A DNA stretch of 55,224 bases from positions 1 through 55,224 of the forward strand of contig VFJT01000063.1 of the NCBI GenBank assembly GCA_009885935.1. The letters are read 5' to 3'. Each line of letters opens with the position of its first letter. The stretch's first letter is position 1. The notes under the pieces were generated by a model that worked only from the letters and a program-made list of their open reading frames with translations, was not told the DNA's origin and made no database searches. The stretch comes from Gammaproteobacteria bacterium. Its GTDB lineage: Bacteria > Pseudomonadota > Gammaproteobacteria > UBA1113. Positions 1 to 55,224 of this stretch are shown piece by piece. The position numbers were made by a program, and so were the translations under genes.

Positions 1-8274: not shown

Positions 8275-9587
8275 ACTGCATACCTTCTTTTATTCCACAA
8301 TACCCAGCTGTATGCTGGTATGCCTAATAATAGCACAATTAAGCCCCAAAAGACTATCCTATTCCCTTCGCCTAAAATCGCCCAAAAAATATAACCCATC
8401 ACGGCAATACTCATAAACGTTTCCAATTTATGATATTTATTTGTTTTGACCGTTTCATCTTGGAGAAAAACACTTAAAGCCACAGCCGAATATAAATAAG
8501 GTAATAGCGTTAAAAAGACTGCTACCGAAGCAATGATCTGGAATTGTTTCCCTAGATTAGTCGAGTGTGTTAATAACAGTAAAATAGTCATCAAGACACT
8601 AATAACGATTAAACCTTTGGCAGGCACATCCTGGCGATTGACCTTAGCAAATACCTGCGGAAACAATTTATCATCGGCGGCGGCTTTCGCAGACCCCCCT
8701 ACCAATAAAATCCAACCGCCTAAAGATCCCAAGCAAGCCACAATTGCACAGACACTGACTATTCGCCCTGCCGTTTCGCCTAAAGTCATTGTCGCCACCA
8801 ATGAAAATGGCGCCGAGGAATGCGCCAATAAGGCGTTGGGAACAACTCCCATAATTGCCGCCGAGCTTAAGCAATAGACTATAGCTGCAATCAAGGTACC
8901 CGCTATGGTCGCTATAGGCACATCTCTTTTAGGATTGCTAGACATGCCCGCACACACTGCCGCCGATTCCACGCCTATAAAAGCCCACAAGGTTAATGCC
9001 GCAGAATGGCTAATAGCCCAAAAATCGCTGTGCGCACTAACATTATAAGCGCTCATAAAGGTCGTTTTATCAAACCAAAACCAGCCCAACGCTGCCGTAC
9101 CGATTAAAGGTATAAACATGACGCAGCTGGTAAAAGAAATAAGCCTACCCAATGTTCTAGCACCAAAGAAATTGACGATGGTAAAAAACCAAATGGCGCC
9201 AATACTCGCAAAAACACTGGGCCAGCCGTGTGCTAATAGCGGGAAAAAGAAACTCAAATATCCCACGCCCGCTATAGCAATACCCACATTGCCTACCCAA
9301 TTGGCTAACCAATAGATATAAATGGTTTGAAAGCCTAGATAATCACCAAAAGCACCCTTGGCATACGCGTAGGGACCGCCTGCTTTAGGCAAACGTAAAG
9401 CCAAGCGCGCAAACAACCAAGCCAACGCTAAAGCGCCTACCGTGGTTATCAGCCAACCTATAATGCTGATACTGCCTACATTCGCTAAACTAGCCGGTAA
9501 TAGGAAAACGCCAGAACCCATCATGTTGCTCGCTACCAATGCAGTTAACATGATAGGGCCCATCGTATTAGCTTTTTTAAGTTGCAT
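8271..9587 (-). CDS. APC-family amino acid:polyamine antiporter (CadB/PotE/AdiC-like)
   Basis: About 12 TM segments, with SGVFLLPASLA near the N-terminus. Start revised to ATG 9587 (GAGGG SD 7 nt upstream). Overlaps the decarboxylase start by 4 nt. Confidence 0.85.
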   Translation of the reverse strand: MQLKKANTMGPIMLTALVASNMMGSGVFLLPASLANVGSISIIGWLITTVGALALAWLFARLALRLPKAGGPYAYAKGAFGDYLGFQTIYIYWLANWVGNVGIAIAGVGYLSFFFPLLAHGWPSVFASIGAIWFFTIVNFFGARTLGRLISFTSCVMFIPLIGTAALGWFWFDKTTFMSAYNVSAHSDFWAISHSAALTLWAFIGVESAAVCAGMSSNPKRDVPIATIAGTLIAAIVYCLSSAAIMGVVPNALLAHSSAPFSLVATMTLGETAGRIVSVCAIVACLGSLGGWILLVGGSAKAAADDKLFPQVFAKVNRQDVPAKGLIVISVLMTILLLLTHSTNLGKQFQIIASVAVFLTLLPYLYSAVALSVFLQDETVKTNKYHKLETFMSIAVMGYIFWAILGEGNRIVFWGLIVLLLGIPAYSWVLWNKRRYAV

Positions 9588-10053
9588 GATATGCCCTCGA
9601 AACTTCTTTTCTAGTATACCGTCCCAACAACATTCTGTGTGAGGGATCAACCAGAAACTTATTGTGTAATGCTTCGCGCCCCAATAACATTCTAAACTTC
9701 ATCAGGTCACGATTCGACAAGGTTAATTCAATAGGATAAGACAAAAGGCCTAAGGTTAATTCCGTCATAATGACGTAACGATGTTCTGTATGCCCAGTAG
9801 AACTCATCACTTCACGTTCATCGATTACTTTTGCTTGACAGGTTTGAATGATCTTATGACTTCCTTGCAAAGGGTGAATTTCAAATTCAACCCATTTGTG
9901 TGTGTTTTTCATAAATGGCGTTATATTAAAGGCATGTAACGCAGATGTTTTTGCACCCGTATCAATTTTAGCTTTAATATAAGGGATATGAAGCAAGGGC
10001 ATGCCGCACCACTCTTGCCATCCCAACAATAATTTTTTAACGATCCTAACCAT
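9577..10053 (-). CDS. RimK-associated retropepsin-like protease (DUF785, RimB-like)
   Basis: [32 protein letters not shown] carries the D-T-G motif. Start revised to ATG 10053, which overlaps the rimK stop by 8 nt. Confidence 0.8.
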
Positions 10054-10978
10054 GATAGGGTTTATCGGGGTGCAAAGGTTTGGCATTCTTTTCAATATGC
10101 GCATAAATCATTCCGGCTACATTCTTGCCGGTGGCAGCTTCAATGCCTTCTAATCCAGGAGAAGCGTTGACCTCCAATACTAAGGGGCCCCGTTTAGAAC
10201 GCAATATATCCACACCCGCTAAATTAAGGCCAATAATTTTGCTGGCTTTAAGAGCGGTTTCTTTTTCAAGCGCATCTAATACGATAGAACGGGTACTGCC
10301 GCCTTGATGCACATTGGAGCGAAATTCCCCACTTTGTGCTTTACGCAACATGCTAGCAACTACTTTATTGCCGATGACCAAACACCTTAAATCTTCGCCA
10401 TTGGCCTCAGAAATAAATTCTTGCACGATAATATTGGCGTTTAATCCCATTAAAGTTTGCATCACACTAGAAGCCGCCGCATAGGATTCCGCCAGCACAA
10501 CGCCCACGCCTTGCGTGCCTTCCAGTAATTTAATCACCACCGGTGGCCCACCCACCATTTTTATCAAAGCGCTGATATCTTTAGATTGATGCGCAAAACC
10601 CGTAATCGGCATGCCTATGCCCTTCCTACAGAGTAATTGCAGCGACCGTAATTTATCGCGCGCACGCGTAATCGATAAGGCTGAATTGATGCAATACATA
10701 CCTTTTGTTTCTAGCTGCCGTACTATAGCTGTACCATAAAAAGTGCGCTTAGCGCTGATGCGGGGAATAATGGCATCAAAATTCGATAATTTTTGGTCTT
10801 TATAATAGACATCGGCCCCAGATGGAGTGATATTGACATAACAGGACAAATAGTCAACCACAGTCACACGATGGCCTCTTTTTTTACCTTCTTCTACTAA
10901 ACGACGTGTTGAATACAACTCATCATTCAGTGATAAAATGGCTATATTCATACTTTTTTTGGATGTCATAATACTCAC
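10046..10978 (-). CDS. rimK: ATP-grasp alpha-L-glutamate ligase RimK
   Basis: Collinear with E. coli RimK (MNIAILS..., [34 protein letters not shown]). The true start is probably ATG 10969 or 10951 rather than GTG 10978. Confidence 0.92.
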
Positions 10979-12369
10979 TTATTTAATTGAGGCTTTGTGC
11001 AATAGTCTTGCACAAAGGTCAGTATTGCATTTAAGCCCATAGCCTCACCGCCTTGTGGACGACCGGGCTGACTACTCAGATTATACGCCATTAAATCAAT
11101 ATGGATCCACGGTATAGTCTTAGGGGCAAATTCTTGCAAAAATAGTGCCGCCGTAATAGCACCAGCGTATGAACCACCGCTGTTACTGATATCGGCAACG
11201 GGGCTTTTGAGGTAGTCCTTGTAAGGTGCATATAAAGGCAATGGCCATAACCATTCGCCTGTTTTATCACTGGCTGCCATGATATCCATTTGTAATTGCC
11301 TATCGCTGCAGAAAAACACAGGGATATCCGGCCCTAGAGCCACCTTTGCCGCACCCGTTAGCGTGGCTATATCGATCACCAAACAGGCTTCTTCCGATAA
11401 AGCCGCTTCCAACAATGCATCTGCCAAAATAAGGCGCCCTTCGGCATCGGTATTGCCTATTTCCACCGATAGCCCATTGCGTGCCACATACACATCGCCC
11501 GGCTTAAACGCGTTAGCACTGATCACATTTTCAACCGCAGGAATTAGGATGCGCAATTGTATGGGTAATTGTTGCAACAAAATCATGTGTGCCAAACCCA
11601 AAACATGCGCGGCACCGCCCATATCTTTTTTCATCAAAAACATATTGTCGGCGGATTTAATATCCAGCCCACCTGAATCAAAACACACCCCTTTGCCGAT
11701 CAAGATCAATAAAGGATCTTGTGGCTTACCCAAACGCATATCGATTAACCTAGGCTCACGATCACTCCCTCTGCCTACGGCATGTATCAATGTATAGCCT
11801 TGCGCCAACAAGTCGGCACCGACAATCTCTTCCATGGTCCCGGAAAAACGCTGACAAAAATTTCGGCAATAATCCGCGAGTTCTGCGGGCCCTAGATCTT
11901 CTGCGGGCGTATTGACCAAGTCACGAACCAGTTCAATGCTTTCTACCCATTGCAGTGCCTGGCGATCGCTTTCCTGTACATGCAGGCAAGATTTTTCTTT
12001 TTGATTAAGCGTACGATAGCGATTAAATTGATACTGCGCCAAACCCCAAGCCGTGGTTAATTGACACAAGGCAGCAAGACTTAAGCCATCGCGCAAAAAT
12101 ACATAATCGCCTACGGGCAATTGCGTTGCCATAGCGGCACCACTCAAACGTTTTTCAGGAGCATTGCAAATAAGCAGTACTTCTGTAACAGCGCCCTCTG
12201 CATTGGCGATGTATGTCCATTTTTCATTTTCAGCGACAAAACGGCTACTGTGCAGCCATTTTTTTATAGGCTCGCTTTGCTGATTTAACCAGGTTTCATA
12301 AGCAGCTGTAGTCAATACGCGTATGGGCGTTGCCTCAGTGCTAACGTCATAAAACTTAAATACTGACAT
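10975..12369 (-). CDS. M17 leucyl aminopeptidase family protein
   Basis: [18 protein letters not shown] and NTDAEGRL metal-site motifs. 464 aa with a short N-terminal domain. Confidence 0.88.
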
Positions 12370-13493
12370 TACTCAGAGCCACACAAGGCTTCTAGAGCGG
12401 GAACATAGGCCTTATTTAAAGCTTCGGCAACGGCTTTATACGTGATATGACCATGATAGACATTAAGACCATTCAACAAATGGGGATCTTCTAACAACGC
12501 TTGTTTCACCCCTTTATTTGCTAATGCCAACACAAAAGGCAAAGTCGCATTGTTTAAAGCAAAGGCTGCGGTACGCGGCACGGCACCAGGCATATTGGCA
12601 ACACAATAATGAATGATGCCTTCTACTTCATAGGTAGGCTCAGCATGCGTGGTGGCACGACTGGTTTCAAAACACCCGCCCTGATCGATAGCCACATCCA
12701 CTAATACGGACCCTTTGCGCATCTGCTTTAAATGCGCGCGTGTAACCAATCGCGGCGCTGCAGCGCCCGGGACCAATACGGCACCGATAACCAAATCCGC
12801 ATTCACCACCGCTTTGTCTATAGCATGTACGGTGGCATATAGGGTATTGAGTCTAGAAGCAAACTGTAAATCCAATTCTTTTAAACGCTTTAAGGATTTA
12901 TCAATTACTGTGACATGGGCTTCTTGACCTATGGCCATACGAATTGCATTCGTTCCTACCACGCCGCCACCCAATATAACAACTTTGGCCGAAGCCACAC
13001 CGGGAACGCCGCCTAATAAAACACCACTGCCGCCTTGCGGTTTTTCCAAAGAATGCGCACCGGCTTGAATAGCCATGCGCCCTGCGACTTCACTCATAGG
13101 CGATAACAACGGCAAGCCTTGATATGCATCGGTCACTGTTTCATAAGCAATCGCACAACACTGCGATGCCAGCAATAATTCGGCTTGTTCTGGATCCGGT
13201 GCCAAATGCAAATAGGTAAACAGCGTGTGATCTTTGGTTAACATTTTGCATTCAACCGGCTGCGGCTCTTTGACCTTAACGATCAATGAGGCAGAAGAAA
13301 AAACATCGGTTGCTCGCGGTAGAATTTTAGCGCCTGCGGCCACATATTCTGCATCACTGATACCGCTACCCAGGCCTGCATTGGTTTCCACAAAGACTTC
13401 ATGGCCACAACTCGTTAATTCCTGCACGCTAGACGGTACCAAAGCGACACGATTTTCTAGGGTTTTAATTTCTTTAGGTAAACCAATTCGCAT
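12369..13493 (-). CDS. ald: Alanine dehydrogenase
   Basis: MRIGLPKEIKTLENRVALVP. NAD fold VVILGGGVVG. 374 aa. Its TAA overlaps the ATG of the next gene (TAATG). Confidence 0.92.
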   Translation of the reverse strand: MRIGLPKEIKTLENRVALVPSSVQELTSCGHEVFVETNAGLGSGISDAEYVAAGAKILPRATDVFSSASLIVKVKEPQPVECKMLTKDHTLFTYLHLAPDPEQAELLLASQCCAIAYETVTDAYQGLPLLSPMSEVAGRMAIQAGAHSLEKPQGGSGVLLGGVPGVASAKVVILGGGVVGTNAIRMAIGQEAHVTVIDKSLKRLKELDLQFASRLNTLYATVHAIDKAVVNADLVIGAVLVPGAAAPRLVTRAHLKQMRKGSVLVDVAIDQGGCFETSRATTHAEPTYEVEGIIHYCVANMPGAVPRTAAFALNNATLPFVLALANKGVKQALLEDPHLLNGLNVYHGHITYKAVAEALNKAYVPALEALCGSE

Positions 13494-13517
13494 TTTTATG
13501 CTCCTATTTATATAAAC

Positions 13518-14453
13518 TTACGGTAATTTTGCTAATAACTCGGGGATAATTTTAAATAAATCGCCCACTAGGCCATAATCGGCAATTTGAAAGATGGGGG
13601 CTTCGGCATCTTTATTGATGGCGACAATAACGCGACTGTCCTTCATGCCCGCTAAATGTTGTATCGCACCGGATATGCCTATGGCGATATACAGATCAGG
13701 CGCAACCACCTTACCGGTTTGCCCCACTTGGTAATCATTGGGCACAAAGCCCGCATCTACTGCCGCGCGCGACGCCCCTACCGCTGCATTCAACTTATCG
13801 GCTAATTGTTCTATTAAGGCAAAATTTTCTTTATTCTGTAAACCACGGCCACCGGAAATAACCACTTTGGCCTGTCCTAATTCAGGACGCTCGCTTTTGC
13901 TTTCTATTCTCTTGATTAATTTTGTTTTTTCTAAAGCATATACCGTATCGCATATACTCAACTCAGCCAATTCTGCTTTTGTGGTTATAGCCGCATTAAA
14001 AGCACTGCTGCGTACAGTGAGTAAACGTATGGCATCGTGCATAGACACTGTAGCCAAGGCATTGCCCGCATAAATGGGACGTATAAAAGTATTCGCATCC
14101 ACAATTTCAATAATGTCAGAGGCCATGCTGACTTGCAGTAATCCTGCCAATCGCGGCAATAAATCTTTACCAAAGGTGGAAGCCGCCGCTAAAATATGGC
14201 TATAGGAACTACTTAAAGACTGTAATAACAAAGCTAAATTTTCAGCCAATTGATCTTGATAGACTTCATGATCAGCAACAATAACGCGGCTAACTGCGGC
14301 TAAAGTACGTACTTTTTCAGCTACAGCCTGACAGCGATAGCCTGCAACCAACACCTCTATAGGCAACGCCAATTTTTCGGCGGCCACAATCGTCGCCACA
14401 GTACTTGCTTTTAAGTGTTCATTATCGTGTTCAGCAATGACCAATATTTTCAT
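13518..14453 (-). CDS. etfA: Electron transfer flavoprotein subunit alpha
   Basis: 311 aa. Typical C-terminal FAD motif [22 protein letters not shown]. Confidence 0.93.
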
Positions 14454-15208
14454 GCTATCACCTTTGCTTCGTTTCTTAACTTATCCAATAAAGCATCGAC
14501 TGAATCCACCATAATCCCTGCTTCACGTGTTTTAGGCGCCGCTACGGATAATACTTTGAAAGCTGTTTGTGTAGGTACCGCCAGTTCTTCTACAGTGATG
14601 GTCGTTAATGGTTTTTGTTTGGCACGCATAATGTTGGGTAATGAGGCATAACGCGGCGTATTCAAACGCAGATCGGTAGTAATCACCGCAGGTAGCTGAG
14701 CGTATAGAACTTCTAAACCGCCATCGATTTCGCGAGTAACTTCTACAGAAGTTCCACCGTCTAGTATCTTAACTGCACTGGCGAAGGTGCATTGCGGCCA
14801 TGACAATAATGCCGCTAACATTTGTCCCACTTGATTATTGTCATCGTCTATGGCTTGTTTACCCATGATGACCAATTGCACGGCTTCGCGCACAACGATC
14901 TGTTGTAAAATGCGCGCCACCGCCAAAGGTTGTAGCATGTCGTCGCAAGGCACGAATAGTGCATTGTCTATACCCAAAGCCAAAGCTGCGCGCAGATTTT
15001 CTTGACTCGCCACATTGCCTAGTGCAATAACCGTAGTACTCGTCGCTATACCTTGCTCTTTTAGGCGTACCGCTTCTTCTATAGCAATTTCATCGAAAGG
15101 ATTGGTGCTCATCTTGACGTTAGTTGTTTCTACGCCGCTGCCATCAGCGCGCACCCGAATTTTGACATAAGGATCAACGACTCGTTTAAGGGCCACTAAG
15201 ACTTTCAT
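14450..15208 (-). CDS. etfB: Electron transfer flavoprotein subunit beta
   Basis: 252 aa. MKVLVALKRVVD...NPFDEIAIEEA. Overlaps etfA by 4 nt. Confidence 0.93.
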   Translation of the reverse strand: MKVLVALKRVVDPYVKIRVRADGSGVETTNVKMSTNPFDEIAIEEAVRLKEQGIATSTTVIALGNVASQENLRAALALGIDNALFVPCDDMLQPLAVARILQQIVVREAVQLVIMGKQAIDDDNNQVGQMLAALLSWPQCTFASAVKILDGGTSVEVTREIDGGLEVLYAQLPAVITTDLRLNTPRYASLPNIMRAKQKPLTTITVEELAVPTQTAFKVLSVAAPKTREAGIMVDSVDALLDKLRNEAKVIA

Positions 15209-15329
15209 AAAGGTCCAAAATTATACTATTCATGACGCTAGTATACCCGGATCCTCGGCTTTTGCAAAATAGTCTCATCATCAATGCTAAAATTAACTAT
15301 ACTATATATACTATCATTGGGAGCAAATT

Positions 15330-15803
15330 ATGAGCAAAGAAAGAGAACGTACCGTTGCCATGTCTGAAATCATGGTACCGCAAATGGCCAACTTCTTAGG
15401 CAATGTACATGGCGGCTGGTTATTAGGCTTTTTAGACCGTGTTGCCTATGTCTGCGGCGCACGCTATTGTGGCCTAAATTTAGTGACTTTATCCGTTGAC
15501 CAGGTATTTTTTAAAGAGCCTATTTACGTGGGTGAATTATTAACCTGCTATGCCAGCGTCAATTATGTGGGTAAAACCTCTATGGAAATCGGCATACGCG
15601 TCATCACCGAAAACCTGCAAACGGGGCAAATTCGCCATACCAACACCTGTTATATAACCATGGTCGCCATAGGTGACAACCAGAAGCCCATTCCCATCCC
15701 GGCCTTAATTTTACACAATGAGGACGAAAAAAGACGTTTTAATGAAGCCTTAATACGTAGGCAGATGCGCCTGGCCTTATACAAGGATAAAGACCCTACT
15801 TAA
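15330..15803 (+). CDS. Acyl-CoA thioesterase (hotdog fold, YciA-like)
   Basis: ANFLGNVHGGWLLGFLDRVAYVCGARY and the 157-aa size fit the family. Confidence 0.8.
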   Translation: MSKERERTVAMSEIMVPQMANFLGNVHGGWLLGFLDRVAYVCGARYCGLNLVTLSVDQVFFKEPIYVGELLTCYASVNYVGKTSMEIGIRVITENLQTGQIRHTNTCYITMVAIGDNQKPIPIPALILHNEDEKRRFNEALIRRQMRLALYKDKDPT

Positions 15804-15917
15804 GCCCTAAATTTGCAAAATGGCTATAAAAGGGTTACACTATTGTATAAGTATTATACATTTTATGGCTCGTGTTTGTACTTTCTCTTAAAAATCAGCC
15901 ATATGGGGTAAAATGCC

Positions 15918-17552
15918 ATGTCACAACATCATAAGGCTACACAGAACGAGAAGCGCTACCAGCCTCCTAACTACTTTAATAAGAAACTCTGTGCTGCGCA
16001 TACCAATATCGCTGCAACAGCACATATGGCTGGAGAGAATAATTACAAAAAACGCTCTTCATTTGGTAACTTCCACCAGCATGTTAAGATTGCTTTTGCT
16101 CTAGGGGTAGGTGCTATAGGCGTACTAGCGCTCATGCCACCGGCACAAGGAAAGCTCCCTAGCACCTATAAAATGGATAAAAAGAAAACCCTGGTGAAAA
16201 ATAGCCCACAGAATAGCTGGCTGAATAGATCGCTGAATAGATCGCAAAATAGCTCGCAGAATATATGGAAGCAAATTGCCAAAGATTTTACCTTATCAGC
16301 CTACGCAAATAATCCGGCAGTGTTACAACAAATTCGCTTGTATCAAACGAATCCAAAATCGTTCGCTGATATGGCCAACAAAGCCGCCCCTTATCTTTAT
16401 TACATACATCAACAAGTAAAAGAAAAAGGGTTGCCTGGTGAGTTGGTATTATTACCTATTATTGAAAGTGCTTATAATCCCTTTGCTTCCTCTCCCGTGG
16501 GTGCAGCTGGTCTATGGCAATTGATGCCAGGAACAGGTTCCGATCTGGGTTTAAAACACAATGCTGGCTTTGATGGTAGGCGCGACGTCATCGGCTCCAC
16601 ACAAGCAGCGCTCAGCTACTTAACTCATTTGGATAAAATTTTTGATAAAAACTGGTTGCTCGCCTTGGCCGCCTATAACTCTGGTCCTGGAACCGTATTA
16701 AAAGCAGATAAAAGCAATAAAGGCGATCACAGCAACAGCCAATTCTGGTCGCTGCACTTGCCGAAAGAAACCAGACAATATGTGCCACGCTTACTAGCCG
16801 TTGCCGCTATTATCAGCAATCCTGAAAAGTATGGGATCCACTTGCCAAATGTTCCCAATGAACCCTATTTTGCTAAAGTGGCTGTAGACAAGCCTATGCC
16901 TTTATCCAAAGTGGCTACATTATCCGATACCCCTGTAGCTGAGGTTCATGGCTTAAACCCAGGCTACACGGGTACACAAAATGCGTCCGCTACGCCTAAA
17001 CATATCTTAATTCCTATAGAAAAAGTAGAAACCTTTAAACAAAATATGGATGCACAAGGCAACACAGCCACCGTGCAAACACCTACTGCTACTGCCACAG
17101 ATACAACACCCGCCCCTGCGCCCCTAAACATGAATGTAACCGCCGCAGCTACGCCCGCAACAACGGATGCTGCGCCTGCTCTAGTCACTGACTCGGACAC
17201 CACTACAACGACAACCTATACAGTCGCAACAGGTGATACACTGGGTAAAGTAGCCGCACACAATCACGTTAATCTAAATGACCTAGTCAAATGGAATCAC
17301 TTGTCCCGTAAAAGTGTATTGCATAAGGGTCAGTTACTGACATTAAACACCGCCGCAAATGCACACACAAAAGCCACTGCTACAACCCCAACTAAAGCAA
17401 CGCATAGCGGCACTTATAAGGTTAAAACGGGTGACTCCTTAAGCGTTATTGCCAAAAAACAAGGTGTATCAGTAGCTAGCTTGCGCAAAACCAATCATTT
17501 AAAAAGCGATAATTTAAAAAATGGTCAAGTGTTGACGATTCCTAGTCATTAA
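15918..17552 (+). CDS. mltD: Membrane-bound lytic murein transglycosylase D-like protein with LysM domains, paralogue 1
   Basis: SLT core ESAYNPFA...GLWQLMPGTG...AYNSGPG and two C-terminal LysM repeats (YTVATGDTLGKVA, YKVKTGDSLSVIA). Compared with paralogue 2 it has a ~50-aa N-terminal extension before the signal sequence; the true start may be internal (ATG 16026). Confidence 0.85.
   Translation: MSQHHKATQNEKRYQPPNYFNKKLCAAHTNIAATAHMAGENNYKKRSSFGNFHQHVKIAFALGVGAIGVLALMPPAQGKLPSTYKMDKKKTLVKNSPQNSWLNRSLNRSQNSSQNIWKQIAKDFTLSAYANNPAVLQQIRLYQTNPKSFADMANKAAPYLYYIHQQVKEKGLPGELVLLPIIESAYNPFASSPVGAAGLWQLMPGTGSDLGLKHNAGFDGRRDVIGSTQAALSYLTHLDKIFDKNWLLALAAYNSGPGTVLKADKSNKGDHSNSQFWSLHLPKETRQYVPRLLAVAAIISNPEKYGIHLPNVPNEPYFAKVAVDKPMPLSKVATLSDTPVAEVHGLNPGYTGTQNASATPKHILIPIEKVETFKQNMDAQGNTATVQTPTATATDTTPAPAPLNMNVTAAATPATTDAAPALVTDSDTTTTTTYTVATGDTLGKVAAHNHVNLNDLVKWNHLSRKSVLHKGQLLTLNTAANAHTKATATTPTKATHSGTYKVKTGDSLSVIAKKQGVSVASLRKTNHLKSDNLKNGQVLTIPSH
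16209..16268 (+). repeat. Five in-frame tandem 12-nt repeats (CAGAATAGCTGG-like) inside mltD paralogue 1
   Basis: The units are cagaatagctgg, ctgaatagatcg, ctgaatagatcg, caaaatagctcg and cagaatatatgg. They encode QNSW-LNRS-LNRS-QNSS-QNIW. Paralogue 2 has a single copy (QEIW). Confidence 0.85.
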
Positions 17553-17606
17553 AAAAAGCGAATTCATATCTAGCCCACAGAGCTTAGAAATCAAAACCGT
17601 TTATCT

Positions 17607-17676
17607 GAGCCGCAACCGTCAGGGCGCGGATTTTCAACTAATCACTTTTCCCCCCGCTCCCTGACGGTCGCGGCTC
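17607..17676. repeat. Long GC-rich inverted repeat (about 23-bp arms, 24-nt loop) between the mltD paralogues; likely terminator or dispersed palindromic element
   Basis: GAGCCGCAACCGTCAGGGCGCGG (17607-17629) pairs with CCGCTCCCTGACGGTCGCGGCTC (17654-17676) with 2 mismatches. It lies 55 nt after the mltD-1 stop. Confidence 0.7.
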
Positions 17677-17825
17677 GGAAAATAAATTCATTTCTTGAGT
17701 ATTTGATATTATCCCCCAAAGTTGCAAAAGCCGCCCAAACCAGTTAAACTGCTGACTTAATATTATACAATTTATGGTCTGTATTTTTACTTTCAGTTAA
17801 AAATCAACCAGTTGGGGTGAGTTTC

Positions 17826-19208
17826 ATGGTGCTGCGTTTAAGCCATCAAGTTAAAATCAGTTTTCTTCTAGCCATAAGCGCCTTCGGCTTATTAGCATTG
17901 ATGCCCCCTCTGCAAGCACATGCCTCTGTTCCCTTTAAAAGTAGTCAGAAAAAAAACAACGGCTCGCAAGAGATATGGAAACAAATTGCAAAAGATTTTA
18001 CCCTATCAGAATACGAAGATACTCCAGAGGTGCAAAAACAAATTCGCTGGTATCAACAGCATTCAAAATCATTGACTCAAATTACTGAACGAGCCGCGCC
18101 TTACCTCTATTACATACACCAGCAAGTAAGAGAAAAAGGTTTGCCCGGTGAATTGGTGTTATTACCCATTATCGAAAGCGCTTATAATCCTTTTGCTTAT
18201 TCTCAAGGGGCTTCTGGTTTATGGCAATTGATGCCAGGAACCGGCTCTGATTTGGGCTTAAAACAAAATTCAAGTTTTGATGGCAGACGCGACGTCGTCG
18301 GCTCTACACAAGCAGCACTCAGCTATTTAGGGTATTTGGATAATATGTTTGACGACAATTGGTTACTCGCCATAGCCGCTTATAATTCTGGCCCTGGAAC
18401 AGTTCTAAACGCCGATAAAGCCAATAGAGGCGATCACGGCGACACCGAATTTTGGTCGTTGCGTTTACCCGCAATCACTAAACAATATGTGCCACGCTTA
18501 TTGGCCGTTGCCGCCATCATTAGTAATCCTGAAAAGTATGGGATCCATTTACCCGATGTTCCCAATGAACCTTATTTTGCTAAAGTGGATGTAGACAGCC
18601 CCATTGCTTTGTCTAAGGTGGCTAAATTATCCGGACTGCCTGCAAATGATATTTATAATTTAAATGCGGGGTACAAGCAAAAACAAGTTGCTTCTAATAC
18701 GCCTCAGCATTTGTTAATCCCTGTAGAAAAAGTACAAACTTTTAAACAAAATATGGATGCGCAGGGAAAGACCGTGGCGGTGCAAATGCCTACGCCCGCT
18801 GCAGGGACAGATGCCAGCTCTACAGCCAATCATAATACGACTGTAAGTTATAAAGTAGAAACCGGTGATACCCTCAGTAAAATAGCGCTGCACAATCATG
18901 TTAAATTAGATGATTTGCTCAAGTGGAATAGGTTAAGCCTTAACAGCGTTGTACATACCGGTCAAATACTACAATTAAATGCATCTGAAAACAGCGCTGT
19001 AAAAGAAAACGCTTATGCGATTGCCGATAAAACTACAACTCAAGTGGAAGCCAGCATTAACGATACGTATCGAGTTAAATCAGGCGATACTTTAAGTGCT
19101 ATTGCCAAAAAAGAAGGTATCGCCGTGAGTACTTTACGATTAGAAAATCATTTGAAAAATGATCATCTGAAGATAGGTCAAGTGTTGGTGATTCCTAGCA
19201 CGGCGTAA
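17826..19208 (+). CDS. mltD: MltD-like lytic transglycosylase with LysM domains, paralogue 2
   Basis: Same motifs as paralogue 1. ATG 17826 aligns with the start of paralogue 1 and has GGGG 8 nt upstream; the ORF track uses GTG 17817. Signal peptide ...LALMPPLQAHA. Confidence 0.88.
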   Translation: MVLRLSHQVKISFLLAISAFGLLALMPPLQAHASVPFKSSQKKNNGSQEIWKQIAKDFTLSEYEDTPEVQKQIRWYQQHSKSLTQITERAAPYLYYIHQQVREKGLPGELVLLPIIESAYNPFAYSQGASGLWQLMPGTGSDLGLKQNSSFDGRRDVVGSTQAALSYLGYLDNMFDDNWLLAIAAYNSGPGTVLNADKANRGDHGDTEFWSLRLPAITKQYVPRLLAVAAIISNPEKYGIHLPDVPNEPYFAKVDVDSPIALSKVAKLSGLPANDIYNLNAGYKQKQVASNTPQHLLIPVEKVQTFKQNMDAQGKTVAVQMPTPAAGTDASSTANHNTTVSYKVETGDTLSKIALHNHVKLDDLLKWNRLSLNSVVHTGQILQLNASENSAVKENAYAIADKTTTQVEASINDTYRVKSGDTLSAIAKKEGIAVSTLRLENHLKNDHLKIGQVLVIPSTA

Positions 19209-19209
19209 C

Positions 19210-19824
19210 CTACCTTTTATCCATCACCGTATCCGGGCTACGCTCAGCTTTGGTGTCATCGCGCATAATCAATGACAGCGTAGCTTTATAGTCTCCTTGG
19301 CTACCCTTTAGCAACACAGTCACTTTGGCATTTTTGGTGCTGACCAATTTACCATCTTGATACCATTCATAACGGATTTTACCATCCTTATTCATCATCT
19401 TGATTTTAACAGTACTGATTAAATCATCTAGTTTCCAAGGCGGCGTATCTTTTTCAATTAAGGAAATGATGACTTCAGTAGCACCGCCTACAGGCAGCTT
19501 ACCTTGCCACAATTGAAAATTACTGATTTGAGTGACCGACTTTTGAGGCCAATAAACAGGTGATTGCGGAATAGTATAATAGCGATTCTTGCCATTAGAA
19601 TTGAATTCACTCATGCCTACATAGATCTCATTACCGCCTTTTTCGGCTTTCTTCTGCGGCGTAATACTGTCTAATTGTATAGCGGGGCGTAGTGGCTTAG
19701 TGGTTTTATCCACTTTGACGGCAGATGCTGTGCTTGTAGCGCTGGTTTTGTCCGCAACCGTGGTTTGTGCTGCCAAAATGCTATTACTAGCCAGTAGAGC
19801 TGTTAATATTAGCCACCTTTTCAT
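19210..19824 (-). CDS. Hypothetical secreted protein
   Basis: Start revised to ATG 19824 (GGGAGA SD). MKRWLILTALLASNSILAAQ is a signal peptide. No family recognised. Confidence 0.6.
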   Translation of the reverse strand: MKRWLILTALLASNSILAAQTTVADKTSATSTASAVKVDKTTKPLRPAIQLDSITPQKKAEKGGNEIYVGMSEFNSNGKNRYYTIPQSPVYWPQKSVTQISNFQLWQGKLPVGGATEVIISLIEKDTPPWKLDDLISTVKIKMMNKDGKIRYEWYQDGKLVSTKNAKVTVLLKGSQGDYKATLSLIMRDDTKAERSPDTVMDKR

Positions 19825-19868
19825 TACTTTCTCCCTACTCATACCATTTACTCAAATTGCCCATGTTA

Positions 19869-19894
19869 GGGCAGGCACAGGGGCCTGCCCCTAC
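19869..19894 (-). repeat. REP element (GTAG-headed GC-rich hairpin), singleton
   Basis: The minus strand reads GTAGGGGCAGGCCCCTGTGCCTGCCC. It lies 10 nt after the clpB stop. Confidence 0.85.
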
Positions 19895-19903
19895 GCCAGG
19901 TAA

Positions 19904-22510
19904 TTACTTTTCTCTTTTACAATCAAACTGTAAAACATCGCCCTTAACCGAAACCTTTATCCTATCGCCGGGCAAGTAATCGCCTTTTAACAAATGTTGC
20001 GCCAAAGGATCTTCCAGATAGTGCTGCACAATACGCTTCAATGGGCGTGCACCATACAAGGCATCATACCCCCGTTCTGCCAAATAATCCAGCACTTTTT
20101 TATCGCATTCTAGAATAATATCCTTGTTTTTCAAACGCTGTGCTAGGCGCTCGACTTGCAGGCCTGCGATATGCTCAATTTGCACCTCACTTAAGGGGTG
20201 AAATACCACCATTTCATCTAAGCGGTTGATAAATTCTGGACGGAAATGCTCTGAAACTACTTCCATCACTTTGGCTTTCATGGTGGCATAATCGGTTTCC
20301 CCTTTTTGCACGCATTCTTGAATTAACATGGAGCCTAAATTAGACGTCATCACGATAACCGTGTTTTTAAAATCAACGGTACGACCTTGGCCATCGGTTA
20401 AACGGCCATCGTCTAAGACTTGCAATAAAATATTAAACACATCGGGGTGTGCTTTTTCGATTTCATCCAATAGAATGAGTGAATAGGGTTTACGGCGCAC
20501 TGCTTCGGTTAAATATCCGCCTTCTTCATATCCCACATACCCAGGAGGCGCACCTATTAAACGCGCGACGGAATGTTTCTCCATAAATTCTGACATGTCG
20601 ATGCGGATCATGGCATCTTCAGTATCAAATAAAAATTGCGCCAATGCCTTACACAATTCCGTTTTGCCCACGCCCGTAGGGCCTAAAAATAAGAAAGATC
20701 CTATGGGACGATTCGGATCGGACAAGCCAGCGCGTGAACGACGAATGGCATTAGACACTACAGAAACCGCTTCATCTTGACCCACCAAACGTGTATGCAA
20801 AGCGTCTTCCATAGCCAATAGTTTTTCTTTTTCACCGGATAGCATGCGGCTGACAGGAATGCGTGTCCACTTAGAAACAATTTCAGCGATTTCTTCTTCG
20901 GTGACTGAAGTGCGCACCAAGCGTGTAGGTTGTGATTCCAACTGGCTTGCCGCTTGCAATTGTTTTTCCAATTCCGGAATGCGTCCATATTGCAACTCGG
21001 ACATCTTGGTCAGATCATTGGTGCGGCGTGCACTTTCCATTTCCATACGCGCGCTTTCTAATTTTTCTTTGATCCCTTGTGTGCCTTGAATGGCGGCTTT
21101 TTCGGCTTTCCACACCTCAGAAAAATCCGCGAATTCTTTTTCTAGCTTTTTGATTTCAACTTCCAAATCTTGCATGCGTTTCTTAGAGGCTTCATCTTTT
21201 TCTTTTTTCAAGGCCTCGCGTTCGATCTTTAATTGAATTAAGCGCCGTTCAATTTTATCCATTTCTTCGGGCATGGAGTCTATTTCCATGCGTATATGGC
21301 TCATCGCCTCGTCGATTAGATCAATGGCTTTGTCCGGTAATTTACGCCCTGAAATATAACGGTGCGACAGCGTTGCGGCGGCAACGATGGCTCTATCCGT
21401 TAATTCTACGCCATGATGAATTTCATACCGTTCTTTCAAGCCCCGTAAAATGGCAATAGTGTCTTCAACATTCGGCTCATCTACCAATACCATTTGAAAA
21501 CGACGTTCTAAGGCCGCATCCTTTTCTACGTATTTACGATATTCGTCTAAAGTGGTGGCGCCTATGCAGTGCAATTCGCCACGCGCCAAAGCAGGCTTTA
21601 GCATATTGCCTGCATCCATAGCCCCTTCGGCCTTGCCCGCACCGACGATCAAATGCAGTTCATCTACAAATAAGATCACCTGTCCTTCTTGTTTATTCAA
21701 TTCGGTTAATACCGCTTTTAAGCGTTCTTCAAATTCGCCACGGTATTTAGCACCCGCTACCAAAGACCCCATATCTAACGCCAAAACTTTTTTGTTGCGT
21801 AAGCCCTCAGGCACTTCGTTGTTAATAATGCGCTGCGCCAAGCCTTCCACAATGGCCGTTTTACCTACACCCGGCTCACCTACCAATACGGGATTGTTTT
21901 TAGTGCGGCGTTGCAACACTTGAATGGTGCGACGAATCTCCGCATCACGCCCTATTACCGGATCTAATTTGCCTTCCAAGGCTCGCGCCGTTAAATCAAC
22001 GGTATATTTTTTTAATGCAAAACGCGCATCTTCAGCCCCTTCACTCATCACTTTTTCTCCTTGTCGTAATTTGTCTATCGCCTGGGTTAGTTTGTCTTTA
22101 AGACTCCCCCCCGTGTTAGCCCCTTTATACATTTCTTGCAGTATGTCTTTTAAAGCACACTCCACTTCCAGCACCGCTAGAATAAACCATTCGCTAGAGA
22201 TGAATTGATCTAGCTGTGCACGCGATAATTTCTCACAAGCCAATAATACGCGTTGCAAATCGCGCGATACATGCACATCCGTTACGTTCGCAACCTGCGG
22301 CATGCTTTTTAACAATTCATCCAAACGCTGACGTAGTGCGGGTAAGGCAATGCCGCATTGGTTCAACAACTGCCCCACCGTACCACCCGCTTCCAATAAG
22401 GCCAACAGCACGTGCTGTGGCTCGATGAATTGGTGTTCCCGCTCCACGGCAATAGATTGTGCGCGTTCTATGGCCTTTAAAAAGGATTGGGTAAATTGAT
22501 CCATATCCAT
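19904..22510 (-). CDS. clpB: Chaperone disaggregase ClpB
   Basis: 868 aa. Two AAA+ modules ([16 protein letters not shown]) and a middle coiled-coil domain. Confidence 0.97.
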
Positions 22511-22691
22511 AACGATTTTCCTAAAGATAACTCTCTATTAGTATATAAGATTTGAAGGAAACTGTCGGTACTATTTACCGCATTTTTTATGCCTTTATAT
22601 TGTTTAGTGGCTATTCATAAAAATGCGATTTTCAATTATTCATTAAAAATCATATGGTTACAAAAAACCGCTCAAAATAAATAATCGATCA

Positions 22692-22746
22692 GTTAATAAT
22701 TCCTTAATACTTATTTAATATTTCTTTAATGTTTCTACTGTATAAT
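22692..22746 (+). promoter_or_regulatory. Four TTAAT repeats at exact 11-bp phasing followed by TATAAT: PmrA-type response-regulator box plus -10
   Basis: TTAAT at 22693, 22704, 22715 and 22726. Sequence gTTAATAATtcCTTAATACTtaTTTAATATTtcTTTAATGTT. TATAAT at 22741-22746. ATG at 22786. Confidence 0.6.
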
Positions 22747-22785
22747 GGCATTATAAAAATTTAAATAGTAAAGCGGGGTAAGATT

Positions 22786-25305
22786 ATGGCTGCGAATAAA
22801 TTGATATTCGATGAAAAAATACAGGTTAGAATTAAGGCCTATATAAAAGGAAATATTGAAAATGGAAGTGCCAAAAATTTAGGTGACCAAGGTTCGCGCT
22901 TGTTTGAGAGCGTTAACGGTAGCACAAGAACAACAGCTACAGACGTGTTTCCAGAGGATCTTAAAGTGACTTTAGCGACAAGAGCAGAAATCGCTTTTCA
23001 ACATATTCAAAGTGCTAGCTCCCCTTTGTTTTTTGAAAAATTTAACTGTAAATCTAATAGTGAAGATATTCGAGTAGCGATTGAAGCCCTATTTATAAAT
23101 AAGGATGGTCAACTAAAGCCTGAATATGCGCTCATGCTAAATGAGCTGGATCCCAACGCGGATATATTTAAGGGGCAAGAAATCGATGGTAACTCATTTA
23201 CACGAGAAGAATGGTTTGCTCGTTGTTTAGCCAATTCTTACCTGAGCTGTTGTCAGCATTATTTAGGCCACCTGGTGACGGGTAAGATGATAGAGTCTAA
23301 GGCCATAGATCGCATGCATTATCTCAGCGCATGGCAACATCCAAATCAAATTAACGATATGATAGGCGCTAATTTATTTCCCGCAGCCACCTCTACCTTT
23401 GAAAGCACTCTTGCTGTAGGAAGCAGTACATCATCAACTGCAACACCTTCAGGATTACATCGTAGATCCTTAAATTTATCACAACAAGGATCTTCATCTG
23501 CAAGCGCCTCTATTCTAGAAAACGAATGGCCTAAAATCTGTCAACGAATGCCAGCAGGAAAAAGTAAAGATATCGTACTTAACCCTGGGGTTATGTATGT
23601 TAAATACTTTGCAACGGGCGGATTACTGTGTTCTTATGTTAATGCAGATAGCCAGCAAATCAACATGAGAGTCTCAAAAGAAAATGTTGATCACCTTTCA
23701 AAAGAAGGACGTGCGCAATTAGCACAAATTGAAAATAGCGAAATCGGTGAGTCTTTTCCTGCAAATACGCTTCTCGCTGAATTATCTGCAATAAATCCCG
23801 CTAAAATAGCTAGCAAAAAAATTCAGCATGCGCAAACACTAAGAATAATGCCGTTCGATCGCAATGACACTGCACCGAGAAAAATTAAACTTACAGAAGA
23901 AAGAACATATTCTTCTAGAAAAACAAATCCGAGAGTACCATATGAACACAACTTGGCCAATGATATAAAGGACAAAACCGTAGAAACTTTTATCCCCTCT
24001 ATCCGGAAGAACCTTAAGAAAGCTTATTCAACCTTAGGAAAAGCAGTAACACCTGAATTGGCAAGGACATTAACACCTGAAATGCTAACATGGATAGAAA
24101 ATGAGCGGGAAAGATTAAGCAATGGTCTCCTAAATAAAGAAGAAATACTTGAACTGCGACAGAAAATAAAATCATTGGAAATGCGACGACAGAAAAAACT
24201 AACACCACAAGAAACATCTGCATTAGAGGCAGATCTAAGAATGGATCTAAAAACAGATCTGGATATTGACATAAGCAAGGAACCGATAAAGGTAGTACAA
24301 CGTGAACTTCAAAAATCAATAAATTCTGATCTAAATATCATACGTAATATTTTATATAAAATAATTGACGGCGCTACAGTGCTTAACCCAACACTTATGG
24401 CTTTTCAAAACGCCATTGAAAAAAACGATTTATCTTCATTAACATCGCAAGAGTTACTTGAAATTAAGACTAGATTATCCCTCTTGCGCGACATGTACAT
24501 TGCGTTTAACGATAAACCACGTCCTGAATTAAATGATCAAGCTTTGAAACATGCTTCATTTCAATCTGACATTGAGAATCTAGCTGAATTGCTGCGTATA
24601 GTTGACATGGCTATGAATTTGCAATCATCAAAAACGTCTCAAAGATCATTTCTCTCATCGCTCACAAGCATTTTTTCTTCAGATAATGAGGTAGATGCAA
24701 AATGGCAACTCAAAACAAATGCTGAGTGGAAAAGGGACTATAAAACATTAGATGACAAAACAATAGAGCGCTGGGAAAAAGAAAACGCAGTCTTATATTC
24801 GCAATGTACAAGAATAGGAAAAGGAAAAGACATAGCAGAAGAAAACGATGCTAAAGATACTCCTCAACCTAAAGAACTAGTATTGGTGACTCTAGTCGAT
24901 GAAGAACAACCCAAAATTTTGCCTAGTCCAGAAGAAAAAAGAGAACTGAACACAATAGAAAAAAAGGAGCCTGCAAATACTTATCAACATCAAGAATGGA
25001 CAGAAGAAGATAAAAGAAAAAGACAGGCTGCAAGAGAAAAAATAGCTGCAAAAGAGGCTGGACGAGTTTTAAATAATGCTGAAGCTTCACAATCAGAATT
25101 GGACGCTAAAATGGACTCAAATATAGGCCCCATGCCATTGTTAAGTCAAAGAAACCCCCTCCCCGTTGACCACGGTGCGAGTGCATTATCTGGATCATCT
25201 ACTACCAACTGGGGAACATCATCGCATTTTTATCCTGCTGCAACCTCTAAAATAGACTCATCATTAACCCCACAGCCTAAACCATTACAAGGCAAAAATA
25301 GCTAA
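22786..25305 (+). CDS. Orphan 839-aa protein, candidate type IVB secretion substrate (Ser/Thr-rich linkers, long coiled-coil region)
   Basis: Long ORF of roughly 30-33% GC in sampled lines. No enzymatic motif recognised. PmrA-type box upstream. Polar Ser/Thr-rich C-terminus. Confidence 0.6.
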   Translation: MAANKLIFDEKIQVRIKAYIKGNIENGSAKNLGDQGSRLFESVNGSTRTTATDVFPEDLKVTLATRAEIAFQHIQSASSPLFFEKFNCKSNSEDIRVAIEALFINKDGQLKPEYALMLNELDPNADIFKGQEIDGNSFTREEWFARCLANSYLSCCQHYLGHLVTGKMIESKAIDRMHYLSAWQHPNQINDMIGANLFPAATSTFESTLAVGSSTSSTATPSGLHRRSLNLSQQGSSSASASILENEWPKICQRMPAGKSKDIVLNPGVMYVKYFATGGLLCSYVNADSQQINMRVSKENVDHLSKEGRAQLAQIENSEIGESFPANTLLAELSAINPAKIASKKIQHAQTLRIMPFDRNDTAPRKIKLTEERTYSSRKTNPRVPYEHNLANDIKDKTVETFIPSIRKNLKKAYSTLGKAVTPELARTLTPEMLTWIENERERLSNGLLNKEEILELRQKIKSLEMRRQKKLTPQETSALEADLRMDLKTDLDIDISKEPIKVVQRELQKSINSDLNIIRNILYKIIDGATVLNPTLMAFQNAIEKNDLSSLTSQELLEIKTRLSLLRDMYIAFNDKPRPELNDQALKHASFQSDIENLAELLRIVDMAMNLQSSKTSQRSFLSSLTSIFSSDNEVDAKWQLKTNAEWKRDYKTLDDKTIERWEKENAVLYSQCTRIGKGKDIAEENDAKDTPQPKELVLVTLVDEEQPKILPSPEEKRELNTIEKKEPANTYQHQEWTEEDKRKRQAAREKIAAKEAGRVLNNAEASQSELDAKMDSNIGPMPLLSQRNPLPVDHGASALSGSSTTNWGTSSHFYPAATSKIDSSLTPQPKPLQGKNS

Positions 25306-25316
25306 TAATATAGCCA

Positions 25317-25351
25317 CCCTGTCTGAAAATAAACCCTATTTTCAGACAGGG
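25317..25351 (+). terminator. Perfect 14-bp stem hairpin after the 839-aa gene
   Basis: CCCTGTCTGAAAAT (25317-25330), loop AAACCCT, ATTTTCAGACAGGG (25338-25351). It begins 12 nt after the stop. The trailing T-tract is weak. Confidence 0.6.
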
Positions 25352-25360
25352 TATCTTCGC

Positions 25361-25389
25361 TTGAAAATTCTTTGTACATGAGGTATTAT
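25361..25389 (+). promoter_or_regulatory. sigma70-type promoter (TTGAAA-17-TATTAT)
   Basis: TTGAAA at 25361-25366, 17-nt spacer, TATTAT at 25384-25389. ATG at 25423 with an AGGGG SD. Confidence 0.45.
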
Positions 25390-25422
25390 TACTCTACAGC
25401 TATTTTTTAGGGGTAAAGTAAT

Positions 25423-26208
25423 ATGCCAATTAGAGAAACTACCCGTTCGGGGAAACTTGAAGGGCTGCCATCTCAGAGCTGTAGCTTTTTTTGTTTTCCC
25501 CGCCCTTCTACCGTAGATAAACGTTGTCTAGAATTGCAAGAGGACATTGAAAAACAGGAAAAGTATATTGCTGAACTCGAAGATTACAATTTGCATGCGA
25601 AGAAGCCTATTGAGCGCGATATTAAAGCATATGAAATTTATAAGAAAAAAGTAAAATTTGAGCTGAAAAAAATTGGAGCCGAGATAGTTGGATTAGAAGC
25701 AAAAATAAATTACGAGCTCTGCCCAATGACCACCCTTCCTTCTGAAACATCCGAATTAAAAAATAATAAAATTTACCTCAATAGCACAACCCGAGAGTGC
25801 ACAGTTGTAAAATCAAGTCAAAAAAATGCAGATTCTTTCTATTTAAGGAAAGAAGATTTAGATCTCAGTCATTTAAATACTCCAGGCTTAAAAAGTGAAG
25901 TTTTGAGCCTGATCTTACAAAAAGGTATCATTAAATCCCCTAGCCTGCAAAAAAAGATACTAGAGATTAAAAACCAATGTAGAGAATATAAAGCATATGA
26001 GGCCAGACTCCACAAAACAGAAGATAGCATTATTGAGCTTAATCAAGAGTTAAATTGTATTTGTAAACAAATAGATGACCATAAGAAATCACTCTCGCAG
26101 AAAAGAGTGCTTCTCTGCCAGTTAGAAGCAGAACTGATCAAAACTATAACTGAACCTATAATACAGGAAATTGAGCATCGCTTTAGACCACTGCCACCAG
26201 GAGCATAG
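25423..26208 (+). CDS. Orphan 261-aa coiled-coil protein
   Basis: Heptad-rich, Lys/Glu-rich sequence (QEDIEKQEKYIAELEDYN..., KKSLSQKRVLLCQLEAELIK). No family recognised. Confidence 0.55.
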   Translation: MPIRETTRSGKLEGLPSQSCSFFCFPRPSTVDKRCLELQEDIEKQEKYIAELEDYNLHAKKPIERDIKAYEIYKKKVKFELKKIGAEIVGLEAKINYELCPMTTLPSETSELKNNKIYLNSTTRECTVVKSSQKNADSFYLRKEDLDLSHLNTPGLKSEVLSLILQKGIIKSPSLQKKILEIKNQCREYKAYEARLHKTEDSIIELNQELNCICKQIDDHKKSLSQKRVLLCQLEAELIKTITEPIIQEIEHRFRPLPPGA

Positions 26209-26221
26209 GCATAACGACCTA

Positions 26222-26250
26222 TTGACAGGCACACCCAAGTTGTCTAAAAT
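26222..26250 (+). promoter_or_regulatory. sigma70-type promoter (TTGACA-17-TAAAAT)
   Basis: TTGACA at 26222-26227, 17-nt spacer, TAAAAT at 26245-26250. Confidence 0.5.
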
Positions 26251-26301
26251 AACCTCAACCCTGAAATGGGAATCCATAGTCAAATTATTGAGGTAAAAAC
26301 C

Positions 26302-26886
26302 ATGTTTAGCAAAAAAATCATTCTTATCAGCTCCGTACTAGCTTTAACCCCTTTATTGGGTGGCTGCGGCCCTAGCCTATCGCCAAACACTTATAGTGGC
26401 AGTGATGTAGGCGTAGCCAGTAGGGTCCTTAAAGGGACTATTATTTCGATACGTCAGGTTAAAATACAGCAAAATAGTGGTGTAGGTGCCGTAGGCGGTG
26501 CTGTTGCTGGCGGTGCGGCGGGCAGTTTGATTGGCGGCAGTACAGCGGTTAATATCGTTGGCGCCACTGGGGGCGCTCTAGTAGGTGGCCTCATAGGAAA
26601 TGAAGCCGAGAAACAGTTCCGTAAAGATGTAGGCTATGAATACATCATTCAGCTGAACAATAATTCAACTATTTCTGTCACCCAGCAGCAAGACCTGCAG
26701 CTAGCCCTGAATCAGCACGTATTGGTCATTTATGGACCAACTACGCGTATAGTACCGGATAATACGGTTAGTGTGCCTAGCACAACAGCAACCCCTGCTC
26801 CCAAAAAGACCACGGCTGCCAAGCCCGCGGCTACAAAGAGTAGTACAGCTACTCCTACTGCTCCTGCAACAACAACCAAGCAATAG
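26302..26886 (+). CDS. Glycine-zipper outer-membrane lipoprotein (SlyB/Pcp/17-kDa-antigen-like) with Thr/Ala/Pro-rich tail
   Basis: Start revised to ATG 26302 (GAGG SD). Lipobox LLGGC. Glycine zipper GVGAVGGAVAGGAAGSLIGG. Confidence 0.8.
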   Translation: MFSKKIILISSVLALTPLLGGCGPSLSPNTYSGSDVGVASRVLKGTIISIRQVKIQQNSGVGAVGGAVAGGAAGSLIGGSTAVNIVGATGGALVGGLIGNEAEKQFRKDVGYEYIIQLNNNSTISVTQQQDLQLALNQHVLVIYGPTTRIVPDNTVSVPSTTATPAPKKTTAAKPAATKSSTATPTAPATTTKQ

Positions 26887-26902
26887 TGGCGATCGATCTA
26901 TC

Positions 26903-26928
26903 GTAGGGGCAGGCTTCCGTGCTTGCCC
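26903..26928 (+). repeat. REP element, degenerate singleton
   Basis: GTAGGGGCAGGCTTCCGTGCTTGCCC, 17 nt after the lipoprotein stop. Confidence 0.75.
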
Positions 26929-27034
26929 TTATAACTGCGCTGCTTTACTTCTTTAAGCTTAAGAATCAATCAGTTAGAAAATTTTTGAAATAACCTCAAC
27001 TTATCTTATTTTTTAAACCTCATAAAAAAATAAA

Positions 27035-27067
27035 ATTAATATTTCCTTAATATTAATCTGGTATAAT
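27035..27067 (+). promoter_or_regulatory. Exact PmrA consensus box (aTTAATATT-TC-CTTAATATT) followed by TATAAT
   Basis: TTAAT at 27036 and 27047 (11-bp phasing). TATAAT at 27062-27067. ATG at 27120. Confidence 0.65.
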
Positions 27068-27119
27068 TTTAACACAAAAGTGATTTAACACTTAAATATT
27101 ATAAAGCGCAGGTAATAAA

Positions 27120-28757
27120 ATGTATCCAACTCACGAGGAATTGATAGAATTCATCCATCTTTTGGGCTATCCAAATTATAGTGGTGGTATTTGCTTTGGT
27201 CTTGCAGCAATGGCTGTATCGCCCGTATTAAATGGCTCTACTGAAAAGACAAATTTGCGTTTGACAACCATAAAATTCAGCTTAGATGCCTATAAAAACA
27301 TGCAAATAGCCTGTGAAGAAAATGGGGAATCTTGCCCTACATTATCTTGGTTTTTAAATTACACATTAGCACTAGATGAAAAGATAGATATATTAGCTTA
27401 TTGTGAAGGAATTGCTTTTCACTTTTTCCCTTCAGACTACGCGGACTGTTTTGACTCTGATATATTACCAGGACGACAAGATATATTATTGACCGATAGC
27501 ATTATTCAATCTATTGAAACAGAAGAAAAAGGCGGTATAGCACATGCGGGAACAATAACAGGTTATTATACTGAGTCTGACATTAAAACTTATATTCATT
27601 CTTTAGATTTAGCTTTAGAAGACGGTGAGAATTCAGCATCTTTTTCATTGATAATAGATAGCAGGAATCATGCCATTCACATTGGTTATAGTAGCGAAAC
27701 AAAGCAATGGTGTTATTTTGGCATTAATACAGAGTCGATAGGGTATTGTTTAAAAACCACCATTGATGAAATAAAAAAATTAATAGTGTCTGAATTTTTT
27801 AATGAAATAGGCGTCGATTTAGGTCTGGTTATTAGTGCAAAAATATATTGCTTGAATGAACACAAAGAAAGAATATTGCGGGTTAAAAGAAACTGGCAAA
27901 ATAAGGCTTTCGAAAATGATTTGTTCAAAATTACTGATAAAAACTCTGGCTTAGATGTATTGGGTAGAGCTTGGATACATGCTTTAATTATAGAGAATGA
28001 TAGAATGGGTATATTCTATCTGATTACACATGAAATAAATGTTGATATCGTTTCCAAAACTGGGTTTACAGCACTACATCTGGCCTGTCATAGCGGTTAT
28101 AAAGACGCAGTAGAAATATTGCTTAATGCTGGTGCTGATGCAAATAGGGAGTCTCCTGATGGAACACCTATCATAATTGCTCTGCGGTATAAACAGTACG
28201 AAATTGTAAAACTTCTAATAGAAAAAAATGCGTGTATTAGTGCAAAAGATAAAGATGGATTTACCGCGTTAGATTACGCTATTTTATCTAAAAAAGCAGA
28301 TATCGTTGAGCTCATATTAGTTAATCTGAATTTTGATGCGATCATTCTAAATGAAATTTTATTCCGCTTTTTCATAAGACAACAAGAAAGCCATGAAAAT
28401 TATCTGCTTTCTTCTTGCGTGAAGAAATTATTTACTGCCATTCTAGATGTGCAGCAGATAACAGATGAGAATAAATTATGTGTTTTACAAACATATATCA
28501 TTATTCGCGAAAATGAATTAAGAGAAAAAAAAGAAGAATATAACACTGCCTACTCGCGGTTCTTTCGCCCCACTGGTAGCAATGCTTCTGCAAAATTAAA
28601 TTCTGCTAGAGCGTTGCTGAATCAAGAGAAAAATATAGAGAAACGTTTGGCACTACAGTTTGGACGTTTGGGGAAAATTGCAGCCTTTTTCTTAAATCCT
28701 AGCAACAGCGCCCAAAATCATCTAGCAAACGCGGAACAAGCTGCTTTGACAACATAA
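27120..28757 (+). CDS. Ankyrin-repeat protein with an uncharacterised N-terminal ~290-aa domain (possible Cys/His hydrolase)
   Basis: At least three ANK repeats (GFTALHLACHSGYKDAVEILLNAGADAN, DGTPIIIALRYKQYEIVKLLIEKNA, DGFTALDYAILSKKADIVELIL). N-terminal GGIC(25)FGLAAMA and NH(184)AIH(187)IGY. Confidence 0.85.
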   Translation: MYPTHEELIEFIHLLGYPNYSGGICFGLAAMAVSPVLNGSTEKTNLRLTTIKFSLDAYKNMQIACEENGESCPTLSWFLNYTLALDEKIDILAYCEGIAFHFFPSDYADCFDSDILPGRQDILLTDSIIQSIETEEKGGIAHAGTITGYYTESDIKTYIHSLDLALEDGENSASFSLIIDSRNHAIHIGYSSETKQWCYFGINTESIGYCLKTTIDEIKKLIVSEFFNEIGVDLGLVISAKIYCLNEHKERILRVKRNWQNKAFENDLFKITDKNSGLDVLGRAWIHALIIENDRMGIFYLITHEINVDIVSKTGFTALHLACHSGYKDAVEILLNAGADANRESPDGTPIIIALRYKQYEIVKLLIEKNACISAKDKDGFTALDYAILSKKADIVELILVNLNFDAIILNEILFRFFIRQQESHENYLLSSCVKKLFTAILDVQQITDENKLCVLQTYIIIRENELREKKEEYNTAYSRFFRPTGSNASAKLNSARALLNQEKNIEKRLALQFGRLGKIAAFFLNPSNSAQNHLANAEQAALTT

Positions 28758-28780
28758 AGCGTGTATAGTAATATTCGACC

Positions 28781-29803
28781 ATGAAAAAAATTAATTTTGC
28801 CAGTGACAATTATGCAGGCGTTCATCCTGAAGTCATGCAGGCTATTTTAGCTGCCAATGAAGGGCCCGCTGTTGCTTATGGTGGCGATGCGATCACCGAA
28901 GCAGCTATACATCAATTTAAGCAACATCTAGGCGCTGATGCCGAAGTCTTCTTTGTCTTGAATGGCACAGGGGCCAATGTGAGCGCTATCTGTGCCATGG
29001 CACACAGCTACGAAGCCGTCATTTGTGCCGAGAAGGCCCATATTCAAGTCGATGAATGCGGCGCAGCGGAGAAAATAGCCGGTTGTAAGCTGCTGTTAGT
29101 TCCGGCCACACACGGCAAAATAACAGTAGAAGGCATACGGACACAGCTACAACGCATAGGGGATCAACATCATGTGCAAGCACGAGTAATATCGATCAGC
29201 CAATCCACTGAATATGGCACCGTTTATACATTGGATGAATTACGCGAGCTAGCCGCTTTTGCAAAAGCACATGGGCTGTATTTACACATGGATGGCGCAC
29301 GCCTTGCGAATGCGGCAGCCAGTTTGCAAACCGATTTAAAAACCATTGCAGAAGCCGCTGGTGTAGACGTGCTGTCATTTGGCGGCACTAAAAATGGCAT
29401 GATGATGGGGGAAGCCGTTGTTTTCTTGAATCCCCTATTGGCAAAATCATTTTTATATATACGTAAGCAAAACATGCAATTGGTATCGAAAATGCGTTTT
29501 ATCTCAGCACAATTTCAGGCTTTATTGTCTAATGATTTATGGCTGAATAATGCACGCCACGCCAATGCCATGGCGCAACACCTGGCGCAAGCATTAAGCG
29601 AAATTAAATTCATTCATATTACCCATCCCGTCGAGGCCAATGCCATTTTTGCAACGATGCCCACTGCCCTCATTGAAAAACTGCAGACACGCTATCATTT
29701 TCATGTGTGGGATGAAGGGTTATCGGAAGTGCGTTTGATGACATCGTTTGATACCTGCATAGAAGAAATCGATGCTTTTGTTCAAGATTGCGTTATAGGG
29801 TAG
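28781..29803 (+). CDS. ltaE: Low-specificity L-threonine aldolase
   Basis: INFASDNYAGVHPEVM, HMDGARLANA and the PLP lysine in FGGTKNG. Confidence 0.85.
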   Translation: MKKINFASDNYAGVHPEVMQAILAANEGPAVAYGGDAITEAAIHQFKQHLGADAEVFFVLNGTGANVSAICAMAHSYEAVICAEKAHIQVDECGAAEKIAGCKLLLVPATHGKITVEGIRTQLQRIGDQHHVQARVISISQSTEYGTVYTLDELRELAAFAKAHGLYLHMDGARLANAAASLQTDLKTIAEAAGVDVLSFGGTKNGMMMGEAVVFLNPLLAKSFLYIRKQNMQLVSKMRFISAQFQALLSNDLWLNNARHANAMAQHLAQALSEIKFIHITHPVEANAIFATMPTALIEKLQTRYHFHVWDEGLSEVRLMTSFDTCIEEIDAFVQDCVIG

Positions 29804-29806
29804 CCA

Positions 29807-32401
29807 TCATATCTTCGATTTCACCCATTCCCTCACTAGCCCCAACACCGCTTTTAACTGACTAGCATCATTGCCTGCAGCTTGGGCGATATCGGCACGG
29901 CCTCCACCCTTGCCACCTAGTTTTTCGGCAAGAAAACCCACTAACTGGCCTGCATGGACTTTATCATTTAAAGGTGCGCTAACCCCTACAACCAAATGCA
30001 CCTTATTTTCATGTACACTGGCCAAAACCACAATGCTAGGATCCAAAGTCGCTTTAATTTGATTGAGCATTTCACGCAGAGTTTTAGGATCTACAGTACC
30101 TACATCGCTGCAAAGGTAATGCACGGAACCTATCTTTTCGGTTTGAGATAATAAATCGCGGCTCTTTAACAAAGCCAACTGGCTTTCTGCATTCTGCAAA
30201 TTCTTTTCAATTTTTTTCCAACGCTCGACTTGTAGTTTCGCACGCGTGACGGCATCGTCTTTTTGAATTTTAATCACATCGCACAAAGCATTAAAATCTT
30301 GATCTAAACGGCTCACCCATTGCCATGCCGCCATACCGGTGATCGCTTCGATGCGACGAATACCCGCAGCAATACCCGTTTCAGCGATGATCTTAAACAA
30401 ACCGATATCGCCGCTGCGACTCACATGCGTACCGCCACACAGTTCTTTAGAAAAATCACCGATCTGTAACACGCGTACCACTACATCGTATTTTTCACCA
30501 AACAAGGCCATCGCGCCATCTTTTATGGCGGCTTCGGTATTCATTGTATGTGTTTCCACCACCGTATTACGCAAAATTTCCGTATTCACTTGTTCTTCAA
30601 TTTGTTGCAATATTTCCAGCGTTAAGGCTTTACTATACGAAAAATCAAAGCGCAGGCGATCGGGCGCCACCAAGGAGCCTTTTTGCACCACTTCTTTGCC
30701 TAATAATTCTTGTAACACGGCGTGTAATAAGTGCGTAGCGGTATGATTACGTGCCGTTGCGCGTCGTAGATCGCCATTCACCTTGGCATTCAGCATCATT
30801 CCTATTTTCCATTCACCCTGTTTTAAATGCCCTAAATGGACGATGCTACACCCCTGCTTTTGGGTGTCTGTAACGATAAATTGTTCGTTGTTATAGAGCA
30901 GCACACCTTGGTCGCCCACTTGGCCGCCGCTTTCTGCATAAAAAGGGGTATGCGATAAAATAACCGCACCTTTTTGACCCGCCTTTAAAGTATCCACTTT
31001 TTTGCCATCAAAGACTAAAGCAATAATTTTTGCATCATCCACTAACGAGTCATAGCCTATAAAATCCGTTTTATCCTCAAAAGCCAATTTTTCATGATAA
31101 TCAAAATCGAATTGGCTGGCTTTGGAAGATAATTCACGCTGTTGAGACATTTCTTTTTCGAAACCTTCCATATCCAAATGCAAACCGCGTTCACGTGCAA
31201 TATCGGCGGTTAAATCGGGTGGAAAACCATAGGTATCGTATAACTTAAAAATAATGCTGCCCGGAATGCATTCACCGCTTAATTTTGCAATTTCCTGTGT
31301 TAATAAACGCAAGCCTTGTTCTAAAGTACGGCTAAACTGCTCTTCTTCTTGTTTTAAAATGCGCGCGATTTGTTCTTGTTGCAACACTATTGTAGGATAA
31401 GCCTTGCCCAAAATATTGGCCAAGGTAGAAACTAAACTATAGAAGAAAGGTTCCGTTAGTCCCAGTGCATGGCCATGGCGCACTGCCCGGCGAATAATAC
31501 GTCGCAACACATAACCCCGGCCTTCATTACTAGGAATAACGCCATCGGCAACTAAAAAGGAACAAGAACGTATGTGATCGGCAATAACCCGTAAGGAGGT
31601 ATTTGTTAAATCCTCACACTGCGCTTTTTCGGCGATCGCTTTAATGAGGGGCACAAATAAATCGGTGTCGTAATTATTATGCACGCCTTGCATCACGGCC
31701 GAAATACGTTCTAAGCCCATGCCGGTATCCACCGAGGGCTTAGGCAAGGGATGTAATTCACCCGACGCTTCTCGATCGTATTGCATAAAAACCATATTCC
31801 AAATTTCTACATACCTATCCCCATCGGCATCTGCAGTGCCCGGAGGACCGCCAAAAATGGCTTCACCATGATCATAAAAAATTTCCGAACAAGGTCCGCA
31901 AGGTCCAGTATCGCCCATAGACCAGAAATTATCATCGACGCCACAACGCGAAAAACGCTTGGGATCGATTCTCAACTCATTTAACCAAATGGAAGCGGCC
32001 TCGGTATCTTCTTCAAATACAGTAATCCACAATTTTTCTGCGGGCAAATGCAATACATTCGTTAAAAAATTCCAAGCATAATAAATGGCTTCGCGTTTAA
32101 AATAATCGCCAAAGCTAAAATTACCCAGCATTTCAAAAAAGGTGTGATGCCTGGCAGTATAACCCACATTATCCAAATCGTTGTGTTTACCACCTGCGCG
32201 CACGCAGGTTTGCGAGGAACAAGCACGTGTGTAAGACCTTTTGTCTAGCCCCAAAAAAACATCTTTAAACTGTACCATTCCCGCATTGACGAATAATAGT
32301 GTGGGATCGTTATGCGGCACCAAGGAACTGCTGGCAACCAAAGTATGGTCGTGTTCTCGGAAATATTCTAAAAATTTTTGTCGTACTTCATTGCTGTTCA
32401 T
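29807..32401 (-). CDS. alaS: Alanine--tRNA ligase
   Basis: 864 aa. Canonical N-terminus FLEYFREHDHTLVASSSLVP...DPTLLFVNAGM and editing-domain HxxxH motifs. Confidence 0.97.
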   Translation of the reverse strand: MNSNEVRQKFLEYFREHDHTLVASSSLVPHNDPTLLFVNAGMVQFKDVFLGLDKRSYTRACSSQTCVRAGGKHNDLDNVGYTARHHTFFEMLGNFSFGDYFKREAIYYAWNFLTNVLHLPAEKLWITVFEEDTEAASIWLNELRIDPKRFSRCGVDDNFWSMGDTGPCGPCSEIFYDHGEAIFGGPPGTADADGDRYVEIWNMVFMQYDREASGELHPLPKPSVDTGMGLERISAVMQGVHNNYDTDLFVPLIKAIAEKAQCEDLTNTSLRVIADHIRSCSFLVADGVIPSNEGRGYVLRRIIRRAVRHGHALGLTEPFFYSLVSTLANILGKAYPTIVLQQEQIARILKQEEEQFSRTLEQGLRLLTQEIAKLSGECIPGSIIFKLYDTYGFPPDLTADIARERGLHLDMEGFEKEMSQQRELSSKASQFDFDYHEKLAFEDKTDFIGYDSLVDDAKIIALVFDGKKVDTLKAGQKGAVILSHTPFYAESGGQVGDQGVLLYNNEQFIVTDTQKQGCSIVHLGHLKQGEWKIGMMLNAKVNGDLRRATARNHTATHLLHAVLQELLGKEVVQKGSLVAPDRLRFDFSYSKALTLEILQQIEEQVNTEILRNTVVETHTMNTEAAIKDGAMALFGEKYDVVVRVLQIGDFSKELCGGTHVSRSGDIGLFKIIAETGIAAGIRRIEAITGMAAWQWVSRLDQDFNALCDVIKIQKDDAVTRAKLQVERWKKIEKNLQNAESQLALLKSRDLLSQTEKIGSVHYLCSDVGTVDPKTLREMLNQIKATLDPSIVVLASVHENKVHLVVGVSAPLNDKVHAGQLVGFLAEKLGGKGGGRADIAQAAGNDASQLKAVLGLVREWVKSKI

Positions 32402-32846
32402 GTTTTTCTCGTAAAAATCGATTAATTTGTTCTAAGGAAAAACCGCGATATTGTAAATAACGCGCTTGCTGCGTGTAATTTTTATTATCCTTTGGTTTTT
32501 CAGTGAATCGTTTGCTCCAGGTCGTTGCCAAGCCTACACGCCATTCGCTTTCGCTAAAAGCGTTGTGTACATCATCATGAGAAAGCGCTTTGCTTTGCAG
32601 CAGACGCTTAATACGCTCCGGCCCTAAACCCTGTCTGTATTTAGCTTGGACTAATATGTCGGCTAAACGTACATCATCTAGAAAGTGCTCGGCTATGAAT
32701 GCATTGATAACGCTATTGATTAGCTCAACATCATCGCTTCTTTTTAATAATTTCTTTTTTAATTCATCTACACTGTGATCACGGCGCGCGAGTGCACTAA
32801 ATGCCGCACGCCGTAATCGCTTATATTCCTCTTCGTCTATATGCAT
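32388..32846 (-). CDS. recX: Recombination regulator RecX
   Basis: Located downstream of recA, with a repeat-helical RecX-like sequence. Start revised to ATG 32846, because the ORF-track GTG 32867 lies inside a REP element. Confidence 0.85.
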   Translation of the reverse strand: MHIDEEEYKRLRRAAFSALARRDHSVDELKKKLLKRSDDVELINSVINAFIAEHFLDDVRLADILVQAKYRQGLGPERIKRLLQSKALSHDDVHNAFSESEWRVGLATTWSKRFTEKPKDNKNYTQQARYLQYRGFSLEQINRFLREKHEQQ

Positions 32847-32857
32847 AATGCCTCTTA

Positions 32858-32883
32858 GGGCGGGCACGGGGGCCCGCCCCTAC
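32858..32883 (-). repeat. REP element (G-variant stem) between recA and recX
   Basis: The minus strand reads GTAGGGGCGGGCCCCCGTGCCCGCCC. Confidence 0.85.
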
Positions 32884-32889
32884 GCCTTT

Positions 32890-33933
32890 TTAGATCTCAC
32901 CCTCCTCCAGTGCCTCTACATCGCTGCTGGTTAATAAAGCCTCAGGATGTGCCAATAGCTCCGAGCGCAATTTAGCGTCGATTTCTTTAGCAATAGCAGG
33001 ATTGTTTTTCAAGTATTGACATACATTATCTTTACCTTGACCCATGCGTTCACCATTGTAGCTATACCAAGCCCCCGCTTTTTCAATCACTTTATGTTTG
33101 GAACCTAAATCTACTAATTCGCCATGATAAGAAACGCCTTCGCCATACAGAATATCGAACTCGGCCACCTTGAATGGGGGTGCAACTTTATTTTTAACCA
33201 CTTTAACTTTGGTTTCGTTGCCATAAATTTCATCGCCACGTTTTAATGCGCCAACTCTACGTATGTCTAAGCGAATTGATGCATAAAATTTCAGGGCATT
33301 ACCACCGGTGGTTGTTTCTGGACTGCCAAACATAACGCCAATTTTCATACGGATTTGGTTGATGAAAATAACCAAGGTATTGGAACGTTTAATATTGGCC
33401 GTTAACTTACGTAAAGCTTGCGACATTAAGCGTGCATGTAAGCCCATGTGTAGATCACCCATCTCGCCTTCAATTTCGGCTCTAGGGGTTAAGGCTGCTA
33501 CGGAATCGATGACGATAATATCTACAGCATTGGAACGCACCAACATGTCTACGATTTCTAAAGCTTGTTCGCCTGTATCGGGTTGTGACACCAATAAATT
33601 CGGCACATCCACCCCTAATTTAAGGGCATAACCGGGATCCATCGCATGTTCAGCATCAATAAAGGCGGCTTGTCCACCTACTTTTTGACATTCAGCAATG
33701 GCTTGTAGGGTCATGGTCGTTTTACCAGAAGACTCAGGACCATAAATTTCCACTACACGCCCACGTGGGAACCCGCCGCCTAAAGCTATATCCAAACCCA
33801 AAGAGCCTGAAGAAATCGTTTCGATTTCATGGCCATCGGGATGTTCGCCTAATAACATCACTGCACCTTTGCCAAATTGGCGCTCGATTTGATCGCGCAC
33901 CGCATTTAACGCTTTTAACTTTTGATCGTCCAT
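32890..33933 (-). CDS. recA: Recombinase RecA
   Basis: GPESSGKTT Walker A and full-length RecA collinearity. Confidence 0.98.
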
Positions 33934-33996
33934 TTAAAACCCCTTTTTATAAATAAATAACTATACCCATTTTACACTCTGCGCTTGCCCTACCCA

Positions 33997-34022
33997 GGGC
34001 AGGCACGGGGGCCTGCCCCTAC
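33997..34022 (-). repeat. REP element between ppiD and recA (plus a half-copy at 33984-33993)
   Basis: The minus strand reads GTAGGGGCAGGCCCCCGTGCCTGCCC. Confidence 0.85.
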
Positions 34023-34054
34023 GCTCTTTTTCGCTTCTTCAAGTACTGCGGATC

Positions 34055-35665
34055 TTATTGTCCGTCTTCATCATTCGTTTTATCTTTAGGCACTTGTATT
34101 TTGATCTTCGCCTGATCGCGTACACTACGATTATAAAATGCATAATCGATCTGCCCTAAAGATTCTGCCCATTGCTGCGTTGTGTGTGTTCTGTCTTTAT
34201 CTGTTAAACGACTGTCCACGCCTGCATGCACCACCTTAACCTGTAGTAGCAGATAATCACCATTGCTCAGCGATTGCCCCGATAAAATAGCTTGATTTGC
34301 TTTATGGTTAAGCGGCACATTGAATAAAGCAACCAGTAGTTCTGGATTTAATCCCGTCGAAGTGCGCGCGACATTAAAAGCTTCTTGCCATACCAAGCCA
34401 TTCTTTTCTGCAATGGCTTTAGGATCTTGCCCTTGTTGCAAAGCTTTTAAAAGGCTCTCGCCTTTAACACCCGTTGCTTTTTTAGCGGCTTCCCCGGTTA
34501 AAATGGCTTTGATTTGATCTTGCACTGCGGCTAAGGGTTTTACCGCACTCGCTTCACGCGCTTTTAAACGCAATACCATTACGCTGCCATCATTTAAGGT
34601 CAGTAAAGAACTGTTATACCCTTGTTGCAACACATCGTTGCTAAAAGTGGCTTGTATGACCGCCGGTGGGAAAGGTGCGTTGGGGCTAGTACCCTGCTTG
34701 GTTAACCACGTGCTGACTCTCGTTTCGATATGCAATTTCTGCGATACAGGTTGTAAACTCGTAGGATCTTCATAAGAGAGGCTATCGAGTTGATCGCTCA
34801 GGTTTGCCATCAATTTATCGGCATTCTGGTTTTGTAAGCGTTCTTTAATGCTGCTTTTGACTTGAGAGAAGGGTTTAGTCTGCAGATCGGCATGCTCTTG
34901 ATAAAAAGTTTTAATATCTGCATCGCTAACCGTGATCTGTTGCCGTAAATCTTCAGGCCTAATTTGTAGATATTCTATTTTAACTTTTTCAGGATCCATA
35001 AAATCTTGTTGATGCGCTGCGTAGTAGCTTTTAATATCTTCTGGTTTAATCACCACAGTGGGGATAAAAGATTTTTGTGGTATCAACACATAGCCTATGT
35101 CGCGGCTTTGATACAAAGTGCCTACGACTTGCTGCAATTCATTCGGCAATACAAAGTCACTTTTGGATAGGCCATAACGCACTTGATCGATTAATAGTTC
35201 ATTTTGTAGGTTTTTTTGAAATTCTTCAGGGCTATAACCCATATATTCGAGTCTTTGTTGGTATAATGCCGATGAAAATTGGCCCTTTTCCTGGAACATA
35301 TCCAAATTAGCCAGCGTTTGTTGCAGAATTTGTGCCGAAACGATGAATTTGGCACTTTTAGCCGCTTCGCTTAGCAATGTAGTTTGCACCCATTGATCTA
35401 TGGCCATTTTCTGTATTTTTTGTTGTACAGCATCACTCATTTGGGTATCCGGGCGTGCTGATGACAATACGCGTTGATCACGGCGTAAGATGCGGTCAAA
35501 ATTATCCTGAGTTAATTTTGTGCTATTTACTTGGATGACGGTGGTAGTACTCTTGCTGTCTTCAAGATAATAGTGGATTCCCCAAATAGCAAAAGTGAGT
35601 GCCACAACGCCAACGATGAACGTTGCCACTATACCTTGGGTTTTATCGCGAATGGTTTGTAACAT
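34055..35665 (-). CDS. ppiD: Periplasmic chaperone PpiD
   Basis: MLQTIRDKTQGIVATFIVGVVALTFAIWG is the N-terminal anchor. SurA-like and parvulin-like regions follow. 536 aa. Confidence 0.85.
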   Translation of the reverse strand: MLQTIRDKTQGIVATFIVGVVALTFAIWGIHYYLEDSKSTTTVIQVNSTKLTQDNFDRILRRDQRVLSSARPDTQMSDAVQQKIQKMAIDQWVQTTLLSEAAKSAKFIVSAQILQQTLANLDMFQEKGQFSSALYQQRLEYMGYSPEEFQKNLQNELLIDQVRYGLSKSDFVLPNELQQVVGTLYQSRDIGYVLIPQKSFIPTVVIKPEDIKSYYAAHQQDFMDPEKVKIEYLQIRPEDLRQQITVSDADIKTFYQEHADLQTKPFSQVKSSIKERLQNQNADKLMANLSDQLDSLSYEDPTSLQPVSQKLHIETRVSTWLTKQGTSPNAPFPPAVIQATFSNDVLQQGYNSSLLTLNDGSVMVLRLKAREASAVKPLAAVQDQIKAILTGEAAKKATGVKGESLLKALQQGQDPKAIAEKNGLVWQEAFNVARTSTGLNPELLVALFNVPLNHKANQAILSGQSLSNGDYLLLQVKVVHAGVDSRLTDKDRTHTTQQWAESLGQIDYAFYNRSVRDQAKIKIQVPKDKTNDEDGQ

Positions 35666-35819
35666 ATCCTTCTTTACTCGCTAGTTTTGTCAAATGCATA
35701 AAGCGTATCATTATATCTGCTTGCAACCTAAAAATAAAGGGTTGCTAAAAATCACCAACAATGCTATTTTTGTGTACTTCACACTTATGCTGATTGTTTT
35801 TTATACTACGGAGCTTGTT

Positions 35820-37187
35820 ATGAAATTGTCTCAATTATTATGCTTAAGCTGTCTAGCACTAACTTTAGCGCCGTTGGGCTTACAAGCAGCCAATTTACCC
35901 CCTAATGTTAATAATCAAGCCCTGCCCTCATTATCAAAAATTGTACAGCCTGTCATGGCAACGGTGGTTAATATTGAGGCAAAAAATAGTACTACTTCCG
36001 CCGCTAAAACAGCTTTGAGTGAAGAAGAAGGCAATAATGCTGCGCCCAATCCTAAACGCGAGGAAAAAAGCTATAATATAGGCTCAGGTGTCATTATGGA
36101 CACCGCTAAAGGGTATGTTATCACCAACTCCCACTTAGTCAATAAAAATAATACTTTTACGGTTACTTTGAGCGATGGTCGTCGTTTCAAAGCGCATTTG
36201 GTGGGCAAAGACGTCCAGTCCGATATCGCCGTGTTGCAAATTAAAGCCACTAATTTGGTTTCCTTGCCTTTTGCCAATTCAGATAAACTAGCTGTCGGTG
36301 ATTTTGTAATTGCTATTGGCAATCCTTATGGTTTGGACCAAACGGTAACCTCCGGTATAGTCAGTGCTTTGCGCCGTAGCGACTTGGGGATAGAAGGTTA
36401 TGAAGACTTTATTCAAACCGATGCTTCCATTAATCCGGGTAATTCTGGTGGCGCTTTAGTTAACCTTAAAGGTGAATTAGTCGGTATTAATACGGCTATT
36501 TTGGCACCTAGTGGCGGTAACGTCGGTATAGGTTTTGCTATCCCCTCCAATATGGCTAAAAGTGTGGCCGATCAAATTATTAAATACGGTAAAGTGGATC
36601 GCGGTATTGTAGGTGTTATGATGCAAACGCTAACGCCAGAATTGGCCACTGCTTTCCATGATGACGATTCTAAAGGGGCCATCATCACCATGGTGAGTCC
36701 TTTATCGCCTGCAGATACCGCTGGGTTAAAATTGGGGGATGTCATCACCGCAGTCAATGGCCAGAAAGTAGAATCGGCGTCACAAGTTAAAAACAGTATA
36801 GGTTTAATGCGTTCCGGCAGCAGTATAGATTTAAGGATCCTCAGAAATGGTAAGCCTATGAATATTAAGTTAGTTTCAGCTAATCCCAATGCGTATGAAA
36901 ATAAAGTGGCCAATCAAGACCCTTTCTTCTTTGGCACTATGCTACAAAACTACGATACTATTGTACCGAGTTATGGGCATGTTAAAGGGGTGCAAATCCT
37001 CGATCTAAGCGAAAGCACACCCGCTTGGCAGGCAGGCTTGCGCCCGGGAGATATTATCTTGTCTATAGAGAACAAAAGCGTTGAGACTACGGATCAGCTG
37101 GCAAAAGACAGCCAAACCAGTAACAAAACCTTGTTGGTGAGCATATTACGAGATGGTGGCGCTGGATTTTTCTTGTTAAAAAGGTAA
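35820..37187 (+). CDS. degP: Periplasmic serine endoprotease DegP/HtrA (two PDZ domains)
   Basis: Start revised to ATG 35820 (GGAG SD, signal peptide MKLSQLLCLSCLALTLAPLGLQA). Catalytic motifs TNSHL, DIAVLQ and GNSGGAL. Confidence 0.93.
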   Translation: MKLSQLLCLSCLALTLAPLGLQAANLPPNVNNQALPSLSKIVQPVMATVVNIEAKNSTTSAAKTALSEEEGNNAAPNPKREEKSYNIGSGVIMDTAKGYVITNSHLVNKNNTFTVTLSDGRRFKAHLVGKDVQSDIAVLQIKATNLVSLPFANSDKLAVGDFVIAIGNPYGLDQTVTSGIVSALRRSDLGIEGYEDFIQTDASINPGNSGGALVNLKGELVGINTAILAPSGGNVGIGFAIPSNMAKSVADQIIKYGKVDRGIVGVMMQTLTPELATAFHDDDSKGAIITMVSPLSPADTAGLKLGDVITAVNGQKVESASQVKNSIGLMRSGSSIDLRILRNGKPMNIKLVSANPNAYENKVANQDPFFFGTMLQNYDTIVPSYGHVKGVQILDLSESTPAWQAGLRPGDIILSIENKSVETTDQLAKDSQTSNKTLLVSILRDGGAGFFLLKR

Positions 37188-37205
37188 TAGATAGAGATAT
37201 TGTGC

Positions 37206-37359
37206 TTCACAGGGCTGTTTTGGAAGGGCGACTCACGAGTCGCCCCTACAAAACGAGCCTCGGAATGTTGTAGGGGGGCTCGTGAGTCGCCCCTACAAAA
37301 CGAGCCTCGGAATGTTGTAGGGGCGGCTCGTGAGCCGCCCTCTCGAATAGCCCTGTGAA
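37206..37359. repeat. 154-bp composite element: 11-bp perfect terminal inverted repeats enclosing three GC-rich palindromes at 47-bp period
   Basis: TIRs are TTCACAGGGCT (37206-37216) and AGCCCTGTGAA (37349-37359). The palindromes are GGGCGACTCACGAGTCGCCCC (37226), GGGGGGCTCGTGAGTCGCCCC (37273) and GGGGCGGCTCGTGAGCCGCCC (37320). They are separated by the identical spacer TACAAAACGAGCCTCGGAATGTTGTA. Confidence 0.9.
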
Positions 37360-37401
37360 TTTTAGGTTAGCCAGATCCTCAAGTGTAATGAGTATATAAC
37401 A

Positions 37402-38175
37402 ATGCAATGGAGCCTCTACACTAGTCAATACGCAGCAGCTATCTTTGCTTTTTACGCTGTTTATTTTTTTGGTTCAAAAGCGCGTGCTTATCATAGCGGT
37501 GCGCGCTTACAAACTCTGGTATTGGTCGAATATCTCTCACGAGGTATTTTTTTCGGTATTGCTCTACTGCACTTCTTACCCGAAGCCTATACGGACTTAG
37601 CACCTTCCTTAGGCTCCAAAACCGTATACATCTTAACTGCCTTGGGGCTAGCCTCTTTTTTGTTTATGTTAATTTGCGAGAAAGGCATTACGCATCTCAT
37701 TTACGTACGAGAAAAAAAATCGCATCATTGGTTTGCCTATTGGATTTTAATCGTGTTGTCGTTGCATGCTTTGATTGAAGGCTGTGCTTTGGGCTTAAGT
37801 CCAAACTACGAGCACTTTCTAACCTTAGCTATAGCCATTTTAATGCATAAAGGCTCGGAAGGCTTTGCTTTAGGCACCGTTTTAGGCCGTTATGATTTTA
37901 AAGCATCCTCGCAAAAACATTTACTCATAGTCTTGGCACTAGCGAGCCCTGTAGGCATTATTCTAGCCAGCAATCTAGGATTCATTGTGCAGCAACAACA
38001 TTTTACTTTATTTGAAGGTTATTTCAATAGTCTTGCAGCGGGGACCTTTTTATATATTGCTATTTGCCATTCTTCAACCGGTTGTGATCATGCGGGCCAT
38101 GCCTCGTCTTATAAACGCTGGTTGTATTATGGTTTGGGTGTAGGGTTGATATTGTTGGTGAGTTTGATTTCGTAG
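37402..38175 (+). CDS. ZIP-family divalent metal transporter (ZupT-like)
   Basis: Multi-TM protein with the HKGSEGFALG signature. 257 aa. Its TAG stop is the TAG of a GTAG REP head. Confidence 0.8.
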   Translation: MQWSLYTSQYAAAIFAFYAVYFFGSKARAYHSGARLQTLVLVEYLSRGIFFGIALLHFLPEAYTDLAPSLGSKTVYILTALGLASFLFMLICEKGITHLIYVREKKSHHWFAYWILIVLSLHALIEGCALGLSPNYEHFLTLAIAILMHKGSEGFALGTVLGRYDFKASSQKHLLIVLALASPVGIILASNLGFIVQQQHFTLFEGYFNSLAAGTFLYIAICHSSTGCDHAGHASSYKRWLYYGLGVGLILLVSLIS

Positions 38176-38837
38176 GGGCGGGCCCCTACGATCCGCGCCG
38201 TAAACGCCGTACGCAAATAAAATCCGCGCGGCGAGGTGCGTATGCATTCGCCGTTATTGCCTATGCCCTGGGTACGCACATCCGCATTCGTCGCCTTGGG
38301 ACGTATTTGTAAATATTGCCCTAGCCGCGCATCGATTTGATCTAATTGTCCCATTTGCACACGACTCATTAATTCTTGCCAATCCTCCTGCAAAATAGCC
38401 TCTTCCTCTAAACTAGGCGACCATAATATAGGATTGCTTAAACACCAATACTGAGGTTCTAGTGATTTATCAAAAAAATAGGGTATCCATAAAACGCGGC
38501 GTAATTTTTGATAGAGCTCGCAATGTTGCCAAGATAAAGGTTCTTTACTCATCAAGGGTACAATGCTGACATAGGTAGATTCTTTAGGGTGCCCATTGGC
38601 ATTGAGTGGCAACGTTTTTAATTCTATCCCTAAGTGCGTAAAATCGGGTTTAGCCAGATTGCCTGCCGTTGCGCCTAAAACGCGTTCTAATAGTTGACCT
38701 ATAAAACCTTTGTTCCGGCGAAAATCGGGTGGCATGGTCATAGATACGGTTGAGGCCATTTCGCCCAAGCTTTGTTGTGCAATGCCACAAGCGCGTGTCC
38801 ATAGTTCTGTTTCGGTTTGGGGGGGAGATACTTTCAT
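38127..38837 (-). CDS. mutH: DNA mismatch repair endonuclease MutH (with REP-encoded C-terminal extension)
   Basis: Collinear with E. coli MutH (KGFIGQLLE, LKTLP, RRVLWIPY, LWSP, EDWQELM, YLQIRPKA, PRGFYLR). The tail ...IVGARPYEIKLTNNINPTPKP reads through REP 38172-38189. Confidence 0.9.
   Translation of the reverse strand: MKVSPPQTETELWTRACGIAQQSLGEMASTVSMTMPPDFRRNKGFIGQLLERVLGATAGNLAKPDFTHLGIELKTLPLNANGHPKESTYVSIVPLMSKEPLSWQHCELYQKLRRVLWIPYFFDKSLEPQYWCLSNPILWSPSLEEEAILQEDWQELMSRVQMGQLDQIDARLGQYLQIRPKATNADVRTQGIGNNGECIRTSPRGFYLRTAFTARIVGARPYEIKLTNNINPTPKP
38172..38189. repeat. Mini REP hairpin GTAGGGG-CGGG-CCCCTAC at the convergent ZIP/mutH junction
   Basis: 7-bp stem and 4-nt loop. It contains the ZIP stop codon and is translated in the mutH frame. 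Confidence 0.8.
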
Positions 38838-38867
38838 TGTATATAACTACTCTTTTATATCTATTTA

Positions 38868-38957
38868 GGGCAGGCACGGGGGCCTGCCCCTACGATAATA
38901 GATTATTTCCCGGGCACGGGGGCCTGCCCCTACGATAATAGATTATTTCCCGGGCAC
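38868..38957 (-). repeat. REP element plus a 40-bp tandem duplication (2.1 copies) that includes the queE stop region
   Basis: Full REP at 38868-38893 and a truncated REP at 38911-38933. The 45-nt stretch 38873-38917 is identical to 38913-38957, giving a 40-bp period. The repeated unit contains GTGCCCGGGAAATAA, which is the last queE codons plus the stop. Confidence 0.88.
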
Positions 38958-39602
38958 ATTGCCCCATAAGTATTTATGCAATTGAAATTGAAATCGTACT
39001 GGCAAGCCGTGTTCTAAGATCCAATCGGCTAATACCGTCGGTGACAATACGTCTGCTATAGGTGAAAACAATAAATGGCATTTTTGTGCCAATTGATAGT
39101 GCTGGATCATCTCTACACTCCATTCAAAATCTGTTTTATCGCCTATGACAAATTTAATTTGGTCTATGGGGGTTAAATAATTAATATTAGTATAATCATT
39201 TTTATCACATTCTTTAGAGCTGGGGGTTTTTAAATCCATTACCTTAATCACACGCAGATCCACTTTGGCCACCGACAAGGCCCCGCTGGTTTCTAATGAA
39301 ACGCAATAGTTTTTATCACACAATTGCTTTAATAGTTCATGACAATTGTCTTGGGCCAGCGGTTCGCCACCGGTAACTGTGATATAGCGTGTAGGATAAA
39401 GTGTTACTTTTTCTAGGATACTGTCTATGCTGAGTTTTTCGCCGCCACTGAAGGCATAAGCGGTATCGCAATAATAACAGCGCAAAGGGCAGCCCGTTAA
39501 GCGTATAAAGGTGGTGGGAATGCCTACACTAGCGCTTTCTCCCTGCAAAGAATAAAAAATCTCGCTAATACGTAACAGCGATGGCATTTTTTCGGCCGAC
39601 AA
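38943..39602 (-). CDS. queE: 7-carboxy-7-deazaguanine synthase QueE (radical SAM)
   Basis: CPLRCYYCDT cluster motif, EIFYSLQGES N-terminus, 219 aa. Its position after cpoB matches pseudomonads. Confidence 0.9.
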   Translation of the reverse strand: MSAEKMPSLLRISEIFYSLQGESASVGIPTTFIRLTGCPLRCYYCDTAYAFSGGEKLSIDSILEKVTLYPTRYITVTGGEPLAQDNCHELLKQLCDKNYCVSLETSGALSVAKVDLRVIKVMDLKTPSSKECDKNDYTNINYLTPIDQIKFVIGDKTDFEWSVEMIQHYQLAQKCHLLFSPIADVLSPTVLADWILEHGLPVRFQFQLHKYLWGNVPGK

Positions 39603-39605
39603 TCG

Positions 39606-40508
39606 CTACACTCCTTGTTGGTTCATATCCTGCAAGCGCTGTGTAGCCAGTGTTGCTGCTGATGTATTGGGATATTGCTCTATCAAAGATTGTAAGGTTT
39701 GACGGGCTAAAGCCCATTTGCCTTGTTGATAGTAAATATAGCCTAATTTCAATTCTGCATCCGATACTTTAGGACTATTGGAAAATTGCGTGACTACCGC
39801 TTGAAAATGAGTTTGCGCGCTGTTTAAATCGCCACCGACTAAGCCTATTTCGCCTAACCAATAATGCGCATTGGCCGCATAATCCCCCTTGGGATATTGA
39901 GTTAAGTAATCGTTCATGACTACACTGGCTTCACTGTATTGTTGCTTGGTAATGAGTTGATAGCCTTGATCGTAGAGTGCTTTTTGTTTACCGTCATTAC
40001 TCGTTGTTGTACTCGCGGCAGTGGCATTAGCGGCAGCAGCGGGTTTAGTGGCTGCGGTGGGTGAAGTTGTAGGCTTAACACTGACGCCGCCGCTATTTTT
40101 AGGTGCCGTTGCCGTGGAAACCGTTACCGTTGTTAAAGCCGCAGCAGCACTGTCTATAGCCGCATTAGCCGGCGATCTGTTTTCTAATTGTAAGTAAATA
40201 TTTTTTTGTGCTTGAGTGAGTTGGTCTATTTGATGTGCCTGTACTTCTAATTGTCCTTGTAAGCCACGAACTTGCTGTTGCAATTGAGTGACCGTGTTGA
40301 CTAAATCGGAAGGGTCATTACCGCTACTTTCAACTTGCATCGTTGGCGCCTGCTGAGCATTGTTACTTTGTGCCAAGGGATAGGAACTCGTATTTTCAGG
40401 TTGGCCTTGGATGATCGGCGCCGCGTAGGTAGACATGGCTAGGATAAAGCCTAAGCCGATGACTAGTAATTTACAGTATTTCATATTTAGTCTCGATCTG
40501 TGCGACAC
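39606..40508 (-). CDS. cpoB: Cell division coordinator CpoB (YbgF), coiled coil plus TPR
   Basis: C-terminal TPR block YPKGDYAANAHYWLGE...KLGYIYYQQGKW...YPNTSAA. It follows pal. Start is GTG 40508 or ATG 40484. Confidence 0.88.
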   Translation of the reverse strand: MSHRSRLNMKYCKLLVIGLGFILAMSTYAAPIIQGQPENTSSYPLAQSNNAQQAPTMQVESSGNDPSDLVNTVTQLQQQVRGLQGQLEVQAHQIDQLTQAQKNIYLQLENRSPANAAIDSAAAALTTVTVSTATAPKNSGGVSVKPTTSPTAATKPAAAANATAASTTTSNDGKQKALYDQGYQLITKQQYSEASVVMNDYLTQYPKGDYAANAHYWLGEIGLVGGDLNSAQTHFQAVVTQFSNSPKVSDAELKLGYIYYQQGKWALARQTLQSLIEQYPNTSAATLATQRLQDMNQQGV

Positions 40509-40519
40509 AAAACAAAACC

Positions 40520-40577
40520 GTAGGGGCAGGCCCCCGTGCCTGCCCTAACATGGGCAACCACAGGGGGTTGCCCCTAC
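40520..40577. repeat. Inverted REP doublet (REPIN-like) between pal and cpoB
   Basis: GTAGGGGCAGGCCCCCGTGCCTGCCC (40520-40545), 6-nt spacer, GGGCAACCACAGGGGGTTGCCCCTAC (40552-40577). Confidence 0.88.
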
Positions 40578-40584
40578 GTATTAA

Positions 40585-41109
40585 TTAACCCGCGTTGTCG
40601 TAGGTAATATCACCACGTCTATCTTGTGAATAAGCGTAATCATCATTACCAGAAACCGCTGGTTTTTCTGAACCATAGCTCACAGTACGCATTTGATTAG
40701 CAGCAACACCCATCATGCTCAAGCGTTGGCGCACTACATCCGCACGACGTTGCCCTAAACCGATATTATATTCACGGCTACCTCTAGGATCGGCATTACC
40801 GGCAATTAAAATACGTGCCTTAGGATGCTTTTTCAAATAATCGGCATTCGTTTGCAATAGTGGCACGTAATCGGCCTTAATGACATCTCTATCGAAGTCA
40901 AAATAAACTGTATTTTTTTCTATGCCTAGGATCTTAGCCATACGCGCATCCATACTGTCATCAAAATCTGGATTGCTACCTACACCAGCACTCGTAGCCT
41001 GATCACCACCCACAACGCTCGTTGTATTTTTATCATCAGATTTAGATGAGCATGCTGCCAAGGCCACAGCGATCAACAGCATCATCGCCCATTTTAAACT
41101 TGCTTTCAT
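40585..41109 (-). CDS. pal: Peptidoglycan-associated lipoprotein Pal
   Basis: Lipobox LAAC. OmpA-like domain with NADPRGSREYNIGLGQRRA. Confidence 0.95.
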   Translation of the reverse strand: MKASLKWAMMLLIAVALAACSSKSDDKNTTSVVGGDQATSAGVGSNPDFDDSMDARMAKILGIEKNTVYFDFDRDVIKADYVPLLQTNADYLKKHPKARILIAGNADPRGSREYNIGLGQRRADVVRQRLSMMGVAANQMRTVSYGSEKPAVSGNDDYAYSQDRRGDITYDNAG

Positions 41110-41133
41110 ATTAGAGTACTCCTCATTATTTAT

Positions 41134-42483
41134 TTAACCTTTATAGGGTGACCAAGCGGGCGCTTGTGCATCCCCGGAAACTTCGGGCAAACGGATATTC
41201 ACTTGTCCATTGCTCGAAACCATTCCCAACATACGTCGACCACCGACATTTGTGGAATAAACTATCATCCGGCCATTAGGCGCCGGACTGGGCGATTCTA
41301 TGCTGCCTCCTTGTGTTAGAGTCTGCATCGTCCCTGATTGTAAATCGTAGATCGCTATATTAAACCCTCTATCATCTCTATGCAACAAAGAAATCTTTGT
41401 GCTACTACCCGGTAAATAGGCTGCGCTGGCATTGTAAGCACCTATATAGGTGATACGTTGCGCCTGTAAGCTGCCTAAATCAATCCTGTAGATTTGCGGT
41501 GCACCGCCGCGATCGGAAGTGAACAATAGGGATTGACCATCCGGCGCCCAGCTAGGCTCGGTATTAATCGCTGCGTCGTTGGTTAGTTGGGTTAATCGGC
41601 CACTGCCTAGATCGATGGTATAGATGTTAGGGTTGGTTCTACCCATAGACAACGCTACCGCCAAGGACCGGCCGTCGGGCGAAAATGCAGGGGCACCATT
41701 GATGCCCGCAAAACTAGAAATTAAGCGGCGTCGTCCTGTAGCCACATCGGAAGTAAAGATCTGCGGCAATTTGGTTTCAAAAGAAACATACGCAATGGAG
41801 CCACCATCAGGTGACCAATCCGGTGACATGATCGGTTGTGTAGAGGTTAAAAGCGGTTTGGCATTATGGCCGTCTACATCAGCTACCATCAGCGAATAGA
41901 GCTTATGGCGAGGATTATTGGGCATAGGTTGTACTGTAACATAAGCCAAACGAGTAGAAAAAACACCTTTTTCGCCCGTTAATTTTTCATAGATGACATC
42001 GCTAATATGATGTGCCAAGGCACGAGTTTGGCTATTAGCGACGGTATAAGACCGTTGCATCAAAATGGTTGGTGTACTTTGAGTGCTGTGAAATAAATCC
42101 AATAAAGTCATATCCACTTTGGTCTGACCACTACCCGTAGGTACTGCCCTGCCTATCACCAAATCATCCAAGCCCAAAGTCTTCCATAAATCGCTGCTGA
42201 TGGCATCCGCATCGTGTGGTTGTTGCGGTAAACGGTTTTGCGGCATCACTTGAAACTGCCCAGAATGATTTAAGTCATTGGCAATAATACGCGCCATATC
42301 GTTAGGACCATTGGGATTACTCACATCAAAGGGCGCAATCGCAATAGGAATAGTGCGTACCACACCGCGGGTAATTTCTATGTCTAGCGCCGCCAGGGCT
42401 GGCTTGCAAAAAAACAGCATCAACGCCAGGCATCGAGCCGCGACCGTTAGGGAGCGGAATTTATTAGGGGCATATTTTCTCAT
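41134..42483 (-). CDS. tolB: Tol-Pal system beta-propeller protein TolB
   Basis: 449 aa. Repeated PxWSPDG motifs (SPDWSPDG, APAFSPDG, EPSWAPDG). Confidence 0.95.
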   Translation of the reverse strand: MRKYAPNKFRSLTVAARCLALMLFFCKPALAALDIEITRGVVRTIPIAIAPFDVSNPNGPNDMARIIANDLNHSGQFQVMPQNRLPQQPHDADAISSDLWKTLGLDDLVIGRAVPTGSGQTKVDMTLLDLFHSTQSTPTILMQRSYTVANSQTRALAHHISDVIYEKLTGEKGVFSTRLAYVTVQPMPNNPRHKLYSLMVADVDGHNAKPLLTSTQPIMSPDWSPDGGSIAYVSFETKLPQIFTSDVATGRRRLISSFAGINGAPAFSPDGRSLAVALSMGRTNPNIYTIDLGSGRLTQLTNDAAINTEPSWAPDGQSLLFTSDRGGAPQIYRIDLGSLQAQRITYIGAYNASAAYLPGSSTKISLLHRDDRGFNIAIYDLQSGTMQTLTQGGSIESPSPAPNGRMIVYSTNVGGRRMLGMVSSNGQVNIRLPEVSGDAQAPAWSPYKG

Positions 42484-42527
42484 GATCGCTTTTTAACTCT
42501 CTAAAAAAGTAACGCATCGTTTTTTTC

Positions 42528-42586
42528 GTAGGGGCGGGGCCCCGTGCCCGCCCTAACCAGGGCAACCACAGGGGGTTTGCCCCTAC
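42528..42586. repeat. Inverted REP doublet between tolA and tolB
   Basis: GTAGGGGCGGGGCCCCGTGCCCGCCC (42528-42553), 6-nt spacer, GGGCAACCACAGGGGGTTTGCCCCTAC (42560-42586). The tolA stop overlaps the distal head. Confidence 0.88.
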
Positions 42587-43413
42587 TAAGTATCACTAAA
42601 TTTAACCTTCAACTCTCTAAAACTGGCGAACAAACTGGGATCGGCGGGTACGGGCAAAGGCGAAGCCTTATAAACCGCCGTTAAAGCCAAACGATCCAAG
42701 GCGGGATTACCGCTGCTGCCTACATTCTGCACTTGCAACACCGTACCATCTGCAGCCAAGCGTATAATCATCGTCGTTGCTAGTTTCTGTTGTGCGGCAC
42801 CCGGTAGCTGCGTCCATTGTGCCTGTATGGCTTGCGTTATTAAACCTACATAACGATTGATTTCATTTTGTGTTTGCACATTATTATTTGCAGTTGCTGA
42901 GGCCTTTTGCGCTTGCTGTAGTGCCTGCCGCTTGGCATCGGCTGCTTTTTGTGCTGCCGCTGCATCCGCTGTTTTTTTAGCAGCCGCTGTTTGTGCTTGG
43001 GTTTGCGCCAATTGTTGTGCCGCTTGTTTTTGCTGTGCTTGCAATTGCGCTAATTGATCGGCTGCTTTCTTAGCATCCGCTTGTTGTTTCACGGCTATTG
43101 CGGCTTGTTCTTGTTTGGCTTGTTGAATTTGCGCTAAAGCTTGTGCTTTGGCGGCAGCCAATTGACGCGCTTCATTAGCTGCTTTGGCTTTAACTGCATT
43201 ATCGGCCGCTTGTTGGGTGCGTATTTCCTTGCTTAAATCGTCTTCGGAGATGGCCACGGCGTTGACTATTTCTTTATTGTTTTGTACTTCCTTTGCGCTG
43301 GATGCGGGCGGAATAGTGATGAGGCTATCGCTCAATGAAACAAAGAAAATAATGGCAAGCACTATATGAAAGAAAAAAGAATACCCAAAGCTTTGCTTAA
43401 AGCGCGCTTGCAT
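42586..43413 (-). CDS. tolA: Tol-Pal system protein TolA
   Basis: N-terminal TM, Ala/Lys/Gln-rich helical domain II and a C-terminal TonB_C-like domain. Positioned between tolR and tolB. Confidence 0.9.
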   Translation of the reverse strand: MQARFKQSFGYSFFFHIVLAIIFFVSLSDSLITIPPASSAKEVQNNKEIVNAVAISEDDLSKEIRTQQAADNAVKAKAANEARQLAAAKAQALAQIQQAKQEQAAIAVKQQADAKKAADQLAQLQAQQKQAAQQLAQTQAQTAAAKKTADAAAAQKAADAKRQALQQAQKASATANNNVQTQNEINRYVGLITQAIQAQWTQLPGAAQQKLATTMIIRLAADGTVLQVQNVGSSGNPALDRLALTAVYKASPLPVPADPSLFASFRELKVKFSDT

Positions 43414-43901
43414 TATGCGGCTCCTTGAGGGGGATTTTGGGTGATCAAACCCACCTGCGCCACACCCGCCCGTTGCAATAAAACCATCGCCCCTACCACT
43501 TGGCCATAACTGGCATGCGTATCCCCTTTCACCATAACCACCGATTTTTGACCTTGGTTTTTTTCAATTTGCAGACGTGCTGCCACTTTGACCACTAGAT
43601 CGTGTGCGTTTAAAGCTTGCTGTGGGTTAACATTAGTATTTAAATAATAACGTCCTTGCTGATCTACCGAAATAATTAAGGGTTTACTGTTGTGATCTTC
43701 TAGGGCTTGCGCTTGTGCTTGGGGCAATTGTACTTTAACGCCAGGGGTTAATAAGGGCGTTGCAATCATAAAAATAACCAATAACACCAACATCACATCT
43801 ATGTATGGCACCACATTCATCTCGGCAATGGCGCGTCTAGAGCTGCGTTTTCTGGTGTATGTAGGGGCGGCTCGCGAGCCGCCCTGTCTAGAATAAGACA
43901 T
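43413..43901 (-). CDS. tolR: Tol-Pal system protein TolR (N-terminus contains a translated REP element)
   Basis: EMNVVPYIDVMLVLLVIFMI is the ExbD/TolR signature. ATG 43901 lies 3 nt after the tolQ stop. Codons 6-13 (QGGSRAAP) are encoded by REP 43861-43884. Confidence 0.9.
   Translation of the reverse strand: MSYSRQGGSRAAPTYTRKRSSRRAIAEMNVVPYIDVMLVLLVIFMIATPLLTPGVKVQLPQAQAQALEDHNSKPLIISVDQQGRYYLNTNVNPQQALNAHDLVVKVAARLQIEKNQGQKSVVMVKGDTHASYGQVVGAMVLLQRAGVAQVGLITQNPPQGAA
43861..43884 (+). repeat. REP element (B-type, GTAGGGGCGGCTCGCGAGCCGCCC) inside the tolR coding sequence
   Basis: Perfect 10+10 palindrome GGGCGGCTCG/CGAGCCGCCC with a GTAG head. It is the same family as the third palindrome at 37320. 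Confidence 0.85.
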
Positions 43902-43904
43902 ATT

Positions 43905-44636
43905 TTATTCCTCGTGCCCTTTGCCGGGTTTATATAAACGGCGCTGTAAAATACCCGTTAGTTCATGGCGAAAAGCCGTATACTGATTGGTGAGGCGCTC
44001 TGCGCTACGCGAATAGCGGTTATACGCAATAACGGCCGGAATAGCGGCAAATAAACCCATGGCGGTGGCAATCAGAGCTTCCGAAATGCCTGGTGCAACC
44101 ATGGCAATGGTGGCTTGCTCGCTTTGGCCCAGAGCTTGGAATGAAGTCATGATACCCCACACCGTGCCAAACAAACCAACATAAGGACTAGTGGAACCTA
44201 TGGTAGCGAGAATAGGCAAATATTGCTCAATTTCATCTATTTCGCGGTTTTCAGCAATGGCCATGGCGCGTTCTGCATTTTCTAGGGTGATATCTTGCGG
44301 CAAAGCTTCTTTTTTAGCGTGAGTAAAAGATTCAAAACCCGCTTGAAAGATAGCGGCGAGTCCCAAATGCGGTGCTTTTTTTTGCGCCACACGGGCATAT
44401 AACTGCGTTAAATCTAGGCCTGACCAAAATGTTTCTTCGAATTGACGCGCCAATTTGCTTAAACGGCGATAAAATGAACTTCTTTGAAAGATAATGGTCC
44501 AAGAAACTAGAGAGGCACCCAATAAAACCAACATCACGCCTTTGACTATAGTACTGGCATCGGTAAAAAAATGTACCACTGACTGATCAACAACCATAAA
44601 AACCATCCCTACATGCGCAAAAATTAGGCTTAGCAT
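43905..44636 (-). CDS. tolQ: Tol-Pal system protein TolQ
   Basis: MotA/TolQ/ExbB signature LATIGSTSPYVGLFGTVWGIM. The true start is probably ATG 44606 or 44597. Confidence 0.93.
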   Translation of the reverse strand: MLSLIFAHVGMVFMVVDQSVVHFFTDASTIVKGVMLVLLGASLVSWTIIFQRSSFYRRLSKLARQFEETFWSGLDLTQLYARVAQKKAPHLGLAAIFQAGFESFTHAKKEALPQDITLENAERAMAIAENREIDEIEQYLPILATIGSTSPYVGLFGTVWGIMTSFQALGQSEQATIAMVAPGISEALIATAMGLFAAIPAVIAYNRYSRSAERLTNQYTAFRHELTGILQRRLYKPGKGHEE

Positions 44637-44692
44637 ACCCTATTTTAGGTATACGTTGCAACCAGGTTTTCTACGATGCAATAATATAAAAC

Positions 44693-44749
44693 GTAGGGGC
44701 AGGCCCCCGTGCCTGCCCTTGTAGCAATAATCACAGGTGTTGCTCCTAG
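44693..44749. repeat. REP plus degenerate inverted partner upstream of tolQ / phhB
   Basis: GTAGGGGCAGGCCCCCGTGCCTGCCC (44693-44718) is followed by GTAGCAATAATCACAGGTGTTGCTCCTAG. Confidence 0.75.
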
Positions 44750-44797
44750 GTGCAGATTCACATACAGTAAGCAGCCATATCTTTTGGAGAATTTATC

Positions 44798-45127
44798 ATG
44801 ACCCATTTAGCCCATAAAAAATGCAACCCCTCTCCTGAGCCCCTAAGTGCAGAAATATGCCAAACTTATCTGAATAAGGAAACCCTGGGCTGGAGTATGA
44901 CCCGTGATGGTAAGAGTATTGAACGGCGCGTGAGTTTTAAGAACTATTATCAAACCATGGCTTTTGTAAATGCGGTAGCCTGGATGGCGCATCAAGAAGA
45001 TCATCATCCTGATCTAGAAGTCCATTATGACCACTGCTGGATTCGCTATAACACGCATAGCGTGGGTGGTTTATCCGAAAATGATTTCATTTGCGCGGCA
45101 AAGGTGAATATAATTTTAGGGGAGTAA
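44798..45127 (+). CDS. phhB: Pterin-4-alpha-carbinolamine dehydratase
   Basis: 109 aa. EDHHPDLEVHYDHCWIRYNTHS core motif. Confidence 0.9.
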   Translation: MTHLAHKKCNPSPEPLSAEICQTYLNKETLGWSMTRDGKSIERRVSFKNYYQTMAFVNAVAWMAHQEDHHPDLEVHYDHCWIRYNTHSVGGLSENDFICAAKVNIILGE

Positions 45128-45138
45128 AGGGGCCAACC

Positions 45139-45164
45139 GTAGGGGCAGGCCCCCGTGCCTGCCC
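45139..45164 (+). repeat. REP element at the convergent phhB / response-regulator junction
   Basis: GTAGGGGCAGGCCCCCGTGCCTGCCC. It lies 12 nt after the phhB stop and 6 nt before the opposing stop. Confidence 0.88.
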
Positions 45165-45169
45165 TTTAA

Positions 45170-46183
45170 TTAAGCATTCACCGCCTGCATATAATGCGCA
45201 AAACTAGCTATATGTTGAACATCAGGCAACGACGGTACTTTTCTGCTCTCAATGACAGAATAATAATATCCTTCTCTACCTGGAACTTTTCTACCAAGAT
45301 GCGTATTAACAACCCAATCGTCTCTTTTTGAGCCAATAAATTTTTCAAAGGTGCCAAAAAAGGGTAATAAAGTTCCGTTTAAAATTCTCTTCACCAGCTC
45401 TGCCGGAACCCGTTGATCTTCCGCCATATCGGCATACATGGCTAAATCTTCTTCGGTTCTAACGACCAATACCGTCATCACTCCGTCTTTATCGACCAAA
45501 ATGAAACTACCGGTGTTTTCACACAGATAATGTTCTACACTATTCAAATCGGTTTTTATCTTTGCAAAGACATTAGCAAAGGCTGCATCATTTAATATGG
45601 GCGTTGTCTTCTCAACAATTGAGCTAAACAGCGTGGTGCATAAGTCTAAAAAATAAACTTTTTGCATTTCATTGATAGCAGCATTTATTTTTTCTTCTAA
45701 GCCATCTTCATTTTTCAAGAAAAATTTATCTATTTTTTTCTCATTAAACAGTTTTACCGCCAAAGTATGATCGGCTTCGCCCGTGACCATGATTATTTTT
45801 GCAAATTTATTCTTAACCTGGGCTCTTAATTGATCGATGAATTCCACCCCAGTCAATGTAGGCATAGAAAAATCGACTACGATAACGGAAATAACATCAA
45901 AGCGTTCTGGTTTTAACAGCGCTGTTTTAATTTCTTTAGTATGTAAAGTAACATTTTGTTGTGAAGAATCGGGCGATTCTGTATCTGCCATTAGGTAATT
46001 TTCATCTATAGGGGTTATCTTTGCATTTTCTGTGCAATAGGCTAACGCTTCTTTGGGATCACTAAAAGTATGGTATATTGCATCGTCATCTAGCTTCAGG
46101 CTTAATGTTTTAAGGAAGGTCTTATTATCGTCTATTAAGATGGTGGTGGTAGGGTGAAATAGTGGGCTGATTAGTAAAGTCAT
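45170..46183 (-). CDS. Atypical response regulator: receiver domain with a large insertion plus an unknown C-terminal domain (LqsR-like architecture)
   Basis: 337 aa with a GGAGG SD. Receiver residues are TILIDDN, VVD(104)FSMP, MVTGEAD and FFLK. About 45 aa are inserted between beta2 and beta3. There is no HTH in the C-terminal ~150 aa. Confidence 0.6.
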   Translation of the reverse strand: MTLLISPLFHPTTTILIDDNKTFLKTLSLKLDDDAIYHTFSDPKEALAYCTENAKITPIDENYLMADTESPDSSQQNVTLHTKEIKTALLKPERFDVISVIVVDFSMPTLTGVEFIDQLRAQVKNKFAKIIMVTGEADHTLAVKLFNEKKIDKFFLKNEDGLEEKINAAINEMQKVYFLDLCTTLFSSIVEKTTPILNDAAFANVFAKIKTDLNSVEHYLCENTGSFILVDKDGVMTVLVVRTEEDLAMYADMAEDQRVPAELVKRILNGTLLPFFGTFEKFIGSKRDDWVVNTHLGRKVPGREGYYYSVIESRKVPSLPDVQHIASFAHYMQAVNA

Positions 46184-46269
46184 AGGGAATCCTCCGTAAT
46201 ATTTGTTAAGGTCTACAGCGCGCAGGCTAAAGCGGATTGTATACCTGGGGATGGAGACTATGCAATACC

Positions 46270-47586
46270 CTATACCCCCTTAATTCTCGGAAAATAGAGT
46301 AAAAACTCGCTAAATTCTCCTTCAACAGTATGGCATTCAATACTGCCACCCAGCTCTTGCATCGCCCTGGCACAAAAGGCCAAGCCTAAGCCTACTCTAT
46401 TGGACTTATGGCCCAGAAGTTGTTGAAATAGAATGTCTTGTACATCCTGAGATATGCCAGTGGCCGTATCTTTAAAATGCAAAACATTAGCCTTGCGCTC
46501 TATTGTTTGCCATAAATCAATCTGCCCTTTACCCGCTGTTAATATATAATATAAAGCGTTTTTTAATAAATTCAACACAACATGTACAACCAACTCTTCT
46601 GAACCCATAAAAGAAAAATCGTTGTCATGATTCCAATGGATAAGACTTTCTTGTCCTTCAGAAAATGGGTAATGCTGCAGCGCTTTGTGGATGCAATCGC
46701 TTATTTTTAGTACTTCTGCCGCATTTTTCTTAAAAACAACCGGTTTTACATTACAAAGCAGCATATCCATAATCACATGCCCAAACTTTGCTTCCCTTTC
46801 TATATCGTCAAATAAAGTAGATAACACCTCAAAGCGCCTGGAAGGAATAATTTGCAGGCCTTCTAAATTGTTTTTTTTGGCCAGTTGGTAAGTGTCTATC
46901 AACACCGGGAAATATTTTTTGGCCCCCTCAATGCCCATGATGATAGCCGATAGTGGCGTGCGCATTTCATGTGCAATTCCTGAGCCTAGGGCTTCCGCTG
47001 TTTTTAATTTTTTCTGGGTTTCCAAGTGTTTCCTATTCTTGGCCAATAGTGCGACCAAGATAAGAAATCCTGCATATATCGAGAATATGCTATAAACATA
47101 ATGCGTTAGAGGACAAACAGTGTGATTTAGACTAGATGCCCCTATTGCCGCAGCAACACCTAGAAAAAATAAAATTAAAGCGCTCACCCAATCCACTAAT
47201 AATACTAACCAAAAAATGATGCTGCTAAAGGCCATCAGTCGCAGAAGAGAGGCTGGATTGTGCAAAAACAGCCAGGTAAAAAAGAAAGGTAGACAATAAG
47301 TCAGCGTTATATACCAATAAATCGGTAGCCATTTTTTCGCTATTTCGGGCCATTGCCCCCTTAAAAGCAATCCTAGGCATAAAAAGGTTGCAATCAGCCG
47401 TAAAATAAGGCCTTCCTGGTTTATCCCTGTTCCAAATAACACAACCCAGGCAAAATAAAATAGGCAATAATATAGTAGCCCCAAGAGAGAAAACAGCGTA
47501 AATGGGGGGCCAAAGTCATTGATGCTACGCTCAATTTTTTTGTTTAGCCTAGTGCCTATAGCCTTAAAAGAGCCTATTTTGAACAT
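46270..47586 (-). CDS. Six-TM sensor histidine kinase of the CqsS/LqsS type (no receiver domain)
   Basis: Start revised to ATG 47586 (GGAGG SD 6 nt upstream); the ORF-track extension reads through a REP. Motifs: CLPFFFTWLFLHNP in TM3, H-box GSGIAHEMRTPLSAI, VLNLLKNALYY, and GLGLAFCARAMQELGGSIEC...EFLLYFP. Confidence 0.65.
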   Translation of the reverse strand: MFKIGSFKAIGTRLNKKIERSINDFGPPFTLFSLLGLLYYCLFYFAWVVLFGTGINQEGLILRLIATFLCLGLLLRGQWPEIAKKWLPIYWYITLTYCLPFFFTWLFLHNPASLLRLMAFSSIIFWLVLLVDWVSALILFFLGVAAAIGASSLNHTVCPLTHYVYSIFSIYAGFLILVALLAKNRKHLETQKKLKTAEALGSGIAHEMRTPLSAIIMGIEGAKKYFPVLIDTYQLAKKNNLEGLQIIPSRRFEVLSTLFDDIEREAKFGHVIMDMLLCNVKPVVFKKNAAEVLKISDCIHKALQHYPFSEGQESLIHWNHDNDFSFMGSEELVVHVVLNLLKNALYYILTAGKGQIDLWQTIERKANVLHFKDTATGISQDVQDILFQQLLGHKSNRVGLGLAFCARAMQELGGSIECHTVEGEFSEFLLYFPRIKGV

Positions 47587-47674
47587 GTGAACCTCCGGTG
47601 TAATATTCTTATCATTCAGTATGGCTTGTTTGTGGGAACGTTCGTGAGCCTTAACGAATGTCAACCTTATTTTC

Positions 47675-47731
47675 GTAGGGGCAGGCCCCCGTGCCTGCCC
47701 GACAGGGGCAACCACAGAGGGTTAGTCCTAC
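47675..47731. repeat. Inverted REP doublet (second arm degenerate) upstream of the kinase gene
   Basis: GTAGGGGCAGGCCCCCGTGCCTGCCC (47675-47700) and GGGGCAACCACAGAGGGTTAGTCCTAC (47705-47731). Confidence 0.8.
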
Positions 47732-48151
47732 GACAGATCATCGTTTCGCTTATCATTTAGAGCCGCCCTGCTTAATCGCCAGAATTATTAGCCCGAAGAA
47801 TAAATCAACCCTACCTAAATTGCAATAGTACGTAATAATCTGCAGTACTATAGAAATTCTGAGTGATATAGAGCGACATTCACCGATGACCTAACGCTAA
47901 TTAGCACCTTCATTTTGCTTTATGACCAACTAATGTTAATTACAGTGTTCTGTATTCAATTTTTTAAATATTTAATACTAACGACTAGATAAAGTTTCAG
48001 AATGGGTGTACAATCCGCGCTAATTGGCGTAGGCGTATTAACCACACTGTAAGATATTTGAAGTGCGCAGCGGGGTTATAGCCCAGGTTATTCGATGGAA
48101 TAGAGTGTCCTAAGTTGACGTAATTCACATCTTGAATAGGAAAAAATTATT

Positions 48152-49141
48152 ATGAAAAAAAAACTATTAGGCATAAAACCATTACAGATTTCTAATCTAG
48201 GTCTAGGTTGTATGGGCATGTCAGAATGTTATGGCAAAACCAATGATCTAGAATCCATTAGAACCATTCATCGTGCCATAGAATTAGGGATAACCCATAT
48301 TGACACCGCGGATTGCTATGGCTTAGGGCACAATGAAAAGCTCTTAGCTAAAGCGCTAAAAGGGGATAGAGAAAAGATAATACTTGCTAGTAAATGCGGA
48401 ATGGTGAGAAATCTTGAAACAGGAGAATTTACTGGCGTCAATGGCCGCCCCGATTATATCAAACGTTCTTGTGAAGCCAGTTTAAACCGTTTAGAGGTAG
48501 ATTATCTCGATTTGTTTTATTTACACCGGGCCGATCCCAATACCCCTATAGAAGAAAGTATGGGCGCATTTGCCGACTTAGTGGCCGAAGGAAAAATACG
48601 TCATATTGGTTTATCTGAAGTTTCTGCAAAGACCATTGCCCGAGCACATAAAGTTCATCCACTCACTGCCATTCAGTCTGAATATTCCTTATGGCACAGA
48701 AAACCTGAAGAGGAAATCATCCCTTTGTGCCAAGCGCTTAATATTGGTTTTGTGGCGCATGGCCCTATGGGCAAAGGTTTTTTTACCGGAACTATTGAGA
48801 GCATAGACACTTTAGAAAAAGATGATTTACGTAGAATTTTACCGCGCTTTCAAGATGAAAATATTACGCATAATCTGCAGATGATGCAAGTGTTAAGAGA
48901 AATAGCGCTTAATCGTGGTGTAACTCCCGGACAAATTGCATTGGCTTGGGTTTTAAGTCAGGCTGACAATATAGTTGCTATCACAGGGACAAAACAAGTT
49001 GCTCATTTGGAAGAAAATGTCAATGCGGCTTATTTGGAACTGTCACCAGAAGAATTATTACAGATTGAACAACACATACCTCTTAATTTTGCACAAGGTG
49101 ATTTACTCCCTGAATCCTTTGCTAAATTTTCCGAGCAGTAA
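48152..49141 (+). CDS. Aldo/keto reductase
   Basis: 329 aa. LGLGCMGMS, the catalytic tetrad context (DTADCYG, ASKCG, YLHR) and a C-terminal GTKQVAHLEENV. Confidence 0.9.
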   Translation: MKKKLLGIKPLQISNLGLGCMGMSECYGKTNDLESIRTIHRAIELGITHIDTADCYGLGHNEKLLAKALKGDREKIILASKCGMVRNLETGEFTGVNGRPDYIKRSCEASLNRLEVDYLDLFYLHRADPNTPIEESMGAFADLVAEGKIRHIGLSEVSAKTIARAHKVHPLTAIQSEYSLWHRKPEEEIIPLCQALNIGFVAHGPMGKGFFTGTIESIDTLEKDDLRRILPRFQDENITHNLQMMQVLREIALNRGVTPGQIALAWVLSQADNIVAITGTKQVAHLEENVNAAYLELSPEELLQIEQHIPLNFAQGDLLPESFAKFSEQ

Positions 49142-49143
49142 GC

Positions 49144-52100
49144 ATGTCCGGCATAGTTCAAAAATATCCAGCACACAATAGCTTATTACCGCTATTTTTC
49201 GCTTGGCAGCTAGCTCCTGATGGGGGCAATTATAATTTAAGTTTTTCTTATACTGTCAAAACCGAAGTAGAAACAGAATTAGTTGTTGAAAAGCTCCAAG
49301 AGTTGATTCATGCAAAATCATATTTACGACAAACTTTTTCTTTTGAAGGAAATAAGTTATTTTCTTGTGTTCACGAAGAATTATCGGCCGAAATAAATAC
49401 ATTTAACTGTTGCAAATCAGAATTCTCTGAGCTTGAGAAAACTTTAATTCAGCAACCACATGATATTGAAAATGCGTCAGCAATTAAGCTAAATATCATT
49501 TGGATAAATGACCATCATCATTATGTCATCTTATTTAACATTCACCATGTTCTTATGGATGCTCAAAGTGTAGATAAGTTTGTCATAGATTTGAACCACG
49601 CTATAGCTGATCAAAAAATAAAACTTATACCGCCTAATGAATATATTGATGAAATAATGCAAGAGTCCGACCTTGCTGAAGAAATAGAAGAAATTTTTGT
49701 CATGGATTATTTGGAGAAAGTAAATTTTTTCAGAGAGGAAGTTAATTACCCGGCTGTGCGCCCTCAAAAATCTATCGAATATTACACAGACATTTTACCT
49801 GGCGAGCTTAAAGAAAAACTAATTCAACTCAGGCAGCAATGTGACATTAGTTTATTCAATTTGTTACTTTTAGCTTGGGGGATATTTTCCCACAAACTTT
49901 TTGATTCAATAGATGTGCTTATTAGTTATCCAGTTAATATTCGCAGGAATAAAACTCTCGAAGGTTGTTTCATAAATAATTTTATATTGCCTATGAATTT
50001 TTCAGAAAATGACACTTATTTATCTGTTATAAATACATGGCGCGAGCAAGCTACCACCTTCAAGAAAATTGCAAAAATAAAATTAAGTGGTAAATTAAAT
50101 GTAGGCTCAATACCCAGCTTCATTTATTCAAATATGGTTCGCCCGCTTGAATTGGTTATTCAAGATAAGCGATATGTAGCAAAAAGCTATCCGCAAATTG
50201 CCAATTATAATTTAAGCGTAAAATATAAAGAACGGAATGGTAATTATTTTTTTAGTTGCGATATCATATCCGATCTTTTTCCTGAATATTTCTCTTCTAC
50301 TTTACTGCCACGATTCTTTAACCTTTTAAATGAGTTGCTGGAAAATATTTCCGCCCCATTATCAATATTAGATATAACGCTCCCAGAGGAAAAACAGCAG
50401 CTATTATATGAATTTAATAGCACCCGCGGTTATTACCCTAAAAACACCACCTTAACGGAGCTATTTGAAGCGCAGGTAAAAAGAACCCCGCATAATATTG
50501 CTGTTGTATATGAAGAGACCAAATTAACCTATATACAGCTAAATGAAAGGGCAAATCAGTTGGCTTATTATCTGAAGAACAATCACACAATAAAAAGAGA
50601 TGAGCTCATTGTATTGCTCTTAGAAAGAAATGAGCACATGCTCATTTCTATTTTAGGCGTATTAAAATCAGGAGCGGCTTATGTGCCGCTAGACTTAACA
50701 TGCCCCGCCGAAAGAATTAGTTCTATTTTAGAAGATACTAAAGTAAAAATCATTTTGACTAATGAAATTTTCAAAAATAGACTATGTTTTTCCGAGCTTC
50801 AACTTCCACAAAACAGATGTGTTATTGAAGTTGACGCCCATAGTTTACAGACCATTTTAGTAAAACAAAAAAATATTGATCTAATCTCAACTGCCAATAG
50901 CACAGATCTTGCCTATGTCATTTATACCAGCGGAACAACGGGAAAACCAAAAGGTGTAATGGTTGAACATAGAAGCGTCATAAACACAATATTTTCAATG
51001 AACAAGGTGTATTCAAGAAAAAGTCTAAAAATTAAAAAGACACTAAAAATAACAGCCTTTAGCAGCTATGTCTTTGATGTGTCAATATCAGAATTTTTTG
51101 CAGCTCTTTTAAATGGGCATGAATTACATATTTTAAACAATTTAATGCGGCATGATATTAATTTGATTGCCGAATACATTAATAAAAATAAAATTGACTA
51201 CACCTATCTCCCACCCGTTATGCTCGCTAACCTGCCTAAAATAGATTATCCATCATTACAAGGAATAATTTATGCAGGAGAACCCTGCGATAAAAAAACA
51301 GCATCACACTGGTCTAATAAGCATGAATTATACAATTATTATGGTCCTACAGAAGCATCCATTTACAGCACTGGGTTACAGCTTAAAAGCGCCGAAGTTA
51401 ATTTAATTGGCAAGCCCATTATGAATACAACAGCTTATGTATTAAACTCTGAAAAATTACTGCACCCTATTGGTGTCATTGGTGAGCTATTCATCGGTGG
51501 AACCGGTCTTGCCAGAGGCTATTTGAATCAGCTTAAACTGACAGGCGAAAAATTTATTGCTAACCCATTTCAAACGTCAGAAGAAAAAAGCATGGGGGAA
51601 AATGCGCGCCTTTACAAAACAGGTGACTTAGTGCGCTGGCACCCCGATGGAAATTTAGAATATATCGGCCGCAATGACTTTCAAGTTAAAATGCGCGGAT
51701 ATCGCATAGAATTAAGTGAAATAGAAAATAAATTAGCCGCTTATCCAGGAATTAACTTCGCTATTGTGCTAATGAAAAAAGATGAAAGAAACTATAGCGA
51801 GCATATAAATAATAAATATTTAGTGGCCTATTATCTAGCAGAGCAAAAAATAGAGAGTGCTATATTGGATGAATATTTAGCAACGCAATTACCAGAATAT
51901 ATGTTGCCCAATATCTTTATCCATTTGAAGGAATTACCACTCACTATTAACGGTAAGTTAGATCGAAACGCGCTGCCTGAGGCTGAATTTGTCCGCAATG
52001 AGGACTACATACCTCCCAATAATGTGAGAGAAGAATTGCTGTGCATGGCATTTTCTCAAATTTTAGGCCTAGAAAAGATTGGAATTAACGATGATTTTTT

Positions 52101-53496
52101 TAGACTAGGGGGGGACTCAATAAAGGCCATTGCGCTCGTGGCTAAATTGCAAGTTAATTTCAGTATCAGCGTTACCGATGTGTTTAATTTGAAAACCCCT
52201 GAAAAAATCTCTAAAAGCATTCCATTGATGAAAAGCAATTTAAAGGGGAATTTAATTCGATTTAAATTGAATTATGAACAGCGCAATGTAATCGACAAAG
52301 AGATGCAAGATAAGCTGGAAACTTATTGGAGCAACAATAATAAACCAGTATTAGACCATAAAAAAAAGAAAATCGTTAACATTTTGTTGACGGGTGCTAC
52401 AGGGTTTTTGGGTTGTAATTTACTGAACCAACTTTTAATATTAACTGATTATAACATTTTCTTATTAGTTAGAGCCAGCTCAGATCTTGATGCATTTGAT
52501 AGAGTTAATCAAAAATTTCGATTCTATTTTGATAAAAACTTACGTGACATGGGTTGTCAACGAATCACTTTGTTGCAAGCTGATATCGAAAAAGAAAATT
52601 TTGGCGTTTCCGAAGTAACGTACGAATTACTGATTAATAGTATAGATAGTATCATTCATTGCGCAGCATTTACCAAGCATTATGGTGAGCCTGAAAAATT
52701 TTATTCAGTTAATGTTTGTGCAACGGTTAATTTGTTAAAGCTATCCTGCTTGACAAAGTTAAAAGACTTTCATTATATCTCTACCACCTCCGTTTTAAAT
52801 CAAGGCCACATCTCTAACTGCGACTATTTCTGTTTTACAGAAGATGATACTGGCACTAACTTAGAAAAACGATTCACCGCTTATGCAGAAACTAAATATC
52901 AAGGGGAGCAAGCCGTTGTTGAATACCGTAAACAAGGAGTGATAGGCAATATTTATCGCATAGGTAACCTAGCGTTCATTTTAAATGGTGGTATTCCCCC
53001 AGAAAATATTAAAGATAATGCTTTTTTTAACCGCATCAATTGTTTATTAAAGCTAGGAATTACCACCCAAGCCATAAATTTTGAGGAAATATCGCCTGCA
53101 GATTTGACTGCACAAGCCATTGTTAAGTTATTTGATAAAGCCCAGCTCAGCAATCAAAACTTTCACATATTTAATCCTAATTTATATAATATAGCAGAAT
53201 TTTTTAATCAAAATGAATTTTATGATATTAAAATGTTACCTTTTGAGGAATTCTCTGATATAATACTAATGCAGTTAGATAATCCTAAATACCAAAAAAT
53301 AATTCAAAAATTTTTACTCCACCAAGGTTGGCTAGATGGCTCATTTATGGACACAACCGCTATCCGAGTTTTACAAGATAGAACTGAACATATTTTGCAA
53401 CAACTGGGTTTCAAATGGGAAGTTATCACTGATAAAACATTTAGTAAATATATTGAAATGGAGATAAGAAGTGACAAAAAACTTGCAACCACATGA
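49144..53496 (+). CDS. Single-module non-ribosomal peptide synthetase, C-A-T-R (terminal thioester reductase)
   Basis: 1450 aa.
- C domain: HHVLMDA (49543-49563).
- A domain: TSGTTGKPKG (50926-50955), FDVS (from 51073), NYYGPTE, YKTGDL, GRNDFQVKMRGYRIEL, NGKLDR (Lys938).
- T domain: LGGDS with Ser992 (52117-52119).
- R domain: TGATGFLG (52390-52413) and YAETK (from 52882).
It starts 3 nt after the AKR stop. Confidence 0.92.
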   Translation: MSGIVQKYPAHNSLLPLFFAWQLAPDGGNYNLSFSYTVKTEVETELVVEKLQELIHAKSYLRQTFSFEGNKLFSCVHEELSAEINTFNCCKSEFSELEKTLIQQPHDIENASAIKLNIIWINDHHHYVILFNIHHVLMDAQSVDKFVIDLNHAIADQKIKLIPPNEYIDEIMQESDLAEEIEEIFVMDYLEKVNFFREEVNYPAVRPQKSIEYYTDILPGELKEKLIQLRQQCDISLFNLLLLAWGIFSHKLFDSIDVLISYPVNIRRNKTLEGCFINNFILPMNFSENDTYLSVINTWREQATTFKKIAKIKLSGKLNVGSIPSFIYSNMVRPLELVIQDKRYVAKSYPQIANYNLSVKYKERNGNYFFSCDIISDLFPEYFSSTLLPRFFNLLNELLENISAPLSILDITLPEEKQQLLYEFNSTRGYYPKNTTLTELFEAQVKRTPHNIAVVYEETKLTYIQLNERANQLAYYLKNNHTIKRDELIVLLLERNEHMLISILGVLKSGAAYVPLDLTCPAERISSILEDTKVKIILTNEIFKNRLCFSELQLPQNRCVIEVDAHSLQTILVKQKNIDLISTANSTDLAYVIYTSGTTGKPKGVMVEHRSVINTIFSMNKVYSRKSLKIKKTLKITAFSSYVFDVSISEFFAALLNGHELHILNNLMRHDINLIAEYINKNKIDYTYLPPVMLANLPKIDYPSLQGIIYAGEPCDKKTASHWSNKHELYNYYGPTEASIYSTGLQLKSAEVNLIGKPIMNTTAYVLNSEKLLHPIGVIGELFIGGTGLARGYLNQLKLTGEKFIANPFQTSEEKSMGENARLYKTGDLVRWHPDGNLEYIGRNDFQVKMRGYRIELSEIENKLAAYPGINFAIVLMKKDERNYSEHINNKYLVAYYLAEQKIESAILDEYLATQLPEYMLPNIFIHLKELPLTINGKLDRNALPEAEFVRNEDYIPPNNVREELLCMAFSQILGLEKIGINDDFFRLGGDSIKAIALVAKLQVNFSISVTDVFNLKTPEKISKSIPLMKSNLKGNLIRFKLNYEQRNVIDKEMQDKLETYWSNNNKPVLDHKKKKIVNILLTGATGFLGCNLLNQLLILTDYNIFLLVRASSDLDAFDRVNQKFRFYFDKNLRDMGCQRITLLQADIEKENFGVSEVTYELLINSIDSIIHCAAFTKHYGEPEKFYSVNVCATVNLLKLSCLTKLKDFHYISTTSVLNQGHISNCDYFCFTEDDTGTNLEKRFTAYAETKYQGEQAVVEYRKQGVIGNIYRIGNLAFILNGGIPPENIKDNAFFNRINCLLKLGITTQAINFEEISPADLTAQAIVKLFDKAQLSNQNFHIFNPNLYNIAEFFNQNEFYDIKMLPFEEFSDIILMQLDNPKYQKIIQKFLLHQGWLDGSFMDTTAIRVLQDRTEHILQQLGFKWEVITDKTFSKYIEMEIRSDKKLATT

Positions 53497-55224
53497 ATGC
53501 ATGAATTCTATCGTAGAAACTTTACCAATATCGATTTATTGGACGGATGCTAGTTGTGTTATTTTAGGGGCAAATAAAACTTTTCTAAAAAACATTGGCG
53601 CAACTTCTCATGAAGAAATCATTGGAAAAACTCTTTATGATATATTTCCATATGAAATAGCAGATTGTATAAAAGAACATCATGATGAAGTTATACATGG
53701 AAAAGAAACCTTGTCCCGAGAAGAAAAAATCAGAGATATTGCTACTGGAAAATTTAAATATTTCATTACAGTAAAAGCTCCTTTATATAATGATAATGGG
53801 GTTCTCACTGGAAGTGTAAGCACTTCTATTGAAATCACTGCGCAGAAGCAAAAAGAATATGTAGCAGGCAATGTAAAAATATTAGATGAGCTTGATAAAA
53901 TCGCCTCTATTATTCCGGCACCTCTTTATTGGGAAGATGTCAATAGTGTTATTCTAGGCGGTAATGAAGCCGTTTTTAAAGAGACTGGTGCTTTGACTCG
54001 TGACGCTTATGTGGGTAAAACACTGTATGAACTCTATCCAGAAGAAATGGCCAATCAGATTAAACAGCATAATGAAAAGGTAATGCGAACTGGAGAAATT
54101 TTATCTCAGGAGGAAGCGATTGAAGATATTATTACTGGAGAGCTAAAATATTTTACAGCGGTTAAAGCACCTTTGTATGATGAGCAAGGTAATGTTATTG
54201 GTATAGTTGGAACATCTATTGATATTACCAGACAGAAGGAAGCTGAACGTTTAAAACTTGAAAATGAAATTCAGCTGCAGCAACAAGAAAAATTCACCAA
54301 ACTTGCCAATCAAGTGGCACACGATATACGTTCTCCATTGGCGAGCTTGGTAATGATTGTAAAGGCTTGCACGCAAATTCCAGAGGGAGATCGCATTGCG
54401 TTAAGAGAAGCCGCTATCACTATAGGAGATATAGCGAACCATTTATTACATCAATACCAGAAAAAAGACAAGATGGATGCAACTGAAAGTGAAGAACGTC
54501 AACCCATTTTAGTGTCTGCTGTTTTGATAGAATCCTTAAGCGCCAAAAAGTACCAATACGAGAATTTAGCCATTAAATTTGACGGTCATTTTAAAAGCCA
54601 TAGCCATTTTGCCTTTATTAAAATAGGATCCAGCGCTTTTAAGCGTATGCTGTCTAATTTAATCAACAATTCAGTAGATGCTTTCGACAATCAGCCAGGA
54701 AAAATAGATTTACAGTTAGAAGTGAATAATGAATGGGTTAAGATCATTATTCAAGATACAGGTAAAGGCATGTCGCCTGAATTGATTGACAAAATCATGC
54801 ATAAAACGGCTGTAACCGAGGGTAAAAAATCGGGACACGGACTAGGTTTAACTCAAGTTTGGGAAACTTTGGAGCACAATCAAGGCGAAATGCATATCGC
54901 CTCTGAACCGGGTAAAGGTACTACTATTACGCTCACCTTTCCTAGAGTGAAAGCACCCTACTGGATTGCAGAAGAAATAGCCCTAAACTCTAATGATACA
55001 GTTATTATTTTAGACGATGATACTTCCATACACGGCGCTTGGCGCGCACGGTTTGAAAGCATTTTGAATGAAAGCACGCAGATACAACTCAAACATTTTC
55101 AATTGGGCAAAGAAACATTGGAATACATTCAATCTTTAGCTGCAGATGAAAAAGAACAAATTTTTCTGCTTTCGGACTATGAACTGTTAAAGCAAGATTT
55201 GAATGGATTGCACATCATTGCACA
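53471..55224 (+). CDS. Hybrid sensor kinase PAS-PAS-HisKA-HATPase-REC (partial; runs off the window end)
   Basis: Absent from the ORF track because it has no stop in the window. The frame is open from 53468 to 55224. GTG 53471 has GGAGA 6 nt upstream and overlaps the NRPS 3' end by 26 nt; alternative ATG 53501. Two similar PAS units (LPISIYWTDASCVILGANKTF..., PAPLYWEDVNSVILGGNEAVF...). H-box VAHDIRSPL (His codon 54317-54319). GKGMSPE...GHGLGL. Then VIILDDD...FLLSDYEL, a receiver. Confidence 0.85.
   Translation, partial: MTKNLQPHECMNSIVETLPISIYWTDASCVILGANKTFLKNIGATSHEEIIGKTLYDIFPYEIADCIKEHHDEVIHGKETLSREEKIRDIATGKFKYFITVKAPLYNDNGVLTGSVSTSIEITAQKQKEYVAGNVKILDELDKIASIIPAPLYWEDVNSVILGGNEAVFKETGALTRDAYVGKTLYELYPEEMANQIKQHNEKVMRTGEILSQEEAIEDIITGELKYFTAVKAPLYDEQGNVIGIVGTSIDITRQKEAERLKLENEIQLQQQEKFTKLANQVAHDIRSPLASLVMIVKACTQIPEGDRIALREAAITIGDIANHLLHQYQKKDKMDATESEERQPILVSAVLIESLSAKKYQYENLAIKFDGHFKSHSHFAFIKIGSSAFKRMLSNLINNSVDAFDNQPGKIDLQLEVNNEWVKIIIQDTGKGMSPELIDKIMHKTAVTEGKKSGHGLGLTQVWETLEHNQGEMHIASEPGKGTTITLTFPRVKAPYWIAEEIALNSNDTVIILDDDTSIHGAWRARFESILNESTQIQLKHFQLGKETLEYIQSLAADEKEQIFLLSDYELLKQDLNGLHIIA

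Follow-up and report, generated by a model that had tools for sequence, protein, structure and literature searches.

In Legionella pneumophila, the lqs genes are arranged in the order lqsA-lqsR-hdeD-lqsS, and two sensor kinases, LqsS and the orphan LqsT, converge on Asp108 of one response regulator, LqsR (PMC5289986). The receptors are present without the synthase in 20 of 58 Legionella species, which has been read as eavesdropping (Herran et al., 2021, PMC8023197), and Ralstonia PhcX is an LqsR-family regulator that has been recoupled to phc quorum sensing (Liu et al., 2023, PMC10653808). Among the NRPSs, a monomodular C-A-T-Red enzyme of Legionella, "cluster D", is predicted to make an acylated amino aldehyde, alcohol or oxazoline; the authors noted its clustering with a regulator and proposed a signalling role (Tobias et al., 2016, PMC5126622). 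NRPSs with a terminal thioester reductase also give rise to small diffusible regulators, namely valdiazen (ham), leudiazen/Pvf (mgo/pvf) and aureusimine (AusA) (PMC5878181, PMC8442906, PMC10194917).

Here we analysed one entire MAG contig of 55,224 bp (the window, to which all window searches apply) from an uncultured Legionella-like bacterium. Two signalling units lie back to back on it, an Lqs-type kinase-regulator pair and a divergent cassette encoding an aldo/keto reductase (AKR), an NRPS and a PAS kinase. The pair resembles the L. pneumophila Lqs system in its regulator, which matches LqsR over its full length with Asp104 in the position of Asp108, and in its kinase, which is receiver-less, has about six TM helices and carries a His206 that corresponds to His200 of LqsS or His204 of LqsT; L. 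pneumophila also provides the precedent for two kinases acting on one LqsR. It differs in that LqsA and hdeD are missing from the window, no more than about 26-36% of residues are identical, the kinase gene precedes the regulator gene, as in most of the family, and the role of candidate second kinase falls to a cytoplasmic PAS kinase instead of an LqsT paralogue. The retention of lqsS and lqsR without lqsA is shared with the listener-only loci of Legionella, but the window pair lies outside the genus and is flanked by an NRPS/PAS-kinase cassette that is absent from the description of those loci (PMC8023197). Like PhcX, the window regulator no longer accompanies LqsA and is instead linked physically to another signal-synthesis system; PhcX, however, is partnered with PhcB/PhcS and LqsS has been lost, whereas the window keeps LqsS and has the NRPS and PAS kinase as neighbours.

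The window NRPS shares the C-A-T-Red organisation of Legionella clusters C and D and is 50-53% identical to Legionella proteins over its full length, although the main text of PMC5126622 is silent on a sensor kinase, on fused genes, on the swapping of alleles and on any Lqs link. With the valdiazen, leudiazen and aureusimine synthetases it has in common the terminal thioester reductase, and its R domain matches the R-domain structures of AusA and MxaA. Those synthetases, in contrast, are A-T-R or A-T-C-A-T-R enzymes with N-oxygenases or with products that dimerise to pyrazinones, while the window NRPS has an N-terminal C domain, a receptor candidate in the same operon and no N-oxygenase present with it. 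An earlier note on this DNA had considered the combination of genes new for lqs/cqs systems. Synthase-less Lqs receptors are already published and are not new (PMC8023197), and the same holds for the recoupling of LqsR (PMC10653808); the cassette beside the Lqs pair is the new part. It couples an NRPS to its own sensor kinase and is probably a circuit with a self-made signal, a type absent from the literature within reach of our search.

The window encodes a receiver-less LqsS-type kinase and an LqsR-family regulator

The regulator (337 aa; 45170..46183, minus strand) was compared with PDB sequences using phmmer and matched the L. pneumophila LqsR structure 6SY9 with E 4.5e-39, query residues 7-334 aligning to chain residues 28-352, while the second-best match (E 5e-7) covered the receiver only. 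Pfam Response_reg was limited to residues 87-160, which indicates that the receiver has an insertion. In the alignment, the acceptor Asp104 (codon 45872-45874; motif VVDFSMP) coincides with the Asp in the 6SY9 motif VVVVDYAMP. The C-terminal output domain is of the LqsR type and lacks a DNA-binding domain. On these sequence grounds, including Pfam and the family alignment, the protein is a true LqsR-family member. In the family tree the LqsS/LqsR pair of the window falls in a distinct clade outside the genus Legionella.

Upstream of the regulator by 86 nt and on the same strand is the gene for an LqsS/CqsS-type kinase (438 aa; 46270..47586, minus strand). The mechanically called ORF extends to a GTG at 47715; because this extension holds a REP-like palindrome and the homologues begin at MFKIGS, the true start is the ATG at 47586. 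Pfam detected HisKA and HATPase_c and no Response_reg in the 438-aa protein, which stops four residues past HATPase_c. CqsS has a C-terminal receiver and LqsS does not. An H-box, with the phospho-acceptor His206 at codon 46969-46971, and C-terminal motifs that had been reported for the kinase were found, and hydropathy analysis revealed that residues ~27-182 are hydrophobic throughout with loops of at most 10 aa, which fits a predicted sensor of about six TM helices without a periplasmic domain. For family assignment, we compared the kinase with the kinases of lqs clusters and with proteins labelled CqsS by JGI. Residues 4-435 were 32-36% identical (E 1e-52 to 1e-61) to kinases of four Legionella lqs clusters with a CqsA homologue (L068, L081 from L. 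feeleii, L086 and L089), and the CqsS-labelled homologues were 36% identical. Judged by these similarities, the kinase is a true LqsS/CqsS-family member, receiver-less like the LqsS subtype. The earlier note had pointed to LqsS/CqsS from the kinase's motifs, its TM helices and its lack of a periplasmic domain and receiver, and to LqsR from the inserted receiver, Asp104 and lack of a DNA-binding motif; both assignments were confirmed, as were its coordinates, the 86-nt gap, the 565-nt intergenic region between kinase and AKR and, with one caveat on the C-terminus of the PAS kinase given below, its other sequence-level observations.

As that note had also stated, no CqsA/LqsA was detected in the six-frame translation of the window, either with a profile HMM derived from 46 homologues of CqsA/LqsA (best E 0.014) or with tblastn, and the loci of the clade relatives likewise gave no match with this HMM and tblastn. 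The sole class-I/II-like PLP enzyme on the contig, a beta-eliminating lyase (28781-29803), is not CqsA/LqsA. In 75 of 82 LqsR-family loci the kinase gene precedes the regulator gene, and 46 of the 82 have a convergent cqsA after this pair. The window pair is "listener-only", the convergent cqsA/lqsA that is usual 3´ of the regulator being missing here and in all close relatives; the Legionella loci L010, L077 and L079 also have lqsS/lqsR without lqsA.

The divergent operon couples an NRPS to a PAS kinase

On the plus strand, the AKR gene (329 aa; 48152..49141; Pfam Aldo_ket_red E 5.8e-80) is followed by the NRPS gene (1450 aa; 49144..53496), for which Pfam and NCBIfam gave a single C-A-T-R module (C 49195-50406; A 50464-51957; T 52036-52215; R 52378-53457). 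The divergent operon is AT-rich, as previously described, with a GC content of 0.34-0.40 compared to 0.47 for tol-pal, the NRPS (0.34) lying below its surroundings. The catalytic motifs HHxxxD, GGxS, GxxGxxG and YxxxK are intact as HHVLMDA, GGDS, TGATGFLG and YAETK and are conserved in 53 family members. The reductive C-A-T-R architecture agrees with the earlier note, but the pyrazine or pyrazinone-type products mentioned there do not follow from it, since the C domain is N-terminal and the order is neither A-T-R nor A-T-C-A-T-R. We rejected the pyrazinone/pyrazine-forming type (AusA, PvfC) because a C domain with HHxxxD precedes the sole A domain, so that the free amine should be blocked, and because the AusA model matched only partially (628 bits versus a cut-off of 2500). 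A pyrazinone is therefore unlikely, and an N-acyl amino aldehyde or alcohol would be the more likely product given this domain order.

The third gene of the operon encodes a cytoplasmic PAS-PAS histidine kinase (53471..55224, plus strand, truncated where the contig stops; its orthologues have 749 aa) with PAS1 at 53501-53854, PAS2 at 53873-54244, the H-box His284 at codon 54320-54322, a CA domain at 54635-54946 and a receiver-like region from 54959. It starts with a GTG at 53471, giving a 26-nt overlap with the NRPS stop. The PAS-PAS-HK part and the overlap had been correctly read; the C-terminal receiver proposed with them was not recovered, as the window fragment and the 749-aa orthologues gave no Pfam or PDB sequence match to a receiver there. 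In hhalign comparisons with canonical receivers, the first C-terminal unit gave a weak match (E 0.003, probability 11%) and the second nothing, and the motif pattern (VIILDDD ... LLSDYEL ... KILPKQ) is receiver-like, no more. The Legionella orthologues do carry REC and Hpt domains; no Hpt domain was seen in the window-type kinase.

The kinase gene overlaps the NRPS stop or is fused to the NRPS gene in all nine family members examined. The overlap is 26 nt each in the window, L095 (L. feeleii) and L096, 17 nt in L099 and 7 nt in L098, and there are four distinct C-A-T-R-PAS-HK fusions with 36-48% mutual identity (P0182/L097, P0190, P0269 and P0284). A reductase, either AKR or SDR, adjoins the NRPS-PAS kinase pair in five of seven mapped loci. 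NRPS(C-A-T-R) to PAS kinase is a conserved and mobile synthase-plus-sensor module in Legionella and relatives. Together with the co-variation of PAS domains and NRPS alleles described below, the consistent coupling and the four independent fusions suggest that the proposal of a small-molecule signalling module was right.

NRPS and PAS domains appear to be exchanged jointly

Between the window and its sister L099, the AKR (84%), the DHp (82%) and CA (88%) domains of the PAS kinase and the LqsS-like kinase (75%) are similar, compared to identities of 44% for the NRPS, 34% for PAS1 and 63% for PAS2, and the A-domain code is DAIFIAAVHK in L099 versus DVSYIAYIYK in the window. Against the distant L096, the values were 60% for the NRPS, 52% for PAS1 and 85% for PAS2, with 73% for DHp, 71% for CA and 70% for the AKR. 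Within the window clade, the NRPS and PAS domains appear to have been swapped jointly, and the AKR, the kinase core and LqsS/LqsR track the lineage; the co-variation of PAS domains and NRPS is clear among three cassettes, those of the window, L099 and L096. PAS2 identity tracks the A-domain code weakly in the wider family (85% and 67% in the same code group versus 63%, 62% and 51% outside it). At L014, an N-terminal AKR remnant lies beside a different adenylating gene, which shows replacement in place. The joint change of NRPS and PAS domains is reminiscent of Staphylococcus agrBDC and Bacillus comQXP, where synthase and ligand-binding receptor domain change together and the transmitter remains lineage-typical, although the window signal would be NRPS-made rather than ribosomal, the sensor would be a cytoplasmic PAS rather than a membrane domain, and the comparison has only three alleles. 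It is possible, though doubtful, that the AKR-NRPS-PAS kinase unit represents an unrecognised type of chemical signalling cassette in Legionella and relatives, with the NRPS and its cognate PAS sensor as joint specificity alleles, fused in at least four lineages, and with an orphaned LqsS/LqsR phosphorelay captured as output in some lineages. If so, one LqsR-type regulator would integrate a self-made NRPS signal and foreign alpha-hydroxyketones.

The cassette is repeatedly associated with Lqs-type proteins

In six of the eight mapped lineages of the clade, the PAS kinase gene lies divergent from LqsS/LqsR, and this includes lineages without the NRPS. The adjacency noted in the window is conserved to the extent that an Lqs association recurs in the sister L099 and, independently, in the distant L096. 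There, 37 nt separate the cassette from the gene of an LqsR-family regulator (E 5e-43) that follows it, and a TM-less LqsS-type kinase faces the cassette. Because the L096 regulator is on another branch of the family tree than that of the window, the association must have arisen at least twice. LqsR-family regulators are also paired directly with cytoplasmic PAS kinases at four loci (L025, L050, L062 and L075). The link is not obligatory, since four relatives (L012, L013, L015 and L017) have LqsS/LqsR at the same position without adjacent AKR-NRPS genes and Legionella genomes carry the NRPS-PAS kinase pair away from the lqs genes. Next to the L099 cassette are VqmA-like PAS-LuxR-type HTH proteins with related PAS domains, whose similarity to VqmA, the Vibrio DPO receptor, is weak (E ~3e-3).

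A model for signal production and sensing

We tentatively favour, with a probability of about 0.45, a reading in which the NRPS/AKR product is sensed by the cytoplasmic PAS kinase, whose output converges on the LqsR-like regulator, the LqsS pair being listener-only. A single amino acid, activated by the A domain (code DVSYIAYIYK), would be N-acylated by the C domain and released by the R domain as an aldehyde, which the AKR would reduce to an alcohol. In the cytoplasm, this small lipophilic product would be detected by the PAS domains of the kinase whose gene is translationally coupled to the NRPS, and the kinase would pass phosphoryl groups to Asp104 of the LqsR-like regulator. This regulator would also be served by the LqsS-like kinase, in parallel with LqsS and LqsT of L. 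pneumophila, and the output probably does converge there; the LqsS-like kinase itself most likely detects another, probably foreign, hydrophobic signal. Product chemistry, PAS-ligand pairing and phosphotransfer to the regulator are steps that we infer, and several points count against this model: the absence of PPTase or acyl-donor genes on the contig, the absence of an Hpt domain and of a profile-supported receiver in the window-type PAS kinase, the Lqs link that is not obligatory, and a PAS/NRPS co-variation that comes from three cassettes.

The two units could instead be functionally unlinked neighbours, a self-contained mobile secondary-metabolite island having entered a recombination-prone slot flanked by dnaE and the listener-only lqsS-lqsR pair, which would eavesdrop on foreign alpha-hydroxyketones. 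The low GC of the NRPS, the repeated replacement of the slot, the commonness of listener-only Lqs systems in Legionella (PMC8023197), the four relatives that retain LqsS/LqsR without the NRPS and the Legionella NRPS-PAS kinases away from lqs genes are all consistent with this. We nevertheless consider it somewhat unlikely: L096 has an LqsR-family regulator co-operonic with the cassette in an unrelated second arrangement, the PAS kinase adjoins LqsS/LqsR in most mapped lineages of the clade even without the NRPS, and the window-type PAS kinase, itself lacking an Hpt or output domain, needs a partner regulator. It is unlikely that the NRPS product is a bioactive end product, such as a protease-inhibitor-like peptide aldehyde or an agent against an amoebal host, with the PAS kinase controlling production in response to a cue from the environment, to redox conditions or to the activity of the NRPS. 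Reductively released aldehydes are often protease inhibitors, biosynthetic clusters usually embed regulators, and FAD and haem are common PAS ligands and redox sensing a common PAS function. The PAS domains of the window kinase could sense redox state or a cofactor instead; the host-associated flavour of the contig, with its ankyrin-repeat protein, would also fit host-directed chemistry. That synthase and sensor are fused in four lineages, and that NRPS and PAS alleles are swapped jointly, is, however, more typical of signal-receptor pairs than of a sensor for a generic cue. The related PAS domains fused to LuxR-type HTH domains beside the L099 cassette also count against this reading.

The strongest reading of the earlier note, in which the NRPS/AKR took over autoinducer synthesis from LqsA and its product is received by the LqsS-like membrane kinase, is very unlikely. 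It would account for the absence of CqsA/LqsA from the contig and for the divergent, possibly co-regulated promoters; an N-acyl amino alcohol would presumably be lipophilic like an alpha-hydroxyketone, and, as the nearest outgroups pair the LqsS-like kinase with another, HDO-like, enzyme type, kinases of this family could plausibly have changed their synthase partners. Yet divergence in the LqsS-like kinase's TM sensor follows the lineage smoothly, with 71% identity between the window and L099 despite their different NRPS codes, compared to 34-63% for the PAS domains, LqsS/LqsR persist unchanged where the NRPS is absent, and the Lqs-type kinase beside the L096 cassette is without any sensor domain. 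Of the two candidate sensors that had been put forward, "LqsS-like and/or PAS kinases", only the PAS kinase co-varies with the NRPS allele. Sensing of the NRPS/AKR product by LqsS is not supported, and the lack of co-variation and the retention of the pair in relatives without the NRPS make LqsS an unlikely receptor.

Intergenic features

The 565-nt divergent promoter region (47587..48151) contains blocks that aligned with the relatives L099 and L014, and promoter-like hexamers occur in it at chance frequency. It also includes a window-specific insertion of ~170 nt that holds a REP copy (47679-47700). The repeat, GGGCAGGCACGGGGGCCTGCCC, is present in 10 copies in the window (up to 3 mismatches) versus 0 expected. 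One copy, a 22-nt GC-rich REP-like palindrome (45143..45164) between the convergent stops of the regulator and a pterin dehydratase gene, is possibly a bidirectional terminator. An ankyrin-repeat protein is encoded elsewhere on the contig.

An LqsS-like kinase and an LqsR-like regulator in a locus lacking the synthase

An ORF check bore out the positions previously assigned across the kinase, the regulator and the divergent operon. The kinase (46270-47586, minus strand, 438 aa) gave Pfam matches to HisKA and HATPase_c alone, consistent with the earlier note's claim that it has no C-terminal receiver; residues 27-182 form one hydrophobic stretch in which no loop exceeds 10 aa, which fits the roughly six TM helices predicted, and the H-box histidine is His206. 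The mechanical ORF reaches a GTG at 47715. Since this extension holds a REP-like palindrome and the homologues begin at MFKIGS, we conclude that the ATG at 47586 is the true start. The regulator (45170-46183, minus strand, 337 aa), with a Pfam receiver match at residues 87-160 only, aligned over its full length with L. pneumophila LqsR (6SY9, E 4.5e-39). This alignment spans the receiver insertion as well as the C-terminal output domain and places Asp104 opposite the LqsR acceptor Asp, which is numbered Asp108 (PMC5289986).

NCBIfam, which has no CqsS/LqsS model, gave the LuxN catalytic half as the best match for the kinase, far under its cut-off, and membership was therefore judged against kinases of Legionella lqs clusters. 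Residues 4-435 are 32-36% identical to the lqs-cluster kinases of Legionella drozanskii, feeleii, massiliensis and jamestowniensis, all four of whose clusters encode a V. cholerae CqsA match (E 8e-98). The 6SY9 alignment and the lqs-cluster identities thus confirm the assignment of the kinase to the LqsS/CqsS family and of the regulator to the LqsR family.

A scan with one genome per species returned 428 LqsR relatives, of which 80 loci were inspected; with loci fetched earlier, 82 carried the regulator. The order kinase then regulator is the normal one (75/82), and a cqsA/lqsA homologue lies convergent and just downstream of the regulator in 46 of these loci. No such homologue was found beside any member of the window clade (L012-L017 and the sister lineage L099), and an HMM built from the 46 synthases had no CqsA/LqsA match within the window, as the sequence-only reading had proposed. 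Receptors lacking the synthase are documented in 20 of 58 Legionella species (PMC8023197), and Ralstonia PhcX is an LqsR-family regulator documented as recoupled to a different quorum-sensing system (PMC10653808). The LqsS/LqsR pair belongs to a known family, is ordinary within it and shows a 'listener' state that is also known; the receptors-without-synthase half of the finding is real, though not new in kind.

The closest outgroups to the window clade have a haem-oxygenase-like gene (Pfam Haem_oxygenas_2/DUF3050) directly upstream of the LqsS-type kinase and LqsR-like regulator operon (L008 7959-8657, where it overlaps the start of the kinase gene; L018 7862-8617; L025 13660-14487). Its product may be a synthase of a third type that partners Lqs-type two-component systems.

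The NRPS is coupled, and sometimes fused, to a PAS kinase

Across 565 nt from the kinase gene lie, on the plus strand, an AKR gene (48152-49141) and an NRPS gene (49144-53496) whose 1450-aa product has Condensation, AMP-binding, PP-binding and NAD_binding_4/thioester-reductase domains. A PAS-PAS-HATPase kinase gene follows (53471-55224, GTG start at 53471), cut off by the end of the window, which is a complete 55,224-bp MAG contig. The 26-nt overlap with the NRPS stop agrees with what had been described, while the C-terminal receiver also attributed to this kinase is the one earlier item that profile searches did not confirm: the region had no significant phmmer match and hhalign was weak, so we do not assert a receiver domain. 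The PAS1-PAS2 region had no match in a PDB sequence search.

A protein search uncovered a family of ~1450-aa C-A-T-R NRPSs, 50-53% identical to that of the window, in L. feeleii, L. fairfieldensis, L. quateirensis, L. nautarum and others, with the catalytic motifs kept in 53/53 aligned members; a metagenome scan with the NRPS returned only three weak, uninformative loci. In all contexts opened, the PAS kinase directly follows the NRPS and overlaps its stop (by 26 nt in L. feeleii, L095, and in the distant genome L096, 17 nt in L099 and 7 nt in L098). Four further cases have NRPS and PAS kinase fused in a single polypeptide (P0182/L097, 1937 aa; P0190, 2255 aa; P0269, 2205 aa; P0284, 2241 aa). 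Identity among these fusions is 36-48%, and their A-domain codes differ. A PAS search of 1.84 billion representatives, which mostly returned multi-PAS proteins, contributed two of the fusions as extra cases. An AKR or SDR reductase adjoins in 5 of 7 mapped loci.

Monomodular C-A-T-Red clusters have been catalogued in Legionella by Tobias et al. (PMC5126622), who predicted acylated amino aldehydes, alcohols or oxazolines and took an adjoining regulator as a hint of signalling; the text of that paper, however, names no sensor kinase. We retrieved no relevant literature on NRPS–histidine-kinase linkage and found no account of the fusions or of the Lqs link. Overall, what the earlier note observed is confirmed, and its interpretation is supported in part. 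The points of interest are the conserved NRPS-PAS kinase module, sometimes fused and exchanged as a cassette, and its repeated physical association with Lqs-type proteins.

NRPS and PAS domains are exchanged as a block

Identities to the window proteins were compared between L099 and the phylogenetically distant L096 (given in that order). The AKR is 84 and 70% identical, and the kinase DHp (82 and 73%), CA (88 and 71%) and receiver-like region (85 and 66%) follow the same order; the whole NRPS (44 and 60%), PAS1 (34 and 52%) and PAS2 (63 and 85%) are closer to L096. The LqsS-like kinase is 75% identical in L099 and not comparable in L096. The A-domain codes are DVSYIAYIYK in the window, DAIFIAAVHK in L099 and DVAYIAYIYK in L096. 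These segment identities and codes indicate that the NRPS and PAS domains were swapped as one block within a conserved frame. A mosaic of this kind is typical of signal/receptor specificity cassettes, though it is seen here in three alleles only, and in the wider family the correlation between PAS2 identity and A-domain code is weak.

Replacement of the cassette in place is directly evidenced in L014, where what is left of the AKR is its N-terminus, in a 95-aa ORF (3615-3902; 73% over 56 aa), followed by a formyltransferase-adenylation gene (464-3618) where the C-A-T-R NRPS would be. The slot holds only a one-PAS kinase in L012, L013 and L017, and neither NRPS nor PAS kinase in L015.

Two neighbouring arrangements were also noted. 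L013 has two tandem PAS-kinase paralogues (341-4170) beside lqsS-lqsR and no NRPS, with PAS domains 74% and 33% identical to window PAS2; it may listen to several signals. In L099, the stretch downstream of the PAS kinase (296-1949), which corresponds to a position beyond the end of the window contig, has a truncated PAS ORF and two ~215-aa PAS-GerE (LuxR-type HTH) proteins. The PAS domain of one is 53% identical to window PAS2, and the protein encoded at 953-1612 gave a weak full-length alignment with the Vibrio DPO receptor VqmA (E ~3e-3).

Repeated association with Lqs-type proteins

The PAS kinase is divergent from lqsS-lqsR in 6 of 8 mapped clade lineages. In L096, the AKR-NRPS-PAS kinase operon continues after 37 nt with an LqsR-family regulator (319 aa, E 5e-43), and divergent from it is a 261-aa LqsS-type kinase of DHp and CA only, with no TM or PAS sensor (6991-7776). 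In a neighbour-joining tree the L096 regulator lies far from the window clade, beside L025b, which argues that the association between cassette and Lqs proteins arose at least twice. In four further loci (L025, L050, L062 and L075), the direct partner of the LqsR-like regulator is a cytoplasmic PAS kinase whose catalytic core is of LqsS type. L075 also has an NRPS fragment at 7 kb from an LqsR-like gene, rejected as a case of linkage because it proved to be an A-T-TE enzyme with housekeeping genes between.

Two kinases converge on LqsR in L. pneumophila (PMC5289986). With this precedent and the associations above, it is plausible that the PAS kinase and the LqsS-like kinase converge on the LqsR-like regulator. 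The main rival readings are that the cassette and the Lqs pair are neighbours without a functional link, which has to be set beside an association that arose repeatedly, and that the NRPS product is not a signal, to be set beside the block-wise swapping of NRPS and PAS domains. The earlier note had envisaged a self-contained signalling module beside the Lqs pair; the conserved, swapped NRPS-PAS kinase cassette supports this, but not with LqsS as receptor of the product. Sensing of the NRPS product by the LqsS-like kinase is the least supported reading, given that its TM sensor diverges smoothly (71% between window and L099), in contrast to the swapped NRPS and PAS domains.

Lqs signalling controls virulence, motility and the growth-phase switch of Legionella. 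A small NRPS product sensed by a synthase-coupled PAS kinase is a candidate alternative input for receptor-only Lqs species, and the idea is directly testable, as the NRPS-kinase pair is present in the cultivable L. feeleii, L. quateirensis, L. nautarum and L. fairfieldensis. The fusions and allele swapping would also offer natural-product chemists a ready ligand/receptor pairing for orphan monomodular NRPSs.

Predicted chemistry of the product

Judged from its sequence, the N-terminal C domain (HHxxxD) of this one-module NRPS would imply that the loaded amino acid is N-acylated. The R domain, which matches the R-domain structures of MxaA and AusA, would release the product reductively as an aldehyde; an AKR retained through exchanges of the NRPS would be consistent with reduction of a shared aldehyde function. 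The route cited for AusA and PvfC, in which a free amino aldehyde dimerises to a pyrazinone, is therefore unlikely. About two dozen Legionella and MAG proteins share the DVSYIAYIYK code (pocket 51073-51099) exactly, although their A domains are only 46-62% identical to that of the window, which suggests a strongly selected substrate. Further codes in the family are Gly-like (DILQLGLIWK) and Val-like (DAFWLGGTFK).

Other features of the window

The REP-like GC-rich palindrome GGGCAGGCACGGGGGCCTGCCC has 10 intergenic copies of 22 nt (at most 3 mismatches; 0 expected from shuffling), at 19869, 26907, 32858, 33997, 38868, 40524, 42532, 44697, 45143 and 47679, and none was found in the AKR-NRPS-PAS kinase stretch. 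Rfam had no match in 44000-55224, and a promoter and terminator scan gave counts at chance level. The motif CGCTAATTRG occurs twice in the divergent promoter region (47890-47905 and 48018-48030), in blocks conserved with L099 and L014; it is not enriched across the window and, on this conservation among relatives alone, is a candidate operator only.

At the contig start, where GC is 31-33% (1018-4100), a tyrosine integrase (2853-4100) lies beside a 620-aa ORF without a Pfam match; this stretch probably marks the edge of an integrated element. A low-GC block (22786-28757) encodes a 545-aa ankyrin-repeat protein (27120-28757) and has an 839-aa and a 261-aa ORF, neither with a Pfam match; the proteins of this block resemble effectors such as those in amoeba-associated Legionellales.
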